From an uncultured Gammaproteobacteria bacterium (lineage in GTDB: Bacteria > Patescibacteriota > Microgenomatia > UBA8517), in contig CAZBTH010000002.1 in NCBI GenBank assembly GCA_964494885.1, forward strand, positions 29,271 to 93,270: 64,000 bases of DNA. Direction: 5' to 3'. Of this stretch, positions 1 to 64,000 are shown piece by piece (position 1 is the first letter of the stretch; every line of letters starts with the position of its first letter). The position numbers were made by a program, and so were the translations under genes. Under the pieces are notes generated by a model. The model was given only the letters and a program-made list of their open reading frames with translations. It did no database searches and was not told the origin of the DNA.

Positions 1-26
1 TGGCCCCCGCTGTTTCATTTATAGCA

Positions 27-1283
27 ATGCCAGGTTACATGATCGGCAAAAGTTTAGGGGCATCACAAGTGGGAGCCTTTGCCACATCTTCTTTTTTTGG
101 TGCTGTAAATTTACTTTTGATTTATTTGATTGTCACAAAATTGACAAGTAAGAAACTCGCGGGACTTATTGCAGGATTTGGGTTTTTATTTGCAACACCC
201 GCGTTTGTTTACGCCGTAAGTTTATACCAGCATCACATATCAACATTCTTAATTTTGATGGCGTTTTATGCCCTAATTTCGTGGAATAATTTTTGGTCTT
301 ATGGATTAATTTTCTTTCTCTGCGCAATGTCGATCCCAGTTGACTACCCCAATTTAATTTTAATGTTCCCAATAGGTTTGGCAGCATTTCTTAAACTTTT
401 CCACTTATCCAGTATTAAAAATAAAATTAGCGTAAGAATTAACTACATTCGAATACTTAGCGTATTTTTTGTAATAATTCCACTTCTCTTCTTTATGTGG
501 TTCAACAAAAATTCCTACGGGAACCCACTTCAGTTTTCAGGAACAGTTGGTGGTGTACATGAAATCGATGCGAACGGGAATCCGACCTCTCCAAAGAAAA
601 CTCAGTTTGAAGACGTTACGGCGTTTGTGAACCCGGAAGCTCAGAAAAAAACAGCTACAGGATTCTTTAAATCTAGAAACATGCTAAATGGATTTTATAT
701 CCACTTGATAAGCCCAGACAGAGGTATCGTTTATTTTGCACCCATCATCCTTTTCGGACTTTACGGGCTGTATTTAATGCACAAGAAAGATGAAAAATAT
801 CTTGGTGTTTTGGTAGGCGTAGTTGCAGCTAATATAACCCTTTATTCATTGTGGGGTGATCCGTGGGGTGGTTGGGCATTTGGTTCGAGATACCTTATAC
901 CTAGCTATTCGATAATGAGTATTTTTATCGGCTATGCGCTAACTAATGTAAAAAGAGTATGGATATTTGCAATATTAATGCTTCCGATCATGGTTTTCTC
1001 TACTTCAGTAAACACTCTGGGGGCAATTACATCCAACGCCAATCCACCACAAGTTGAAGCTGATGCATTATCAAAACTTTCCGGTAAAAATGAAAGATAT
1101 TCATTTGACCGAAACTGGGAATATTTGAACAATATCGGATCGAAGTCTTTTGTTTATCAAACATGGCTGAGTAATAAAATTCCAGCGGTTAACTACTACT
1201 ATGTGATAGCGGGCAGTTTGATCACCGTACAAATTTTTATGAATTTACTTCTTATTATTCAATCTCGAAATAAAAAGCAATGA
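27..1283 (+). CDS. Polytopic membrane protein, possible GT-C fold glycosyltransferase (PMT/ArnT-like); the reading frame is open back to window position 3, so the N-terminus may lie outside the window
   Basis: About 10 predicted TM helices; no in-frame stop upstream of the ATG at 27; 4-bp ATGA overlap with the downstream GT2 gene. Confidence 0.35.
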   Translation: MPGYMIGKSLGASQVGAFATSSFFGAVNLLLIYLIVTKLTSKKLAGLIAGFGFLFATPAFVYAVSLYQHHISTFLILMAFYALISWNNFWSYGLIFFLCAMSIPVDYPNLILMFPIGLAAFLKLFHLSSIKNKISVRINYIRILSVFFVIIPLLFFMWFNKNSYGNPLQFSGTVGGVHEIDANGNPTSPKKTQFEDVTAFVNPEAQKKTATGFFKSRNMLNGFYIHLISPDRGIVYFAPIILFGLYGLYLMHKKDEKYLGVLVGVVAANITLYSLWGDPWGGWAFGSRYLIPSYSIMSIFIGYALTNVKRVWIFAILMLPIMVFSTSVNTLGAITSNANPPQVEADALSKLSGKNERYSFDRNWEYLNNIGSKSFVYQTWLSNKIPAVNYYYVIAGSLITVQIFMNLLLIIQSRNKKQ

Positions 1284-2179
1284 CAAAAAAGAAAATAACA
1301 ATCGGAATACCAGCTTATAACGAAGAGGCAAATATCGGTCATCTTTTGCACGCACTGATCGTGCAAAAAAGCAAGAACGCGAATATCTCAAAAATAATAG
1401 TTGTTTCGGATTGCAGTTCTGACAAAACGAACAAAATTGTACGAGATCTTAAAGATAGAAGAATAAAACTCATATCAAACAAGAAACGGCTCGGACAGGC
1501 AGAATGCCAAAATATAATTATTAAAAAAGCAAACACCGACATTCTTCTGTTACTCAATGCTGACGTGTTACCCAAATCACATAATTTCATCGAAAATATC
1601 ACCATGCCGATTATTAAAGATGGTGCTGATTTAGCGGCAGCAAGAGTAAAGCCGATACTCCCGTCAACAGTTATGGAGAACATACTATATACGAGTTACG
1701 AATTCAAAAATAATATTTTTGAAGAATTTAAAAATGGAAACAACTTATATACTTGCAACGGGAAGGCAAGAGCTTTTTCAAAAAGGTTTTACAAAAAACT
1801 TAAATTTAAACATAGCCCGCAGGAAGATGCATACTCGTACCTATTCTGTGTAAAAAACGGCTATAACTATATATATGTTAATAATGCAATAGTGTTTTAC
1901 GCCCTACCCAAAAATTGGAATGACCACGCTGGCCAAAGCCTTAGATTTCTTAAAAATAAAAGTTATCTAAATAGCCTTTTTGGAGAGGTATTTGTTGCGG
2001 CCAACTATAAACTTCCGACATTGTTATTTGTCAAAAGCATTAAAAACAGATTTATAAAAAATCCATTGATGTCGATTCTGTATGTATTTGTGTTTTCAAT
2101 AATGAAAATACTTACTTTCTTTGTACCCGAGGATGGGAATATCTGGCATACATCCAAGTCAACTAAATCAATTGTATGA
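1280..2179 (+). CDS. Family 2 glycosyltransferase, polyprenyl-phosphate sugar synthase type (DPM1/GtrB/ArnC-like)
   Basis: N-terminal IGIPAYNEEANI motif typical of GT2 and a DxD-like region; C-terminal hydrophobic helix; translationally coupled to its neighbours. Confidence 0.7.
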   Translation: MTKKKITIGIPAYNEEANIGHLLHALIVQKSKNANISKIIVVSDCSSDKTNKIVRDLKDRRIKLISNKKRLGQAECQNIIIKKANTDILLLLNADVLPKSHNFIENITMPIIKDGADLAAARVKPILPSTVMENILYTSYEFKNNIFEEFKNGNNLYTCNGKARAFSKRFYKKLKFKHSPQEDAYSYLFCVKNGYNYIYVNNAIVFYALPKNWNDHAGQSLRFLKNKSYLNSLFGEVFVAANYKLPTLLFVKSIKNRFIKNPLMSILYVFVFSIMKILTFFVPEDGNIWHTSKSTKSIV

Positions 2180-3087
2180 ACAAAAAATTAACAGTAACCG
2201 TGGCAATCAGCGCATTTAACGAAGAGAATAATATTATTCCTTTTATAGAATCTGCACAAGTGCAAAAGGGCGATAATTTTATAATTGAAAAAATACTTGT
2301 AATTAATGACGGATCCACGGATCACACAATAAAAAAACTCAAAAAAATTAAGTCCCATAAAGTGAGAATCATCAATCACGCAGAAAGGGTGGGCAAATCG
2401 ACAAGATTAAACGAAATATACAGAGAACTGAAATCTGAAATTTTAGTACAGAGTGATGCCGATGTTGTTTTTTCCCATAAGTACATCATTCGAGATTTAG
2501 TGGAACATTTTATTGACGACAATACCGTCGGTATGTGTGGGGGTCGACCTACTCCGAAAAAAAGTATTACTTTTACTGAAAAGGCGATCAACTCAACATT
2601 TAATATCTATGACAGACTAAGGCCAATAATAAATGGTGGACATAACATGCTTTCCGCAGATGGAAGACTGCTAGCATATAGAAAGGGACTAATCAAAAAG
2701 ATCAGGATACCTGGAGACATGATTGCAAACGATCTTTATACATATTTCTGTTGCATCTCCGAAGGCTATAAATATGATTTTGTTAAAACTGGCGTTGTAT
2801 GGTTTCGATCGCCACAAAATTTACACGACCACCTTAGACAAAATACCCGATTCATCGCGGCCAGAACTAGAATGTTAAAATATTTTCCTGAAAGTCTTGT
2901 AAAAAAAGAATTGCGAATTCCAAAAGGTGAATTTTTATTAAGCAGTATCCAAGAAGTCCTGAGACACCCCGTCCTATGTCTTTATATTAAGGCAATAAAT
3001 TTATACATAAGTGCCGAGTCGACAAAGGTAGAAAAAGAGCTAAATTCTGCCTGGCCAATGGCAATATCAACCAAAAATCTTTATTAA
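2176..3087 (+). CDS. Family 2 glycosyltransferase
   Basis: VAISAFNEENNI N-terminal GT2 motif; SDADV DxD-like motif; 4-bp overlap with the upstream gene. Confidence 0.65.
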   Translation: MNKKLTVTVAISAFNEENNIIPFIESAQVQKGDNFIIEKILVINDGSTDHTIKKLKKIKSHKVRIINHAERVGKSTRLNEIYRELKSEILVQSDADVVFSHKYIIRDLVEHFIDDNTVGMCGGRPTPKKSITFTEKAINSTFNIYDRLRPIINGGHNMLSADGRLLAYRKGLIKKIRIPGDMIANDLYTYFCCISEGYKYDFVKTGVVWFRSPQNLHDHLRQNTRFIAARTRMLKYFPESLVKKELRIPKGEFLLSSIQEVLRHPVLCLYIKAINLYISAESTKVEKELNSAWPMAISTKNLY

Positions 3088-3090
3088 ACT

Positions 3091-4746
3091 ATGAAAAAAA
3101 ATACTAAAAACAAAAAATCAAAAATAGTAATAAACCCCGAAATTACCCTTTCTGTCAATAAAAATTTACTATTATGGACTCTTGGTTTTTTTGAGAAAAA
3201 GCTATTTTTTATTGTTTCCTTAATTTTGACTTCAGTTTCTGTTTATTTCTTTGTTTATTACTTAAACAACAAACTTGGACTTAGCTATAACGATGCCAGA
3301 AGTCATTTGGACATTGGCCGGCGCGTTGTAGAGGGACTAAAACCGGGACTTGCCCAGTTGGGAAGTGTTTGGCTGCCGTTAAACCACATATTAATGATCC
3401 CATTAGTTTGGAGTGACTGGGCTTGGCATTCTGGTTTTGCCGGAGCATTTTGGAACATGATCAGTTTTGTAGGCACGGGTCTTGTTATTTACAAAATTCT
3501 GGAAAAACTTAGAGTTGGTTACTTAGGCCGAATAATGGGCGTAATCGTCTTTGCGGCAAACTTAAATATTCTATATTTGCAGTCCACCGCCATGACCGAA
3601 CCAATTCTTTTGGCAACAATGACCGCGGGTTGTTATTACCTTATTCTTTGGGCGGAGAACGACAACATTCTGAATCTTATTAAGGCCTCTTTTTGGGTTA
3701 TGCTTTCGACATTGGTTCGATACGACGGCTGGTTTTTGCTTTTGTTCGCCGCGGCAATTGTGGGAATTACTACTTGGGTCAAAAGGGGATACCGCGTAGC
3801 GGAAGGCCTTTCTGTTTTATTCCTGACAATGGGCGCTTTGGGAATAGTTCTTTGGTTTGGATGGAACGCCGCTATTTTTAAAGATCCTTTATATTTCGCT
3901 CTTGGTCCATTTTCCGCCCATGCCCAACAGCAACAAATGCTTGAGGCAGGAAGCTTACCCACAAAATGGAACATGCTTCTTTCGACTCAACTTTATTTCT
4001 ATTCAATCCTTTATAACTGCATCGCCTTTGTCGCTATTTTAGGATTTTTGGGAGGGATATTTCTTTGGCTGGACAAGAAAATCAAAGGAGCCGTTCGGTT
4101 CGCCACGGTCTCACTTATGGCCCCATTGGTATTTAACATTTTGTCCCTGTTTTTGGGCTTTTCCGTGCTGTTCGTTCAGGGAATATCGGGTAACACCTGG
4201 TTTAACATTCGCTACGGAATCATGATGATGCCAGCATTTGCCGTATTTATTGGGTACCTGGTCGGGAAACTTAAAGATTTAAGGTGGGTGATAATCGGAC
4301 TATATATATTTGTTATGTTCTTTGCCTTTGCCAACGGCGATGCGGTTACGATTGATGACGCGAGAGTGGGAAGTTCTCAGAAAAATGTCAGCGAAGTTGC
4401 AGGGTTTCTTTATAAATCGGCAAAGGATCAAAAAGGATACATTCTTATTTCAGCAGCCTCTCACGACGCTATTATATTTTCGTCCAATCTTCCTATGGCT
4501 CGTTTCATTCACGAAGGAACGGGTGGTTATTGGGAATCGGCAACGCTACAACCCGACAGATGGGCCCGCTGGATTGTAATGAGAACATATGACAATAACG
4601 ATTTAACTTATAAATTTGTGAGTAAAACCACGGGGTTTGCAAAATATCATTTGGTGGATTCTTATCCATTTGCCGATGTATACGAAATTGACGCGAAGTA
4701 TCTGGATCAACTCAACTACACTCCAATACTCGGAAAGCAGAAATAA
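3091..4746 (+). CDS. GT-C fold glycosyltransferase (PMT_2/ArnT-like, GT39/GT83 family), polytopic membrane protein
   Basis: More than 10 TM helices; YNDARSHLDIGR first-loop motif resembling the D-E/D acidic loop of PMT/ArnT; sits in the same operon as the GT2 genes. Confidence 0.5.
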   Translation: MKKNTKNKKSKIVINPEITLSVNKNLLLWTLGFFEKKLFFIVSLILTSVSVYFFVYYLNNKLGLSYNDARSHLDIGRRVVEGLKPGLAQLGSVWLPLNHILMIPLVWSDWAWHSGFAGAFWNMISFVGTGLVIYKILEKLRVGYLGRIMGVIVFAANLNILYLQSTAMTEPILLATMTAGCYYLILWAENDNILNLIKASFWVMLSTLVRYDGWFLLLFAAAIVGITTWVKRGYRVAEGLSVLFLTMGALGIVLWFGWNAAIFKDPLYFALGPFSAHAQQQQMLEAGSLPTKWNMLLSTQLYFYSILYNCIAFVAILGFLGGIFLWLDKKIKGAVRFATVSLMAPLVFNILSLFLGFSVLFVQGISGNTWFNIRYGIMMMPAFAVFIGYLVGKLKDLRWVIIGLYIFVMFFAFANGDAVTIDDARVGSSQKNVSEVAGFLYKSAKDQKGYILISAASHDAIIFSSNLPMARFIHEGTGGYWESATLQPDRWARWIVMRTYDNNDLTYKFVSKTTGFAKYHLVDSYPFADVYEIDAKYLDQLNYTPILGKQK

Positions 4747-4764
4747 TTAGGTTAGAATATAAAT

Positions 4765-6018
4765 ATGCCGAAGATTAATATTAAAATATTAGTAATTATA
4801 TTCCTAGTAACCGTAATTGGATTTTTTTCTCTTCAGTGGCGTAAAAATACATTGGACTTGGCCAACAAACAGATTTCTTTTTGGCAAATGCAATCAGTCG
4901 ACACCGTCAAATATAGTAGAGACCTTGCCAGACAGTATGAAAAAGACACAAGTTATGATAAAGAGATAGATCTACAAGTTAAATCAATAGCAAGTAGCGG
5001 TGCCAATTTTGTTGCTATAGGTACCCCGTACGATAAAGAATTTGTTCCTTTCTTAAAAAGATGGGTCGATTCTGCCCGTAAATACGGCCTAAATGTTTGG
5101 TTCAGGGGAAACTTTTCGGGTTGGGAGGAATGGTTTGAATACCCGGCAATTACCAGAGCGGAGCATGAGAAAATGCTTAAACAATTTATTTTGGATAACG
5201 GAAGTTTATTCCAAGACGGCGATGTTTTTACTGCCTGCACCGAATGCGAAAACGGAGGACCCGGGGATCCGCGCCAAACAGGTGACGCCTCGGGACACCG
5301 ACAATTTTTAATTAACGAATACCAAATAGGGAGAAATGCTTTTTCCGAGATCGGCAAAAATGTTGCCACAAATTATTTCCCCATGAATGCCGATGTGGCA
5401 AAATTGATAATGAACCCCGAAACAACCAAGGCTCTAGGTGGAATCGTGGTCATAGATCATTACGTACCAACTCCTCAAGACCTGGACCAAGGTGTAACCG
5501 ACTTGGCAGAATCTTCAGGCGGCAAAGTGGTTTTGGGGGAATTCGGTGCTCCTATTCCGGATCTGCACGGAAAATTAACAGAAGCCCAACAAGCCGACTG
5601 GATAAAATCTGCTTTAACACTACTTGCCGATAATAAAAACTTGATCGGGGTAAATTATTGGACAAGCTTTGGCGGTTCGACAGAACTTTGGGACGGGGAC
5701 GGAAATCCGAGACTTGCTGTTTCTGTAATCAAAAATTATTTTGTTCCGAAAGTTATTAGAGGTATTGTAAGCGACGAAATCGGAAGCCCTATAATGGGGG
5801 TCAAAGTATCCGACGGTCTACGCATGGCAAGTACAAATACATTGGGACAATTCTATTTTCCATACATATCAGACAATATCAGTTTGACTGCGTCCGCCGA
5901 AGGATACACTTCCGTTAAAATGAACAACTTGCCAAAAGATAGCCCAATTACAGTTGTTCTTAAAAAACAAAAGGAAGGTTTCTTCTTTAGATTCAGAAAA
6001 TTGCTCCATTCTCTATAG
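4765..6018 (+). CDS. Membrane-anchored glycoside hydrolase-like protein (GH5-like TIM barrel), possibly with a C-terminal carboxypeptidase-regulatory-like beta domain
   Basis: N-terminal TM helix; VVLGEFGAP motif resembling a GH5 nucleophile region; C-terminal IRGIVSDEIGSPIMGVKVSDG. Confidence 0.3.
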   Translation: MPKINIKILVIIFLVTVIGFFSLQWRKNTLDLANKQISFWQMQSVDTVKYSRDLARQYEKDTSYDKEIDLQVKSIASSGANFVAIGTPYDKEFVPFLKRWVDSARKYGLNVWFRGNFSGWEEWFEYPAITRAEHEKMLKQFILDNGSLFQDGDVFTACTECENGGPGDPRQTGDASGHRQFLINEYQIGRNAFSEIGKNVATNYFPMNADVAKLIMNPETTKALGGIVVIDHYVPTPQDLDQGVTDLAESSGGKVVLGEFGAPIPDLHGKLTEAQQADWIKSALTLLADNKNLIGVNYWTSFGGSTELWDGDGNPRLAVSVIKNYFVPKVIRGIVSDEIGSPIMGVKVSDGLRMASTNTLGQFYFPYISDNISLTASAEGYTSVKMNNLPKDSPITVVLKKQKEGFFFRFRKLLHSL

Positions 6019-6064
6019 TTTGACTTTCGTTTTTTAACGTGGTACAATCCCATAATTATTAGCT

Positions 6065-6640
6065 ATGAAGAAAATATTAACCGTTCTATTGTCAGTTTTT
6101 ACTCTTTTGGCCTTCCAACTTGCCTTAATACCTGGGATAGCTTTTGCCGTTAATGACCCCGTTTTCCCTGCCTGTGCCAACCCCCAAGGAACATTGATCG
6201 CCTCATACGACAACGGCGTCCATGGAATTCCCGGCGACACAGGCACCTACAACGGAAGCGATAAGGTGTATAGCGTAACAGGAGATACCCTGATTCAATG
6301 TTTTTGCGCAGTAAATGGGAACGGGATCCAAACAAACTGGTGGAAAGTATCCTCACTTAGCCAAGATCAAATTGACGTTCTTAAATCTGAGGGGTGGACA
6401 TTTGTTCCCAACGGAATCGCCTGGGGGCTTGAAGACAGCGCCTACATGATTAAAAATGCAGGATATTCATGTGGAGGGACGGGTAACGGCGGATCAAACT
6501 CAAACTCCTCATCTGATTCCAATTCTTCAACTGGACAGGTTTTAGGTTTGGCATTCACGGGAAATATTATTTTTGTCTTTGCCTTTTTGGGGTTTGGGAT
6601 CTCTTCTCTTCTTCTCGGTCTTTATCTAAGTAGAAAATGA
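6065..6640 (+). CDS. Secreted surface protein with a C-terminal sortase-type sorting signal (LAFTG, TM segment, SRK tail)
   Basis: Signal peptide; Ser/Asn-rich linker; LAFTG motif followed by a hydrophobic segment and basic tail; immediately upstream of a sortase gene. Confidence 0.5.
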   Translation: MKKILTVLLSVFTLLAFQLALIPGIAFAVNDPVFPACANPQGTLIASYDNGVHGIPGDTGTYNGSDKVYSVTGDTLIQCFCAVNGNGIQTNWWKVSSLSQDQIDVLKSEGWTFVPNGIAWGLEDSAYMIKNAGYSCGGTGNGGSNSNSSSDSNSSTGQVLGLAFTGNIIFVFAFLGFGISSLLLGLYLSRK

Positions 6641-6795
6641 AGCTCCCCAACACACACAACAGAGTATCTTCTCCCAAACTTCATCGGGAGCGAAATCCCT
6701 CGCGCCGCCGGCAAAGCCTTTGGCGACGCACGGCCGAAGCGAAAAAAATTCGCTTACCCACAAAGACTTTAAGCCCGAGGTATTCGCGAAGGGGG

Positions 6796-7332
6796 ATGAA
6801 AACTACCGGAAAGGTCTTAGTTTTTCTTGGTCTTATATCAACTATTTTCGGATTATATCTGGCTTGGCAGAGAATCAATCCCGAAAGAATCTCCTTTAAT
6901 ACCCCTAAGTTTGACTCGCCCAATTTACAAAAGAAAACTAACTTAACGCCTATCGAAATTAAGATGGGGGAGCAGAGTATTGATTTGCCGATTTACCCTG
7001 CATCTATAAACGGTACGTCCTGGGAAACAACAACTAAAGGCGTCTCCTATTTAAAAAACACGCCGACTCCGGGAGAAATCGGAAATAGTGTCATGTATGG
7101 TCACAACTGGACCAATCTTCTCGGCCCGTTGGTCCGGGCAAAACCCGGGCAAAAAATAGAGATTACATATAGTGATGGAAGTAGAAAAAATTTTGAGATT
7201 ACTTTTACGCAAACCGTCTCCCCCGATCAAACATTTATTCTAAATAACACCAACGACAGAAGAATTACTATTTATACATGCACAGGATTTCTTGATAGTA
7301 AAAGATTTGTGGTCGTAGCAACCCTGATATAA
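6796..7332 (+). CDS. Sortase family transpeptidase
   Basis: GHNW (His), ITIYTCTG (TLxTC-like Cys) and a following Arg; N-terminal TM helix. The track ORF starts at 6637, but the ATG at 6796 is preceded by GGGGG and removes an implausible basic N-terminal extension. Confidence 0.7.
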   Translation: MKTTGKVLVFLGLISTIFGLYLAWQRINPERISFNTPKFDSPNLQKKTNLTPIEIKMGEQSIDLPIYPASINGTSWETTTKGVSYLKNTPTPGEIGNSVMYGHNWTNLLGPLVRAKPGQKIEITYSDGSRKNFEITFTQTVSPDQTFILNNTNDRRITIYTCTGFLDSKRFVVVATLI

Positions 7333-7371
7333 CCCTTGTTCGGATGTTCCTTGTAAGTTAAAATGACACCC

Positions 7372-7386
7372 GAGAAGCTGGCTAGC
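7372..7386. repeat. Left arm of a 15-bp inverted repeat (GAGAAGCTGGCTAGC) flanking a GC-rich gene
   Basis: Reverse complement of 7953-7967 with one mismatch. Confidence 0.6.
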
Positions 7387-7411
7387 TCATTTAACACAAG
7401 GAGAACACCGA

Positions 7412-7909
7412 ATGAAAAAGATCGTTTTTGTCGTGCTTACCGTGTTGGCCCTGGTCTTAATGCCAACCACCCCCGCTTTCGCAAGCGGCGGATTCAATGA
7501 ATTCGGCTACAACTACAACGCCCACATCTTCGTTGGCTCGGCTGACGGTGTTGACCGCGCGTTGGACGGTGCAGTTTGGGGCGACCCGACTTATGCCAAC
7601 GACCGTCTGGTCATGAAGTGGAACGCGGCCTGGGACGCATGCAACGATAACGGATACGACAATCCGGCTTTCTGCGCGGGCGCATGGACCACCAACCAGT
7701 GGAACGGCATGAATCCTGATGGGAGCCAAAGCAATTGGCATTACAAGATCATCTGGGTCGGCTCATTGGGATCCGCAAGCCCCTATTGGCGCGATGGCGG
7801 TTATTCTGTTTGGGGAAACTACGAAGTCATTCAAGACTTCGGCTTTGACCCCACCGGCCACTATCGCTATGCTCAAGCCCGCCCTGCAGGCCTCGGAAAC
7901 AACCAATAA
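7412..7909 (+). CDS. Secreted hypothetical protein; GC-rich, possibly horizontally acquired
   Basis: Signal peptide ending AFA-SGG; GC content is well above the surrounding DNA, roughly 55% against roughly 38% by eye; strong AAGGAG SD. Confidence 0.6.
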   Translation: MKKIVFVVLTVLALVLMPTTPAFASGGFNEFGYNYNAHIFVGSADGVDRALDGAVWGDPTYANDRLVMKWNAAWDACNDNGYDNPAFCAGAWTTNQWNGMNPDGSQSNWHYKIIWVGSLGSASPYWRDGGYSVWGNYEVIQDFGFDPTGHYRYAQARPAGLGNNQ

Positions 7910-7952
7910 CACCAAAAACAGAGATTTGACGGCCTAAAAACCATCAAATAAT

Positions 7953-7967
7953 GCTAGCCAGCTCCTC
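7953..7967. repeat. Right arm of the 15-bp inverted repeat (GCTAGCCAGCTCCTC)
   Basis: Reverse complement of 7372-7386; followed by a T8 run. Confidence 0.6.
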
Positions 7968-8096
7968 TGTTTTTTTTGTTTTAGTATCTCCCCATTGCTT
8001 CATAAATATTGTTGAGGTAGAATCATTTAAGGCTAATTGAGCCTGTTTTTTATGTTCTTAATTATTAACTCTTAGTTATTAATTCTTAATTAACTT

Positions 8097-10724
8097 ATGG
8101 ATATCGGTAAAATTCAACAAACAGAGATAACCACAGAGCTTTCTAAATCATATTTGGATTACGCAATGAGCGTTATCGTTGCCCGAGCCTTGCCGGATGT
8201 ACGGGACGGACTTAAGCCGGTTCACAGGAGAATTTTATATGCAATGCATTTGATGGGACTTCATTTTGTAGGTTCTTCCACAACAAAATCTGCTAAGGTC
8301 GTTGGAGAAGTTTTGGGTAAATATCATCCACACGGAGACATGGCAGTCTACGACGCGATGGTTCGGCTTGCCCAAACCTTTTCGATGCGCTACCCCTTGG
8401 TCCATGGACAAGGAAACTTTGGGTCTGTTGATGGCGACCCGCCAGCAGCCATGCGTTACACCGAGGTTAAACTTGCCAAAATCGCGGACATGATGCTTGC
8501 GGATATGGAGAAAGAAACCGTAGACTTTACGGACAACTTCGACGCAACACTTAAAGAACCGGTTTTTCTTCCCGCAGTTTTACCCAATTTACTCCTTATG
8601 GGAAGCGAGGGAATCGCGGTCGGAATGGCAACAAAAATCCCTCCACATAATTTAACTGAACTTGTTGACGGAATATGCGCCATGATCAAAAAGGGTAAAG
8701 TTATTACCGAGCAAAAGGCACAGGAAGAACAAACAGATTTCGTTATCAAAAAGATCAATCTGGTAGCTTCAGGCGGGTCCAAAGCGTTAACTGAGGCGGA
8801 GGTTAATCCGACAGCAGTTTCTTTTGAAAGCGAAATTGATATTGACGAGCTCACCAATATTATTCCGGGCCCGGACTTTCCTACTGGGGGAGCAATTTAT
8901 GATGCCAACGGACTTAAAGAACTTTATGCAACAGGTCGCGGCAAAATAGTTGTCAGAGGAATTGCAGAAATTGTAGAGGGTGTTAAAGGTAAACAGCAAA
9001 TAATAATTAGTGAACTTCCGTATCAGGTCAATAAAAGTGAACTTGTAGCCAAAATTGCCGAACTTGTAAAAGATAAAAAGGTTGTAGGAATTGCAGATCT
9101 TAGAGATGAAAGCGATAAAGACGGTATGAGGGTGGCGATAGATCTCAAACGCGACGCAAAACCAAAATCTGTTTTGAATAATATTTTCAAACACACCAGA
9201 CTTCAAAGTAGCTTCCCTGCGAATTTTGTGGCACTTGTTGACGGCACCCCCCACACATTAAATCTCAAAACAATTCTGGTTGAATACGTTAAACATAGAC
9301 AAAGAGTGGTCATAAGACGTACCATCTTTGAGTTAACGGAGGCCAAAAAGCGAGCTCATATTTTGGAAGGGCTTAAAATCGCATTAGACAATTTAGATGC
9401 AGTAATCAAAACCATTAGAGAAAGTAAAACTCAGGAGGATGCAAAGAAAAACTTAATTGAAAGATTTAAATTGTCCGAAATCCAAGCAACCGCCATTTTA
9501 GATATGCAACTCAGACGCCTTGCGGCACTTGAGAGGGAAAAAATTGAGAAAGAATATGCAGAAATTAAGAAACTGATAGACCAACTTGTTGCGATCTTAA
9601 AAGACCCTAAGCAGGTTTTAAATATTATTGTTAAAGAACTTGGGGAGTTAAAAGAAAAATATGGTGATGCAAGACGAACAAAAATCTACAAAAACCCGCT
9701 CGGGGAAATCAGCGAAGAAGATTTGGTTGCCAAGGAAGAAACATTGATTACAGTCACAAAAACGGGTTATGTTAAACGTCTTTCTGCCACAAGTTACCGC
9801 GCACAGCGTCGGGGAGGGAAGGGTGTAATCGGAATGGCAACAAAGGAGGAGGATGAAATAGAACACATTCTATCGGCAACCACCCACGATACGATATTAT
9901 TCTTTACCAATAAAGGCCGTGTTTTCGGGCTAAAAGCATGGGAAATTCCTGAAAGCAGTAGACTGGCAAAGGGACAGGCCCTTGTTAACTTATTGAATCT
10001 TGAACAGGGTGAAGAAATAAAATCTATTTTACCGCTTTCAAAAGAAATGGGGATTAAAAATTTGGTAATGGCTACCAAAAACGGACTCATTAAAAAAACA
10101 AGTATCGATCAATTCGAAAATTTGAGGGCATCCGGGCTAATAGCAATCAAGCTTAGGGATAATGACATGCTCATTTCTGTTCACCCGACTACTGGCGACG
10201 ACCATATTATTCTTCTTACTCGGAACGCCAAGTCAATAAGATTTCCAGAGACAAATGCCAGGCCCATGGGTCGTGCCACAACCGGAGTCACGGGAATAAA
10301 GATGGACGCTGGGGATGAGCTGATTGGAATGGAAGTCTTCCCAGCAAAAGAAAATATCCCAGCTGACAAAAGGAAAAAGTTCTACCGCGATATTTTGACA
10401 ATTGCCGAGCACGGACTCGGGAAACGTACCCCAATTCATCTTTTCCCTATACAAAAAAGGTCTGGCAAAGGTGTTAAAGCGGCAGTGGTTTCAGCAAAAA
10501 CCGGGGATTTAAAAACAGCCGCAATGGTCACTGAAAAATTTGATCAGGTGATAATTACTTCAAAAATTGGGCAGGTGATTAAACTACCATTGAAAAATAT
10601 TCCCCAACTTGGAAGAGCTACGCAAGGAGTAATACTTATGCGCTTTGCGGATAAAGCAGATTCTGTTGCCGCAGCAGCTGTTTTGGAAAAAGGAGTAGAC
10701 GAAGAAGAAGAGGAAGAGGATTAA
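8097..10724 (+). CDS. gyrA: DNA gyrase subunit A
   Basis: [15 protein letters not shown] and YHPHGD motifs, AAMRYTE active-site Tyr, repeated C-terminal blades, acidic tail DEEEEEED. Confidence 0.95.
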
Positions 10725-10729
10725 CAAAT

Positions 10730-11388
10730 ATGGCTGATCGTGCAGACATAGACAAAAACATACTTCAAAATAAACCAAAACAAGAAGAAATCCCTTATAA
10801 ATTTCACGGCAACTACACAAAGGAGGAGCTTGGTGTTTTAGCTGATTTTATGCATGCCGAGTTCCCACATATTACATATGGGGGGGGAGAGATAGAAAAA
10901 TCATTATTGAAGTTCCACCGAAAGATATCTGCTCTTTTGATGAATGGAAACAAATTTTAGACACAGTTCTTGCTCCAGAAATAAAAACATTTCACCCAAC
11001 TATTAGAAGAAATCAGGAAATCATTGTTCGTTTTGTGAATAAACTCTGGGACAGAAACAATGCTCTAGAATCAGGTGGAACCGGCATGGGTCACAATGAT
11101 GAGCATTGGTTTCGACTATCAATAAATGGCAAAAGTAAAGAAGATTTAACTTTTTGTTTGATGCACGAACTTGTTGAATATGATTTTTGGGAAAAAACGA
11201 AACCTGGCGACACTGAAGCCGAAGTCAAATCTACAGACGAAATTAATGCTTTCAAAGCAGATGATCTAACTTACCAGAACTTACTTGACGAGAAAATTGC
11301 TAACCGAAGAGCTTTAAAAGCGGTTAGAAGAATGTGGCCTTTTGCTCATTTTGATAATCCGGACATGATCTATGGCGAAGACAAATGA
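10730..11388 (+). pseudogene. Hypothetical protein gene interrupted by a frameshift at a G8 homopolymer (10880-10887). The ORFs at 10730-10960 and 11035-11388 are one gene if a G is added
   Basis: Frame 1 is open with no start codon from 10801 to 11034 and overlaps the frame-2 ORF across the G8 tract; with G9 there is a continuous 219-codon ORF. Confidence 0.5.
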
Positions 11389-11390
11389 AT

Positions 11391-11420
11391 AACCACCAGC
11401 TTACGCAGGTGGTTTCTTCT
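11391..11420 (+). terminator. Hairpin AACCACC-N10-GGTGGTT after the 11035-11388 ORF
   Basis: 7-bp stem followed by a TCTTCT run; weak T-tract. Confidence 0.3.
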
Positions 11421-11599
11421 AACCCGATTAACTAAAGTTAATCGTCCTCGCATAGAATGCTCGGAAAATCTTCATCGCACTTGCTTACGCAAGTGGTTTA
11501 ACCGATTTGTAGTTATAAAAAGATCGCATAATTCCCCCTCTGAGTTCAGCTTCATTTATTTTTTCAAAGCTTAACTTTTTCCTACCTCCATCCTCAAAT

Positions 11600-11625
11600 A
11601 CTATAATAATATATATTATTATAGT
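11600..11625. repeat. Perfect 26-bp A/T-only palindrome ACTATAATAATATATATTATTATAGT, 7 bp downstream of the yerC-like stop
   Basis: The reverse complement is identical; a second copy (24 of 26 identical) lies at 12085-12110. Confidence 0.8.
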
Positions 11626-11631
11626 TAGAGG

Positions 11632-12078
11632 TTAAATTTTTTTAATAAATCTTTTAATTTTTCTATCCCTTTCCAAAATTGGCTTTCGATATACTTCACC
11701 AGTTAGGGTCCTCTTTTTCTGTGAGAATATTCCCAATATTTCTTCAATTAAAGCCATACCCAAATCTGAATTAGCTATATTTTCCGCTACTTTTTTTACA
11801 GCCCCATTACCGTATTTTATCTTCAAGCTCATTTTGTTGATAGTATTGGGGGTTACCCGTAAAATATTTGATATATTTTCGTAAATATTTCCTTTTTCTA
11901 AAAGTACGGCAATTGCCAACCTTTTAGCAAGTATTGTTTTTTCGATAGGGGATAAGAAATCATTCAAAAAGTTAATTATTTCTTTTTTATTTCTAAATTT
12001 AATTAGTGTATTTTCCAGAAGATCATAAATTCTTTGATCTACTTCTGGTCTCAATCTTATTTTCGAAACCTGTGTCAT
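11632..12078 (-). CDS. TrpR-like DNA-binding protein, YerC/YecD family
   Basis: LSPIEKTILAKRLAIAVLL...NISNILRVTPNTINKMS matches the TrpR/YerC helix-turn-helix core; a paralog lies at 20398-20844. Confidence 0.65.
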   Translation of the reverse strand: MTQVSKIRLRPEVDQRIYDLLENTLIKFRNKKEIINFLNDFLSPIEKTILAKRLAIAVLLEKGNIYENISNILRVTPNTINKMSLKIKYGNGAVKKVAENIANSDLGMALIEEILGIFSQKKRTLTGEVYRKPILERDRKIKRFIKKI

Positions 12079-12084
12079 ATGTTT

Positions 12085-12110
12085 ACTATCTTAATATATA
12101 TTATTATAGT
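12085..12110. repeat. Second copy of the 26-bp palindrome (ACTATCTTAATATATATTATTATAGT), 6 bp upstream of the yerC-like start; contains a TATAAT
   Basis: 24 of 26 identical to 11600-11625. Confidence 0.75.
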
Positions 12111-12194
12111 AAAACACAGAAAGTCAAACAACAACTAAACTAGCAATCAACTAATTGCAAACAATATAAATTTGATTTAATATAGTATTAACTT

Positions 12195-12959
12195 ATGGAA
12201 GAAAAGAAAACTATTCCGCCACAAGCAAACTCCGCAGGGGCAGTAATAATATTTTTTATTCTTCTTTTTGTTTTCGCCAAGTGGGGACCGGCAATTAATT
12301 TTTCGACAACGTCGCAATCAAAAGGTGAGCCGTTTGTTGTAAGCGGGGAGGGAAAGGTCTCGGTAACACCAGATGTCGCGAAAATCACCTTTGGTATTCA
12401 GGAGAACGGACAATCCCTGAAACAAGTTCAGGGTGAAGTAAACACTAAATCTAAAACCTTGACCGCCGCAGTTAAAAAGCTGGGCATTGCCGACAGCGAT
12501 ATTAAAACTACCTCATACAATGTCTACCCTCAATATGATTACACAAATTCAAACCAAAAAATAACCGGATACCAAGTTTCCACTGATTACCAGATCACCG
12601 TCAAAGACTTCGACAAAGTAAATGAGGCTATTGTCGTGGCCACATCGGCAGGGGCAAATATTATTGGAGGGGTTAGTTTTGAACTAGACGACTCCACAAA
12701 ATTAGAAAAAATGAACGAAGCCCGCACTAAAGCTGTTGCAGACGCCAAAACTAAAGCAGAGGGGTTGGCCAGTGCCGCAGGAATTTCTTTGGTAAAAATT
12801 ATAAATATTTCTGAAAATCAAAACCAGAATATCAGGCCTTTTGCATTTGCCGAAAAAGCAGTGAGCTTGGACACGGGAACACCTGCCGCCAAACCTGATA
12901 TCCAACCCGGCGAAACCGAAATCCAGTTAACTGTTTCCCTGTCTTACGAAATTAGATAA
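12195..12959 (+). CDS. SIMPL/DUF541 (YggE-like) periplasmic protein
   Basis: N-terminal TM helix; GEGKVSVTPD...ITGYQVS...VSFELDD pattern characteristic of the SIMPL family. Confidence 0.65.
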   Translation: MEEKKTIPPQANSAGAVIIFFILLFVFAKWGPAINFSTTSQSKGEPFVVSGEGKVSVTPDVAKITFGIQENGQSLKQVQGEVNTKSKTLTAAVKKLGIADSDIKTTSYNVYPQYDYTNSNQKITGYQVSTDYQITVKDFDKVNEAIVVATSAGANIIGGVSFELDDSTKLEKMNEARTKAVADAKTKAEGLASAAGISLVKIINISENQNQNIRPFAFAEKAVSLDTGTPAAKPDIQPGETEIQLTVSLSYEIR

Positions 12960-13000
12960 ACCTACCCCATAAACGCTCTTTAACTTGAAAGGAGAGCAAA

Positions 13001-13807
13001 GTGAAAAAACTTGTTCTTGCCCTTGTTCTGTTATTGATCACGTGCTTGCCAAGTAATACAGAAGTTGCCCCAACGACATTACCAACTAATACAGCACAGC
13101 CGATCTTAACATCAAGACCCAAGACGCAGACGCCAATCCCGAAACCAACTACAACTTCAACACCGTCACCTACACCACCACCTTCGCCAACACCAACCAT
13201 CAACACATACGTGGTTCAGCCGGGTGACACTCTGTGGGAAATCGCAAACCGTTTTGGAATAACCGTCGAATCACTTGCGCTAATAAATGACATTACCGAC
13301 CCAAGTTTGATATACCCGGGTCAGGTTTTGATCATAAGAGGCGACAAAGCCGGTGTAGAGCCGATTGCCCCCATACCCAACATGCTAAAAGGTAAAGAAA
13401 TTGTTGTTATGATACACACTCAACGAACTTACGCCTTTGAAGACGGATCCTTACTTAGAACATTCGTCGTTTCAACCGGAGTAGCCGCACATCCAACAAA
13501 AATCGGCAAGTTCAGAATCATGGTAAAACTTGATTTTGACGACATGACTGATAATCTAACCTATTATCTCCCAAAGGTCCCGTGGGTAATGTACTTCGGT
13601 AATGACGACGTTTCCTGGCAAGAAGGATACTCACTTCATGGAACTTACTGGCATCACAATTTTGGTGTACCAATGAGTCACGGATGTGTTAACTTAAGTA
13701 TCCCCAATGCGGAATGGCTATATAACTGGTCGGACCCATTGCCAACTGGAGGCGAAACCGACGCAACAGAAGCTAACCCGGGAACTATCGTATGGATAAT
13801 TCCGTGA
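13001..13807 (+). CDS. Lipoprotein with LysM and L,D-transpeptidase (YkuD) domains
   Basis: LLITC lipobox; Pro/Thr-rich linker; LysM ([17 protein letters not shown]); L,D-transpeptidase catalytic HG...SHGC motif. Confidence 0.8.
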
Positions 13808-13815
13808 GGAAGTGA

Positions 13816-13868
13816 AAAGGGAATCTTAATGATTTAAAAAGAATCAAAAGGTTCCCTTATTTTTTTAG
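13816..13868 (+). terminator. Rho-independent terminator candidate after the L,D-transpeptidase gene
   Basis: 11-bp stem AAGGGAATCTT / AAGGTTCCCTT with one G-U pair and a large loop, followed by TTATTTTTTT. Confidence 0.45.
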
Positions 13869-13911
13869 ATGGAAATAGTACTTGATTTTTATATTCCACT
13901 AAGTAAAATGG

Positions 13912-14010
13912 TCTTTATATCAAGAGGCGGCCAGGGACTAGCCCGATGACCCGCCAACAACCTCCTGAATTTAGTTCGGGAAAGGTGCTAAAACTAGAAC
14001 GATATGAAAA
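13912..14010 (+). promoter_or_regulatory. SAM-I (S-box) riboswitch in the metK leader
   Basis: TATCAAGAG-GCGGCCAGGGACTAGCCCGATGACCCGCCAACAACC matches the S-box core (UAUCAAGAG, AGGGACUGGCCCGAUGA, GCAACC) and GGTGCTAAAAC follows; the P1 3' strand GATATGAA includes the metK start codon. Confidence 0.8.
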
Positions 14011-15062
14011 ATATATTTTTAGATACTTTCAAAAATTACACTGTTGAATCCGTAACAAGCGGGCACCCCGATAAAATCTGCGACCAAGTTTCCGATGCTA
14101 TTCTGGATGAGTGTCTCCGTCAAGATCCCAAAAGTAGAGTTGCCATAGAAAGTTTTGGCGCGCACGGACTTTTTGTGATTGGCGGAGAAGTCACGACCAA
14201 TGCTAAGTTTGACGCAAAAAAAATTGCAGCCAGAGTTTACAAAGAAATAGGCCACCTTGATAAACTTAAATTTGTAACAAACATAATTAAACAATCCCCG
14301 GACATTGCCATGGGGGTAGATACAGGCGGGGCAGGGGACCAGGGCATTATGTACGGATTTGCGACTGACGAGACCCCCGAATATTTACCCAAAGCCGTTG
14401 CACTTGTTCACAAACTTACAAAAGGACTGGAAGACCTGAGAAGATCAAAAAAAATTAAATGGCTCCTCCCCGATGGCAAAGCCCAGGTCACAATAGAAAA
14501 TGGAAAAATCAAAACAGTTTTAGTTTCGGCACAACACAAGAAAGGTGTAAAGCTTGAACAAGTCCGCAAAGAAATTTCCGAAAAATTAATTAAAAAGCTT
14601 GTTCCTGGTATTAAAGACAAAAACATTTTGGTTAACCCTACAGGTAAATTTGAAGTCGGAGGGTTTATTGCCGATACGGGCTTAACCGGTAGAAAAATCA
14701 TGGTTGACTCTTACGGCGGTCTTATTCCACACGGCGGTGGAGCGTTTTCCGGAAAAGATCCTACAAAAGTGGACAGGAGTGGCGCCTACATGTGCCGATT
14801 TGTTGCTAAAAATCTGGTTGCAAAAGGCAAAGGCAAAAGTGTTCTGGTATCAGTTGCCTATGCTATCGGTAAAGCCGAACCTTTAATGGTCGATGCCAAA
14901 AACGAAAAGGGTAAAGATCTTTCAGACTACGTTAAAAAACATTTCGACTTTAAGCCCCTGGCAATTATCGAAAAACTAAAACTTAGAAGCCCCATTTATT
15001 CCCAAACCGCCGCCTATGGCCACTTCGGCAAAAAAGGCCTCCCTTGGGAAGAAATTGAATAA
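14004..15062 (+). CDS. metK: S-adenosylmethionine synthetase
   Basis: ESVTSGHPDKICDQVSDAILD N-terminus aligns to MetK; GGGAFSGKDPTKVDRSGAYMCR near the C-terminus. Confidence 0.9.
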   Translation: MKNIFLDTFKNYTVESVTSGHPDKICDQVSDAILDECLRQDPKSRVAIESFGAHGLFVIGGEVTTNAKFDAKKIAARVYKEIGHLDKLKFVTNIIKQSPDIAMGVDTGGAGDQGIMYGFATDETPEYLPKAVALVHKLTKGLEDLRRSKKIKWLLPDGKAQVTIENGKIKTVLVSAQHKKGVKLEQVRKEISEKLIKKLVPGIKDKNILVNPTGKFEVGGFIADTGLTGRKIMVDSYGGLIPHGGGAFSGKDPTKVDRSGAYMCRFVAKNLVAKGKGKSVLVSVAYAIGKAEPLMVDAKNEKGKDLSDYVKKHFDFKPLAIIEKLKLRSPIYSQTAAYGHFGKKGLPWEEIE

Positions 15063-15112
15063 ACTGTCTCACCCTCAAACTTTTAAAGCGATATAATTAA
15101 TATATAACTCCC

Positions 15113-16108
15113 ATGTCAGATTTTGATAAAAATGAGGGATTTTTACAACCAGCCGAACAGTACAAACCGTCTGTCAAATTTATCCAAATAAGACATTCCG
15201 ACAATGATGCGCCAAATGTCTGGTTAGAAGCAAAAAAAAACGATGTTATTTTACTTGAAGTTGGGGATCTAACAATACATGAACGAGAGGCTCGCGAAAC
15301 AGGTGCCAATAGTGTAGCTTCTTTAGAAGATCCTACAGAAAGAAAAAGAAAACTCGGTAATGCCTATTCAGATGGATCTTTCTTATCGCAAATCATGAAG
15401 GGTGCAATACTCGAAGGGAAAGAAATTCACTTTGTCGACATTCCAGAAAACCACGATACTAATAAAACTCAAAATGAGGAATTGAGTTACTTACAAAAAA
15501 GTTATGACTGCTTTTTTGAAGCCGATTTCAAAGGTTCATTATTACATCTCCGCAATTACATACTTGCCGATGGTGAGTCTGGTCAACTTCGAGAAAAAAT
15601 CGTAGTTTCTCAAATTGAAAATTTATTACAAAAAAATCAAACAAAATGGAAGAATAAATCTGTCTGTGTTATCCAGGGTATGAACCATGTTAAAAGTTAT
15701 CATATTTTCAAAAATAGAAACCCAGGGGTATCATCCTCACGTACTTTTTTGAATGGAAAGCGATTCTCTTTCTTACTTGAACACGAGGCACGACAAAGAT
15801 TAAATGCGGGTTCCAAAGAAGATCAAAAGTTATCTATTGAGCGCTTATTCATTTCTCGCCTAATTTTGCCGGCACTTATAACAGATGAAAATATCAATGA
15901 AAAAAATAAAAAAACGGATGAATTGGCCAGGATGATTGGTAGAGATGAAATCAACACTATTTTTAAAAAACTTACCGAAATACGAAGAGATGTGAAATCG
16001 GAACTCCACATGAATAACCCAGAATATATTAAAGCATACATTAATAAACGAGTTGAGCTTCTCGCACAACAAATATTAGAACAGCATCCTCTTTCGCAAA
16101 AAATTTGA
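15113..16108 (+). CDS. Hypothetical protein, paralog A of a tandem pair; possibly distant TraB/GumN/TIKI-like
   Basis: Clear paralogy to 16279-17322 (FIQIRHSD..DVILLEV and KWKNKSVCVIQGMNHVKSYHIF against FVQIEHAPEN..DVVLLEC and KWKNKTICVIQGQNHSRTYHIF); the GxxH motif and N-terminal pattern resemble TraB/TIKI, at low confidence. Confidence 0.5.
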   Translation: MSDFDKNEGFLQPAEQYKPSVKFIQIRHSDNDAPNVWLEAKKNDVILLEVGDLTIHEREARETGANSVASLEDPTERKRKLGNAYSDGSFLSQIMKGAILEGKEIHFVDIPENHDTNKTQNEELSYLQKSYDCFFEADFKGSLLHLRNYILADGESGQLREKIVVSQIENLLQKNQTKWKNKSVCVIQGMNHVKSYHIFKNRNPGVSSSRTFLNGKRFSFLLEHEARQRLNAGSKEDQKLSIERLFISRLILPALITDENINEKNKKTDELARMIGRDEINTIFKKLTEIRRDVKSELHMNNPEYIKAYINKRVELLAQQILEQHPLSQKI

Positions 16109-16185
16109 CCTCTGCTGTGATTGAACGAGCAATGCCGATTGGTAGACGCGTTAATGACCTCAATTAAGTCTAAAAACGTGGTGTC

Positions 16186-16227
16186 CACTTCGGCAAAAAA
16201 GGATTGCCTTGGGAAGAAATTGAGTAA
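16186..16227 (+). pseudogene. Remnant of a metK 3' end (encodes HFGKKGLPWEEIE-stop)
   Basis: 39 coding nt plus stop aligned to 15024-15062 with 4 nt differences, all synonymous; an in-frame TAA lies 4 codons upstream, so it is a fragment only. Confidence 0.6.
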
Positions 16228-16278
16228 CTTTTCCTTCCTCAATGACTATTAAAGAGATACAATAGTTGTGTATATATT

Positions 16279-17322
16279 ATGGAGTTATTTGACAGATTGA
16301 ACATACCATTATTAAAAAGGGCACAGGAATCCAGAGTGAGATTTGTGCAAATTGAACACGCTCCTGAAAACGCAACCAAGATCTGGGAAGAGGCGAGAAA
16401 ATACGACGTTGTTTTACTTGAGTGTACAAACGTTTCGGAAAAACGACGAGTCGATCTTGAAAATACGATAAACAAAGTATCGTCACTAGAAACACGGTCT
16501 CAAAGAGAGAAAGTTCTCGGAACCGTCTTCTCAGGAAAAGAATTTGACAATCAAATAATTAGAAGTTTAATCCTTGAAGGTAAAGAGTTCCATTATATCG
16601 ATGTTTTTGACAATGACGAAGCGAACACACTACGCAGAGAATCAAGGACGCTAAGGAAACTGGAAACTGATTATTTTTGTCAAGGTAAATTTGATCTTTC
16701 GTTTGTCTATTCTAAAAAAGCCACCATCGCTAGAGCCCATAGTGATTTTGCAAGAGAAGAAGTAGTTTCAAAACAAATAGAGGATCTAAGAACCAAATCG
16801 TCGAAAAAATGGAAAAATAAAACTATATGTGTTATACAAGGTCAAAATCACTCTCGAACTTATCATATATTCAAAAGGGATTACCCCTCGGTAGAATCTT
16901 CGAGAACATTTCTTGAAGACGACGTGTTTGTCTTCTCCCTCACAACCGAGGCTAAAAATCGCCTCCTAGCTGGATCACCAGAAAGTCGAGAAATTGCTTT
17001 CAAAAGGTCATTTATTGCACAAAATGTTTTGTTTCCACGGTCGGACAGCGACCAAGATATCGGAGAAAGAATAGAAATATCTGACAAAATTGCCAGAAAT
17101 CTATCTACAACCGAAATTGACGAGATATTTACTAGTCTAACAATGATCCAACAATTTATTCGGGAAAATTTTAGCAATATGCCAGACTTGGCCACATTTT
17201 ATGCTTTAAAACATGCTGAAATTTTAGGTCGACAGATAATCGAAAAACACCCACTTTTTCCCGAAAATTCGACACAAGTAGTATGTCATCCTCCCCGCCA
17301 TTCTGGCTGGGTAGCCGTCTAA
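16279..17322 (+). CDS. Hypothetical protein, paralog B of the tandem pair
   Basis: Collinear similarity to 15113-16108 along most of its length. Confidence 0.5.
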   Translation: MELFDRLNIPLLKRAQESRVRFVQIEHAPENATKIWEEARKYDVVLLECTNVSEKRRVDLENTINKVSSLETRSQREKVLGTVFSGKEFDNQIIRSLILEGKEFHYIDVFDNDEANTLRRESRTLRKLETDYFCQGKFDLSFVYSKKATIARAHSDFAREEVVSKQIEDLRTKSSKKWKNKTICVIQGQNHSRTYHIFKRDYPSVESSRTFLEDDVFVFSLTTEAKNRLLAGSPESREIAFKRSFIAQNVLFPRSDSDQDIGERIEISDKIARNLSTTEIDEIFTSLTMIQQFIRENFSNMPDLATFYALKHAEILGRQIIEKHPLFPENSTQVVCHPPRHSGWVAV

Positions 17323-17401
17323 ACGAGGATGACATATCAGCGTTCAATTCATCCGCGGGCTCATCGCCCTTGGTTTTCTTGAATGCTGTTATAATATATC
17401 C

Positions 17402-19120
17402 ATGCCTGAACAAACCGAAGTACTCGATGCTTACGAAGAAAAGTGGGGTGAATATAGTGAACCTGCCGAGCGCGGCGGGGGAAGAGGCAAACGCCCCAAA
17501 AACGGCCCCACCAAAAGCCAGGAGGCTTCATCTGCGGAAGAGAACGCAAGGCTTGCGCGTGAGCGCCAGGAGTTCGCTGAAAACCAGATCTTGGAATACG
17601 TTGATACCACCTGGAAAAGCTTCAAAGAGGAAGATCGGCCTAAAAAAATCGCTGAATACGCAAGATGGATGGAAAAGGCCGCCAAACAAAGAGAGTTTAA
17701 AATTGACACAAATGAAGTAAGGTTTAAATCTAAATTATCAAGCGGCAACGGTGGTCAAAATGTTCAAAAAAATGAAACCGCCATAGATGCTAAACATATT
17801 CCAACTGGACTTAGATCCGGCTCTCAGGACGAAACTAGCCAGCTACACAACAAACAAGTCGCACTTCAAATATTAACATTGAATATTAAATCTCAACTTA
17901 AACTCTGGAAAGAAACATCAAAAGAATTCAGGAAAAAATTAATGCACCCCGAAGAGTCCGAAAAATTCGAAACCGGTTTTGTGCCACTTCCCGAAGGAGT
18001 AACAATCGACAGCCTCAGGGCGCAAGTGCCGCCATCAGAAGAACTAACCGTTATGTTTGGTTGGGAAGGTGATATCGATGGTAAGCCCAAAAGCGCCACA
18101 GTCGCCGGTGAAAATTTTTATTTATATCCCGCAATAGAATACCGGGTAAATTATAATTCATCCCAAAATGGCGATGTCTACATGAACCCAGTTGACCTAA
18201 AAAGTGGCGCACCGGAAGTTTCCGATATCCCGGCCGCTCTTGATATACATTTGGCATCAGGAAAGGGTAGGCAGACATCATGCATTAATATTTCTGCTAA
18301 AAGTTCGGATGGGAAAATATCAAAAGCTATCGGTAAAATTCAAATGGGAATTGAAAGGTTGCAGGATATTGACAGACTCAAGACTTTTGCCCAAGAATAT
18401 TACCAATCGAATCTTGCGACCGATCTGAAAACAATAAAAGAAGCATTAGACATTACCACTTTTCAAGAAGGGTCCCGTGCAGACCAAATAATATACCGCC
18501 AAGCCTGGCTAATATTCGAAAGTGAGTTTTACATAAGATTAGATGAAAACAGGAATACAGACAATCTAAAGGAACTAATGCAAGACTCCCTGATTCAATA
18601 TATGGAGCAAATTAAAGATATTTTAGAAAACAGACCGACAGAATTAATTAATATAACCGACGACCCAAATAGCATAGTTATACATTTTGACACTATCCCA
18701 ACCGACTTAAGCGACCCGGATCATGGTCTTATTGTACTGACAACTTATATTCCGAACCGCGGTTGGACCGTAATGGCCCCAATTGGTGATTGCCCAAATT
18801 TTGCAGCCTACATGCTCAAGGATTTTGCCACCGGCCCGAACAAAGAAAACCAAGCATCAATATTTGCGTATTCATTTCAAACTGCGAAAGAGAGCGGAGA
18901 ATTGGACATTTTAAACGGCGGTAAAACATTATTGTTTAAAAACTTATCGGACCTTAATCCCTACATGGCCGTTTTTCATAGCGACGACCACACCCTCAAA
19001 ATGGCTTTAGAAACTCTCAGGGTTGCAGGGGATCCGGTTCTCGGAGAGGATACCTTTAATTTTATTATCTATAAAAAGAGCGAGGTTGTTCCTGAAATTT
19101 TATCCTTAGATTTGACATAA
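17402..19120 (+). CDS. Large hypothetical cytoplasmic protein (572 aa) with a charged, low-complexity N-terminus
   Basis: Long uninterrupted ORF with no recognisable motifs; follows the paralog pair. Confidence 0.5.
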   Translation: MPEQTEVLDAYEEKWGEYSEPAERGGGRGKRPKNGPTKSQEASSAEENARLARERQEFAENQILEYVDTTWKSFKEEDRPKKIAEYARWMEKAAKQREFKIDTNEVRFKSKLSSGNGGQNVQKNETAIDAKHIPTGLRSGSQDETSQLHNKQVALQILTLNIKSQLKLWKETSKEFRKKLMHPEESEKFETGFVPLPEGVTIDSLRAQVPPSEELTVMFGWEGDIDGKPKSATVAGENFYLYPAIEYRVNYNSSQNGDVYMNPVDLKSGAPEVSDIPAALDIHLASGKGRQTSCINISAKSSDGKISKAIGKIQMGIERLQDIDRLKTFAQEYYQSNLATDLKTIKEALDITTFQEGSRADQIIYRQAWLIFESEFYIRLDENRNTDNLKELMQDSLIQYMEQIKDILENRPTELINITDDPNSIVIHFDTIPTDLSDPDHGLIVLTTYIPNRGWTVMAPIGDCPNFAAYMLKDFATGPNKENQASIFAYSFQTAKESGELDILNGGKTLLFKNLSDLNPYMAVFHSDDHTLKMALETLRVAGDPVLGEDTFNFIIYKKSEVVPEILSLDLT

Positions 19121-19147
19121 CCCCATATCTAAAGTTATATTTACTAT

Positions 19148-19549
19148 ATGGCCAAAGGGTTTGTCCAAAATTTAGAAGAATTAACAGCGCAAAATTCCAA
19201 CTTCAGAAAAGTAATATATACCGCAAAACATTCCCAATTGGTTTTGATGTGCCTTAAACCGAACGAGGAAATTGGGATGGAAAACCACCTGGATAATGAC
19301 CAATTTTTAAGAATCGAGAGCGGGGAAGGGAAAGCCATAATTGACGGAAACGAACAGACTTTTAGCACCGGATGGTGTGTGGTGGTTCCTGCAGGTTCCC
19401 AACACAACATAATTAATACTTCGGCCACCAGTGAACTCAAACTCTACACAGTCTATTCTCCCGCCCATCACAAAGACGGAACAGTCCACGAAACAAAGGA
19501 AATAGCCATGTCTTCAGAGGAGGACTTTGACGGAGTTACTTCAGAATAA
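19148..19549 (+). CDS. Cupin-domain protein
   Basis: Cupin_2-like beta-barrel pattern (EIGMENH...LRIESGEG...VVVPAGSQHNIINTS). Confidence 0.6.
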   Translation: MAKGFVQNLEELTAQNSNFRKVIYTAKHSQLVLMCLKPNEEIGMENHLDNDQFLRIESGEGKAIIDGNEQTFSTGWCVVVPAGSQHNIINTSATSELKLYTVYSPAHHKDGTVHETKEIAMSSEEDFDGVTSE

Positions 19550-19559
19550 GAACTAAAAA

Positions 19560-19826
19560 TTAATTCCCAAACTCTCTACTTACCGGCAAGACACTTTGTT
19601 CTTGCTTTGTTTTTATCTTGATTAATAAAGCCTCAAGGGCTTCACCTGTAAGTGCTTGCCCCTCAACAGATTCACCACATTTTGGACACACAATCGAATC
19701 GTCAACCACCTTACCCTGGTAGCCACAACTAAAGCACTCAATGTCATGTGTAGCCCTACTCATGTCGTTATTGTACTCTAGGTTGTCAAATTTTGAAACT
19801 ACTGGTATTTTCAATTTATGACACAC
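19560..19826 (-). CDS. Small zinc-ribbon protein
   Basis: CFSCG...CPKCG double CxxC. Confidence 0.4.
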   Translation of the reverse strand: MCHKLKIPVVSKFDNLEYNNDMSRATHDIECFSCGYQGKVVDDSIVCPKCGESVEGQALTGEALEALLIKIKTKQEQSVLPVSREFGN

Positions 19827-19845
19827 TGAGTTAAAATACCTTATT

Positions 19846-20316
19846 ATGGTAATGGACCCCGAAGCAATTCAAGAAAACTTTGAATCTGACATGTACCAAA
19901 CGAAACGCCCTTCACTACCAGTTAGGGGCAAGGGGGCCGAAAGGCTAAGGATATACGAGACCGAAAAAGCCGAACAAGCAATTCAAAAACATGTACACTT
20001 TTTGGAATCGGATCAAAACCCAAAAACACGACAGGAAAAACTAGGCAAGTATTGGGGATGGGTCAATGAATGTATGAGAATGCGATACCTCCCCCAAACA
20101 GAAATTGAAGATTTTGAGATTTCTCAGACAGAAAACACAGTTACGGTACTTCACAAACCGTCACAATTGTCATCAACGTTTTCCGGAGCCAAAGACCAGC
20201 ACGAGAATGAGAAGGGTGCATACGAACGAATTTGGGGAATTCTCGAAGATCACAGAGATGCATGGAAACACAGGGTTTCCAAAAAATTCAAGGCAAGACA
20301 CAAAGTTATAAGTTAA
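19846..20316 (+). CDS. Hypothetical protein
   Basis: ORF only; start uncertain because only 19 bp separate it from the divergent upstream gene. Confidence 0.35.
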   Translation: MVMDPEAIQENFESDMYQTKRPSLPVRGKGAERLRIYETEKAEQAIQKHVHFLESDQNPKTRQEKLGKYWGWVNECMRMRYLPQTEIEDFEISQTENTVTVLHKPSQLSSTFSGAKDQHENEKGAYERIWGILEDHRDAWKHRVSKKFKARHKVIS

Positions 20317-20351
20317 TTAAATATTTTAGTTCTCTTACCAACTGTCTACAA

Positions 20352-20379
20352 TACTTTAATGATCTAGATCGTTAAAGTA
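20352..20379. repeat. 28-bp near-palindrome TACTTTAATGATCTAGATCGTTAAAGTA, 18 bp downstream of the second yerC-like gene
   Basis: Palindromic apart from one T/G position; the GATCTAGATC core is repeated in inverted form at 20853-20876. Confidence 0.7.
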
Positions 20380-20397
20380 TTTGCAGCAAAACTAGCC

Positions 20398-20844
20398 CTA
20401 GATTCCCTTCTTAAAACGGCTGATGTTTTTATTTCTTTGAAACACTTTTTTGTGATATTCACTTAAGGGTAAACCTTTTATTGGAATATTGAACATGCTT
20501 TGGATTTCCTCCCAAATTATTCTGGCCGAATCCCGCTTTAAAACATTCCCAACCACTTCATTCGTTCCCTTTTCTCCATACTTTATATGCAAATTCATTT
20601 TGGCAATCGTCGCCGTGGTAACATGCAAGATCCTTTTGATTTCCTCGTAACTGTTTCCTTTTGCCAAAAGTACTGCCAAAGCAAATCGTTTTGCCAACAT
20701 TATTTTTTCGGTAGGGGATAAGAAGTCATTTAGAAATATATCAAATTTCTCTTTGTTTTTGATTGAAAGAAGCGATTCACTAAAGAGGTTGAATATCCTA
20801 TCCCAAACTTCCGGTCTTAATTTAAACCTCGAAACCATTGTCAT
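20398..20844 (-). CDS. TrpR-like DNA-binding protein, YerC/YecD family (paralog 2)
   Basis: LSPTEKIMLAKRFALAVLLAKGNSYEEIKRILHVTTATIAKMN; same length and collinear with 11632-12078. Confidence 0.65.
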   Translation of the reverse strand: MTMVSRFKLRPEVWDRIFNLFSESLLSIKNKEKFDIFLNDFLSPTEKIMLAKRFALAVLLAKGNSYEEIKRILHVTTATIAKMNLHIKYGEKGTNEVVGNVLKRDSARIIWEEIQSMFNIPIKGLPLSEYHKKVFQRNKNISRFKKGI

Positions 20845-20852
20845 ATTAATAG

Positions 20853-20876
20853 TATATTGATCTAGATCATTAAACT
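20853..20876. repeat. Palindromic site TATATTGATCTAGATCATTAAAC, about 8 bp upstream of the second yerC-like start; includes a TATACT -10-like hexamer on the minus strand
   Basis: Shares TTTAATGATCTAGATC, in inverted orientation, with 20352-20379. Confidence 0.65.
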
Positions 20877-21004
20877 AAATGGGCTTAAAAAATCGTGATT
20901 ATTTATTAGGACATCAGCAGATGGTATCCGACAAAAATTCTAAAAAAGAATTTTCAGGTTAAGGTATTCTAGAAATTAAAGATTCTAATACCATCAAGTA
21001 AATA

Positions 21005-21649
21005 TCAAATATCAACCAATGGTTCCTTACTGTCTTTTACAAAGGCTTCATCGATTCTTTGCATTCCAATAAGATCCGGTTTAACCCTGATTAAATCTCC
21101 TCGTATAATACGATCTAAATATTTTTCTTTCAATGTTTCACTAAAAAGTTCAAATTCGCTATGGGGATCTGGATCACTCGGCTTAGGTTTAACAAAATGT
21201 CCAAATACATGCTCCCCATCTATTGTTGCATGAATGATGGGGTGTGCTGTGTTTGTTAGTTTATAAACAATCTCGACATCAGTAAACAACTCTGCACACG
21301 CAACGGCAAATAAAAAGGATGGTAACTTACAATCACGCCGCTCGGAATTATCAAGCTCCCGTACCTGCCCTCCTATTGTATTACATCCAGAGCGACGATC
21401 TTTAAACTGATAGTCAATTCCAACTTCTCGTCCTAGGTTCTCAAAAGTTTGTTTTTTGTAGTCTTCTGCAATATAACTTTTCGCATAAGCATGGGCGATG
21501 CCTTGCGCCTTAGAAAAATCTTCCACGGTACTTATTGGTAGCTCTCGAGGAATCCCAACCTTGTCTCTAGAATGTAGTCTGCGCACTCTTGTATATCCTC
21601 CATATTCCGTTCCCTCTTCAGCCCCCATGTTACTTTTCTCCTCTCCCAT
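21005..21649 (-). CDS. Hypothetical protein overlapping the recombinase gene by 20 bp and probably co-transcribed with it
   Basis: 214-aa ORF with no recognisable motifs. Confidence 0.45.
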   Translation of the reverse strand: MGEEKSNMGAEEGTEYGGYTRVRRLHSRDKVGIPRELPISTVEDFSKAQGIAHAYAKSYIAEDYKKQTFENLGREVGIDYQFKDRRSGCNTIGGQVRELDNSERRDCKLPSFLFAVACAELFTDVEIVYKLTNTAHPIIHATIDGEHVFGHFVKPKPSDPDPHSEFELFSETLKEKYLDRIIRGDLIRVKPDLIGMQRIDEAFVKDSKEPLVDI

Positions 21650-22661
21650 GGAATTGTTCGTGAATATCTCTTAATTGTTTATTGGTCACATGTGTATAAA
21701 TCTGAGTTGTAGAAATATTTTTGTGTCCCAACATCTCTTGTACCGAACGAATATCCGCCCCGGCGTTTAATAAATCAGTTGCGAAACTGTGTCTCATGAC
21801 ATGAGGCGTGACTTCCATCGGCATTTTCATTTTATGAGAATACTTTTTTATCATTCTCTGGACCGAGCGGGGAGTGAGTCTCATTTTTTCATCCGGCGTG
21901 GCCGGATCAGACTTCCCTTTGTGATGAATGAAAAGGGGTTTGTAGTGATCGCGCCTTTCATTTAAATATTTAATTAACCAATCAGTTGCACGGCTGGAAA
22001 GAAACACTACCCGAGCCTTTCCACCTTTTCCCACAATCCCGAATTCTTTTGTATCAAGGTTTACTTTGTCACGGTCAAGTTTGGTAAGTTCCGAAACACG
22101 AAGGCCTGTAGAAAATAAAACTTCCAAAATCGCTTTGTCCCGCTTACCCTGAATAGAATCTTGTGAGGGAGCATTCAGCATTCTGTCGACTTGCTCACCA
22201 CTTAAAAATTTTACCTGCCGTTCTTCCACCTTAGGCAAATCAATTTTATCCGGAGCCATAGCCTGAAAATCATTCCTAATAAGCCATTTAAGAAAACTTC
22301 TAAGAGCAATAACATGATAACTCTGAGTGCGGCGTCCCATTAGGTGACCATTTTCCCCAGGCAGGGTTGTTAAAAAAACTCTAAAACTCCTTACAATGTC
22401 CTGATTGATATCAATTATGTTTTCCCGGATTCCCTGAGATTCCATCCATAAAATAAGTCTGGATAAATAATGTCTGTAATTCCGAAGGGTTAGGGGAGAG
22501 GCGCCACGTTCTACCTGGAGATATTCCAAAAAGTCTTCAACCTTCTGAGCAATCTCTGAATTGTTAATTTGAGCAGACTGACTGTTTGCGAAACCCCTAC
22601 GAAGCCTTGGCGTAGTAGGGTTTGCAATTTCGCTTTGATTGATCGGTGCATTATCAACCAT
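21630..22661 (-). CDS. Tyrosine site-specific recombinase (XerC/XerD-like / phage integrase family) with a roughly 40-aa N-terminal extension
   Basis: EDFLEYLQVERGASPLTLRNYRHYL N-terminal SAM-like domain; catalytic R...HVMRHSFAT...LGHKNISTTQIYTHV (R-H-R-Y). Confidence 0.85.
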   Translation of the reverse strand: MVDNAPINQSEIANPTTPRLRRGFANSQSAQINNSEIAQKVEDFLEYLQVERGASPLTLRNYRHYLSRLILWMESQGIRENIIDINQDIVRSFRVFLTTLPGENGHLMGRRTQSYHVIALRSFLKWLIRNDFQAMAPDKIDLPKVEERQVKFLSGEQVDRMLNAPSQDSIQGKRDKAILEVLFSTGLRVSELTKLDRDKVNLDTKEFGIVGKGGKARVVFLSSRATDWLIKYLNERRDHYKPLFIHHKGKSDPATPDEKMRLTPRSVQRMIKKYSHKMKMPMEVTPHVMRHSFATDLLNAGADIRSVQEMLGHKNISTTQIYTHVTNKQLRDIHEQFHGRGEK

Positions 22662-22734
22662 AAAAAAGATACTTAATACTAAGATATTAAGATACTAAGG
22701 GCGGAGTGTCAATAACATTGTGCGACATTAACTA

Positions 22735-23454
22735 TTAAGATTGATAATAAAGTAAATCTTCAAATATGGAGATATTTGGAAAAAGGATGCGTCTTTCTCC
22801 GGCTAATCCCGCCAAATCTTCGTTCATGTTCGGAAATCCCAAAAAACCAATATCCGGAACTTTTTGAAGAAGAGTACGTGCGAGCTTCATTGAGTCATCC
22901 AAGTGAACCAGGCCCGGGTTTCTTTTATAAAGTTCTGCAACCCGCCGGGCTTTGAATTCATTTCCATCCAAAATAGAATTGGAATTAATACCGATATGGT
23001 CATTTGGAATCCAGGCAAAATTGCGGTTTAACCACATAAAAGTTGATTCAGCCAAAGTCGAAACTCTTGAAGTCGTAACAAATTGTTCTATGCCTCGCAG
23101 GTTAGCCACACGAGACAGACCTCTCAATTTTTGATTTGCCTCTCCCGCCAATAGAATCTTCGGATCTGTCCATACATGCCGTTCATATTCGAAGGCGTCA
23201 TTTTTGTTCATTAATCCATCTTCAACAAGCCAGTTGGCAACACTATTCCAACCGATTATCTTCCGGCCCGAAAAATTTGTTCCAAGGTCTTTATCAACAT
23301 AACCCAAAACCGGAATTTCTGTTTGTGCTAAAACCTGATCGATGTCCCAACTTATTACCAATTTTTTTTGATTTAAATTTACAATTCCGAATAAATATAT
23401 CCGCTGTGAGTAACTTAACGTGTCGAGATAATATTGGACAATTTCTTTTGGCAT
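22735..23454 (-). CDS. Hypothetical protein, possibly HAD-like
   Basis: ISWDIDQV resembles HAD motif I (DxDxV); weak. Confidence 0.3.
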   Translation of the reverse strand: MPKEIVQYYLDTLSYSQRIYLFGIVNLNQKKLVISWDIDQVLAQTEIPVLGYVDKDLGTNFSGRKIIGWNSVANWLVEDGLMNKNDAFEYERHVWTDPKILLAGEANQKLRGLSRVANLRGIEQFVTTSRVSTLAESTFMWLNRNFAWIPNDHIGINSNSILDGNEFKARRVAELYKRNPGLVHLDDSMKLARTLLQKVPDIGFLGFPNMNEDLAGLAGERRILFPNISIFEDLLYYQS

Positions 23455-23982
23455 TTCGGTAAATATACAGCTTATGATTAGTTATATCAAATTGAGGCTA
23501 AATGCGACCTCACCAAATCGATTTTAAAGCCCCTCTAAACCAAAAGACGACTAGATAGTCATCCAATTAAGGTCGTATTTACGGTATAAATGTGTAATTA
23601 GCCTATTTTAAAATACTTTTGTATGAAAGGTGGGGGAGAGCAATGGTGAGCGAAGTCAAACCCTTCGGTCTTTATTCGGAAGAAGTATTTTATGGAAAAA
23701 ACTAAAAATAGAGTATTTATACAATCTCAAAACATAAAAGATGAAAATTAAAAGCTAAAAGTTTTTTTATAATAACATAAGAAGTACTACACTACATCAC
23801 CAAAATTATTCTGCGTCGCAAAAGTATTATTGTGCGACATTCTATAATTAGCCTTCTCCATGAACGATCACTATATACACATATGGCATTGCGTAATAGG
23901 GTTAAACAAGCCCAAATACTAAACGTATAAAGGATACCTATTCCCTCATGAAGAAGTATCAATTTATCGCTCAACTACTTAG

Positions 23983-23991
23983 TTATCCACA
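23983..23991 (+). promoter_or_regulatory. Perfect consensus DnaA box TTATCCACA in an 800-bp AT-rich intergenic region
   Basis: Exact 9-mer; I found no clustered boxes, so origin function is not supported. Confidence 0.25.
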
Positions 23992-24161
23992 CTACAAGAG
24001 AAGAACATCGGGCCGGTATAATCTTGAGCTTGTTTAATATATCAATCTATATCACCTTCTCGCTGAGGAGCTGTTGTGTTTTCTTCGGGTTGACAAATAC
24101 GTCGCATTTCGTGAAAACAACCTGTAATTTTCGTGAAAAACTCATTGATTGAAGTAGTTAT

Positions 24162-24179
24162 ACCCTATAATTATAGGGT
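24162..24179. repeat. Perfect 18-bp palindrome ACCCTATAATTATAGGGT
   Basis: The reverse complement is identical; lies next to a 40-nt polypyrimidine tract (24181-24221). Confidence 0.7.
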
Positions 24180-24257
24180 GTTCCCTTCACCTCCTCCCCT
24201 CTCTTCTTCACTTTCCTGTCCAAAATTTTTAATTCTTAATTCTTAATTATTATTTTT

Positions 24258-25028
24258 TTAGCCTCCCCAATGAGTGGCAATAAACATTGCTATTAAAACT
24301 AAAGTACCCACCACGAGGTGCTCTCTAACGATTGTCGGAAAAAGACGGGCCTCAAGTTTGGCCTGACCAAGTCCTAATAGCATGTAGAAACTTACGGTCA
24401 AAAAAAGCGATCCCACCATTACGGTTACCGGCCAAAAATATAAAGCACCACCAATTTCGGCGGTTACAAGCGAGCAAATTAATGAAAGGGTTAGCATGTC
24501 TTTCGAGAATTCTTTCTCCAAAACTACCGACCAAAAACCCTGAAAGAAAAGTGGCAGAGAAATAATAAATATGAGAGGAATCAAATAATATATTTCCACC
24601 TTAAGGGAAAGTACTGCATCAAAAACAAAAAAGGAAGTAACTAGGGTGAGAACAAAACCCACTCCCCTCGCCGCTCGCAAAAGAGCAATTGTACGGATTG
24701 CTGCCACAGAATAAATATTCATTGTGAGGCTCAACACATACATCCCGACTGCATAAAATATCACAATCGGTATTCGTGTAAAAACGCTTGCGGGAAGAAG
24801 AAACCAGAAAATCCCAACACCCAACGTAAAGGCTGTAGGAAGAACAAGCGTCAGAAGGGTCATATCTCGCCCCAAGCTCCCCCACAACGACCAACCAAAA
24901 AGAACGGTAGTAAGAAGTCCTAAAGCACCTATTGCCCAAAGTCTGTTTACATCGGTTAAAAACTGAATACCGACAAAGCCAAAAGAAAGTAAAAGTGAGG
25001 CGATAACAAAACGACGGCGTTTAGACAT
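24258..25028 (-). CDS. Polytopic membrane protein (about 8 TM helices)
   Basis: Hydrophobicity pattern only. Confidence 0.45.
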   Translation of the reverse strand: MSKRRRFVIASLLLSFGFVGIQFLTDVNRLWAIGALGLLTTVLFGWSLWGSLGRDMTLLTLVLPTAFTLGVGIFWFLLPASVFTRIPIVIFYAVGMYVLSLTMNIYSVAAIRTIALLRAARGVGFVLTLVTSFFVFDAVLSLKVEIYYLIPLIFIISLPLFFQGFWSVVLEKEFSKDMLTLSLICSLVTAEIGGALYFWPVTVMVGSLFLTVSFYMLLGLGQAKLEARLFPTIVREHLVVGTLVLIAMFIATHWGG

Positions 25029-25031
25029 ATT

Positions 25032-25778
25032 CTAGATACTAGTAGCTAGTTTATTCATGACTTCATCCGGAATTTCGACATTGGAAAAAACTTTTTGTAC
25101 ATCTTCAAGCTCGTCTAGTGCATCCAAAAATTTAACGACTTTAGACGCTTGGGTTGGGTCTGAGATTACCTGTAAATTCTTGGGCTTCATCTGAAGTTCG
25201 ACTTGAATTATTTCAAAACCTTTAGCTAGTAGATCTTTGTGTACGTCTCCAAGTTTTTCAGAAGCAGTATAAATCTCAATACCATCATCGGTCTCATTCA
25301 CATCTTCTACTCCTGATTCGATTAGGGAAAGCATTTCACCCTCAGGATCATCGGTTTTTTTTACGAGAATAAAACCTTTGCTTTCAAAATTGAATGAAAC
25401 TGCTCCCGGCCCAGCCAAATTTCCTCCATTTTTATCGAAAACATTTTTCATCTCTTGGGCCGTTCTGTTTTTATTATCACTTGCAACATTGACCATTACA
25501 GAAATCCCAGCAGGCCCAAAACCTTCGTAAATGATTTCCTCCAGGCTGGCAGCGTCTGTGGAAGCCTTTGCAATCGCACGATCAATATTTTCTCTTGGCA
25601 TACTTACACTCCTAGCCTTGTCGATTTCAAATCTCAACTTGAAGTTCATGTCAGGGTCTGCTCCGCTTTTTGCAGCTATCATAATTGCACGAACAATTTT
25701 GCTAAAAACATTCCCCTTGGCCGCATCGTTTATAGCCTTCTGTCTTTTAATGGTTGCGAAATGACTATGACCACTCAT
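25032..25778 (-). CDS. yebC: YebC/PmpR family transcriptional regulator. I moved the start to the internal Met (MSGHSHF)
   Basis: MSGHSHFATIKRQKAINDAAKGNVFSKIVRAIMIAAKSG matches the YebC/TACO1 N-terminus. Confidence 0.85.
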   Translation of the reverse strand: MSGHSHFATIKRQKAINDAAKGNVFSKIVRAIMIAAKSGADPDMNFKLRFEIDKARSVSMPRENIDRAIAKASTDAASLEEIIYEGFGPAGISVMVNVASDNKNRTAQEMKNVFDKNGGNLAGPGAVSFNFESKGFILVKKTDDPEGEMLSLIESGVEDVNETDDGIEIYTASEKLGDVHKDLLAKGFEIIQVELQMKPKNLQVISDPTQASKVVKFLDALDELEDVQKVFSNVEIPDEVMNKLATSI

Positions 25779-25909
25779 ACCAATCGTTATTATACCCAAG
25801 AAACTCGAGTTTGCATAGCAAACGAGAACTTTCGGGTATATAATTTCTTGCGAAAAGTCGCAAACTCAAGCAAGAGGAGTATATATCAGAATTTCACATC
25901 GCAAAGTAC

Positions 25910-26656
25910 TTGACAGAAACTTCTCTCTCTTTATACTCAATTACAATAGTGGAAAACACTCTTGCCCAAAAAGCTATAGATTTCGCCCTAAGCGGACAGT
26001 GGAGCGCGGCAATTAAAATTAACCTCCAAATAATTGAAGATAATCCCCAAGATGTAGACGCTCTAAATAGGTTAGCTAGGGCCCACTCAGAGCTTGGCAA
26101 ACTTCAAGAGGCGAGAAGTGCTGCATTGAAAGTTATTACGATCGATCCCCTAAATCCAATTGCCCTTAAATGTTTGGAGAAATGGAAAGATTTAAAAAGC
26201 TTGGGGAAAAATCACTCCCAAGTCGTAAGCGTCGATTCTTTCCTGGAAGAACCTGGCAAAACAAAGCTCGTCTCTTTGCTTAATACCGGGGACGAAAGGA
26301 CTTTTGCAACCACCGATCCAGGGGAAGAGGTAAAGCTTTCTACCAATGGCCACAGGGTTACAATCTTGACCCAAGAAAACAGATACCTTGGACGTCTTCC
26401 CGATGATATTTCGGCCCGGATTAAGAATTTAATTAAAGACGGGTATAAATACCAGGTACTTATAAAGTCAATAGACCCCAAAGATGTAACCGTCTTTATG
26501 AGAGAAGTGGAAAAAGGAAAAGGAGATAATAAAATGGTTTCATTCCCTACCGAGAAAATTGAATATGTGAGCTTTACACCACCAGAATTGGTCCACAAAG
26601 ACGAACCATTCGAAAGTGGTGAAGATTTAGAAGAGGTGGAGGGGTTTAATACCTAA
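25910..26656 (+). CDS. TPR-repeat protein
   Basis: Repeated 34-residue TPR-like helices in the N-terminal half. Confidence 0.5.
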   Translation: MTETSLSLYSITIVENTLAQKAIDFALSGQWSAAIKINLQIIEDNPQDVDALNRLARAHSELGKLQEARSAALKVITIDPLNPIALKCLEKWKDLKSLGKNHSQVVSVDSFLEEPGKTKLVSLLNTGDERTFATTDPGEEVKLSTNGHRVTILTQENRYLGRLPDDISARIKNLIKDGYKYQVLIKSIDPKDVTVFMREVEKGKGDNKMVSFPTEKIEYVSFTPPELVHKDEPFESGEDLEEVEGFNT

Positions 26657-27622
26657 TTAAAAAGTTTTAGAAAACTCCGAACCCAATCTAACCTCTAAAT
26701 CAAAGTCTGTATTTTCGGGCACACCCTTACATCCGAATAAGTTCACCACTTTCTTAACTAATTCTTTATCTCTACCAGATATCTCGCAAACAAAGCCGCG
26801 CACCCCCTGACTTTTATCAATCGATACAACTTTGCCACCCATTACTTCAAATATCCTCCCCACTTCTTGTGAAATATCAGACCGTCCCGTTGAGTCAACG
26901 ATATAAATTTTAATATTTTTCCCGGTAAGAGCAGGCTTAATAAAATCATTATCGGTAAAATAAACAGTCAGACGACCAGAGGTCTCACCCGGAATTATAA
27001 AGCCAGATTCTCCGTCGGTCAGGGTCTGTTTGACAACAAATTGGCTCTTTGCCAAATCGATTTCTGTTTTATTCAGATTTTTAACTTTTAACGAAAAAAG
27101 GGCGACAGAAATTCTGTCTCCAAACGCGATATTCGTCATTTTCGGAAAGAAAACAAATTTAAAAAGATTGGGTAAATTATTTTTCCCAACACTTCGTCCT
27201 AATTCGTCTGACCATAGAAAAACGGGGAAAGAAAAATTTTTGGCTATAGTTTTAACTAAAATTTGCCCGCCAAACTTTTCATTTATGCCAAGCTGCCATA
27301 CATTTTTAATTCTCATCATTCCGTAATTCATAGCAAGCAGAACTTCAGTGTCTCCCGGAATCACCATCGTGGCCATCTCATTTACCGCAGGCTCCAACAC
27401 TGTAACACCTACATTGCCGTTATCGTCGGGAAACACAAAGGCAAACTTATTACGCCCATCCCAAAAATGTTTATTCAAAACAACCACCAAAAACGCGATC
27501 AAGATTAAAAACAATCCGAGGATGGGAAGAATAAACCTCTTACGCCACAACGAAGGTAGTGATTTTCTCTCCTTTCTCTTTAAATAGGCGCTCCTCCGGG
27601 CAGATTTCATAATTTTAGGCAC
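26657..27622 (-). CDS. Membrane-anchored protein with a LytR_C-like C-terminal domain (possibly LCP family)
   Basis: N-terminal TM helix; C-terminal IKIYIVDSTGRSDISQEVGRIFEVMGGKVVSI resembles the LytR_C fold. Confidence 0.4.
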   Translation of the reverse strand: MPKIMKSARRSAYLKRKERKSLPSLWRKRFILPILGLFLILIAFLVVVLNKHFWDGRNKFAFVFPDDNGNVGVTVLEPAVNEMATMVIPGDTEVLLAMNYGMMRIKNVWQLGINEKFGGQILVKTIAKNFSFPVFLWSDELGRSVGKNNLPNLFKFVFFPKMTNIAFGDRISVALFSLKVKNLNKTEIDLAKSQFVVKQTLTDGESGFIIPGETSGRLTVYFTDNDFIKPALTGKNIKIYIVDSTGRSDISQEVGRIFEVMGGKVVSIDKSQGVRGFVCEISGRDKELVKKVVNLFGCKGVPENTDFDLEVRLGSEFSKTF

Positions 27623-27642
27623 TAGGTACTAGTAACTAGATA

Positions 27643-29340
27643 CTAGTTTCTGTTCTGTGAATGGGAAACTCTTAAACTTTTTACCGCTTCGGAAATTTCG
27701 TCTCTGTTTTTACCCTTACTTATAAGAACGCTTCTAACAATTTCAATTGCGGCCTCAAACTCCGGTTGAACTATTTTGTCAACCCTGAGAGTTTTAAGTT
27801 TCTCCCAATCTTTATCTTCGTGGGCCCTAGAAATAATCTTTACATTCGGAGCAACGGTCTGCACATAGGTAATTAATGTTTCTTGGGCGACTCTATCGGG
27901 AATTGCCAATATGACCGCCTTAGCCTGTCTGATCCCAACCGCCTCCAAAACTTCGGGTTCGGTTGGGTCCCCATATAAAACGGATATCCCTCCTTCTGTT
28001 AATTCATTTACAACATTCTGGTTATATTCAACTACCACGAAAGGTATGTCAAAAGTCGAAAGGGCGCGTCCTACCCACTTCCCTACCCGCCCATAACCAC
28101 AAATTATTATATGATCCGAAAATCCGGTATCTGAGCTATCTCCACGCTTCTCACCCGAAGAAAAAAATTTTCCTAAGGCCGGCCATTTGCTGGTAATATC
28201 TCTCGTCTTTCTCCAGAAAGGTACTACTTTATCGAAAAGAAGTGGTGCAATTATAAGTGTAAGCAAGGTCACTGAGATTCCCAAAGAAGTATCACTTGCG
28301 CTTATCAATTTAAGTCCCAAGGCAGTCGAAAAAATTACAAAAGCAAATTCTCCAACTTGGGCTAGTCCAAAACTATTGGCAATTCCCGTCCTACCTTTAT
28401 ATCCAAATAAAACGCTTATCAAAAAAACTACCACCACCTTAACAACAACAACCATCAACGCCACTGCAATTATCAGTGGGAATTTTACGATTACCACTGA
28501 AGGTGTTACCAAAAATCCCATCGTAACAAAAAACAATGCAACAAATAGATCTCTTAAGGGTCGCGTTTCTGCAAAAATGGCATGATGTTCCTGAGATTCA
28601 GATATAACAATTCCCGCGAGGAAAGCCCCAAGAGCGGGAGAAATTCCAAAAAAAGATGTACCGGCAGCTGTTCCGAAAGCAATTCCAACCGATGTCAAAA
28701 GTAGCAATTCTCTAGAATTGGCCTCAGCTACAAAATGTATTATGTATGGCACAACAAGTTTTCCTAAAATAACCGCGGCAGATATTACAAGAGTTGCCTT
28801 TACCAAAGATAAAATAATTAAACCTGCTACCCCGTCCCCGGCATGACCTAAAATCGGCAAAATTACCATAATAGGAATTACAGCCAAATCTTGAACCAGA
28901 AGCCAAGCAACCGTGACTCCACCGTGGATAGTTCCAGTCTCCCCGCGGTCACTTAGTATCTTGACGCAAACCGCAGTTGAAGAAAGCGAAAAACCGACAG
29001 ACAAAATTAATGACGTCGTAGGATTCATACCAAAACCGACAAGAAGTAAATAACTAATAGCCGTTACTAAAACAATTTGAATTAACGCCCCAAATACCGC
29101 AACCTTAAAGAACTTTGACAATCTATCAAAGGAAAGCTCAACACCTATTGAAAACAAAAGAAGAATAATTCCAATTTCTGCCAAAGATGATGCTGATTTT
29201 AGGTTTTCGGGTAAAACAGACCCAACCATGATCCCCATAACAATGTATCCAACAAGAGGTGGAAGTTTTAAAAATTTTGCTAAGACACCTCCGGCAACGG
29301 CAGCGACAACTATCAAAAAGAGTCCAAGAACTATTTCCAT
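27643..29340 (-). CDS. Monovalent cation:proton antiporter (CPA2, Kef-type) with a C-terminal RCK/TrkA-N domain
   Basis: 12-13 TM helices; Rossmann GYGRVGKWVGRAL motif in the C-terminal domain. Confidence 0.8.
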   Translation of the reverse strand: MEIVLGLFLIVVAAVAGGVLAKFLKLPPLVGYIVMGIMVGSVLPENLKSASSLAEIGIILLLFSIGVELSFDRLSKFFKVAVFGALIQIVLVTAISYLLLVGFGMNPTTSLILSVGFSLSSTAVCVKILSDRGETGTIHGGVTVAWLLVQDLAVIPIMVILPILGHAGDGVAGLIILSLVKATLVISAAVILGKLVVPYIIHFVAEANSRELLLLTSVGIAFGTAAGTSFFGISPALGAFLAGIVISESQEHHAIFAETRPLRDLFVALFFVTMGFLVTPSVVIVKFPLIIAVALMVVVVKVVVVFLISVLFGYKGRTGIANSFGLAQVGEFAFVIFSTALGLKLISASDTSLGISVTLLTLIIAPLLFDKVVPFWRKTRDITSKWPALGKFFSSGEKRGDSSDTGFSDHIIICGYGRVGKWVGRALSTFDIPFVVVEYNQNVVNELTEGGISVLYGDPTEPEVLEAVGIRQAKAVILAIPDRVAQETLITYVQTVAPNVKIISRAHEDKDWEKLKTLRVDKIVQPEFEAAIEIVRSVLISKGKNRDEISEAVKSLRVSHSQNRN

Positions 29341-29467
29341 ATATATTCAGTCTAAAGAAGGATCTTCTTTGTGTAAAGGGGTTGTGAAATACAGAACAAA
29401 CAAATAAGCAAATTATAAATCTACTAATAAATATCCGAATGGCTGAATCAGTAAATAATTTGAATAT

Positions 29468-30199
29468 TTATTTGTAGATTTGCAGATTTGTAGATTTGTC
29501 TATTTTGTCCAAAGCGTTTTGGAGATCTTGAGGAAATTCTGATTTGTATTCTACCTCTTTCCCTGTCTTTGGATGAATAAATTTAATTCCGGACGCATGT
29601 AAAAACAATCTCGGACACCATTTGCGGTCGTTCCTCGCGGTCTTCCTGCCGGCGTAAAATTCGTCGGCGACTATTGCGTGGCCAATATGTTTTGAGTGAA
29701 TACGTATTTGATGAGTTCTCCCTGTCTTTGGATAAAATTCTACTAATGAATGACCTGCATTGTTTCCCGGGTAAAACTTTAACACTTTATATAAACTTAG
29801 AGATTCCCGACCTCCCGGGACAACCCCAAACCGGTCACGTCTCCAAGGCAACCTCCCCACTTCAGCTTTTATTTCGCCTTTTGCCGGCTCGACCTTGCCA
29901 TGAAGCAAGGCGGTATATGTTTTTTGTACCTCTCTATTCTTAAATTCAGACTGAAGTTTTTCAAATGCTTCTTTAGTCTTTGCAACAAGAAGAATTCCGC
30001 TGGTTTCTTTATCCAGCCTATGAACAATTCCGTCCCTTAACTCAGCATTTCCTTTTAACCGATAGTCAAAATTCTCCCGAACCCAAGTTTGGATAACAGG
30101 CTGAGTAGTTGTGGTATCTGCATCATTGGTAATCCAACCGGAAGGTTTTTCCACAACAAACAATGAATCATCTTGAAAAATTATTTTTGGTTCCTCCAT
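29468..30199 (-). CDS. RluA-family pseudouridine synthase
   Basis: HRLDKETSGILLVAKT catalytic-Asp motif; no S4 domain. Confidence 0.8.
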   Translation of the reverse strand: MEEPKIIFQDDSLFVVEKPSGWITNDADTTTTQPVIQTWVRENFDYRLKGNAELRDGIVHRLDKETSGILLVAKTKEAFEKLQSEFKNREVQKTYTALLHGKVEPAKGEIKAEVGRLPWRRDRFGVVPGGRESLSLYKVLKFYPGNNAGHSLVEFYPKTGRTHQIRIHSKHIGHAIVADEFYAGRKTARNDRKWCPRLFLHASGIKFIHPKTGKEVEYKSEFPQDLQNALDKIDKSTNLQIYK

Positions 30200-30269
30200 A
30201 TGTATATTTTAACACTAAAAAACCGCCCCTTGGCGGCTTCCCGATATACTATATACAATATACTAAATA

Positions 30270-30662
30270 CTACTTCTCCCTTTTCCTTGCGTCCTTTGTA
30301 CAAAGTGTAGCTTCGGGGAAAGCTATAAGGCGGTCAGTGTCTATTATTTGTCCACACTCTTCACAAATTCCATATTTCCCTATTCTAACCCTGGTAAGGG
30401 CCTTCCTTATTTGCACCATTCCGCGGTTTAACTCGGTTTTAATTGCGCTTGTTCTGGCATGACCGAATTGTTCGTCTGCTTCAATATCGGGGGCTGCGTT
30501 ATCGTTAACCCTTGATAAATCTTTAAACGGATCTTCCTTTGTTATTTGTTTTTTTCTCTTTTCCATAACATGGAGCCTGGCACTCAAAAAATCAGCAACG
30601 GGTTTCAAAACATTCGCCGGAAAACTCGGTGTGATGTCTTTAATTTTTGATTTCTTGATCAT
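30270..30662 (-). CDS. DksA/TraR-family C4-type zinc-finger protein
   Basis: CEECGQIID...LCTKDA four-Cys finger at the C-terminus. Confidence 0.55.
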   Translation of the reverse strand: MIKKSKIKDITPSFPANVLKPVADFLSARLHVMEKRKKQITKEDPFKDLSRVNDNAAPDIEADEQFGHARTSAIKTELNRGMVQIRKALTRVRIGKYGICEECGQIIDTDRLIAFPEATLCTKDARKREK

Positions 30663-31339
30663 ATTTTTTGTCTTCCCAAATTGTATAGTCCCAATAAACA
30701 GACGAGAGTGATACTACCTGAAATTGCAGCTTCGCTGCGCTGGTTCACAAAGGATAGCATAGTGATTCCCATTATAGCAACAAGGGATCTTGCCAAAAAA
30801 ATTAGGACCAAAATCGTCAATCCGGAAAACCCAATCTTACCGGATTTATACCAGCTAAAATTTTTGTAATGGACGTCCAAGTAATAAAAAACGAACATCA
30901 GAATCAGTATTGCCAAAAATCCCAGGAAAGAGCTTAAAGATGCGCTGGCCACCGAATCGGCCAGAAAGAACAATGAAAGCCAAGGCATGAATCCGATGGT
31001 GGCAGCTTCCAAAGTTTCAAAAAACCTGACTCGTAATCTTGAAGCAGCAATCAAAACACCTATGGGTATACCGGCTGCTTCAATAAAAAATAACCACCCG
31101 CTCAAAAATTGACTACCCGACACAAAAAAAACGGCGAGAACAACAAGAAGTAAAAAGGCTGTTTTAAAAATTATTTCACTTGAATAGTCCTCCTTGAGTC
31201 TTTTCCAAAAAATGAATAGGAAAATCAAAACTCCGATCGACCCAACAATAAAGTTGACTAGCATGAGCTTATTATATAACATTGTTTTCACAATGCTAGA
31301 AACCCCGCACGTGGCTGTAGGAATTGCAATTGCCACCAA
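30659..31339 (-). CDS. Polytopic membrane protein. The start is probably at an internal Met, because the N-terminus overlaps 31194-31754
   Basis: Hydrophobic helices; overlapping divergent ORF. Confidence 0.4.
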   Translation of the reverse strand: MVAIAIPTATCGVSSIVKTMLYNKLMLVNFIVGSIGVLIFLFIFWKRLKEDYSSEIIFKTAFLLLVVLAVFFVSGSQFLSGWLFFIEAAGIPIGVLIAASRLRVRFFETLEAATIGFMPWLSLFFLADSVASASLSSFLGFLAILILMFVFYYLDVHYKNFSWYKSGKIGFSGLTILVLIFLARSLVAIMGITMLSFVNQRSEAAISGSITLVCLLGLYNLGRQKI

Positions 31340-31754
31340 ATTTCCAAACCCTTGGATTTCTATTCCCCTTGCCTTCGCAAGTCATTTTATTTTAGACAAA
31401 GTCCCTCATTGGAACCCGCATCTTTATACCGAAACCCAAAAAACCGGCCATCCCTCAAAAAACAGCACCGTTATGGCAATCGTCGATATCGCTACCGCAC
31501 TACTTCTTGGTTCTACATTCGCCTTCAAAGCCTTGCCAAATATCCAAATGGCTGTTTTGATACTGGCATGCTCACTTGCTTCAGTTGCCTCGGACGTTAT
31601 TAAATATCCATATTATTATTTTCATTTAAGGCAGGAGTGGCTGGTAAAATGGGTAAATTTTGAAAGATCAATTCAAGTGGATACAAAAAGTATATTTTGG
31701 GGACTTGTAACCCAAGGGTTAGTTATTGCAGCTTCAATTTGGTGGATACTCTAA
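31194..31754 (+). CDS. Membrane protein, possibly YdjM/DUF457-like metal-dependent hydrolase. The start is probably a later Met, around 31263 or 31293
   Basis: SHFILD motif (HxxxD) and TM helices; weak. Confidence 0.3.
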   Translation: MSLFQKMNRKIKTPIDPTIKLTSMSLLYNIVFTMLETPHVAVGIAIATKFPNPWISIPLAFASHFILDKVPHWNPHLYTETQKTGHPSKNSTVMAIVDIATALLLGSTFAFKALPNIQMAVLILACSLASVASDVIKYPYYYFHLRQEWLVKWVNFERSIQVDTKSIFWGLVTQGLVIAASIWWIL

Positions 31755-31756
31755 AT

Positions 31757-32326
31757 CTAGATAATATATTTCCTTATTTCTCCTGGTTCCAAGCGCGAAG
31801 GTGAGTCTGAATAGAAATTTTCATCGTCTATTTCTTTTTCAAGCAGAGCCAGTTCAAGACATCTGAGAAAATTTTGATGACCACAAATAAGTATGTTTTT
31901 CTCAGACAAACTCTTGATTTTTTCTAAAACCAATTGAGCCCGTTTAAAGACATCGACAGTTGATTCTCCACCAGGCGGAACCCATTCGGTTTTTGTTTTA
32001 CCGCTCGCAGCCATAGACTCGGGAATTTTTCCATCACCTTGAATAGTATTAGTTAAATCGCCCAGTGAACGTTCAATTGATAATGGTTCTATTATGATAC
32101 TTGGCTGGATTTTGAGCGTATCCAAGTAAGGCTGAATCGATTGTCGAGTCCTTTTAAGAGGGCTTACAATAATCAAATCGTAATTATATTTAGAAAGTGT
32201 CGAAATTAACGACTTCGCATCACGAGCACCTTTTTCCGAAAGAGGTGTATCGGTTTGGGAACCATTTATACCAAGTTCGCTGTCTCTGGTTGAACAATGC
32301 CTTAGTAAAAACAGTGTTTTATTCAT
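31757..32326 (-). CDS. Histidine phosphatase superfamily protein (phosphoglycerate mutase-like)
   Basis: LLRHCST...DTPLSEKG...SPLKRTRQS and a late GH motif. Confidence 0.6.
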   Translation of the reverse strand: MNKTLFLLRHCSTRDSELGINGSQTDTPLSEKGARDAKSLISTLSKYNYDLIIVSPLKRTRQSIQPYLDTLKIQPSIIIEPLSIERSLGDLTNTIQGDGKIPESMAASGKTKTEWVPPGGESTVDVFKRAQLVLEKIKSLSEKNILICGHQNFLRCLELALLEKEIDDENFYSDSPSRLEPGEIRKYII

Positions 32327-32925
32327 TTTTTGGTCATTTCTTTTTGAAAATATTTTATTCGTTTTTTGTACAATCTTTCATATTCCGCCTTACCGTAATC
32401 AGAAATAGATTTTGAAAAGCGCAAAGTTTTACTTTTTTTCATAAATCTTTCTTCAGATTCTTTGTATTGAAATACGCCCATGACATCGATGTCCATTCCT
32501 CCTAAACTATCAGCTTCCATAAGTACTAATTCGTCAATCTCTTTTAAATTTTCCAACTTATCATGAACTGAGACTAAATGAGCTGCCCGTTCTTTCCGCG
32601 CCTCAGTCAAAAAATTAAAAAAATCATCTTTTAGGAGTTTTTGCAACTTTTGTAAACCAGCTAACATATGAGAATCCTTTTGAGCGCCTATGGTTGCCAA
32701 TCTAAGTGACTCCCCTCCTTTAAACATGTCTGTATATCCCCAATCGTGGGCATAACCGGCAATTAAAAGAACATCGAGATCCAGCTTCTCATTTGCCAAA
32801 CTTTTAACAATCTCCTTTAGATATTTAGCCACTAAAAGCGTATGTGGCTTATCGCCCAGCCGTCCCCTTTCAACGTCTGGAAAGATTTTTTCTTGCAGAA
32901 AGTCCTCAAGTTTTTTTGTATCCAT
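32323..32925 (-). CDS. HD-domain phosphohydrolase-like protein
   Basis: H...AGYAHDWGY HD motif. Confidence 0.4.
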   Translation of the reverse strand: MDTKKLEDFLQEKIFPDVERGRLGDKPHTLLVAKYLKEIVKSLANEKLDLDVLLIAGYAHDWGYTDMFKGGESLRLATIGAQKDSHMLAGLQKLQKLLKDDFFNFLTEARKERAAHLVSVHDKLENLKEIDELVLMEADSLGGMDIDVMGVFQYKESEERFMKKSKTLRFSKSISDYGKAEYERLYKKRIKYFQKEMTKK

Positions 32926-32951
32926 AAAAATGTGGCCGAGGAGGGGACATA

Positions 32952-33257
32952 TTAAATTTGCACTGCTTTGAAAACTTTTTCTTCCAATTTTTCGATCCTA
33001 TCCGTGTGATTCTTTGAATGAGCGGAAAGAAGGGTTTGTTCCTCATCAAATTTTTTAAATCCTTTTGCTAGACCATCGATGTGATTCATGACTTTGTTAT
33101 ATCTTTTTTCATTTCTTTTGTCGATTTCCTCAGCTTGTTTTTCTATTCGCTTGACATCCATTTTCACAAAGTCTAAGGAAACCTCCATCTTGTCAAACCT
33201 GGAATCAAATTTTTTAGATAGATCTTTAATCAATTTGATTGTCATATCGTCCGCCAT
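32952..33257 (-). CDS. Small coiled-coil protein
   Basis: Heptad-rich charged sequence. Confidence 0.35.
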   Translation of the reverse strand: MADDMTIKLIKDLSKKFDSRFDKMEVSLDFVKMDVKRIEKQAEEIDKRNEKRYNKVMNHIDGLAKGFKKFDEEQTLLSAHSKNHTDRIEKLEEKVFKAVQI

Positions 33258-33310
33258 AGTTCAATTTAGTCCGTGATAAATGACCTGTCAAATGGTAAAA
33301 TAACGCTTAA

Positions 33311-33396
33311 GCCGAGGTGGCGGAATGGCAGACGCGCAGGTCTCAAAAACCTGTAGAGCCTTAAACTCTGTGAGGGTCCGACTCCCTCCCTCGGCA
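33311..33396 (+). tRNA. tRNA-Leu, anticodon CAA
   Basis: 7-bp acceptor stem GCCGAGG / CCTCGGC, D-arm with GG, anticodon stem CAGGT/ACCTG with loop CTCAAAA, long variable arm (class II), T-arm GAGGG-TCCGACT-CCCTC, discriminator A; CCA is not encoded. Confidence 0.85.
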
Positions 33397-33565
33397 CAAG
33401 TTGACACAATTTCATTTGGTATAACCAGCAATTTGCTTATTTAGACTTCGACCCATAGAATACTGGGCGCTCGTTTAAAAGTAGTATTTGTTCTATCCTC
33501 ATCTACGGATTTGGAATAATTAGTACGCGCTTTTCATCAACCAAAATCAAAAAGGAGAGATCGAA

Positions 33566-33772
33566 ATGAAACGAAAGACTATTCGTAATTTGGTTATCGT
33601 ATTGCTCATAAGCATATTGGTATCAAATATCATCCTAGGTATCGCAGCATTTGAACTTGGGATAACATTTCCAACTGGACCGGCAATTGGGGTTTATAAC
33701 ACCCTCGTCAGCCTAATGGACTTTGTAACGGTGATCCTGGCAATTTGGGTTTTTGTTAAAAGTGAGAGATGA
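33566..33772 (+). CDS. Small two-TM membrane protein
   Basis: ORF with a TTGACA-N17-TATAAC promoter at 33402-33430. Confidence 0.4.
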   Translation: MKRKTIRNLVIVLLISILVSNIILGIAAFELGITFPTGPAIGVYNTLVSLMDFVTVILAIWVFVKSER

Positions 33773-33825
33773 ATTCGCATGGGCGTGGCTATTTAGACAA
33801 TTTTTAAAAGCCACGCCCAGAACTT

Positions 33826-35154
33826 TTATTGCTTGTGTTTTGCGTCTCTCCCGAAGAACTTGATCCTGTCTCCCCTGAAGTGAAGCGGAATGTTTTTTAA
33901 AGGTCCATTTCTGTGTTTGGCAATATCCAGCATCATGTTTTCCTGATTTTCATCATCTTCACGCCAAAGAAACATCACAACATCCGCATCCTGCTCTATA
34001 CTCCCCGACTCCCTAAGATCCGAAAGTTGGGGCTTCTTACCACCTCTGGTTTCGACGGCGCGGGAAAGCTGAGACAGTACCAAAACCGGAATTTTGAGTT
34101 CTCTAGCCAAGTTCTTCATTCCCTGGGAAATTTCCGAAACCTCCTGAACCCTGTTTTCCAAGTTGCGGGAACGGGCTAGCTGTAAGTAATCTACAACCAA
34201 AAAATCGAGGCCGTTTTCAACCTGAAGCCTACGGGCTTTTGTTCTCATCTCGAGCACCGAAAGCGCCGGAGTATCGTCAATAAATAGCGGGGCCTCTGCA
34301 AGCTCTCCCATGGCGTTACTTAGTTTCGTAAAATCATCTTCGGATAATTTTCCGGTTTTGAGCTTCCAAGCATCAATATCAGCCTGTGCTACTAGTAAAC
34401 GGTCAACAAGTTCCTCCTTGCTCATTTCAAGTGAGAAAAATCCCACCGGCCGTTTTAGATTAACGGCAATATGTTGGGCAATGTTCATCGCCAGCGATGT
34501 TTTTCCAACTCCGGGACGTGCAGCTAAAATCAGGAGGTTGCTTCTTTGCATTCCGGCTAAAGCATCGTCCAGATCTTTAAATCCTGTAGGAGTTCCCCTC
34601 ATCCCCTCTCCCTGTTTATGAAGTTCGTCGAGTCTGTCGAAACTTTCTGCCAATGTTTCCCGAACAGATGTAAACGCTTTGCTTAATGATTTTTGACTTA
34701 AAGAAAAAATTTCACTTTCAGCAGCGTCAAGCACTTCGCTGGCTCCTCGACTTTCATCCATCGAAATATCGACCAAACGACTTGCTGCCGCCATTAAAGC
34801 TCTTTTGGTAGCCGTATCCCTAACTATTCTGCCATAATGTTCAACATGCGCGGCCGTCGGAACTTTATTCGCAAGGTCAGCTAAAAAAGACGAACTCTCG
34901 CTGATTTTAAAGGTTTTTCTTTTTTTAAGTTTTTCCGTCACCGTCAAGACATCTATAGGCGTCCGTTCCTCATAAAGATCCAGACAAGCCTTATAAACTT
35001 CTTGTAAGCGTTCATCATAAAAATCTTCGGGATGTAGGAATTCGGCTACAGCAATAACTGCGTCTTTGTCTAAAAGCATTGCCCCCAAAACACTTTCTTC
35101 TGCTTCTTGTGAGTGTGGAGGAACACGAAGTGATTGTTTTTGTAAGTCTGCCAT
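33826..35154 (-). CDS. dnaB: Replicative DNA helicase. I moved the start to MADLQKQSL
   Basis: PPHSQEAEESVLGAMLLD N-terminus, Walker A GVGKTSLAMN, LLVVDYLQL, Arg finger region. Confidence 0.9.
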   Translation of the reverse strand: MADLQKQSLRVPPHSQEAEESVLGAMLLDKDAVIAVAEFLHPEDFYDERLQEVYKACLDLYEERTPIDVLTVTEKLKKRKTFKISESSSFLADLANKVPTAAHVEHYGRIVRDTATKRALMAAASRLVDISMDESRGASEVLDAAESEIFSLSQKSLSKAFTSVRETLAESFDRLDELHKQGEGMRGTPTGFKDLDDALAGMQRSNLLILAARPGVGKTSLAMNIAQHIAVNLKRPVGFFSLEMSKEELVDRLLVAQADIDAWKLKTGKLSEDDFTKLSNAMGELAEAPLFIDDTPALSVLEMRTKARRLQVENGLDFLVVDYLQLARSRNLENRVQEVSEISQGMKNLARELKIPVLVLSQLSRAVETRGGKKPQLSDLRESGSIEQDADVVMFLWREDDENQENMMLDIAKHRNGPLKNIPLHFRGDRIKFFGRDAKHKQ

Positions 35155-35231
35155 AATAACCAGCTTGTACTGATGATAATGGCAGGAGTAAACGATCAAG
35201 AAATTAGACACTAGAAACCAGCTACTAGTTA

Positions 35232-35915
35232 CTAATGCCTAGTATCTAGTACTATTATTTTAGTATTCTGATCTTCCAAAATATCTTCCTTTTTAATTGA
35301 AAACTTTTGCGAATTCTCAGTGGGAAGACCGGACTCCTTCAAAAAATCCTCGACAGGTAAAAGTTTAGAAAAAGAAGCCGAGTTCAAACCGCTTGCCTGA
35401 TAATGCATTGGTATTACAAAAAAAGGTTCGATTTTATTAACAGTTTCACTCGCCTCTTTTGGCCCAATCGTAAATTCACCGCCAACAGGAACCATAAGAA
35501 CATCAACGTCCCCCATCTCATTGATCAGGTCTTCACTAAGAGTGTGTCCCAAATCTCCCAAATGAACCAAACGAAGCCCCTCCGCCTCATAGACATAAAT
35601 TGTATTCTTGCCTCTTTCGTCGCCTGTCTTTGAGTCGTGGAAACTTGGATAGCCAACGATTGAAACACCTTGTATTTCATACTCCCCTGGTCCGGTAACA
35701 ACCTTCTTCGCCCCGGAAACTAAATTTGCCGCATTGTGATCGTTGTGATCGTGTGAAACAGTAACAATATCACCATCTATTCCGGAATATTTAAGCCCGA
35801 CCATTTTGGGATCAAACGGATCGGTGATCACGGTAGTTTTTGTTTTTATGCCAGCAGGCGAGGAACCGAAGGTGACTATTCTAAAGGATGAATGTCCTAA
35901 ATAAGTAATGTCCAT
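35232..35915 (-). CDS. MBL-fold metallo-hydrolase
   Basis: VSHDHNDHN (HxHxDH) motif. Confidence 0.75.
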   Translation of the reverse strand: MDITYLGHSSFRIVTFGSSPAGIKTKTTVITDPFDPKMVGLKYSGIDGDIVTVSHDHNDHNAANLVSGAKKVVTGPGEYEIQGVSIVGYPSFHDSKTGDERGKNTIYVYEAEGLRLVHLGDLGHTLSEDLINEMGDVDVLMVPVGGEFTIGPKEASETVNKIEPFFVIPMHYQASGLNSASFSKLLPVEDFLKESGLPTENSQKFSIKKEDILEDQNTKIIVLDTRH

Positions 35916-35969
35916 ATACGCACTCTAACAAATTGACAAAATTTTGGCAATACCGTATATTGACGGCTG

Positions 35970-36980
35970 ATGCGAAAAGAGTTAATTTGGGCGGCAGGAA
36001 TAGGAATTACATTCGGGCTAATCATAGCCTTCGGTGTTTGGCGCATAAATTCATCAATAAAACCAAAAGAGATAAGTGTCACGCAAACTCCAAGACCCCA
36101 AGTTAATACCGAATTTAAAATAACCCTCGATAAACCCGAACAAAATGATGTTGTCACACAAGATTCCGTTACCGTCTCGGGAATTACCAAACCTCTTACA
36201 TGGGTTACATTTTCAGGCGAAAATAGTGACTATATAATTGAATCCGGCACAGACGGGGTTTTTGTCCAAGACGTCAGACTAATTCCCGGGGTCAATCAAA
36301 TAAAAATAACAGCGTTCGACACTGAAGGAAATAGAAGCATTGAAAAAGTAGTTGTTGTCTATTCATCATCTTTCCAGGTTAACTCATCTTCACCAACCAC
36401 GACAGAAGATTCTTCAGAATCATCTGATGTTAGAACCAGAGTACAAGAAAAGGTACGCGAGGCCTTAAATAAACCAAAAGCTTATCTGGGAACGGTAACA
36501 GACATCGCCGATTCAACCATTCAGATAAAGACTTCGGAAAGTCAGATAAAGCAAATCTCAACAGACATCATCGCTACAACAGTCGTTAAAACCGGAACCG
36601 TCAATAAAACCGTAAAACTGGCAGACATTGCAATTGGTGATTTCATAGTAGCCATGGGCTATGTAAACAGCAGCTCGGTTCTTTCTGCGCAGAGAATTCT
36701 TATCTCCTCCCCCGTCACCGAACCTAAAGTTGAGGCCGTACTGGCCAAAGTCACTACCGTGTCCAAAAAAGTAATAATGGCAGAAGACCCTAAAGATGGC
36801 CAAAGTACAACTATCACCCCAAGCACAAAAACAAATATTGAAACGTACGATAAAGGTAAGCTGACAAGCATAAAAATCGCAGGCATCGCTCAGGGTGATT
36901 TGATAATTTACATAACCGATTCAAGCACGGAAACGCCTACCATCCGCTCCATATTTGTGATTCAACAGCCTCAAAGCTAG
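35970..36980 (+). CDS. Membrane-anchored extracellular protein with beta-rich, Ig-like repeats
   Basis: N-terminal TM helix; Thr/Val-rich repeats. Confidence 0.45.
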   Translation: MRKELIWAAGIGITFGLIIAFGVWRINSSIKPKEISVTQTPRPQVNTEFKITLDKPEQNDVVTQDSVTVSGITKPLTWVTFSGENSDYIIESGTDGVFVQDVRLIPGVNQIKITAFDTEGNRSIEKVVVVYSSSFQVNSSSPTTTEDSSESSDVRTRVQEKVREALNKPKAYLGTVTDIADSTIQIKTSESQIKQISTDIIATTVVKTGTVNKTVKLADIAIGDFIVAMGYVNSSSVLSAQRILISSPVTEPKVEAVLAKVTTVSKKVIMAEDPKDGQSTTITPSTKTNIETYDKGKLTSIKIAGIAQGDLIIYITDSSTETPTIRSIFVIQQPQS

Positions 36981-36982
36981 TT

Positions 36983-37013
36983 GACAGGGTGCGACCCTGT
37001 CTGTCTTATCTTA
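36983..37013 (+). terminator. Rho-independent terminator (GACAGGGT-GCG-ACCCTGTC followed by a T-rich run)
   Basis: Perfect 8-bp stem, 3-nt loop, then TGTCTTATCTT. Confidence 0.55.
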
Positions 37014-37019
37014 TAATAC

Positions 37020-37048
37020 TTGACAAGCGCTAAAAGGTGTGATATCAT
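37020..37048 (+). promoter_or_regulatory. Sigma-70-type promoter TTGACA-N17-(TGa)TATCAT reading into the ORF-free region
   Basis: Consensus -35, 17-bp spacer, extended -10. Confidence 0.45.
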
Positions 37049-37532
37049 TCCCAAGTTGGATTTAATCCAGCACTCGCACATTTAATATCAGTTCGCAAGG
37101 CGCTTACGGGCCGCAACTTGCCAACCATTTATTGGTTGGCAGCTTTCGGTTCGCAAGTGTCATGCGGGAACTCGGTTGAAAAACCCTGTTCAACGTGGGC
37201 GGTGCCTACGTTTCAAAACCGGCAATGCGCGTTGCCTCCTTGACAGATGTATCGCCCAGCGATCATCTTAAAGCAGCCTCAACATGAGGTTTGGCAATAG
37301 CTAGTCCGTGATGCAGATCATTGACCTTGAGTAGGCCACCTGTTGTCTATCCATTATTTTTTGGAGAAACAGACTCCGGCTTACTGGCTTTGATTTTGCA
37401 TTTTGACGCTTGCGAACCGTTTTTTTAATAATTTCTAGGGGAAAGGACTGGATTCCTCTCTCAGATGTGTTTTGACCAATTTGCGGTCATTGCTTTCTGA
37501 GCTCAAAGAATCCTATTTATCCCCCTTTTATC

Positions 37533-37600
37533 CGAGCCCAGTTTTGGACTGAAACAACAAACATTTTTTTATATTGTTGTTTCTTTTCAGACTGGGCTCG
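37533..37600 (+). repeat. About 68-nt long imperfect hairpin / inverted repeat (CGAGCCCAGT ... ACTGGGCTCG with paired inner arms)
   Basis: 10-bp outer stem plus CTGAAA/TTTCAG and CAACAA/TTGTTG inner pairings around an A/T loop. Confidence 0.6.
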
Positions 37601-37640
37601 CTTACTTTTAGAGCCTAAATTTATCAAATAAATCCTTATT

Positions 37641-37668
37641 TGTTCTACTGTTCTAGAACAATAGAACA
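37641..37668. promoter_or_regulatory. 28-bp near-palindrome TGTTCTACTGTTCTAGAACAATAGAACA (four AGAAC/GTTCT half-sites), directly upstream of a promoter
   Basis: Perfect 12-bp core TGTTCTAGAACA; outer half-sites at 8-bp spacing; -35 TTGACA at 37677-37682 and -10 TATATA at 37699-37704. Confidence 0.5.
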
Positions 37669-37950
37669 CTTCAAATTTGACATAAAGATCAATGTTGTTA
37701 TATACTTCCCACAGTTAAATAAATCCGTTTGCATTGGAGTCACGATCCAAAATCCTCCTTCGCTAAAGCTACGGAAGGAGAACGGAGCCTCACAAAATTG
37801 AGGACGCAGGTCGAAGCGTAAGCAAAGCTTGGCGAATCCAAGCCCCGCTAAAAAAGAAGACAACCATTGTCATCCTGAGCAAATCGAATGGATAGAGATG
37901 GACCAAGAGATCAGTTCGCGCAAGCGGATTGGTAACAAAGAATGGGACCG

Positions 37951-38046
37951 CGGAGGTCGGAAGACCCTCGTTTCTTAAGCGAAGTTTAATGCTGAATTTA
38001 TTTCAGCATCTAAGGTACTTGGCTTGATGAACGAGGGTTTTTTGGT
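37951..38046 (+). terminator. Terminator (CCCTCGTT ... AACGAGGG plus T6) ending 9 nt before the 38055 start codon, with an overlapping alternative GNRA-capped hairpin (CGGAGGTC-GGAA-GACCCTCG): candidate attenuator or riboswitch expression platform
   Basis: 8-bp stem enclosing the sub-hairpin ATGCTGAA/TTCAGCAT, then TTTTTT; the upstream hairpin shares the CCCTCG strand, so the two structures are mutually exclusive. Confidence 0.45.
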
Positions 38047-38054
38047 GAAAAAAT

Positions 38055-39329
38055 ATGGAAAGCATCAATAGACAAAATGATTGGAAAAATGCAACCCCTT
38101 ACGGACGCGAAACCATCCAGGGGAGGTCGGAACGTGCATTGACACTTCCCCGCGAAGTTCTAGATCAATACAAAGAAACTGCCTCAGCCTTTGGTGCCTT
38201 TACCCAAACAGTTTTAGGAAACTGGGATTACATTTTAAAAGAAAGCCGTCTGGCTCAAATAATTTGGAGCAAATTTGGACCAGTTCAAAAAGCTTTATTC
38301 CGAAAGTCCTCAGAACAAATACTGGGCGGCATTCCGTATACGATCCGTTTTGACAGCACCCTAGGAGAAGACGGAAATGTAGCTATATTTGAACCTGAGA
38401 TTCAAAATTGCGGTGACGGTCCCTTGTTTCAAAAAATAAACGAATATGGCAGAGATTCAACCATTGGTAACACTGATTTGCTTCAGAAAATACAGGAGTA
38501 CCTTAAAGAAAAAGGTCCAATAGCTGTATCTAGATCCAGAGACAACATGACTTTCTATTGGCCTACAATTAAAACTTTGTCGCAAGCGATTAGAACATCC
38601 GGAATCGAAACAATTCCAGTGACGCTTGACGATCTGGAAATCTCTGAGAACGGAATTTTTTGGATCCCTGACGAAACATCTGAAAGTAAAGGTGAACTAT
38701 TAACCTCACCTACCTGGTACAAGATTAAAAGCGACCGTCTTAAAATACAGACCTTATATAACCAACTAGGCACAAAAGCAATATTTTTTCCCAACGACCA
38801 GGAGGTAGCTCTTTTTCAAACCTATCGCTTAAATAAAGTTGATATCTTTCCAACTCCAAATCCTCTAATCGCATCCAAAGCTATATTGGCTCTCATGTGG
38901 GATGAGCAAATCAGAGAAACTTTATTAAATATTGATACCAAATTAAATAAAGAAATACAGGCTTTAAGAACTTACGTTCCACCTTCGTTCATAGGAAAAT
39001 TGAATTGTCCCCCACCCAATCAAATCCTACCAGCCGTAATTAAACCGATTTTCGGCGCCAAGCAACAAGGAATCGAAATAATTGGTTTACCCAGACAACT
39101 TGAAAAAGTCAAACAAGATACAAACATGATTATCCAAAGGTGGGTCCAGCCTTATATTTGGAGATTCAAGATTGACGGAGAAGAGAAAAGATTCAAAACC
39201 AGACTCGAATCATTTTGCTGGATAGAAAACGGCCAAGGAATACCTGTAGATTTTCTCGCAACCGGATCAACTAGCGACATTGTTGGCGGTAACCGATATG
39301 GACCGATGACAACAGTATATTTTAAATAA
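38055..39329 (+). CDS. Glutathionylspermidine synthase-family (GspS/YgiC/YjfC-like) ATP-grasp ligase
   Basis: AVIKPIFGAKQQGIEII matches the YgiC VVKPIFSREGANVSII ATP-grasp strand; LIASKAILALMWDE matches the SNKALLPLLWE region. Confidence 0.55.
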   Translation: MESINRQNDWKNATPYGRETIQGRSERALTLPREVLDQYKETASAFGAFTQTVLGNWDYILKESRLAQIIWSKFGPVQKALFRKSSEQILGGIPYTIRFDSTLGEDGNVAIFEPEIQNCGDGPLFQKINEYGRDSTIGNTDLLQKIQEYLKEKGPIAVSRSRDNMTFYWPTIKTLSQAIRTSGIETIPVTLDDLEISENGIFWIPDETSESKGELLTSPTWYKIKSDRLKIQTLYNQLGTKAIFFPNDQEVALFQTYRLNKVDIFPTPNPLIASKAILALMWDEQIRETLLNIDTKLNKEIQALRTYVPPSFIGKLNCPPPNQILPAVIKPIFGAKQQGIEIIGLPRQLEKVKQDTNMIIQRWVQPYIWRFKIDGEEKRFKTRLESFCWIENGQGIPVDFLATGSTSDIVGGNRYGPMTTVYFK

Positions 39330-39334
39330 TAAAA

Positions 39335-39622
39335 ATGGGAGAAAGAAAAAGCTGGTCAACTGAAAACTATTCGGAAATACTGCCATATCTGAATGGTCCA
39401 AAAAAAACGATAGCAACTGTAGAATTAACCAGATCCCACACAACCATCGTTTACTGGATTCCACCTGACGGTAGGAATGAAGTAAGAGAATGCGATGATT
39501 GCAAAGAACAAGCTGAGTATTTATATTTTGATCAGGATCACACAATGCGATATTATCTAAGACTTTTTTGCAAAGATCATGCGTCCTACCCACTCTCGAG
39601 ATGGTTAAATGAAGAAAGATAA
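39335..39622 (+). CDS. Small Cys-containing hypothetical protein, overlapping the next gene by 14 bp
   Basis: CDDCK...FCKDH; ORF only. Confidence 0.3.
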   Translation: MGERKSWSTENYSEILPYLNGPKKTIATVELTRSHTTIVYWIPPDGRNEVRECDDCKEQAEYLYFDQDHTMRYYLRLFCKDHASYPLSRWLNEER

Positions 39623-40733
39623 AATGAATACTATCGAAATTTTACAAAAACTAATATCTATCCCCTCTTGGGTTGACAACAAAACTAACGAACGGGAAAT
39701 TGGAGAGTGGATTTATAAGTTCCTGAAAACAAATTCAAATCTTGAAGTTTCCAAACAACCCGTCGGTCAGGGAAGATTCAATATAATAGCCCAAAAGGGC
39801 CGAGGGATCGATGTTTTAGTTACCGGACACATTGATACTGTTCAACCAAATTCTAACTGGACTGATAGTCCAACATCGGGAAAGATGATTAATGGCCAAA
39901 TCTTTGGGCGAGGCGCAAGTGATATGAAATGCGGAGTGGCTATTATGCTTTATCTTGCTACACTGCCCAAGTTGAAAGACCGTATTTCTTTTCTGTTTTA
40001 CTGTGATGAGGAATATGACTTTTTGGGAATGAAAGAGTTTGTGAAACTATACACACCTTCCAAGGTCGGACCTTTAAAGGTGAAGCCGAAACTAATTATT
40101 TCACTTGACGGAGAAGGTTTACAGATTGGCAATTCCTGTCGGGGACTAATTGAAATGAAAGTCGAAATCGAGGGCCAAGCTGGACACTCTGCTAATCCAA
40201 AATCTGGAATCAATGCTATCACCGAATCATTTAAGGTAATTGAGAGGTTGAAAAGATGGGTACTAAATTTTAAGAGTGAAGAGCTGGACACTTCAACCCT
40301 AAATATCGCCTATATAAATGGTGGTGGAGGTGAAGGAAACATCATTGCAGAAAAATGTGAGTATATCGTCGAAATTCGTGTAGCCAATGAAAAACTTAAC
40401 GCGAACCTAGCAAAGAAATTTATTACTGAAAATTCTAAAAAATTAGGATTGGAAATCAAGGATATAAAAATTAGACATGATTTGGGAAGTTGGATAACAC
40501 CAAAGAAAGAGTTAAAAAATATTATTTCACTTGCACCAAAGAAAAAACTTAGAAGTGCGAAGAAAAGTGGATATATTGATATTCAAATGCTTTGGAAAGC
40601 TTTTGACAAAGTTCCGACTTTTAGTCTTGGTGCCGGTGAACCCGGGCAATCGCACAAAGCAAATGAGTACGTAAAAATTTCAAAGGTGATGAAAGTTCAA
40701 AAATTTTTCGAAGCTATTCTGGCAAATAAATAA
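39609..40733 (+). CDS. M20-family metallopeptidase/deacylase (ArgE/DapE/CPG2-like)
   Basis: VLVTGHIDTVQPN, GRGASDMKCGVA and EEYD metal-binding motifs. Confidence 0.8.
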   Translation: MKKDKMNTIEILQKLISIPSWVDNKTNEREIGEWIYKFLKTNSNLEVSKQPVGQGRFNIIAQKGRGIDVLVTGHIDTVQPNSNWTDSPTSGKMINGQIFGRGASDMKCGVAIMLYLATLPKLKDRISFLFYCDEEYDFLGMKEFVKLYTPSKVGPLKVKPKLIISLDGEGLQIGNSCRGLIEMKVEIEGQAGHSANPKSGINAITESFKVIERLKRWVLNFKSEELDTSTLNIAYINGGGGEGNIIAEKCEYIVEIRVANEKLNANLAKKFITENSKKLGLEIKDIKIRHDLGSWITPKKELKNIISLAPKKKLRSAKKSGYIDIQMLWKAFDKVPTFSLGAGEPGQSHKANEYVKISKVMKVQKFFEAILANK

Positions 40734-41957
40734 ATGTTAAACTTTAAAGAGATGAATAAATTACAAACATTAAAAGGTTTTAGGGACTTTCTACCGAAAG
40801 ATGCCCTAAAACGAACGTGGGTTAGAAACAAGATGATTTCCGTTGCCGAAAGGTGGGGTTATGAACCGATCGAAACGCCCACACTTGAACCCTATTCCCT
40901 ATTCAAAGGAGAAATCGGGGAAGATGAAAAATTATTTTACAAATTTACCGATAATGGAGATCGTGAAGTTATGCTTAGGTACGACCAAACAGTCCCAACT
41001 TGCAGGTATGTTGCAGCTAACCAAAATTCGCTGACATTCCCTTTCAAGAGATATCAATGTCAATCGGTCTTTAGGGCAGAAAATACACAACGAGGACGAT
41101 ACCGCGAATTTACACAATTTGATTTGGACATTTTCGGAGTTGCCTCGGCGTCGGCTGATGCCGAGGTTATAGCTGAAAATTTGGATACATATTTAAACAT
41201 AGGATTTAAAAAACCCATTGTCGTCTTCAACAACAGGGATCTAATGAAAGATATTCCCTATGAAGCGATAGTGGCCATCGATAAACTTAAAAAAATTGGT
41301 GAACAAGGAGTAATTGAAGATATGATTAAGAAGAGAATATCAGAAAATCTGGCCAAGGAGTATTTCAAAAAAGTTCTAGAAATAAAACCCGACGAAACGG
41401 TCAAAACTATAATTTCCTATCTTGAAAAATCCGGATTCGGAAGTGAATATTATCGCTTTGAGCCCACACTCGCCAGATCCTTCTCCTACTCTCAGGGACC
41501 CATTTGGGAAATTGTTATTGAAGATTACGGCGCCGGTTCGGTTGGCGGCGGAGAACGTTATGATGGAATGATGAAACGCCTGACCGGCCTGGACATTCCG
41601 GCAACTGGGATTGCTTTTGGTTTTGACAGAACGGTGGAAGCAGCAGATCAATTAAATCTTATTCCTGTTGAACTTACTAAAACCAAAGCACTTGTTACAA
41701 TTTTTGCCCCGGACTTACTCGAAAACTCAATAAAAGTTGCCCGCGATTTAAGGGAAAACAAAATTAATACAGAACTTTATCCAAATGAAAATGCAAAACT
41801 TGATAAACAACTCAAATATGCCGACAAAAAAGGAATTCCCTATGTAGTGATAATCGGACCGGAGGAAGTTAAAGAAAATAAAGTAGTTCTTAAGAATCTC
41901 AAAACCAAAGAGCAAACAAAAACAACAACAGAGAATCTGATTTCATTGATTAAATAA
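40734..41957 (+). CDS. hisS: Histidyl-tRNA synthetase
   Basis: LKGFRDFLP N-terminus, class II motif 2 FRAENTQRGRYREFTQFDLDIFG, motif 3 GGERYDGM, C-terminal anticodon-binding domain. Confidence 0.9.
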   Translation: MLNFKEMNKLQTLKGFRDFLPKDALKRTWVRNKMISVAERWGYEPIETPTLEPYSLFKGEIGEDEKLFYKFTDNGDREVMLRYDQTVPTCRYVAANQNSLTFPFKRYQCQSVFRAENTQRGRYREFTQFDLDIFGVASASADAEVIAENLDTYLNIGFKKPIVVFNNRDLMKDIPYEAIVAIDKLKKIGEQGVIEDMIKKRISENLAKEYFKKVLEIKPDETVKTIISYLEKSGFGSEYYRFEPTLARSFSYSQGPIWEIVIEDYGAGSVGGGERYDGMMKRLTGLDIPATGIAFGFDRTVEAADQLNLIPVELTKTKALVTIFAPDLLENSIKVARDLRENKINTELYPNENAKLDKQLKYADKKGIPYVVIIGPEEVKENKVVLKNLKTKEQTKTTTENLISLIK

Positions 41958-41981
41958 CAGTCTTCGTCCATAACATTACCC

Positions 41982-42013
41982 AATTGTAAATTGTAAATTG
42001 ATAATTGATAATT
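41982..42013. repeat. Tandem 7-mer repeat (AATTGTA twice, then AATTGAT twice) upstream of the EamA gene
   Basis: Four and a half tandem units. Confidence 0.5.
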
Positions 42014-42018
42014 AGTTT

Positions 42019-42927
42019 ATGAACTCTGCCCGAAAACGCGCTTATATTGAGCTCCTAATTGTGACCATTATCTGGGGTGCGGCAACCCCGATCATTAAAT
42101 ATACGCTGGAGGGTTTTAATACTCTTACATTTCTTACATACCGCTTCGGACTCTCTACAATCCTTGCCGTCCTAGCATTTATAATCTTAAAACAGCACCT
42201 ACCCAAAGATAAATCTACGTTAGTTAAACTGTTGAAATTCGGCTTTTTGACATCAACAGTGTCTTTGGGCTTTTTGTTTTTTGGTTTGGAGAACACAACC
42301 GTGCTGGACGCAAGTCTAATTACCCTCGCAAACCCAATCTTAATAACTGTTGCCGGTGTTATGTTCCTTAGAGAGCGCGTGACCAAACGGGAAAAGATCG
42401 GCATGGCAATTGCCCTTGCCGGAACACTCCTGACTGTTATTGAGCCGATTTTACAAAATCACGGCGGACAAATTAGGCTTTCAGGAAACGTATTAATAGT
42501 AGGCTATTTAGTTGCCACAGCTTGGGGAGCGGTTCTGGCTAAGGAGCTTCTAAGAACAGGGGTATCTCCATTGATTATGACAAATGCATCATTCGTAATT
42601 GGCTTTATTTCACTTTTACCGCCATTTCTAATTACAAACATCCAGCCATTGACCGCCATTGTTTCTGCTCCGATATTTTATCACCTTGGAGTTTTCTTCA
42701 TGGCGTTTTTATCCGGAAATTTGGCCTACTATCTGTCGAACAAAGCCCAGAAAACTATCGAGATCGGAGAGGCATCCCTATTCTCATACCTCTACCCCGT
42801 CTTCTCTACCCCGCTTGCTATTCTCTGGCTTGGAGAATCAATTACCCCTGTTTTTATTGCCGGTGCAGTTATAATCACGCTCGGAGTCATTCTTGCCGAA
42901 ACAAAGAAGGCGAAAAAAACTGGTTAA
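42019..42927 (+). CDS. EamA/DMT-family transporter
   Basis: 10 TM helices in two EamA-like halves. Confidence 0.7.
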   Translation: MNSARKRAYIELLIVTIIWGAATPIIKYTLEGFNTLTFLTYRFGLSTILAVLAFIILKQHLPKDKSTLVKLLKFGFLTSTVSLGFLFFGLENTTVLDASLITLANPILITVAGVMFLRERVTKREKIGMAIALAGTLLTVIEPILQNHGGQIRLSGNVLIVGYLVATAWGAVLAKELLRTGVSPLIMTNASFVIGFISLLPPFLITNIQPLTAIVSAPIFYHLGVFFMAFLSGNLAYYLSNKAQKTIEIGEASLFSYLYPVFSTPLAILWLGESITPVFIAGAVIITLGVILAETKKAKKTG

Positions 42928-42959
42928 CTGTTTACTGCTGAACTGATTACTGGTATAAT
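42926..42959 (+). promoter_or_regulatory. 34-bp promoter element AACTGTTTACTGCTGAACTGATTACTGGTATAAT (extended -10) upstream of rpmE
   Basis: 32 of 34 identical to the element upstream of rpsF on the minus strand (47161-47200). Confidence 0.5.
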
Positions 42960-43012
42960 ACAAGCTCAGACGATCTCTAAGTACTCTGTACTTTGAACTC
43001 TGCACTATTTTA

Positions 43013-43324
43013 ATGAAAGTAAAAATTCACCCAACTTGGTTTAATGACGCAAAGGTAACCTGCGCTTGTGGAAACGTGTTCACAACGGGGGCAACTTTTC
43101 CCGAGCTTCGTGTCGACGTTTGCTACAATTGTCACCCCTTCTACACAGGCACAATGAAGCTTCTTGATACAGCCGGTCGGGTTGACGCTTTTAAAGCTAA
43201 AATGGCAGGTGCAGGCAAGAAAGTTATGAGCAAAACCGAGAAAAGAAGACTCAAACAAGAAAAGAGGCTCCTTGAAGAAAGTGCAAGACCAACTACTCTT
43301 AGTGAGCTTCGCTCCGAAGAGTAA
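43013..43324 (+). CDS. rpmE: Ribosomal protein L31 with a C-terminal extension
   Basis: MKVKIHP...CACGN...VCYNCHPFYTG zinc-ribbon L31 signature. Confidence 0.85.
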   Translation: MKVKIHPTWFNDAKVTCACGNVFTTGATFPELRVDVCYNCHPFYTGTMKLLDTAGRVDAFKAKMAGAGKKVMSKTEKRRLKQEKRLLEESARPTTLSELRSEE

Positions 43325-43339
43325 CTTTCGAATTGCCAA

Positions 43340-44035
43340 ATGGATAATCAAAATGCATATTTAGAAATTCGTGGTGCCACAGGCGGAGATGAAGCTAAAC
43401 TTTGGGGAGCCGACCTTCTTCGTATGTATATGCGTTTTGCCCAAAAAAAAGCTTGGAAAGTGCTTCAGATTTCAGACGCGACCATAAAAATAACAGGCCA
43501 AGGCGCGTTTAACGCGCTCAAAAATGAGTCCGGTGTTCATAGAGTTCAGCGTGTTCCTGTTACCGAAAAAAGGGGCAGAATTCATACTTCCACAGCCACA
43601 GTCGTGGTACTCCCTGAAATTAAGGAAAACGACGTTCAAATTAACCCCATTGACCTTGAATGGTCTTTTACAACCGGAGGCGGGCACGGCGGCCAGAACG
43701 TAAATAAGGTTGCTACAGCTGTACGACTTGTCCATAAACCAACCGGTACCGTCGTAGAAGCCCGGGAGGAGAGGTTTCAGGAACAAAACCGCCAAATTGC
43801 ACTGTCACTCCTAAGATCCCGCCTATGGGAAAGGCAAGAAGCAGAAAAGATACGCACGGTTGCAGGCTACCGGAGCGCTATAGGTCGGGGCATGAGGAGC
43901 GAAAAGATCCGCACTTACAACTTCCCCCAGGACCGTGTTACGGATCATAGAATCGGCAAAAACTGGGGAAAACTTGACGCAATCATAGACGGCGATTTAG
44001 ACAAGATAATTGAACTGACAAAAGATGTCCAGTAA
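43340..44035 (+). CDS. prfA: Class I peptide chain release factor, RF1-type (PVT motif), lacking N-terminal domain 1
   Basis: Aligns to RF1 from about residue 110 onward: LEIRGATGGDEAKLW, VQRVPVTEKRGRIHTS, GGQ motif GGGHGGQNVNK, RTYNFPQDRVTDHR; only 15 bp separate it from rpmE, leaving no room for domain 1. Confidence 0.7.
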   Translation: MDNQNAYLEIRGATGGDEAKLWGADLLRMYMRFAQKKAWKVLQISDATIKITGQGAFNALKNESGVHRVQRVPVTEKRGRIHTSTATVVVLPEIKENDVQINPIDLEWSFTTGGGHGGQNVNKVATAVRLVHKPTGTVVEAREERFQEQNRQIALSLLRSRLWERQEAEKIRTVAGYRSAIGRGMRSEKIRTYNFPQDRVTDHRIGKNWGKLDAIIDGDLDKIIELTKDVQ

Positions 44036-44108
44036 GGACGCCAACTTGACACCACACGTCGCAAGCGTTTTTTTGACAAAATGATGTATGTAATGATATA
44101 ACCCATTT

Positions 44109-44795
44109 ATGGCCGAAAGAATTAGCGGAAACCCCAGAGAACTAAAGTTTGGCGGTGAAGGAAAAGCGGAAAGCATAAACCGCGGTTTTGCAATCGCGAC
44201 ACTCAGAAACCCAAGAGCTGAATACAACTTCTCAAGAGGTGAAAGAATACTTACCAACTGTTTTGACGACAACAAAAAAGTCTCTGTAGTTGTGGTAGCA
44301 AATGAAATAAAACAGCTCAATGATTTTTCCGTCCCACAACTTGCTTTAGACGGATTTTTCTCCGCACCTCACGTTGTAAACGGAATGAAAACATATCCAG
44401 GTTATGAAAAATTAAACAAAAAATCGATTGTTCAAGCCGTCACCTTTGTTAAAGAGGGCGCCTTTAACAAATTGTCCAAAGATCTACAAAAAGATATTTT
44501 AGCGCACTACGATATATTTGACGGATTAGTAAAAATGCCTGAACTTAGGCATCTATTCTTTCCCACCATGTGTTTTTGGCTTACAGAAAATGGCGGAGAT
44601 ATCAAAGACTGGGTAGATTTTCTAAAAGTAAATCACCTGATTTTAGATAAGGAAAAAAAGAATATGGAAAGTTATACCAATATGGGAAGCAATATGTTCA
44701 GGCTTTTAACAGGTCGGTCTGGAATGCTTCAAGAGATTTCACAAGACTCCAAAGATGGATTATTTAAACCATTGGTCTTAGGGATTTTTGATTAG
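44109..44795 (+). CDS. Hypothetical protein
   Basis: ORF; TTGACA promoter-like sequences upstream. Confidence 0.4.
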   Translation: MAERISGNPRELKFGGEGKAESINRGFAIATLRNPRAEYNFSRGERILTNCFDDNKKVSVVVVANEIKQLNDFSVPQLALDGFFSAPHVVNGMKTYPGYEKLNKKSIVQAVTFVKEGAFNKLSKDLQKDILAHYDIFDGLVKMPELRHLFFPTMCFWLTENGGDIKDWVDFLKVNHLILDKEKKNMESYTNMGSNMFRLLTGRSGMLQEISQDSKDGLFKPLVLGIFD

Positions 44796-46031
44796 TTAAT
44801 TAAAAAGTTTGATCGCTCCCTGGAGTATCACATCTTCCTTATCAGTATCTTTTGGAGTAATTACTACGTCTGGTGCTAAACCAACTTCATGGACCCAGGT
44901 TCCGTTTGGAGTTAACCACTTAGCCGTAGTCACATGCAAACCGCTTCCGTTTGTTGTATCAATTGGTTCCTGAACGGTACCTTTTCCAAAACTTTTCTCC
45001 CCCACCAGTTTAAAATAGCGGACGTCACGGAGCGCGCCGGAAAAAATTTCACTGGCAGAAGCACTCCCACCGTTAATTAAAATCACCACTTCATAATTTT
45101 GGAGTCTTCCCAACTTTTCTGATTTATATTCGATTTTTGTTCCGTCTCCCCTTTCTTCCATAACAATCGTTGTATCGGTAGGAACAAAATCACCGGCCAC
45201 TTCCACCGCAGATTGCAAATAACCACCAGGGTTGTTTCTAAGATCGACAATTATTCCCTTAACTTTACTGTTTTGTAAAATCTGGCCTGCAGCTTTGTCC
45301 CATTCAGAAGTTGTCTCCGAGTCAAACTTGCTGAGTTTAATATTCGCAATGTTTTGATCCTTACCCACAAAACTGAGGGTAACTGACGGCACATCAAGTT
45401 TTGCACGAGTTATTTCGACTACAATAGGAGTTTGATTCCCGTCACGAACCAGGGTTAAACTAACCTTTGTACCTGCCGGACCCCTTATACTCTGGACCGC
45501 CTCAGGGAGAGTAATCGAATTTGTTGCAACATCTATTTTTTTAGCCGTATCTGTGATTCGTACTATAAAATCACCAGCCTTAACTCCAGCGCGCTCAGCA
45601 GGAGAATTGGGTAGTGGACTTACCACCGCTAACTTATTTTCTTTATAACCAATTTCAATTCCAACGCCTTCAAAAGAACCGCTTAAGTCTTCGTTTACAA
45701 CCTTGTTTTCCTTTGGAGGCAAAAACATTGTATAAGGGTCCCCCACCGCCGCAACCATTCCGGCAATTGCGCCATTGACCATTTCCGAAGGAACAAGTTT
45801 GCTTTTATCATAATATTTTGCGCTTAACGTATCCCAGACTTGCCAAAAAAGAGAAAAGTCAACATTTTTATCCGGTGGAATTTGCCTGTCTATTTTTACC
45901 TGAAAGGATTTTGTTACTTCGGCGCGAAAACCCTGTACGCCTAGCTGATATCCTCCGACAAAGACAAATATCAAAAGGAGAATTCCAAGAATTGATTTTC
46001 TAACCTTTGAAAAACTAAGTTTAAAAGCCAT
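44796..46031 (-). CDS. S41-family C-terminal processing peptidase (CtpA/Prc-like) with a PDZ domain
   Basis: N-terminal TM helix; PDZ; GGSASASEIFSGAL catalytic-Ser motif. Confidence 0.85.
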   Translation of the reverse strand: MAFKLSFSKVRKSILGILLLIFVFVGGYQLGVQGFRAEVTKSFQVKIDRQIPPDKNVDFSLFWQVWDTLSAKYYDKSKLVPSEMVNGAIAGMVAAVGDPYTMFLPPKENKVVNEDLSGSFEGVGIEIGYKENKLAVVSPLPNSPAERAGVKAGDFIVRITDTAKKIDVATNSITLPEAVQSIRGPAGTKVSLTLVRDGNQTPIVVEITRAKLDVPSVTLSFVGKDQNIANIKLSKFDSETTSEWDKAAGQILQNSKVKGIIVDLRNNPGGYLQSAVEVAGDFVPTDTTIVMEERGDGTKIEYKSEKLGRLQNYEVVILINGGSASASEIFSGALRDVRYFKLVGEKSFGKGTVQEPIDTTNGSGLHVTTAKWLTPNGTWVHEVGLAPDVVITPKDTDKEDVILQGAIKLFN

Positions 46032-46043
46032 ATGAAGATGATA

Positions 46044-46298
46044 TCAGATTCTGGGAGTGAACGGAAGCAACGCCAGATGTCTGGCGCGTTTAATTGCAAG
46101 GGCCACACGCCTTTGATGTTTTGCACAAAGGCCTGTTCTGTCTTTGCCTAGTACTTTAGCCCTGTCGCTAACGTACTTGTTTAGCGAGGCGACATCTTTA
46201 TAATCCGGCTCTGTACCGTTTTTGTCAAAAGGACAATTGCGTGCAACAGGCGCTTCTTTTAATATTCTTCTTTTTTTGTTGTCTTTTTTCTTACTCAT
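46044..46298 (-). CDS. rpsR: Ribosomal protein S18
   Basis: [13 protein letters not shown]...[21 protein letters not shown]. Confidence 0.85.
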
Positions 46299-46333
46299 GT
46301 TTTAGTCATCCTGAATTCATTTCAGGATCCTCG

Positions 46334-46834
46334 TTAAAACGGTATATCCTCCTCACCAACCTCATCCTTATTTTCCTCAACTTTCACTTCTTCGGTTTTT
46401 TTGTCTTTTTTAGCAGGCTTTTCTGCTGCCTCGACAGGCACTTCTTGTGATTCAATCTTTTGCTCAGGAACTTCAATTTCGCCGCCACCTACTTCGTCAG
46501 ATTTCTTATCCAAAATTAGCATGTCGTTTATTACAACTTCGGTCCTCTGTTTTTGAGTCCCATCGGTCCCTTGCCAAGATCTGGTTGTGAGTCTACCCTC
46601 CACGAAAACTTTTCTTCCTTTTTTGAGAAGTTGCGCGCAAATCTCAGCTAATTTATTCCAAGCAACTATATTATGAAATTCAACGTTTTCCTTTTTCTCT
46701 CCAGCGTCATTCGTCCAACTGCTGTTTGTGGCAATTCCAAAAGTACAAACCGCTGTTCCTTGCGGAGTATAACGCATTTCGGGATCTCTGGTCATATTCC
46801 CGATCAACATTACTCTATTTAATGATTTTGCCAC
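46334..46834 (-). CDS. ssb: Single-stranded DNA-binding protein
   Basis: OB-fold N-terminus (NRVMLIGNMTRDPEMRYTPQG) and acidic C-terminal tail ending DIPF. Confidence 0.85.
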   Translation of the reverse strand: MAKSLNRVMLIGNMTRDPEMRYTPQGTAVCTFGIATNSSWTNDAGEKKENVEFHNIVAWNKLAEICAQLLKKGRKVFVEGRLTTRSWQGTDGTQKQRTEVVINDMLILDKKSDEVGGGEIEVPEQKIESQEVPVEAAEKPAKKDKKTEEVKVEENKDEVGEEDIPF

Positions 46835-46853
46835 TTCGTCTCGCCGTAGCTCC

Positions 46854-47153
46854 TTAAGCGGAGGCGGATCCTTCCTTTCTAATTAAAAGATATCTAATAA
46901 CGTCAACGTCAGTTCTAAGTTTATCATCAAGCGCCTTGGCACCGGCGGGATCGAGTTCTATTTCAAAAAAGAGATATAAACCGGATTCGCTTTTGCCGAT
47001 CTTGTAGGCAAGCTCTTTGACTCCCCACTCTTTAGATTCTTTGATAGCTCCTTTGAAAATCTGGAGGGTTTTTTCAAAAGCCTCTACAACCTTCTTTTTC
47101 TTGGCCGCTCCGGCCTTGCCGTCCAAAACTACCGTAAGTTCGTATTTGTTCAT
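46854..47153 (-). CDS. rpsF: Ribosomal protein S6
   Basis: MNKYELTVVL...WGVKELAY; conserved rpsF-ssb-rpsR order. Confidence 0.8.
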   Translation of the reverse strand: MNKYELTVVLDGKAGAAKKKKVVEAFEKTLQIFKGAIKESKEWGVKELAYKIGKSESGLYLFFEIELDPAGAKALDDKLRTDVDVIRYLLIRKEGSASA

Positions 47154-47160
47154 GCCTGAA

Positions 47161-47200
47161 TTATAACAGTAAACAGTTCAGCAGTAAACAGTTAAACTGC
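47161..47200 (-). promoter_or_regulatory. Twin of the 34-bp promoter element (minus strand: AACTGTTTACTGCTGAACTGTTTACTGTTATAAT), with the -10 only 7 nt from the rpsF ATG
   Basis: Direct repeat CAGTAAACAGTT x2 on the plus strand; 32 of 34 identical to the rpmE element. Confidence 0.5.
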
Positions 47201-48319
47201 TTAGGATCCGATTTTGAATTCCACAACATCACCGTCATGTATTACGTAGTCGCGGCCCTCGCTCGTCACCTTTCCGGCCTCGCGGGCGGCTTTCCAGCCG
47301 CCAGCTTTAACGAACTCGTCAAATCTGATTACATCTGATTTGACAAATTTTTTAATAAAATCCGTATGAATTACACCGGCGGCTTCCTGCGCACTGATAC
47401 CTACCGGTATCGTCCACGCCCTCACTTCCTTCTCCCCCGCTGTTAGAAAGGTAATAAGACCTAACGTTTTAAATGCTTTCTGAATTAAACGCTCAAGTCC
47501 CGATTTTTTAATTCCAAGATCCTCCATGTATATTTTTTGGTCTTCGTTAGAAAGTTCCGCAAGTTCGCTTTCGGTTTTGGCGCAAATTGCCACAACTTGA
47601 TCGGGGCTTAATTTAAGCTTTTCGGCAAACGAAATTTCCAAATCATGAGCGTTAACCAGATCTTTTTCATCCACATTTAAAACCACCAGTATGGATTTTG
47701 CAGTCAAAAGCCCCAGTTCCTTGGCCATTCTTTGCTCGTCTCCGGTCACTGCTATCATTCGAATGGTAGAAGAGGAATTAAGTGCCTGTTTGAATTTTTG
47801 AATTATCTTCCAACGATCTTTCAACTCCTTATCTGGAGTGTTTCCCGGATCTTTCTGTTTTTCAAGAGTTTGAAGATCTGCAAGGGCAAGTTCTGTTTCG
47901 ACAACTTCTAAATCAGTTTTAGGATCTGAAACGCCTCGTTTGACAATATCAGGGTCGCTAAACGCGCGAAGAACAAAACAAATTGCGTTGGTTTCCCTAA
48001 TGTGACTTAAAAATTTATTCCCCAACCCCTCCCCTTTTGAAGCGCCGGCAATAAGCCCTGCAATATCGACAAATTGAACGACCGCCGGAACTTCCGGCGG
48101 GAGCGAAACCCTGAGCGAAGTCGAAGGGTTCAACTCTTTTGCCACTACTTCCGCTAATTGAGGTAAACGTTCATCCGGCACAGGTACAATCCCTATATTT
48201 GGTTCAATAGTGGCAAAAGGAAAATTGGCAACATACGCTTGTTGCTTTTTAAGCAGAGCGTTAAAAAGTGTACTTTTGCCTACATTTGGAAGACCCACTA
48301 TTCCGACGCTCAATCCCAT
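47201..48319 (-). CDS. ychF: Ribosome-binding ATPase YchF (Obg-like GTPase family)
   Basis: MGLSVGIVGLPNVGKSTLFNAL G1 motif; C-terminal TGS domain. Confidence 0.9.
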   Translation of the reverse strand: MGLSVGIVGLPNVGKSTLFNALLKKQQAYVANFPFATIEPNIGIVPVPDERLPQLAEVVAKELNPSTSLRVSLPPEVPAVVQFVDIAGLIAGASKGEGLGNKFLSHIRETNAICFVLRAFSDPDIVKRGVSDPKTDLEVVETELALADLQTLEKQKDPGNTPDKELKDRWKIIQKFKQALNSSSTIRMIAVTGDEQRMAKELGLLTAKSILVVLNVDEKDLVNAHDLEISFAEKLKLSPDQVVAICAKTESELAELSNEDQKIYMEDLGIKKSGLERLIQKAFKTLGLITFLTAGEKEVRAWTIPVGISAQEAAGVIHTDFIKKFVKSDVIRFDEFVKAGGWKAAREAGKVTSEGRDYVIHDGDVVEFKIGS

Positions 48320-49892
48320 GTTCCAAGTATTGGGTATTTATTGGTATGTTTATCCATGTATTTACCTCTCCTCCTTTCTTAATGACTATTTTACTCACTA
48401 AATCCCTTAATACCAAGTCCTTATTTGAAAAGTCCTGTGATTTTAATACCTCCTTTGCTGCTTCATAAAGTAAAGATTTTTCAGTTTCATTAATGGTAAT
48501 TTTTACGGGTTTAAATTTAAGAAGTTTTTTAAGTTTTATTTCAAAGTTTAATTTCTTTTCCTTTACCTGCTTCATTAACCCCCTAAGTTGATCAATATCT
48601 ATCAAATTTTCTGCATACATTTGGGCAAATTTATTCTCTTGATCAAACAAATTAGATATTTTTGCCTTAGTTGTAAGAATATCTTGCTCTAAAGATAGAT
48701 TGACTTGTGATCTGCTCTCGGCATAATCCGTTATCTTTTGTTTAAGAAAAACATCATCAGATATTATGTTTTTAATGTGATTCCACCAAAGCCCCTCAAT
48801 TACAAAAACATTCACCCCCTCGCAATCACATGTTCTTAATTCATTTCTTCTCACCTTATCGCTACTTCTGTAATATCTTTGCGATCCTTGCTTTCCATCA
48901 CCAACCATAGGGAAACCATGTTCACAAAAGAATTTACCTGTGAGCAAATAGTTATATTTCTTGTTCTTGTGAGCAAATTTTTTGTTGTAATTTAATAATT
49001 CCAAGGACTTATTAAAAAGGAACTTATCATCAATAAGAACTGGAACATCAAACGGAATCCACTCTTCTTTTGGTCTTACCCTTCTGCTATTTTTCTTTAC
49101 TCTGATATATTTTTCATTTTTAATTCGTTTTTTACTTACAACTGATTCTGATTTATTGTAATAAGCAACGCCAGTAAAATATGTTTCGCAACACAAGATT
49201 CTACCTACTGGTCCTTTTGTCCAATATTTACTTTTACCCTTTTTTGTAGGAATACATTGGTCGGACAATTTTTTTATGATTTCATGAATACTCATCTTTT
49301 CAACAACAAACCAGTGAAAAATATTTTTAACAACATTACTTTCAAATTCATCTATTTCCCAATGTGTTGGAGTAGTTTCCGTTTTTTTAATGTATTTATA
49401 TCCATACAAAGCTGAACCATTGATTACTATTCCATTCTTTGCCTTATATAACTTCCCCCTTCTCATCCTCTCAATAATTTTTACTCTTTCATATTCATGA
49501 AAAACTCCCTGCATTGCTTGTAATACCTTTTCCTCAGGGGTATCAGCCTTGGTATCGTGCAACGATATAAATGAAACGTCATGGTCTTTCAATTCCTCAA
49601 TGATTACTTCCTGATGCGCAAACCTTCGGGACAATCTGCCACGATCATATACATACAAAGAGGTAAATTTCCCAACTACAGCAGCATCCCTCATCCTGTC
49701 TAAATCGGGTCGTGCTATTAGTTCCCCAGTCCAGCCATCATCAATAAATATATTTTCATCAGGAAGAATATTAGCGTCTTGAGCAATTTTTAACTTTAAT
49801 TCATCTATTTGAGATTCAATTGTAGCTTCTTGTTCTTGCCTTCCAGTAGAAACTCTTGCATACAAGGCAACTATCTTTCTGTCATTGTTCAT
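48261..49892 (-). CDS. Large serine recombinase (serine integrase)
   Basis: N-terminal resolvase domain with VALYARVSTGRQ catalytic Ser; recombinase domain; Cys-rich zinc-ribbon region; 543 aa; the C-terminal 59 nt overlap the ychF start. Confidence 0.85.
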   Translation of the reverse strand: MNNDRKIVALYARVSTGRQEQEATIESQIDELKLKIAQDANILPDENIFIDDGWTGELIARPDLDRMRDAAVVGKFTSLYVYDRGRLSRRFAHQEVIIEELKDHDVSFISLHDTKADTPEEKVLQAMQGVFHEYERVKIIERMRRGKLYKAKNGIVINGSALYGYKYIKKTETTPTHWEIDEFESNVVKNIFHWFVVEKMSIHEIIKKLSDQCIPTKKGKSKYWTKGPVGRILCCETYFTGVAYYNKSESVVSKKRIKNEKYIRVKKNSRRVRPKEEWIPFDVPVLIDDKFLFNKSLELLNYNKKFAHKNKKYNYLLTGKFFCEHGFPMVGDGKQGSQRYYRSSDKVRRNELRTCDCEGVNVFVIEGLWWNHIKNIISDDVFLKQKITDYAESRSQVNLSLEQDILTTKAKISNLFDQENKFAQMYAENLIDIDQLRGLMKQVKEKKLNFEIKLKKLLKFKPVKITINETEKSLLYEAAKEVLKSQDFSNKDLVLRDLVSKIVIKKGGEVNTWINIPINTQYLEHGIERRNSGSSKCRQKYTF

Positions 49893-49893
49893 T

Positions 49894-50055
49894 TTATTTT
49901 ATAATTAACATCTTCTTCAGTTCGTTTTCGTTTATCCTCCACATTTTCCCAAATTTTACTGCAGGAATTTGTTTTCTTCTTGCCATACGATACACAGTTT
50001 GTTTATTAACCTTTAGTTTTCGTGCAACCTCATCAAGAGTAAGATATTGATCCAT
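49894..50055 (-). CDS. Excisionase/AlpA-like HTH DNA-binding protein (53 aa). Absent from the ORF track because it is under 60 aa
   Basis: Minus-strand translation MDQYLTLDEVARKLKVNKQTVYRMARRKQIPAVKFGKMWRINENELKKMLIIK; HTH_17/excisionase pattern; its stop is 1 nt from the integrase start. Confidence 0.55.
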   Translation of the reverse strand: MDQYLTLDEVARKLKVNKQTVYRMARRKQIPAVKFGKMWRINENELKKMLIIK

Positions 50056-50234
50056 ATATACTTATTTATACTTTAGTGTATTTTAGCGACATGTTAGAGT
50101 CAATGGTCTTTTCCCTTATTTTTGCCAGCAATTTGTCAAACATATCAAAATAAAATCTGTTAATTATTTGAGCATCCTCTTCATTCCCCTGAGGAAAAAA
50201 ATAAAATTTAAGCTTTCTAACCTTGTTCATATAT

Positions 50235-50630
50235 TTAAAAATCATTAATCACATTTTTAGAGGGACATGAAACTTCATAGCATTTTGATATTTGAGGATC
50301 TGGAAAGTTAGGTTTAGCAATCCAATCTTTTTTGTGCAGAAGATCTTCCTTAGCTTCCAGTGCTAATTCTTTAACTTTATTAAGATTACCCCCTTTTAAT
50401 GCCTCTCTTTGCTCGTAAAATCGCTTACAAGCCCTTGATAAAGAAACCTTATGGCAATAGTCATTCCAAACACTAATTCTTCTTTGATTCTCTATAGAAG
50501 AAATTTGTATTTTGCCACATTCGCACTTCATCTCCGAGTTATCATAAGACATCAACCACTTGTGGTTGTGTTTAGGAATGTTTGGGTGTGTAAATCTAAC
50601 GCTCATGAATATTTGCCTTTCCAATTTCAT
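50235..50630 (-). CDS. Hypothetical protein (element cargo)
   Basis: ORF; Cys pairs. Confidence 0.35.
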   Translation of the reverse strand: MKLERQIFMSVRFTHPNIPKHNHKWLMSYDNSEMKCECGKIQISSIENQRRISVWNDYCHKVSLSRACKRFYEQREALKGGNLNKVKELALEAKEDLLHKKDWIAKPNFPDPQISKCYEVSCPSKNVINDF

Positions 50631-51360
50631 TAGCTACGTTCATCAAATCAAAACCCTTTTCAACCCAAAAACGATCTTTTTCCATCCAATCAATTTGTCT
50701 ATTTACTGCATCAAATAAATATCCAGCAGCTAAGAGTTTATGAAGAGCGTTAATTTGCTTACCAAAATTAGGAAATTTTACCCCCCTACTTTCGGCAAAA
50801 CTATTAACAAATTCTATACACCCACCATGTCCTTCATTTACATTGGGGCACTTGTGTTTCTTATTAGAATTATTTTCTTCACGATCACTTTTAAGTGAAG
50901 AGTGAATCAAACCATTGTTTTCATTATTATATTTATTGTTAGTGGTTGGTGGTTGGTTATCGGTAGGTTGTTTTGGTGGTTTAAGAGTCGGTTCCTCTGT
51001 TGAATAATTATTGAAGAAAATTCCGTCAGCAAGGTATTTTCCGATGGTGTATTGGGTGGTTGATCCAACGGTTGTTATTAAATTAAGACGCTCTAATTTT
51101 TTGTATAAACTTCTATATTCTTGTTCTGATATACCAACTCTTTCTGAGGTATTTTTTCTACCTGTTACGAACTCCCTAACTTTTAGGCTAATCAACTTGC
51201 CGTTATACTCAATATCTGCATCATCTCTTCTTGACCTTTCGGCAAATTCATAAAGCAACCTAAAAGCTTTAGGATTCGTTCTTATCCAATCTGGCATGTT
51301 TTTGGTTCTCGCGCCCTGTATCCAACTGTCGGGTCTGATACCTAATTCTGCTTTTTTCAT
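50596..51360 (-). CDS. Putative replication-initiator-like protein (N-terminal winged-helix-like region, low-complexity middle)
   Basis: N-terminal basic helix region; Asn/Pro/Thr-rich linker; translationally coupled to an upstream small zinc-ribbon ORF. Confidence 0.35.
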   Translation of the reverse strand: MKKAELGIRPDSWIQGARTKNMPDWIRTNPKAFRLLYEFAERSRRDDADIEYNGKLISLKVREFVTGRKNTSERVGISEQEYRSLYKKLERLNLITTVGSTTQYTIGKYLADGIFFNNYSTEEPTLKPPKQPTDNQPPTTNNKYNNENNGLIHSSLKSDREENNSNKKHKCPNVNEGHGGCIEFVNSFAESRGVKFPNFGKQINALHKLLAAGYLFDAVNRQIDWMEKDRFWVEKGFDLMNVANEIGKANIHER

Positions 51361-51530
51361 TCCGCTCCCTCCTCTCTTTTTATGGGAACAAGAATGTAAC
51401 CTTTGCCTTTACACGCATGGCAAATAAGCGTGCCATATTTGAGCGTTCCAAAGCTATTGCAAACTGGACACTTTTGAGCAATGTGCGTAGCTTTAGGGCT
51501 TTCATTAAATGTATTTTGTGTGTTTTGCAT
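51357..51530 (-). CDS. Small zinc-ribbon protein (57 aa), translationally coupled by an ATGA overlap to 50596-51360
   Basis: Minus-strand MQNTQNTFNESPKATHIAQKCPVCNSFGTLKYGTLICHACKGKGYILVPIKREEGAE; GGAGGGAG SD for the downstream gene lies inside its 3' end. Confidence 0.35.
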   Translation of the reverse strand: MQNTQNTFNESPKATHIAQKCPVCNSFGTLKYGTLICHACKGKGYILVPIKREEGAE

Positions 51531-51955
51531 TTAACCATTAAAAAAGACACAGTTAGAAACTTGTTAAATCTCTTGGCTGTGCCTGGTCAAATGCTCAATA
51601 TGGAGCGTGAATCGGGCTAAATGCCTATTTGATTAGTATTAAGAAGAAGAGTCTGGAGCTTAATTATCATTCTTTGCTTCAATCCCTCCCTCTATCCAGC
51701 TAAATTTTTATACCCTTTTAAAGTTGATGTCAACTAGATATTCCAAAACCTCAAGTATGGGGTAGGTATAGTTCAATTATCAAACCTATTGCTTAGCAAT
51801 ATAGTCATTACACTTACACAGAGGGTAGCCTACAATTTGTCAAAGCTATTGTATTGGAGTTGTATTGTTGTTGTAGATGGCAAGATACGAAGCTTTAGCC
51901 TTGAGATGAGAGGGGTCGTTGGCATATTTGGGTGTAGTCCCCATACACAAAAGCC

Positions 51956-52603
51956 CTAGTTACTTTGAGGTCTAACAACACAAGAGGTTTGATACCAAAC
52001 TGGAATAAATTTGCTTTCTTTATAAATATATCTAGTGGTTTTATACTCCCCCGTATTCCAATCTACATTTTCATTTAAGAAAAAACCATTATTATCTCCA
52101 ACTTCTTTGATATAAACATTTGCTCCCTTAGCTTTGAAAACTACATATCCATCTTTAACAATTACAGCTAAATTTGGTGTGTGATTCATAGCAATATCAG
52201 CAGAGAGTATCCTTTCATTCTTTTGATCATTATCTACATCAAATTTTCTTTCTATCCACGCATCATTTGGAAGAACCACATATAATTCTTCACCATATGG
52301 AGATTTTGTAGGATCAAACTTCTCTTTTAATGGAAGAGTTTCTTCACTTGAATTTACTAATTTTGGTGGATACGTAACCATCACTTCATTAAAAATATTT
52401 GAAAAATATTCTTTTGGAAAGTTTTTATCCATGTAATGTGGACAATTAACGCTAACTAATTGAGATTTTTGAATATCATCAAACTGACTTGATTTTATTG
52501 CTCCAGATAATATAAGTGTTCCTATTATTGAAACGGTTGACAACAATATGTAGGATAAGTATTTTCTCACTTGCATTGTGGAAAAACTAAAATTTTTGAG
52601 CAT
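51956..52603 (-). CDS. Secreted/membrane-anchored hypothetical protein
   Basis: N-terminal hydrophobic segment. Confidence 0.4.
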   Translation of the reverse strand: MLKNFSFSTMQVRKYLSYILLSTVSIIGTLILSGAIKSSQFDDIQKSQLVSVNCPHYMDKNFPKEYFSNIFNEVMVTYPPKLVNSSEETLPLKEKFDPTKSPYGEELYVVLPNDAWIERKFDVDNDQKNERILSADIAMNHTPNLAVIVKDGYVVFKAKGANVYIKEVGDNNGFFLNENVDWNTGEYKTTRYIYKESKFIPVWYQTSCVVRPQSN

Positions 52604-52770
52604 CCTTGACCCGTTAAGTTATTTACTTTTGCACCCCAACCGAGTGGACTGTATGAATATCTATTTAACCAGATCAATAAACAAAGAAGCAAAACAATAA
52701 TTATAAGTATAATTTTTGTGAAATATCTTTTATCTAATATTGATTTTGCAATTTTAATCCATTTAAACAT
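52567..52770 (-). CDS. Small membrane protein
   Basis: Single TM helix. Confidence 0.3.
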   Translation of the reverse strand: MFKWIKIAKSILDKRYFTKIILIIIVLLLCLLIWLNRYSYSPLGWGAKVNNLTGQGCSKILVFPQCK

Positions 52771-52811
52771 AGTGCTATTATTTATTAAATAAAATGCTCA
52801 GTTAGTATTAA

Positions 52812-53504
52812 TTATTTCAATTTAAATATGAATTTACCGACAATGTTTTTTCTATCAATTTGATTAACGTCTTTTTCTCTTTTATCAAACATGATTAAAT
52901 ATTTATTTTCTTCCAATTTAATATCAATAATTTTATCGTCCTCCCAGCCTGACCAATCTACATAGGGCTCATTCAACAAATCCCCATTCACAATTACCTC
53001 TCCTTTTTTTAATATTAAATTTTCATTAGGTAAGCCGATAATTCTTCCCATAATTGATCCACCGCTATTTGATCTATACTCAACAACATCACTTCGTTTT
53101 GGATCTATCAATTTGTAAGAAATAACACTCACAAGGTAATACTCATCATTTTTATATGCGGGTTCCATTTTTTGCCCAGTAACTATTGCGTATCTTGCAA
53201 CAAATATGGGGGTTAAAAAGATAATCCCCGTCAATATCAACATTGAAACAAGAATTATTTTTATAATTTTATTTACAGACAAAAATAACCACCATAAAAA
53301 CGACAAACCCCCTATTACCAAAGATAAGAGTATTGTAAGTGTAATTATATTGAGAGTATCTCCACTTTGATTACCAGAAACCTCCATCATTAACCAAACA
53401 ATTGAGAGAATAAATAAAAAAACAGATATCAACCAAACCTTTAGTAAGATTTTCTTTTTGGGGTTCTTTTGTTGTGTAAGAACTTGTTTGTCTTCATTGG
53501 TCAT
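52812..53504 (-). CDS. S26 signal-peptidase-I-like protein with 3 N-terminal TM helices; canonical catalytic Ser/Lys positions appear substituted
   Basis: TGQKMEPAY aligns to box B SGSMxPTL with Ser replaced; GRIIGLPNENLILKKGEVIVNGDLLNEPY matches boxes D/E but lacks the Lys. Confidence 0.5.
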   Translation of the reverse strand: MTNEDKQVLTQQKNPKKKILLKVWLISVFLFILSIVWLMMEVSGNQSGDTLNIITLTILLSLVIGGLSFLWWLFLSVNKIIKIILVSMLILTGIIFLTPIFVARYAIVTGQKMEPAYKNDEYYLVSVISYKLIDPKRSDVVEYRSNSGGSIMGRIIGLPNENLILKKGEVIVNGDLLNEPYVDWSGWEDDKIIDIKLEENKYLIMFDKREKDVNQIDRKNIVGKFIFKLK

Positions 53505-53599
53505 ATATCAACTGTTATTTCCTATTATAAGAGCTATACCTCAATAAATGCAAGATATATCTGGTAAAGATTTATTTTGGAATCTACTACCCTTAGGGT

Positions 53600-53812
53600 A
53601 TGAATTACCAACCGATTTATAGAAAGTTAGGTGAAAGGATTGAGTGGTTTCGTAAGGAAAAGGGGTTAACGCAAGAAGAACTAGCTGAAAAAGCGGGACT
53701 ACATAGGGCTTATTTTTGGGATATTGAAAAAGGAAGAAATATCTCAATAAGAACCGCATATAACCTATCAAAAGCACTTGGAGTATCACTCTCCGAATTA
53801 TTCAATATTTGA
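53600..53812 (+). CDS. XRE-family HTH transcriptional regulator
   Basis: GLTQEELAEKAGLHRAYFWDIEKGRNISIRTAYNLSKALGVSLSELF. Confidence 0.75.
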   Translation: MNYQPIYRKLGERIEWFRKEKGLTQEELAEKAGLHRAYFWDIEKGRNISIRTAYNLSKALGVSLSELFNI

Positions 53813-53818
53813 TAATTC

Positions 53819-54118
53819 TTAAAAAGCATCTTCTGTGCCAATTGGAGGATCAAATACTGGAGCAGGCGTTACTGGTGTCGGAATGTTTGGCATCGTAGGT
53901 TTAGGTCTAGGGCTTCTTGAAACTGGTAATATTTGAAAAGTATTGCGTAATGCATAATAAAATCCGTTCCTCTCAAAAAGTTGTCCCAAAAAACTCCCAG
54001 TTGGACTCCAGATATAATTTTGATTGTCTAACCAACCTAAATACTCGCCATCCCATCTAAAAATATTATTCTGATCCGTAAACGCTAAATATTTTCCACT
54101 CGTTTTATATATATTCAT
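53819..54118 (-). CDS. Hypothetical protein
   Basis: ORF; 4-bp overlap with the protease gene. Confidence 0.35.
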   Translation of the reverse strand: MNIYKTSGKYLAFTDQNNIFRWDGEYLGWLDNQNYIWSPTGSFLGQLFERNGFYYALRNTFQILPVSRSPRPKPTMPNIPTPVTPAPVFDPPIGTEDAF

Positions 54119-54840
54119 GTTTTTTTATTTCTAGATCCTTTGATTTTATTGTTTAAATTTAATGCTTTACTTATTATCTTGTGTTCTGGTATATAACTTG
54201 CGGGTATGGCATACCCAATACCAAGTTGCAAATTACTCATAAGTGCTTTGTAAATATCAACTAAATCTACACTATGTATTGATATAGCACCTGAATACAT
54301 TTTATTGACTTTGTCTAGTATTTCCTTTCCTTCTCTTCTTTGAGCATTAACTACACCAATTACACTACCATCTTCAGCCAATAAAGGACAACCACTATTC
54401 CCTGGGTTGACGGTTCCATCAATCAGATAAGTGGTAACACCAGTAGCGTCTTGTGTTATAGAGGATATGATACCCCGATGAGTAGTCAAATCATCTAAGT
54501 CAAGAGGGTAACCAGAAAACAGAACTTCTATACCAGGCTTTACATCGCCCTCAAATTTTATCAATGGTTTTCGGTCTGAATCTTGAATACCCAGCAAGGC
54601 TAAATCATGCTCTTCGTCTCTTAACAATACTTTGGCTACTCTGAATTCACTATCATCCTGAAACTTAACAAAATTAATATACTCTGAACCTAGAATCACA
54701 TGATTACAGGTAACTATAATTCCCGATTTGAAATAAACAAAGCCTGTGCCAGTCCCTACGGATTTCTTAATGTTGGGGTCAAAAGTTATTATTTTCGCAA
54801 CACTATTTCTAATTTTCAATATAGTGTTTGAGGAATCCAT
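54115..54840 (-). CDS. Trypsin-like (S1/chymotrypsin-fold) serine protease
   Basis: Catalytic triad context TCNHV (His), DLALL (Asp), GNSGCPL (Ser). Confidence 0.7.
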   Translation of the reverse strand: MDSSNTILKIRNSVAKIITFDPNIKKSVGTGTGFVYFKSGIIVTCNHVILGSEYINFVKFQDDSEFRVAKVLLRDEEHDLALLGIQDSDRKPLIKFEGDVKPGIEVLFSGYPLDLDDLTTHRGIISSITQDATGVTTYLIDGTVNPGNSGCPLLAEDGSVIGVVNAQRREGKEILDKVNKMYSGAISIHSVDLVDIYKALMSNLQLGIGYAIPASYIPEHKIISKALNLNNKIKGSRNKKT

Positions 54841-55087
54841 TAATTCAGATTATACAGATAAAATATGGTTATTAAAAGATCAATAAAAGAAACTTTTATA
54901 TTAAGAATTACTTTTTGTCTAGTTTTAATATAAAAAGGGTTGTATTTTTGATTGTTTAATCCTTCCAAAGTTATCTCTTGATAAAATTAATCTAGCTTTA
55001 CAAGGTTCTGGCAATATAAATGAAGAAACCAATTCTATTTTTGGAATAGTGAACTGTATGTTCCCACAGATAAACTCATATGAAGTA

Positions 55088-55366
55088 TTATACCGCAATT
55101 GCCTTTTGTTCCAATTTGGAGACTCTTTTTTCCAATTTATTAAATTCTTCGACAGTCGGGGCATCATCCTCCAAATTTGCCACCTGCAAACCAATCTTGT
55201 CAATTCTCTGTGTAAGGTTCTTATTAACTTTGTCGATCTTATCATTAACACCCTCAAAGCCTTTTTGTGTTTCTTTTCGAAGCTTACCGATTTCACCAAG
55301 CAGTTCAGACTTCATGGCGCTTTGGCCGTTAATTAGCACTCGCAACATTTTCTTTGTGTCGTCCAT
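55088..55366 (-). CDS. Small coiled-coil protein
   Basis: Heptad repeats; I prefer it to the overlapping 54925-55299 ORF. Confidence 0.35.
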   Translation of the reverse strand: MDDTKKMLRVLINGQSAMKSELLGEIGKLRKETQKGFEGVNDKIDKVNKNLTQRIDKIGLQVANLEDDAPTVEEFNKLEKRVSKLEQKAIAV

Positions 55367-55595
55367 GCATTCAATATATCACTTAGTAGTCACCAATTTC
55401 AACGCTATTCAATCCATAAAGAATATCATCAATCTGTCATTCAACTGGTTCGACTTCGATCGCATGGGTCTGTTCAGAAGGGTAAATTTGGAACAGTGAA
55501 AAGACTATCCCGAAAGAAAGCTGTGGCGTGGCTAGATTTTAGCATACTCTCTCCCCTATTTTTACTCCTCAGAAGATTAGTGTATAATTCCCGCC

Positions 55596-56777
55596 ATGAA
55601 ACAGGAAATACTATTTGCCGAAGCTAAAAACCTTAAGGCTGAATTCACCTTTTCAAAACTGGACGCAGAGGAAAAAGAAATAGTTGACTCACTTGTTACA
55701 TGGTCAAACCCGGAAAGGTTTGCCGACCGAATCGAACAACTTCATGGCAGAAGTGTGGTTATTAAAAGCCCGACAAGACATGTTTCGGATCCTACAGACT
55801 TTTTCATGGAAAAATATGACGGAATTCAACTTTTTGGATTCGGAGGCGCAAGGGCAATGATACGTGAAGGTGTCGCTGAGGTACCAAAAAAAATTGAAAT
55901 CACACAACTTAACGAGGCCGACCATTCAAACGAGCTTGCACAAATTATCGAGCTAAGGGACTTTGATGACAACGGCAGATTAAAAACATGGAATAGGACT
56001 TACGCCCCATTGCACGGAATGGACAAGGGCGAAGCAAAGGCCAGAAAGGCAATAACAGTAAAAATTGCCGAATATCACAGCAAAGTATTAAAAGAACAGG
56101 GAGTTCCTTTTTTCTGTGTCCCCGAATTTGTTGCAGAAGGTTTTTTTCCTGACAAAAGAGACCTTTCGGGTAATCCCCTGGTTTTCCAAGCATACAGAGT
56201 TCCTGTGATTGATCGATTTCCTTCTCAGTTGGTTCGAACCGCCGGTACGGAAGGCATGGAAGCCATGTTTAAACGTTTGCAAACATTTTCTTTCTTGGCA
56301 GGCAGATTTTTAAGAACCCTCCACAAAACATTCGAACTGGCCTACATGGACGGACATATGGGAAATATGAGTTTACTAAGAACCGGAAAAATGGCCGGAA
56401 TTTATGCAACCGATTTGGGAAGCGCCAAAGATATAAAAAGCCACCCGTTTGCAGAAAAATTCAGAGGAATTGATATATACACTTATATAGCAACATCACG
56501 TCGGCTTATAGTAAGCTTTATTAATTATTTGAAAGAAAGACATGTCAGTGACAAAACCTTAAAAGATATTCAGAATTCACTTACATCTATCGGTGTTGAC
56601 GGCTTTGCCTCGGGATATTTTGAAAGTGAAATATCGGGAGGTGAAACCATGGCCCCAAGAGAAATTATTGAGAAAGGGAAAAAATTTGGAAACGACCTTA
56701 TGAAGATATTCTCCCCAAATAGCAGTCCTCAAGTCTCACTGGATATGTTTGAGATATACCTTAAAGAAATGGTTTAG
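55596..56777 (+). CDS. Hypothetical protein, possibly protein-kinase-like / phosphotransferase fold
   Basis: DGHMGNM (HxxN-like catalytic loop) and ATDLGS (DFG-like) motifs; weak. Confidence 0.4.
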   Translation: MKQEILFAEAKNLKAEFTFSKLDAEEKEIVDSLVTWSNPERFADRIEQLHGRSVVIKSPTRHVSDPTDFFMEKYDGIQLFGFGGARAMIREGVAEVPKKIEITQLNEADHSNELAQIIELRDFDDNGRLKTWNRTYAPLHGMDKGEAKARKAITVKIAEYHSKVLKEQGVPFFCVPEFVAEGFFPDKRDLSGNPLVFQAYRVPVIDRFPSQLVRTAGTEGMEAMFKRLQTFSFLAGRFLRTLHKTFELAYMDGHMGNMSLLRTGKMAGIYATDLGSAKDIKSHPFAEKFRGIDIYTYIATSRRLIVSFINYLKERHVSDKTLKDIQNSLTSIGVDGFASGYFESEISGGETMAPREIIEKGKKFGNDLMKIFSPNSSPQVSLDMFEIYLKEMV

Positions 56778-57077
56778 TGATTTAAAGCGTTAAAAACGTG
56801 TGGTTTTCCCAACCTTGCTAACGTAACAATTCCCAAAGAAAGTGACATTAAATATTTTTACACTTTTCTGGAAACACTCGGGTCTATCTTTGGGCGTCGT
56901 ATTGAATTTTTGCAACTTCTGCTTCTGCTGCCTGTCTGATTTTCTTGCTCGCTTCGTCAGCGGCTGTTTGCCTTTGTTCAATAGCCAAACGATCAGCCTC
57001 ATCTTTAGTTTTTTGAGCCTCTCGGTCTATAGCCATCTTTTGTTGTCGTAGGTCTGTCATATGTTTCTGACTACGCA

Positions 57078-57329
57078 TTATAGCAGCCTGCTAATGACAA
57101 GGACTAAAAGTGAACCCGCAACTGCAACAAAGAAAGATGTTAAGTTAAAGCCGGTGACCCCGACTCCAAAAAATCTTTGTCCCAGATAACCACCCACAAC
57201 TGCTCCGATAATTCCCAAAATGATTGATCCAACAATTCCCCCCATTGAACTGGGAGAAATAAAATTGGCAATCGCCCCTGCGATAAGTCCAAAAATAACC
57301 CAATAAATAATTTCAGTCATATTTATCAC
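57078..57329 (-). CDS. GlsB/YeaQ/YmgE-family transglycosylase-associated membrane protein
   Basis: Gly-rich TM pattern GAIANFI...GGIVGSIILGIIGAVVGGYLG. Confidence 0.6.
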   Translation of the reverse strand: MINMTEIIYWVIFGLIAGAIANFISPSSMGGIVGSIILGIIGAVVGGYLGQRFFGVGVTGFNLTSFFVAVAGSLLVLVISRLL

Positions 57330-57333
57330 CCCC

Positions 57334-57528
57334 TTATTTTGTCTGATTAACGTTTACATCAATCTCACTGGGTATATTTACCTGCGGGGTTCCCATTTGT
57401 CTAAGCGCGGGAAGCCCATACACAAATCCCAGATAACCCAAAATAACCAAAACTACAATTACGACGATCATTCCCATGGGTCCACCTGAATTGTCGGAAG
57501 ACGGCGGATTATTTACAATAGTTGTCAT
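57334..57528 (-). CDS. Small membrane protein
   Basis: Single TM helix. Confidence 0.3.
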   Translation of the reverse strand: MTTIVNNPPSSDNSGGPMGMIVVIVVLVILGYLGFVYGLPALRQMGTPQVNIPSEIDVNVNQTK

Positions 57529-57608
57529 ATAATATTCACCTCTTTTCCAAAAAGGCTGGCATTTAAACCTTTAATTTTGATTCAAATGCCAAGTCCTTAC
57601 CCTAGAAC

Positions 57609-57872
57609 CTAAAGCTTGCTCTTAACAGCTTTCTTTGCCTCTTCAACCTTCTTCTCCCCTTGATTAACCACGTCCTTGGCCTGATCGGCAACACCCGATG
57701 CAACCTCTTCTACTTTATCCTTAACTTCACTAAACTTTTTACCAATTGCTTTCCGATTTCTCTCCTCGGAAAGAACAACTGCTGTTGCCCCTACTGCTGC
57801 TCCTACTACGGCTCCTACCACCCCAGCGGCAATAGGACTCATCCCTTTGTCATTATTTGCCATCTTTAACAC
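57609..57872 (-). CDS. Small stress-protein-like membrane protein (YtxH-like)
   Basis: Gly/Ala-rich TM helix plus a charged coiled tail. Confidence 0.35.
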   Translation of the reverse strand: MLKMANNDKGMSPIAAGVVGAVVGAAVGATAVVLSEERNRKAIGKKFSEVKDKVEEVASGVADQAKDVVNQGEKKVEEAKKAVKSKL

Positions 57873-58089
57873 CCCCCTTCTTTACGAACATGTCCTTCAA
57901 ATAAATAATTCCTTTTTTAATAAAATCCTTAAGTTCTTCTGCATCTTTTGCAATAGCGTCTACTTTTTCTAAAATTGAAGTTAGTTCTTTAAGAGTGTTG
58001 GAAAGGTTAAATGCCGAGTACGACACAAACCCTACCAGTACTAAAAATCCGATTGCCAAAGAGTAATTTAGAAGATCGTAAGAATTCAT
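57853..58089 (-). CDS. Small membrane protein (DUF948-like)
   Basis: N-terminal TM helix plus a charged helix. Confidence 0.3.
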   Translation of the reverse strand: MNSYDLLNYSLAIGFLVLVGFVSYSAFNLSNTLKELTSILEKVDAIAKDAEELKDFIKKGIIYLKDMFVKKGGVKDGK

Positions 58090-58097
58090 ACTCTTAG

Positions 58098-58394
58098 TTA
58101 TGTTGATTTTCCGGTAACTTCAAAAATACTTTTAATCTGGGGGTTTGTGACCTTGTAGAATATATTTTTACCTTGACGCCTAGACTTAACCAGCCCTGTA
58201 AGCCTTAATATTTTTAAATGTTGGGAGGTGTTAGATTTTCTGACCTTTAGAACTTTTGATAGTTCATTGACCGTAACTTCGAAATTCATAGTCATACTTA
58301 GAATTTCAAGTCTTTTGGAGTTGGCAATAGCTTTGAACAGTTCGGCCATTTGTTCATAAACTTTTGGTGTGTATGAAAGTTTATTTGTTACCAT
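58098..58394 (-). CDS. ArsR/SmtB-family HTH transcriptional regulator
   Basis: LFKAIANSKRLEILSMT...VNELSKVLKVRKSNTSQHLKILRLTGLV. Confidence 0.75.
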   Translation of the reverse strand: MVTNKLSYTPKVYEQMAELFKAIANSKRLEILSMTMNFEVTVNELSKVLKVRKSNTSQHLKILRLTGLVKSRRQGKNIFYKVTNPQIKSIFEVTGKST

Positions 58395-58444
58395 ATCTAA
58401 TATGCTAATATGTTACATATTTGTAACATATACTAACACCTGTG

Positions 58445-59074
58445 TCAAGTCCCTAAATCGGTAAACACCACAAGACGTTTACTGTAACTCTTATTTGCTT
58501 TGTCCCACGAGCCATAACAAGTAATAAGATTAAGATGAGCAGCATCGTCTAGCGTGAATATCTCTTCTGCATAACCCGGACTATAAATACGGTTTTCCCG
58601 TACAACAAAAGTGATCAGTTCTCCCTTATTATCCTCTATGAACAATCTGTCTCCTACTTTTAATTTATCTAAATCAAAAAACACACCGGGCTCACCACTC
58701 TTTCCGTCTATATGTCCGTCAATTACAGCGCTTCCTACTGCCCCCGGCACTGTCCCGGAACTAAACCAACCAACGTTGGTAACACTGCTTGGCACGTCCA
58801 TTTCACCATTAGATTTGATTCCCACATATTCAACGTATGTATCAACATTTATAGTTGGAATTATCAAACGTACAGGCAATTTTTCTTCTCTGTTTTGAGA
58901 TTCGTTTGCTAAAACACTGCTGCCAAATTGGGAATACCAAATATTGTTCCATATTTGACCCATAGCAAAAAATAGAATTAGTATAGAAGAAAACAACACA
59001 AAAATTATTTTTATCAAAGATTGTCTTAAGGTTGTTATCTTTATATATTTACGCGATTGAATATCCTTGTACAT
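58445..59074 (-). CDS. Sortase family transpeptidase
   Basis: N-terminal TM helix; VIDGH (His); LNLITCYG (TLxTC); RLVVF (Arg). Confidence 0.7.
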   Translation of the reverse strand: MYKDIQSRKYIKITTLRQSLIKIIFVLFSSILILFFAMGQIWNNIWYSQFGSSVLANESQNREEKLPVRLIIPTINVDTYVEYVGIKSNGEMDVPSSVTNVGWFSSGTVPGAVGSAVIDGHIDGKSGEPGVFFDLDKLKVGDRLFIEDNKGELITFVVRENRIYSPGYAEEIFTLDDAAHLNLITCYGSWDKANKSYSKRLVVFTDLGT

Positions 59075-59087
59075 AGAAGTTGAAAAA

Positions 59088-60056
59088 TTACCGTCTTCTA
59101 ATTTTTACAATTAAAAAGACTATCGACAGTATGAGGAAAGTCGTAATTGACGCATCAAATGGAGTTTCATATAAACTTTTTATGGGGCTAAAAAGATTTT
59201 GGGATGCCGAGGATGCTATTTTCTCAACCAACATCGGTGTTGGAACAGCTGACGGGGTAGCAATTATGGCAGTTGATGGAAGTTTTGCTTTAACCGCCAC
59301 TATCGGCTTTGGTTTAACCATGACTGCCCCCTCTCCCGGAATCGCGTCGGTAAACACTACCAGGCGCTGGGGATAGGTGCCGTTTACCTGATTCCAAATT
59401 CCTTCACACGTTATCAAATTAAGATGGGCAAGCCCGTCACCGGATGTGAAAACAGTTGTGGGATCGGCGTTTCGGTCAAAAGATTGCACCGCTCTTACCA
59501 TAAACGCAAGAGTTTCGCCTTTGTCATTTAATACATATACCTTATCGCCAATTTTAAGTTTATCTAAGTTATAAAAAACAAATGGTACCCCATTACTTAT
59601 ACCGAAGTGTCCCCCGATAACCGAACTCCCCACCTGACCCGGATGAGGACCAAGAGAAAACCAGGCGACGTTTACCGAACCTATGGGAACATCCATTCTT
59701 CCATCATTTGTAATAAGTGCATCCTCAACTACCGAATCTACACCTATAGTCGGGATTTGAAGACGTACCGGAAGCCCCCGGGGAATCCCACCTGGGTCCC
59801 TAATGCTGGAATATGCAAGCTGGGAGCCGGGACTAATTGATACATCAAAAAGCGGAGGGGAACCGACATTTGCAATATTGCCCGTTGTTGGAGCAAATTT
59901 TGTTTTTGGAAATCTCCATCCAAAAGATTTGTCAGTGAATACATTTACAGAGCTATTTTGATTAATAACATTTGGCAACCAAAAAAAACCTGCGCCAAAG
60001 ACTCCAATCAATGCTGATGTAAATACGATAAATTTGGTTAAATTTGATATCTTCAT
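59088..60056 (-). CDS. Sortase family transpeptidase (paralog) with an extended N-terminal region
   Basis: VIGGH, LNLITCEG, RLVVF; the N-terminal region contains SPPLFDVSISP, shared with the upstream substrate-like gene. Confidence 0.7.
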   Translation of the reverse strand: MKISNLTKFIVFTSALIGVFGAGFFWLPNVINQNSSVNVFTDKSFGWRFPKTKFAPTTGNIANVGSPPLFDVSISPGSQLAYSSIRDPGGIPRGLPVRLQIPTIGVDSVVEDALITNDGRMDVPIGSVNVAWFSLGPHPGQVGSSVIGGHFGISNGVPFVFYNLDKLKIGDKVYVLNDKGETLAFMVRAVQSFDRNADPTTVFTSGDGLAHLNLITCEGIWNQVNGTYPQRLVVFTDAIPGEGAVMVKPKPIVAVKAKLPSTAIIATPSAVPTPMLVEKIASSASQNLFSPIKSLYETPFDASITTFLILSIVFLIVKIRRR

Positions 60057-60964
60057 CGCTTTCTACGGGTTAAAAAGTAAACTATGACTAACACCGCCAA
60101 AATGCCGGACAGAATGGCCCACACTACAATTTTGGGATTATTAGTTACCAGCATAAGAGGACTGATAGATACATCAAAAAGTGGAGGGGATTTTGCATTT
60201 GGATTGTCGACTTTAACGGATAAAGTGGCCATGCCCTCCGCTTTTAATCCATTGGCATAAGCTGTAACAGTAACAGTGTCTGTGGTCGTTTGCCTTATTG
60301 GCATTGTACATGAATAAATCCAGACTTCATTTATATCTAAAAGTTGGTTGCCATTAGTGTCCCCCAATTTTCCTGACATTGCGCTACATTTATCATCAGT
60401 GACTGCTACATCATTTAAAGACACCAAGCCGGGATTATTTACTTTATACGTATATGTTATATCGCTCCCGCCTTCCGGCAAGACCAACGGGTACTCAACT
60501 TTTGTGGTGTTAATTATACTCACAAGAGGTGGCAGATTTTTAGAACCGACCACAACTGTTGAGTAAGCTTTGTGTGTTGCAGTTGTGTTGTTAGCAATAC
60601 CTGTGGCAGTTGCAGTATTTTTAGTTGTACTGGAGATCGTGGTGGTACAGTTAAATCTCCATGTTTCACTATAGTCGAGTTTGGAATTATTGTTATCGTC
60701 CCCTGTTACAAATTTAACAGACCCGCATTTGTCATCGACAACATTTACGTTGCTCAATGGTACCTCCGGGAGAAAATTTTTAACCGCGTAGTTGTAAATT
60801 ACATTACCTCCGCCACTGGGAAGATTTAAAGGTGTCGGCACTGAGGTAATGCCTATCAAGGGAACATACAGCACGCTTTCACTTTCCTGCGCTGAAACAT
60901 CTCTCACTAAAAAAGCAAACTGCGTTAAAAAAGTTAGCAGTACCGCCACAAACTTTATTTTCAT
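60053..60964 (-). CDS. Secreted surface protein with a C-terminal TM anchor and basic tail (RRKR); candidate sortase substrate without a canonical LPXTG
   Basis: Signal peptide; Thr-rich repeats; C-terminal hydrophobic segment plus RRKR. Confidence 0.5.
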   Translation of the reverse strand: MKIKFVAVLLTFLTQFAFLVRDVSAQESESVLYVPLIGITSVPTPLNLPSGGGNVIYNYAVKNFLPEVPLSNVNVVDDKCGSVKFVTGDDNNNSKLDYSETWRFNCTTTISSTTKNTATATGIANNTTATHKAYSTVVVGSKNLPPLVSIINTTKVEYPLVLPEGGSDITYTYKVNNPGLVSLNDVAVTDDKCSAMSGKLGDTNGNQLLDINEVWIYSCTMPIRQTTTDTVTVTAYANGLKAEGMATLSVKVDNPNAKSPPLFDVSISPLMLVTNNPKIVVWAILSGILAVLVIVYFLTRRKR

Positions 60965-60968
60965 TGCA

Positions 60969-62270
60969 TCAAGTGCGTTTTAGCTTGAGTAAGAAGAATG
61001 AAAACAGGAAGACTCCTCCTACAAGCGTGTACCACGGAATATTGTTTCTCTGAGAACTAAAACCTGTATTTGGAAGACAAGGGACCAAAGGATTGCCCGT
61101 AGTCGGACATGGCGCACTTGCAGTACCCCCAACAAGTTTAGCCGGCCCATAGCTACCTATCGCGCAATCATTTCTACCGGCAATTTGGAACCACATAGGC
61201 TGGTTTGCAGGTAAATTATTTATTGTAGTCGAAAATCCTGTGACGTTGGTATTGTATAACCAATTCGCGTTTGAAGGACCGTACTGAATATTAAAACTGT
61301 CTACACCCGAGTTGGGACCCCAGCTTAAAAAGATACTTGTGGAGCTTACCCTTCTCGAATCTATTATACTCAGAGCAACCAGTGTACTTGGAAGCGGAGG
61401 GCAGGATATTTCAGCCGGTCCGGCCGCAGAAGTGGTTGTTGTTGATGTGGTTGTGGCAGTTGTAGTTGCAGCTGCGGCACATGACGGGTTATTAACCGTT
61501 GTATTTCTAAAAGTAATTGCGGCCGTTTGAGCCAAGACTCTTCCATTAACAGTCGCTCCACCCGCGGGGAAGTCGACCGACGCTTGCGCCAAGACAGTCC
61601 CTTCAAATGTGGTGGTTCCGTTAAAAGTCGCAGAAGATCCGACTGTCCAAAATACATTACAAGACTGCACTCCTCCGCTTAGAAGTACTCTACTTCCCGT
61701 ATCGGTAATAAGCGTGGATGCCATACGGAATATAAAAATGGAATCTGCATCACCACTAAGTGTGAGGTCTCCTGTCAAATTAGTAGTGTCAGCCGGTACA
61801 TCATAAACACCTTGCGTTAAGGTTTGACCGCCAAGTTGAGCCAAAAGAGTTGTGTCGGCCGATCTCCCGTTGAGATCGGTAACAACTGCCGTCGCGTCCG
61901 TTTGACCTTGCAGTGCAACTGCATTCTGATACTGAATAGTGCCATTATTTATAGTTCCATTTGTCGTAACCCCAGTACAAGGACTGGGGAAACCTGTACA
62001 CGTAGCAGGGCTATCTAACCCCATATCACCATCGTTAAGTACAGTTCCGGCGACATCATTGGTAATTGTAGATTTTGCCAAAGCGGCAAAGTTATCTACA
62101 GTCAGTAACGAAACCGCTGCCGGATTTGAATATGCTTGAGCCTTAGGTATTGGCACAAAAACAAATTGCACAAAGACCATTAGAACTACTGCCAAAATTT
62201 TCTTTATTATATTTAATGTTTTCATTGTAATCTCCCTGAAACAATCTCGACCAGCTGAACTATCCCCCAT
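60969..62270 (-). CDS. LPXTG-type cell-surface protein (LPNTG, then a hydrophobic segment, then a KLKRT tail)
   Basis: Signal peptide; Thr/Ala/Ser-rich low-complexity regions; classic sorting signal at the C-terminus. Confidence 0.6.
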   Translation of the reverse strand: MGDSSAGRDCFREITMKTLNIIKKILAVVLMVFVQFVFVPIPKAQAYSNPAAVSLLTVDNFAALAKSTITNDVAGTVLNDGDMGLDSPATCTGFPSPCTGVTTNGTINNGTIQYQNAVALQGQTDATAVVTDLNGRSADTTLLAQLGGQTLTQGVYDVPADTTNLTGDLTLSGDADSIFIFRMASTLITDTGSRVLLSGGVQSCNVFWTVGSSATFNGTTTFEGTVLAQASVDFPAGGATVNGRVLAQTAAITFRNTTVNNPSCAAAATTTATTTSTTTTSAAGPAEISCPPLPSTLVALSIIDSRRVSSTSIFLSWGPNSGVDSFNIQYGPSNANWLYNTNVTGFSTTINNLPANQPMWFQIAGRNDCAIGSYGPAKLVGGTASAPCPTTGNPLVPCLPNTGFSSQRNNIPWYTLVGGVFLFSFFLLKLKRT

Positions 62271-62581
62271 GCAAGTACGGCATAAACAACCATGGCAACA
62301 AGTGTGGCCGGCTCAAGAACCGCCGTGACTTCTACCCCCGGAGTGGTTGCCTGACGAAATATTCCGACAAAAGGCATAATAAATATTTGTGTTAATGAGT
62401 TTATAAAACTTACAAAGCCGCTTGCGGGGTTTGCTCCGGTCATCTTGAATACAGTGCGGAATACCAATAACACCTCGATTATTCCAAAAAGGAAATAAAT
62501 CAAATATTGAAGAGTCTGCGAACTATCTGCTTGTTCTTCCCCCGCCGATATTGTTGTTTTTCTTGTTATAGTGTCTATCAT
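62222..62581 (-). CDS. Small membrane protein (possibly YggT-like)
   Basis: Two or three TM helices; weak similarity only. Confidence 0.3.
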   Translation of the reverse strand: MIDTITRKTTISAGEEQADSSQTLQYLIYFLFGIIEVLLVFRTVFKMTGANPASGFVSFINSLTQIFIMPFVGIFRQATTPGVEVTAVLEPATLVAMVVYAVLAWGIVQLVEIVSGRLQ

Positions 62582-62718
62582 TTAGATGTTACTAAACTGT
62601 AACATATTAATGTTAAAATAAATTTTCACGGGTTGTCAATACCCAATTGCTGGCACTTGACAAAGTTTGGTATCTGCGATGTAATGAAACTAAGTTACTA
62701 ATTTGTAACTATATATAA

Positions 62719-63141
62719 ATGAAGAAAATACTTATTGTCGAAGACGAACCATCTTTCCTTAACCTACTCCACAAAGAGTTAACTTCAAAAGGATATACCG
62801 TTGTTGACGCCAAGGATGGAAAAGAAGGTTACGATACCGCAGTTCTTGTTAAACCGGATCTTATTCTTCTGGACATCCTTATGCCAGGAGTTGACGGCCT
62901 CACCATGCTCGAACTTTTGAGAAAAAGCAAGGAGGGAAAGGACATGAAGGTTATTATTCTCACCAATTTGGAGCTGGACAATAACGTAATGAAACGGGCG
63001 CTGGACGCCAAACCTCTTTATTACTTCGTAAAAAGCGATATCGCCCTTTCCGCCTTAATTGAAAAAATAGATGAAGAGCTAATGGAGCAGGAAGTAAAAG
63101 AACTGGTCGAAGAAGACAACGAACATAAAGGAATCATTTGA
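62719..63141 (+). CDS. Stand-alone response-regulator receiver (CheY-like) domain protein
   Basis: KILIVEDEP...DLILLDILMPGVDG...KVIILT receiver signature with the phospho-acceptor Asp. Confidence 0.75.
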   Translation: MKKILIVEDEPSFLNLLHKELTSKGYTVVDAKDGKEGYDTAVLVKPDLILLDILMPGVDGLTMLELLRKSKEGKDMKVIILTNLELDNNVMKRALDAKPLYYFVKSDIALSALIEKIDEELMEQEVKELVEEDNEHKGII

Positions 63142-63392
63142 TACCCGCAATGAATGCTATTATCTGGATCGCAATCGGAATAATCGGAGGTTGGTTAATC
63201 GCAACATTTGTAAAACATTCCACAAGCAATCTTATCGATCTTATTTTTGGCCTTGTTGGCAGTTTAGTCGGCGCCTTTGTTGCCAGCTCACTTATCGGCA
63301 TCCCGTCAACAAGCGTTTTTACTTTTATATCAGCAGCAATTGGGGCCGTAGTTTTTATTTTTCTGGGAAGGCTTCACGGGATTTTTAAGTAG
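63138..63392 (+). CDS. GlsB/YeaQ/YmgE-family transglycosylase-associated membrane protein
   Basis: IGIIGGWLIATFV...GLVGSLVGAFVASSL. Confidence 0.6.
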   Translation: MIPAMNAIIWIAIGIIGGWLIATFVKHSTSNLIDLIFGLVGSLVGAFVASSLIGIPSTSVFTFISAAIGAVVFIFLGRLHGIFK

Positions 63393-63452
63393 AGACGAGA
63401 ATTCTTTTTTCTGGTTTTGCAAATATCTTGTTGCCATGTAATAATTAGTGAC

Positions 63453-64000
63453 ATGAAGTTTGTCTTCGTGTCTGGTGGGGTTGTCTCGGGTTTGGGTAAA
63501 GGCATTACCTGTTCTTCAATCGGCGCCATTTTAGAATCTTTCGGAATCAAAGTCACCGTCGTTAAAATTGATATGTATCTCAATGTTGACGCGGGAACAA
63601 TAAGGCCCCAAGAACACGGAGAAGTTTTTGTAACCGAGGATGGATTAGAAACCGATCAGGATTTGGGTAATTATGAGCGCTTTTTGAATCATTCGCTCCA
63701 CAGGGAAAATTATATGACTGCAGGCCAAGTATATAAATCGGTTATTGACCGCGAACGGGCGTTTGGTTATGAAGGCGAAGACGTGGAAGCGATCCCCCAT
63801 GTAACCGATGAGATAACCAACCGAATAAAGGCCGCAGGAAAAATTAACAAGGCTGATGTAGTAATAATTGAACTTGGGGGAACAGTCGGTGAATATCAAA
63901 ATGCCATCTTTTTTGAAGCAAGCAGAATTTTAAAGCTCAGAAAACCCAAAGACGTTCTCCAAATACATGTCACTTACCTCCCCTTCCTTAAAAATATTGG
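63453..64000 (+). CDS. pyrG: CTP synthase, 5' portion; continues past the window end
   Basis: MKFVFVSGGVVSGLGKGITCSSIGAILE...GEVFVTEDGLETDQDLGNYERF aligns to the PyrG N-terminus. Confidence 0.9.
   Translation, partial: MKFVFVSGGVVSGLGKGITCSSIGAILESFGIKVTVVKIDMYLNVDAGTIRPQEHGEVFVTEDGLETDQDLGNYERFLNHSLHRENYMTAGQVYKSVIDRERAFGYEGEDVEAIPHVTDEITNRIKAAGKINKADVVIIELGGTVGEYQNAIFFEASRILKLRKPKDVLQIHVTYLPFLKNI

What the first reader, a model, noticed from the sequence alone, without database searches (positions are those of the whole stretch)
48261..55590. Serine-recombinase integrative element inserted at, and overlapping, the 5' end of ychF
A 543-aa large serine recombinase (48261-49892) is immediately preceded by an unannotated 53-aa excisionase/AlpA-type HTH gene (49894-50055). 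Then come a Rep-like protein with a coupled zinc-ribbon ORF, a 420-bp non-coding stretch with palindromes, an XRE regulator, an S26-like peptidase, a trypsin-like protease and secreted proteins. There are no capsid or terminase genes. The recombinase C-terminus overlaps the first 59 nt of ychF, including the P-loop codons, so the element end and attachment site must lie inside or right at the ychF start. The element may supply the ychF promoter or 5' end. Integrative elements of this type are poorly described in this kind of organism.
Basis: partly seen in the sequence, partly recalled or inferred. Interest (0 to 1): 0.6.

Follow-up and report, generated by a model that had tools for sequence, protein, structure and literature searches.

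The report
Serine-recombinase mobile element inside ychF
A 6.76-kb mobile element sits inside codon 6 of the conserved ychF gene of a groundwater Woesebacterium; it rebuilds the start of ychF, and insertion splits its own recombinase gene, a design shared by at least about ninety, probably over a hundred, related elements.

Summary
A large serine recombinase (LSR, 48261-49892, minus strand) with an adjacent excisionase-type HTH gene ends 59 nt inside ychF.

I found the other end. At 55114-55061 lie the displaced native ychF promoter, its ATG and its first six codons. Crossover is at a GG (ychF nt 16-17; 48304/3 and 55064/3), so the element is 6760 bp, not 7330.

The element carries its own ATG and codons 2-6 of ychF, in synonymous codons, hidden out of frame in the 3' end of the LSR gene. 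ychF therefore stays intact but loses its leaderless promoter.

attP lies inside the LSR gene. Integration removes a conserved ~45-aa C-terminal segment and replaces it with out-of-frame ychF sequence.

Among the top 120 LSR homologues, 89 pass a strict test for this ychF-derived tail, about 20 more match by eye, and 4 carry the conserved tail. About 35 orphan tail fragments sit at attL junctions elsewhere.

Most related species have an empty site, and cargo varies.

It is not a phage. No excised or empty form of this copy was found. What the tail does is inferred, not shown.

Verdict: a new variant of a known kind, of moderately high interest.

The parts
48261..49892 (-). Large serine recombinase, integrated (truncated) form, 543 aa. 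The last 14 codons (48302-48261, stop included) are chromosomal ychF sequence read out of frame.
   Evidence: Pfam and PHROG hits. The catalytic motif YARVSTGRQ has S15 invariant in a 41-sequence alignment. An AF2 model of homologue P0044 matches full-length SPbeta, phiC31 and Bxb1 integrases at E 1e-18 to 1e-14.
48276..48331 (-). attR: P arm (48305-48331), central GG (48304-48303), B' arm (48302-48276, the ychF P-loop codons).
   Evidence: Comparison with attL and with empty sites in relatives. The hexamer TTGGAA sits at -23..-18 and TTCCAA at +13..+18.
48305..48319 (-). Element-borne substitute ychF start: ATG plus codons 2-5 (GGA TTG AGC GTC), embedded out of frame in the LSR 3' end.
   Evidence: It encodes M-G-L-S-V against the native M-S-L-S-V, with a different codon at every position.
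47201..48319 (-). ychF (372 aa), a chimeric gene: nt 1-15 come from the element and nt 18 onward from the chromosome.
   Evidence: Pfam MMR_HSR1 and YchF-GTPase_C; synteny ychF-rpsF-ssb-rpsR-S41 in 80 relatives.
55036..55091 (-). attL: B arm (55065-55091, native ychF 5' end and -10 box), central GG (55064-55063), P' arm (55062-55036).
   Evidence: A degenerate ychF-5' pattern matches only here and at the real ychF start; 0.00 matches are expected by chance. TTCCAA sits at +18..+23.
55065..55114 (-). Displaced native ychF promoter (-35 TTGGAA 55114-55109; -10 TATAAT 55092-55087), ATG (55079-55077) and codons 2-5. It now points into the element.
   Evidence: It ties for the best score on the promoter scan at 10/12. 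The 18-nt string GGTATAATACTTCATATG is identical to the ychF upstream region of relative L042. Spacing matches the leaderless arrangement seen in about 55 of 74 relatives.
54925..55062 (-). Detached 3' end of the LSR gene: 45 codons plus stop (IQFTIPKIELVSSFILPEPCKARLILSRDNFGRIKQSKIQPFLY*). It joins the LSR ORF in frame only in the excised circle, giving 575 aa.
   Evidence: In-frame reconstruction. The motif is conserved in 4 full-length LSRs and about 35 orphan attL ORFs. dN<dS.
49894..50055 (-). HTH_17 / excisionase-family DNA-binding protein; candidate recombination directionality factor.
   Evidence: It sits next to the LSR in L018, L032, L071, L102 and L108.
50066..50630 (-). Two small ORFs (59 aa and 131 aa) of unknown function.
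   Evidence: No family hits. The 59-aa ORF has a 46%-identical homologue in the L071 element.
50596..51530 (-). Putative replication module: a 254-aa DnaD-like / replication-O-like protein and a coupled 57-aa zinc-ribbon ORF.
   Evidence: PHROG 2514 at 1.9e-10 and PHROG 345 at 8e-4; 4-nt ORF overlap.
51531..51955 (.). 425-bp non-coding stretch; possible origin or regulatory region.
   Evidence: No credible ORF; only short direct and inverted repeats; no Rfam match.
51956..53504 (-). Cargo: 215-aa and 67-aa membrane or secreted proteins and a signal-peptidase-I family protein with an N-terminal multi-TM extension.
   Evidence: TIGR02227 at 66 bits, above its cut-off; Peptidase_S26.
53600..53812 (+). 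XRE-family regulator (70 aa).
   Evidence: HTH_3 at 4.2e-15.
53819..54840 (-). Cargo operon: Trypsin_2 protease (241 aa) and a Bflower-domain protein (99 aa), downstream of the displaced ychF promoter.
   Evidence: No terminator-like site lies between 55079 and 54840.

Best explanation
This is a 6760-bp integrative element of a Candidatus Woesebacteria (Microgenomates, CPR) genome, inserted by its own large serine recombinase (LSR) into codon 6 of ychF.

Shown by sequence:
- attL and attR share only GGAA.
- The central dinucleotide is the GG of the first P-loop glycine codon.
- Reconstructed attB is the native leaderless promoter, the ATG and MSLSVGIVGLPNVGKS.
- Reconstructed attP (TTGGAA-N17-GG-N17-TTCCAA) lies inside the 3' end of the LSR gene.
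- The P arm doubles as a synonymous copy of the ychF start (ATG GGA TTG AGC GTC), so integration leaves ychF full length. Only residue 2 changes, S to G.
- Integration separates ychF from its promoter and places it behind, and overlapping, the LSR gene.
- The displaced host promoter now faces the element's protease/Bflower operon.
- Integration also cuts the LSR gene. The free circle would encode a 575-aa enzyme with a conserved ~45-aa beta-strand tail. The integrated copy encodes 543 aa, ending in ychF sequence read out of frame.

Inferred:
- The LSR recombines attP with attB by the standard 2-bp staggered cut and subunit rotation.
- The HTH_17 protein helps excision.
- The DnaD-like protein, zinc ribbon and non-coding stretch allow plasmid-like replication of the circle.
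- The tail swap lets the recombinase differ between the free and the integrated state, for example by tuning integration against excision, or stability.

The element belongs to a large family of ychF-targeting elements in Microgenomates with variable, partly defence-like cargo.
For: Domains of the LSR, HTH_17, XRE and cargo.

GC drop across the element.

The same junctions occur in independent ENA, JGI and Logan assemblies at >=99.97% identity.

Far end. The degenerate ychF-5' pattern hits only 48288-48319 and 55048-55079, with 0.00 expected. A promoter at 55114-55087 ties for the top scan score. Its sequence matches the ychF upstream region of relatives.

Sporadic distribution. Six of 80 species representatives have an LSR abutting ychF. 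The closest relative, L016, has o393, 840 bp and then ychF, with no element.

Independent replicates of a displaced promoter plus ychF 5' end: L033 at -6161 and L039 at -4821; L055 and L067; and two such junctions on contig L104. L057 keeps a detached tail only.

LSR-type att architecture. The ZD hexamer sits 5 bp closer to the centre in B' than in P/P'. It is a perfect 6/6 match in the window, and the best offset is +13/+14 in 8 of 9 sites. This is the published LSR hallmark (PMC3783163).

Family. 747 homologues at E<=1e-30. Of the top 120, 89 pass a strict test for an out-of-frame ychF tail, about 20 more pass by eye, and 4 have the conserved tail.

Tail. It is conserved across 38 sequences (invariant P, I, R, G; near-invariant F, F, D, R, I). 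dN<dS. It is predicted as three beta strands after a disordered linker.

Variable cargo.
Against: No empty site and no excised circle was found for this particular element.
- Every contig carrying the flanking genes carries the element.
- The predicted empty-site YchF allele (G2S) is absent from about 15 billion proteins.
- The attP junction is absent from IMG/VR.
- The two JGI scans were uninformative. They missed even attL and attR, although JGI contigs are known to carry them.

This copy may therefore be fixed and its activity is unproven.

The four 'full-length' LSRs need not come from free circles. At least one (P0016 on L104) sits in what looks like a tandem array, and L102 has no terminal overlap.

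How ychF is transcribed and translated from attR is unclear. There is no -10 box or Shine-Dalgarno at the right distance, and only a 9/12 promoter-like site inside the LSR gene.

The replication assignment rests on a weak PHROG hit only.

No function of the tail has been tested, and it has no Pfam match.
Confidence: 0.85

Rival explanations
1. This copy is a fixed, no longer mobile island. It arrived by LSR integration but is now a permanent part of the chromosome in this lineage, kept for its cargo or because ychF expression depends on it.
For: All population contigs carry it and are near-identical. The empty-site YchF allele is not found. No attP or attB junction was recovered. Decayed versions exist in relatives: L039 and L090 keep only a P-arm scar with a new promoter and no LSR.
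Against: The LSR ORF is intact and all family-invariant catalytic residues are present. The detached tail is still an open, motif-bearing 45-codon frame. Both att arms are intact, with a perfect ZD hexamer. The HTH_17 gene is intact.
Confidence: 0.3
2. It is a phage satellite (PICI-like) that relies on a helper phage for packaging and transfer, rather than an integrative plasmid.
For: It has the typical satellite size range and layout: integrase, excisionase-like HTH, XRE regulator, replication-type gene, and no structural genes. One family member (L108, CP066693.1) carries a Terminase_2 small-subunit gene.
Against: The window copy has no terminase, capsid-remodelling or packaging gene. No family member was found in IMG/VR. 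No helper phage is known.
Confidence: 0.15
3. It is a reversible genetic switch of the 'active lysogeny' type. Excision restores the native leaderless promoter to ychF and integration lowers or rewires ychF expression, and this is its main role.
For: Integration separates ychF from its -10 box. In Streptococcus pneumoniae a defective prophage next to ychF lowers ychF expression and its excision raises it (PMC6375853; PMC8637289).
Against: There are no expression data. The pneumococcal case uses a different integrase class (listed among the tyrosine integrases in PMC8637289) and an intergenic site. Variable cargo and the wide spread of the family fit a selfish mobile element better. No excised state was observed.
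Confidence: 0.15
4. The LSR-ychF arrangement is ancestral or an assembly artefact and nothing is inserted.
For: LSR-ychF adjacency recurs in many lineages.
Against: Most relatives lack it. The displaced promoter and 5' end lie exactly 6760 bp away. Cargo varies. The junctions are identical in independent assemblies from three sources.
Confidence: 0.02

Closest known systems
Serine-integrase elements that insert into protein-coding genes (A118/LI in comK, SPbeta in spsM, Bxb1 in groEL1, phiC31, SCCmec CcrAB at rlmH/orfX)
   Same: Same enzyme class and domain order: catalytic domain, recombinase domain, zinc ribbon with coiled coil. The att sites are short and imperfectly symmetric around a non-palindromic dinucleotide, with the ZD motif shifted 5 bp between attP and attB. 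The integrase gene sits at one end of the element, and an intragenic conserved target is used.
   Different: Sequence is remote: at most 32% identity to any annotated phage or plasmid LSR, the closest being Wolbachia phage WO, and only the catalytic domain hits PDB by sequence. The named examples either disrupt the target gene or sit at its 3' end (from memory). This element sits at the extreme 5' end and rebuilds the start codon and first codons. Its attP lies inside the integrase ORF. The host is a CPR bacterium.
Mycobacteriophage BPs-type integration-dependent immunity (PMC4557955)
   Same: attP lies inside a coding gene of the element, so the integrated and the free state encode proteins with different C-termini.
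   Different: In BPs the split gene is the repressor, the integrase is of a different type (tyrosine; from memory), and the lost part is a short ssrA-like degradation tag. Here the split gene is the serine recombinase itself, and the lost part is a conserved ~45-65-aa predicted beta-strand module without an ssrA-like end.
Pneumococcal defective prophage between dnaN/DUF951 and ychF (PMC6375853, PMC8637289)
   Same: The mobile element is integrated immediately upstream of ychF with its integrase next to ychF. It has no phage structural genes, and integration rearranges the ychF promoter and changes ychF expression.
   Different: Its integrase is listed among the tyrosine integrases (PMC8637289). 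It has a 14-bp direct-repeat core in the intergenic promoter region, is about 18 kb long, does not replace coding sequence, and occurs in Firmicutes.
Islands that restore the gene they target by carrying a copy of its end (e.g. tRNA/tmRNA-targeting islands, phage 21/e14 in icd; from memory)
   Same: The element carries a surrogate copy of the interrupted gene end, so the host gene remains functional.
   Different: Those elements restore 3' ends, usually by near-identical DNA. This one restores a 5' end, including the start codon, using synonymous codons (8 of 15 nt identical), and removes the promoter.

Membership tests
Large serine recombinase (serine integrase) | N-terminal resolvase-type catalytic domain with the nucleophilic serine and conserved arginines | tested here: met
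   PF00239 at 9.1e-28. YARVSTGRQ with R13, S15, Q19, R68, D69, R86 and R89 invariant in a 41-sequence alignment. TP901-1 catalytic domain hit.
Large serine recombinase (serine integrase) | Recombinase domain followed by a zinc-ribbon domain with an inserted coiled coil | tested here: met
   PF07508 at 4.8e-11. Zn_ribbon_recom scores 23 bits, just under its 25.3 cut-off. Cysteines C323 and C355 are invariant. The AF2 model of homologue P0044 shows long helices 368-489 and matches full-length SPbeta, phiC31 and Bxb1 integrases and the LI integrase C-terminal fragment at E 1e-18 to 1e-11.
Large serine recombinase (serine integrase) | attP and attB of about 40-50 bp, imperfect dyads around a non-palindromic central dinucleotide, with the ZD motif 5 bp closer to the centre in attB | tested here: met
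   Central GG. TTGGAA at -23..-18 and TTCCAA at +18..+23 in attP; TTCCAA at +13..+18 in attB'. The rule is taken from PMC3783163.
Large serine recombinase (serine integrase) | Catalyses attP x attB recombination | not testable with these tools
   Requires an in vitro or in vivo recombination assay.
Site-specific integrative mobile element | Presence/absence polymorphism at one chromosomal site among related genomes | tested here: met
   Six of 80 species representatives are occupied, several carry scars, and the rest are empty. This was not met within the same population.
Site-specific integrative mobile element | Excised circular form with an attP junction | tested here: inconclusive
   The attP junction is not in IMG/VR. 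The JGI scans were uninformative. Full-length LSRs exist, but at least one lies in a tandem array, and L102 shows no terminal overlap.
Temperate phage / prophage | Capsid, portal, terminase, tail and lysis genes | tested here: not met
   No structural hit in PHROGs, Pfam or NCBIfam. It is only 6.76 kb. No family member is in IMG/VR.
ICE / IME | Relaxase and oriT (IME), plus a type IV secretion system (ICE) | tested here: not met
   No relaxase, coupling-protein or T4SS family hit for any ORF. Divergent proteins cannot be excluded.
Phage satellite (PICI-like) | Integrase, regulator, replication gene, and genes that hijack helper packaging (e.g. a small terminase) | tested here: inconclusive
   The first three are present. 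No packaging gene is in the window copy, but Terminase_2 is present in relative L108.
Integration-dependent C-terminal switch (BPs type) | attP inside an ORF, so that integration changes the protein's C-terminus | tested here: met
   The LSR ORF runs across attP: 575 aa in the reconstructed free form against 543 aa integrated. The same holds family-wide.
Integration-dependent C-terminal switch (BPs type) | The removed part is an ssrA-like degradation tag on the repressor | tested here: not met
   The split gene is the recombinase. The tail ends in ..QPFLY..PTISK or ..PEVNL, not in an ssrA-like ..LAA, and is a conserved 45-65-aa module.

The most novel reading that the evidence does not exclude
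The recombinase gene is deliberately built across its own attachment site. The free circle makes a full-length enzyme with a conserved, previously undescribed ~45-65-aa C-terminal module. The integrated copy makes a tail-less enzyme. This tail swap acts as a built-in sensor of integration state that controls directionality, activity or stability of a serine integrase, in a family of at least about ninety, probably over a hundred, elements that all target the P-loop glycine codon of ychF in CPR bacteria. These would be the first well-defined integrative elements of that group.
Probability: 0.4. Interest if true: 0.8.

Novelty: new variant of a known kind. Interest (0 to 1): 0.68.

Why it matters
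- Mobile elements of CPR/Patescibacteria are poorly characterised. My literature searches found no paper combining 'large serine recombinase' with 'Patescibacteria' and none linking ychF to serine-recombinase integration. This family gives a precisely bounded, abundant and recognisable class of elements, with exact att sites, in Microgenomates.
- The design is unusual. It targets the most conserved part of a universal gene without destroying it, by carrying a synonymous surrogate 5' end hidden out of frame in the integrase gene. It also takes ychF away from its promoter and hands the host promoter to the element's cargo.
- Splitting the serine integrase gene at attP, with a conserved detachable tail, suggests a state-dependent control of a serine integrase that I did not find described. 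It is directly testable with two protein constructs and four att substrates.
- In practical terms, the out-of-frame ychF tail and the orphan 'MLKY…RDxxGRI' ORFs are simple markers for finding and delimiting these elements, their defence-type cargo, and mis-annotated recombinase and hypothetical genes in CPR genomes.
- The family also offers new integrases with a known natural target.

Tried and rejected
1. I first used the ends of Logan unitigs (window 48343 and 55462) as boundary guesses, with an apparent inverted TTGGAAC near 55490. The attB pattern predicted from them gave 0 hits, and the later evidence puts the crossover elsewhere. Those contig ends remain unexplained.

2. A four-way degenerate att pattern scanned against JGI metagenomes gave 0 hits, even though it matches attL and attR in the window and JGI contigs are known to carry them.

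3. The generic direct and inverted repeat search across the element found no flanking repeats. This is expected for a serine recombinase.

4. I searched for the empty site in the same species. Exact look-ups of ychF, o92 and o393 returned only occupied contigs. The predicted G2S YchF allele is not in the collection.

5. I searched for the excised form. The attP junction is not in IMG/VR. The LSR alone and the LSR profile find no family member in IMG/VR. L102-L105 have no terminal overlaps.

6. Rfam found nothing in 47-56 kb.

7. PADLOC gave no defence-system assignment for the cargo beyond generic HTH and protease-domain matches.

8. The tail has no Pfam match. A remembered resemblance of 'RDxxGRI' to the AbrB/SpoVT motif was not supported by any search, so I dropped it.

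9. The 365-aa ychF call on L007 is only a different start-codon choice. The DNA is identical.

10. Apparent gene-content 'variants' among population contigs are gene-caller differences. The DNA is >=99.97% identical.

Full report
**1. What is in the window**

The window comes from a Candidatus Woesebacteria (Microgenomates, CPR) genome. It was assembled repeatedly from a groundwater metagenome project, PRJNA292723.

On the minus strand the conserved block S41 protease-rpsR-ssb-rpsF-ychF ends with ychF at 47201-48319. Immediately upstream lies a 543-aa large serine recombinase (LSR, 48261-49892). It scores Pfam Resolvase 9.1e-28, Recombinase 4.8e-11, Zn_ribbon_recom 1e-4 and PHROG integrase 1.8e-66. 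Its last 59 nt overlap ychF.

The genes beyond it are as follows.

| Coordinates | Feature | Evidence |
|---|---|---|
| 49894-50055 | 53-aa excisionase-family HTH | HTH_17 5.5e-16; TIGR01764 above cut-off |
| 50066-50630 | two small unknown ORFs | no family hits |
| 50596-51360 | 254-aa protein, weak DnaD-like / replication-O similarity | PHROG 1.9e-10 |
| 51357-51530 | 57-aa CxxC ORF, coupled by a 4-nt overlap | |
| 51531-51955 | 425 bp without genes | |
| 51956-52770 | membrane proteins | |
| 52812-53504 | signal-peptidase-I family protein | |
| 53600-53812 (+) | XRE regulator | |
| 53819-54118 | Bflower-domain protein | |
| 54115-54840 | Trypsin_2 protease | |

No phage structural gene is present. 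GC is 0.28-0.38 here against about 0.41 in the flanks.

**2. Finding the ends**

A serine recombinase leaves no flanking repeat, and none was found. My first guess, taken from contig ends, was wrong.

Comparing the region upstream of ychF in 80 species representatives settled it. In about 55 of 74 usable relatives a -10 box (TGnTAAAAT or TATAAT) ends 6-8 nt before the ychF ATG, which implies a leaderless ychF mRNA. In the window and in L018, L032, L033, L061, L071 and L083 this box is replaced by the 3' end of an LSR gene.

The missing piece sits at the far side of the low-GC block. On the minus strand, 55114-55061 reads TTGGAA-16 nt-TATAAT-acttcat-ATG AGT TTA TCT GTG GGA A. It ties for the best score on the promoter scan. 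It shares the 18-nt string GGTATAATACTTCATATG with the ychF upstream region of L042. It encodes MSLSVG, the consensus YchF start.

A degenerate pattern for this ychF 5' end matches the window only at 48288-48319 and 55048-55079, where 0.00 matches are expected by chance.

The two junctions share only GGAA. The replicate in L033 shares only GG. The crossover dinucleotide is therefore the GG of glycine codon 6, at 48304/48303 and 55064/55063, and the element is 6760 bp. The 92-aa gene at 55088-55366 is chromosomal, since homologues lie upstream of ychF in several relatives.

**3. Attachment sites**

The reconstructed attB is …GGTATAATACTTCATATGAGTTTATCTGTG-GG-AATAGTGGGTCTTCCAAATGTAGG…. It restores MSLSVGIVGLPNVGKS.

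The reconstructed attP is …ATACTTGGAACATGGGATTGAGCGTC-GG-AACATACAGTTCACTATTCCAAAAATAG…. It is an imperfect dyad, with TTGGAA at -23..-18 and TTCCAA at +18..+23.

In attB' the same TTCCAA (codons Leu-Pro-Asn of the P-loop) lies at +13..+18, which is 5 bp closer to the centre. This 5-bp shift of the zinc-ribbon-domain motif is the published signature that distinguishes attB from attP for serine integrases (PMC3783163). The ZD footprint of ±17-27 at attP is reported in bioRxiv 10.1101/2025.05.02.651858. The shift recurs in 8 of 9 occupied or scarred sites examined.

The central GG is non-palindromic. From general knowledge of LSRs, this is what integration polarity requires.

**4. Consequences for ychF**

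The P arm of the element contains ATG GGA TTG AGC GTC. This encodes M-G-L-S-V against the native M-S-L-S-V (ATG AGT TTA TCT GTG). Every codon differs, and only 8 of 15 nt are identical.

The element therefore carries a protein-level surrogate of the ychF start, embedded out of frame in its recombinase gene. After integration YchF differs only at residue 2.

ychF does lose its leaderless promoter. It now lies behind, and overlaps, the LSR gene. The only promoter-like site nearby is a 9/12 match at 48416-48388, so how ychF is expressed from attR is open.

The displaced host promoter now points into the element. First comes a 14-codon ORF, then the Trypsin_2/Bflower operon, with no terminator-like site in between.

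An analogous effect is documented in Streptococcus pneumoniae. There a defective prophage next to ychF lowers ychF expression and its excision raises it (PMC6375853; PMC8637289). That element's integrase is listed among the tyrosine integrases, and its site is intergenic.

**5. The recombinase gene is split by integration**

Because attP lies inside the LSR ORF, the integrated enzyme ends in 13 residues of ychF read out of frame (…RRNSGSSKCRQKYTF).

Joined across attP, the ORF instead continues in frame into 55062-54925. That gives a 575-aa protein ending …RRNIQFTIPKIELVSSFILPEPCKARLILSRDNFGRIKQSKIQPFLY.

This is not noise, for the following reasons.

- Among the 120 best of 747 homologues (44-78% identity; Woese-, Davies-, Roizman- and Shapirobacteria), 89 pass a strict test for an out-of-frame ychF tail and about 20 more pass by eye.
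- Four homologues (P0016, P0044, P0069, P0100) carry a tail homologous to the window's detached fragment.
- The same tail is found detached at the far ends of the elements or remnants in L033, L055, L057, L067 and L104.
- A profile of the tail retrieves 53 proteins. About 35 are small orphan ORFs. Many begin MLKY…, which is the displaced -10 box ATGTTAAAATA read as codons, followed by ychF out of frame and then the tail. These are independent attL junctions.
- Across 38 sequences the core (I/V)PFxFxhKhPxPRxxRhIhxRDxxGRIhxS has four invariant and five near-invariant positions. There are two length classes, about 45 aa and about 65 aa.
- dN is below dS in every computable pair, although dS is saturated and the block is short.
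- In an AlphaFold model of P0044 (mean pLDDT 82), the canonical LSR domains are followed by a disordered linker spanning the attP core (residues 526-537). Three beta strands follow at 542-549, 559-563 and 569-573, with block pLDDT of 62-90.
- The tail has no Pfam match.

The tail is separated from the gene in the integrated state and has no obvious means of expression there. Its conservation implies selection in a state where it is joined to the LSR. That state is the free circle or a tandem array.

**6. What kind of element it is**

It is not a prophage. It has no structural genes, it is only 6.76 kb, and no family member is in IMG/VR.

No relaxase or secretion genes were detected, so it cannot be filed as an ICE or IME.

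It has an integrase, an excisionase-type HTH, an XRE regulator and a possible replication module. That fits an integrative plasmid-like element or a phage satellite.

Relatives share the LSR and usually the HTH_17 gene, but their cargo differs.

| Locus | Cargo |
|---|---|
| L108 (CP066693.1) | OLD-TOPRIM ATPase plus UvrD helicase (Gabija-like), Terminase_2, AAA_25, DUF5659 |
| L033 | nucleotidyltransferase-like and HNH/AP2 proteins |
| L104 | Fic and Mrr_cat |
| L109 | SNase/Excalibur |

Decay products exist. L039 and L090 keep only the last 15 nt or so of the P arm, with a new TATAAT and no LSR. L104 has two attL-type junctions plus a full-length LSR. This suggests tandem accretion, perhaps because the P arm mimics the B arm.

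**7. Limits**

I found no empty site or circle for this particular copy. All population contigs are near-identical. Present-day mobility of this copy is therefore inferred only from its intact LSR, tail and att arms.

At least one of the four 'full-length' LSRs is in a tandem array, so free circles are not demonstrated.

The role of the tail, the directionality factor, the replication function and the expression of ychF from attR are all inferences.

**8. Comparison and verdict**

The enzyme meets the LSR definition in every respect that can be tested by computation. It is nonetheless remote from characterised members: at most 32% identity, to the Wolbachia phage WO recombinase.

Insertion into conserved genes by serine integrases is well known (PMC10083194). 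That survey used isolate genomes and does not mention ychF.

The closest conceptual parallel to the split gene is mycobacteriophage BPs, where attP lies in the repressor gene and integration removes an ssrA-like tag (PMC4557955). Here it is the serine recombinase itself that is split, and what is lost is a conserved folded-looking module.

I rate this a new variant of a known kind. It is an ordinary class of enzyme and element, with an unusual and family-wide architecture: 5'-end replacement of a universal gene, promoter capture, and a self-splitting integrase gene. The host group has few described mobile elements.

Noticed in passing
L015-L094 (ychF upstream regions); window 55087-55092 with ATG 55079: ychF appears to be leaderless across Microgenomates. 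A -10 box (TGnTAAAAT or TATAAT) ends 6-8 nt before the ATG in about 55 of 74 relatives. A minority use a Shine-Dalgarno leader instead (e.g. L015, L028, L081).
   Followed up: partly
L108 1661-10001 (CP066693.1): A related ychF-targeting element carries an OLD-TOPRIM ATPase plus a UvrD-type helicase (a Gabija-like pair), a Terminase_2 small subunit, DUF5659 and an AAA_25 protein. So the family carries defence-type cargo and, in this case, a packaging-type gene.
   Followed up: partly
L104 2310-2440, 3520-3700 and 10001-11743: One contig has two promoter+ychF-5'+tail junctions, one of them decayed and fused in frame, together with a full-length LSR. This suggests tandem or composite arrays, possibly because attR resembles attB.
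   Followed up: partly
L039 5180-10001; L090 about 1320-1368: These are scars of the same insertion without a recombinase. About 15 nt of P arm (aaagga[a/g]aagttggggtATG) is preceded by a new TATAAT. The L039 island (4821 bp) now holds a PMT-like glycosyltransferase and a Kelch-repeat protein.
   Followed up: partly
L067 6900-7226 and about 9100-9260: There is an extra 118-aa N-terminal ychF copy and an attL-type junction upstream of a ychF that still has a native-like promoter. The history is unexplained.
   Followed up: no
window 48343 and 55462: Logan unitigs from several runs start exactly at these positions, 39 nt and 398 nt from the crossover points. They do not mark the element ends and I have no explanation for them.
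   Followed up: partly
window 53819-54840: A Trypsin_2 protease is translationally coupled to a 'Bflower' (4-fold beta flower) domain protein. The protease matches the protease domains of PADLOC RT-Protease_XI models (1.6e-21). It may be a conflict or defence module, but no system was assigned.
   Followed up: partly
window 54925-55299 (-) and many database entries (P0131-P0173): Gene callers annotate the attL junction as a small hypothetical protein that often starts MLKY…. It is a chimera of the ychF -10 box, the ychF 5' end read out of frame, and the detached recombinase tail. It is likely a systematic mis-annotation in CPR genomes.
   Followed up: yes
window 1000-3000, 11000-12000, 20000-21000: There are other low-GC stretches (0.34-0.35 against about 0.40) in the composition profile. 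I did not examine them.
   Followed up: no
window 58445-62500 (via L008 and L095): Next to the insertion site lies a chromosomal cluster of two sortases, a CLIPPER_2-like protein, an Ice_binding-domain protein and a response regulator. It is unrelated to the element.
   Followed up: no
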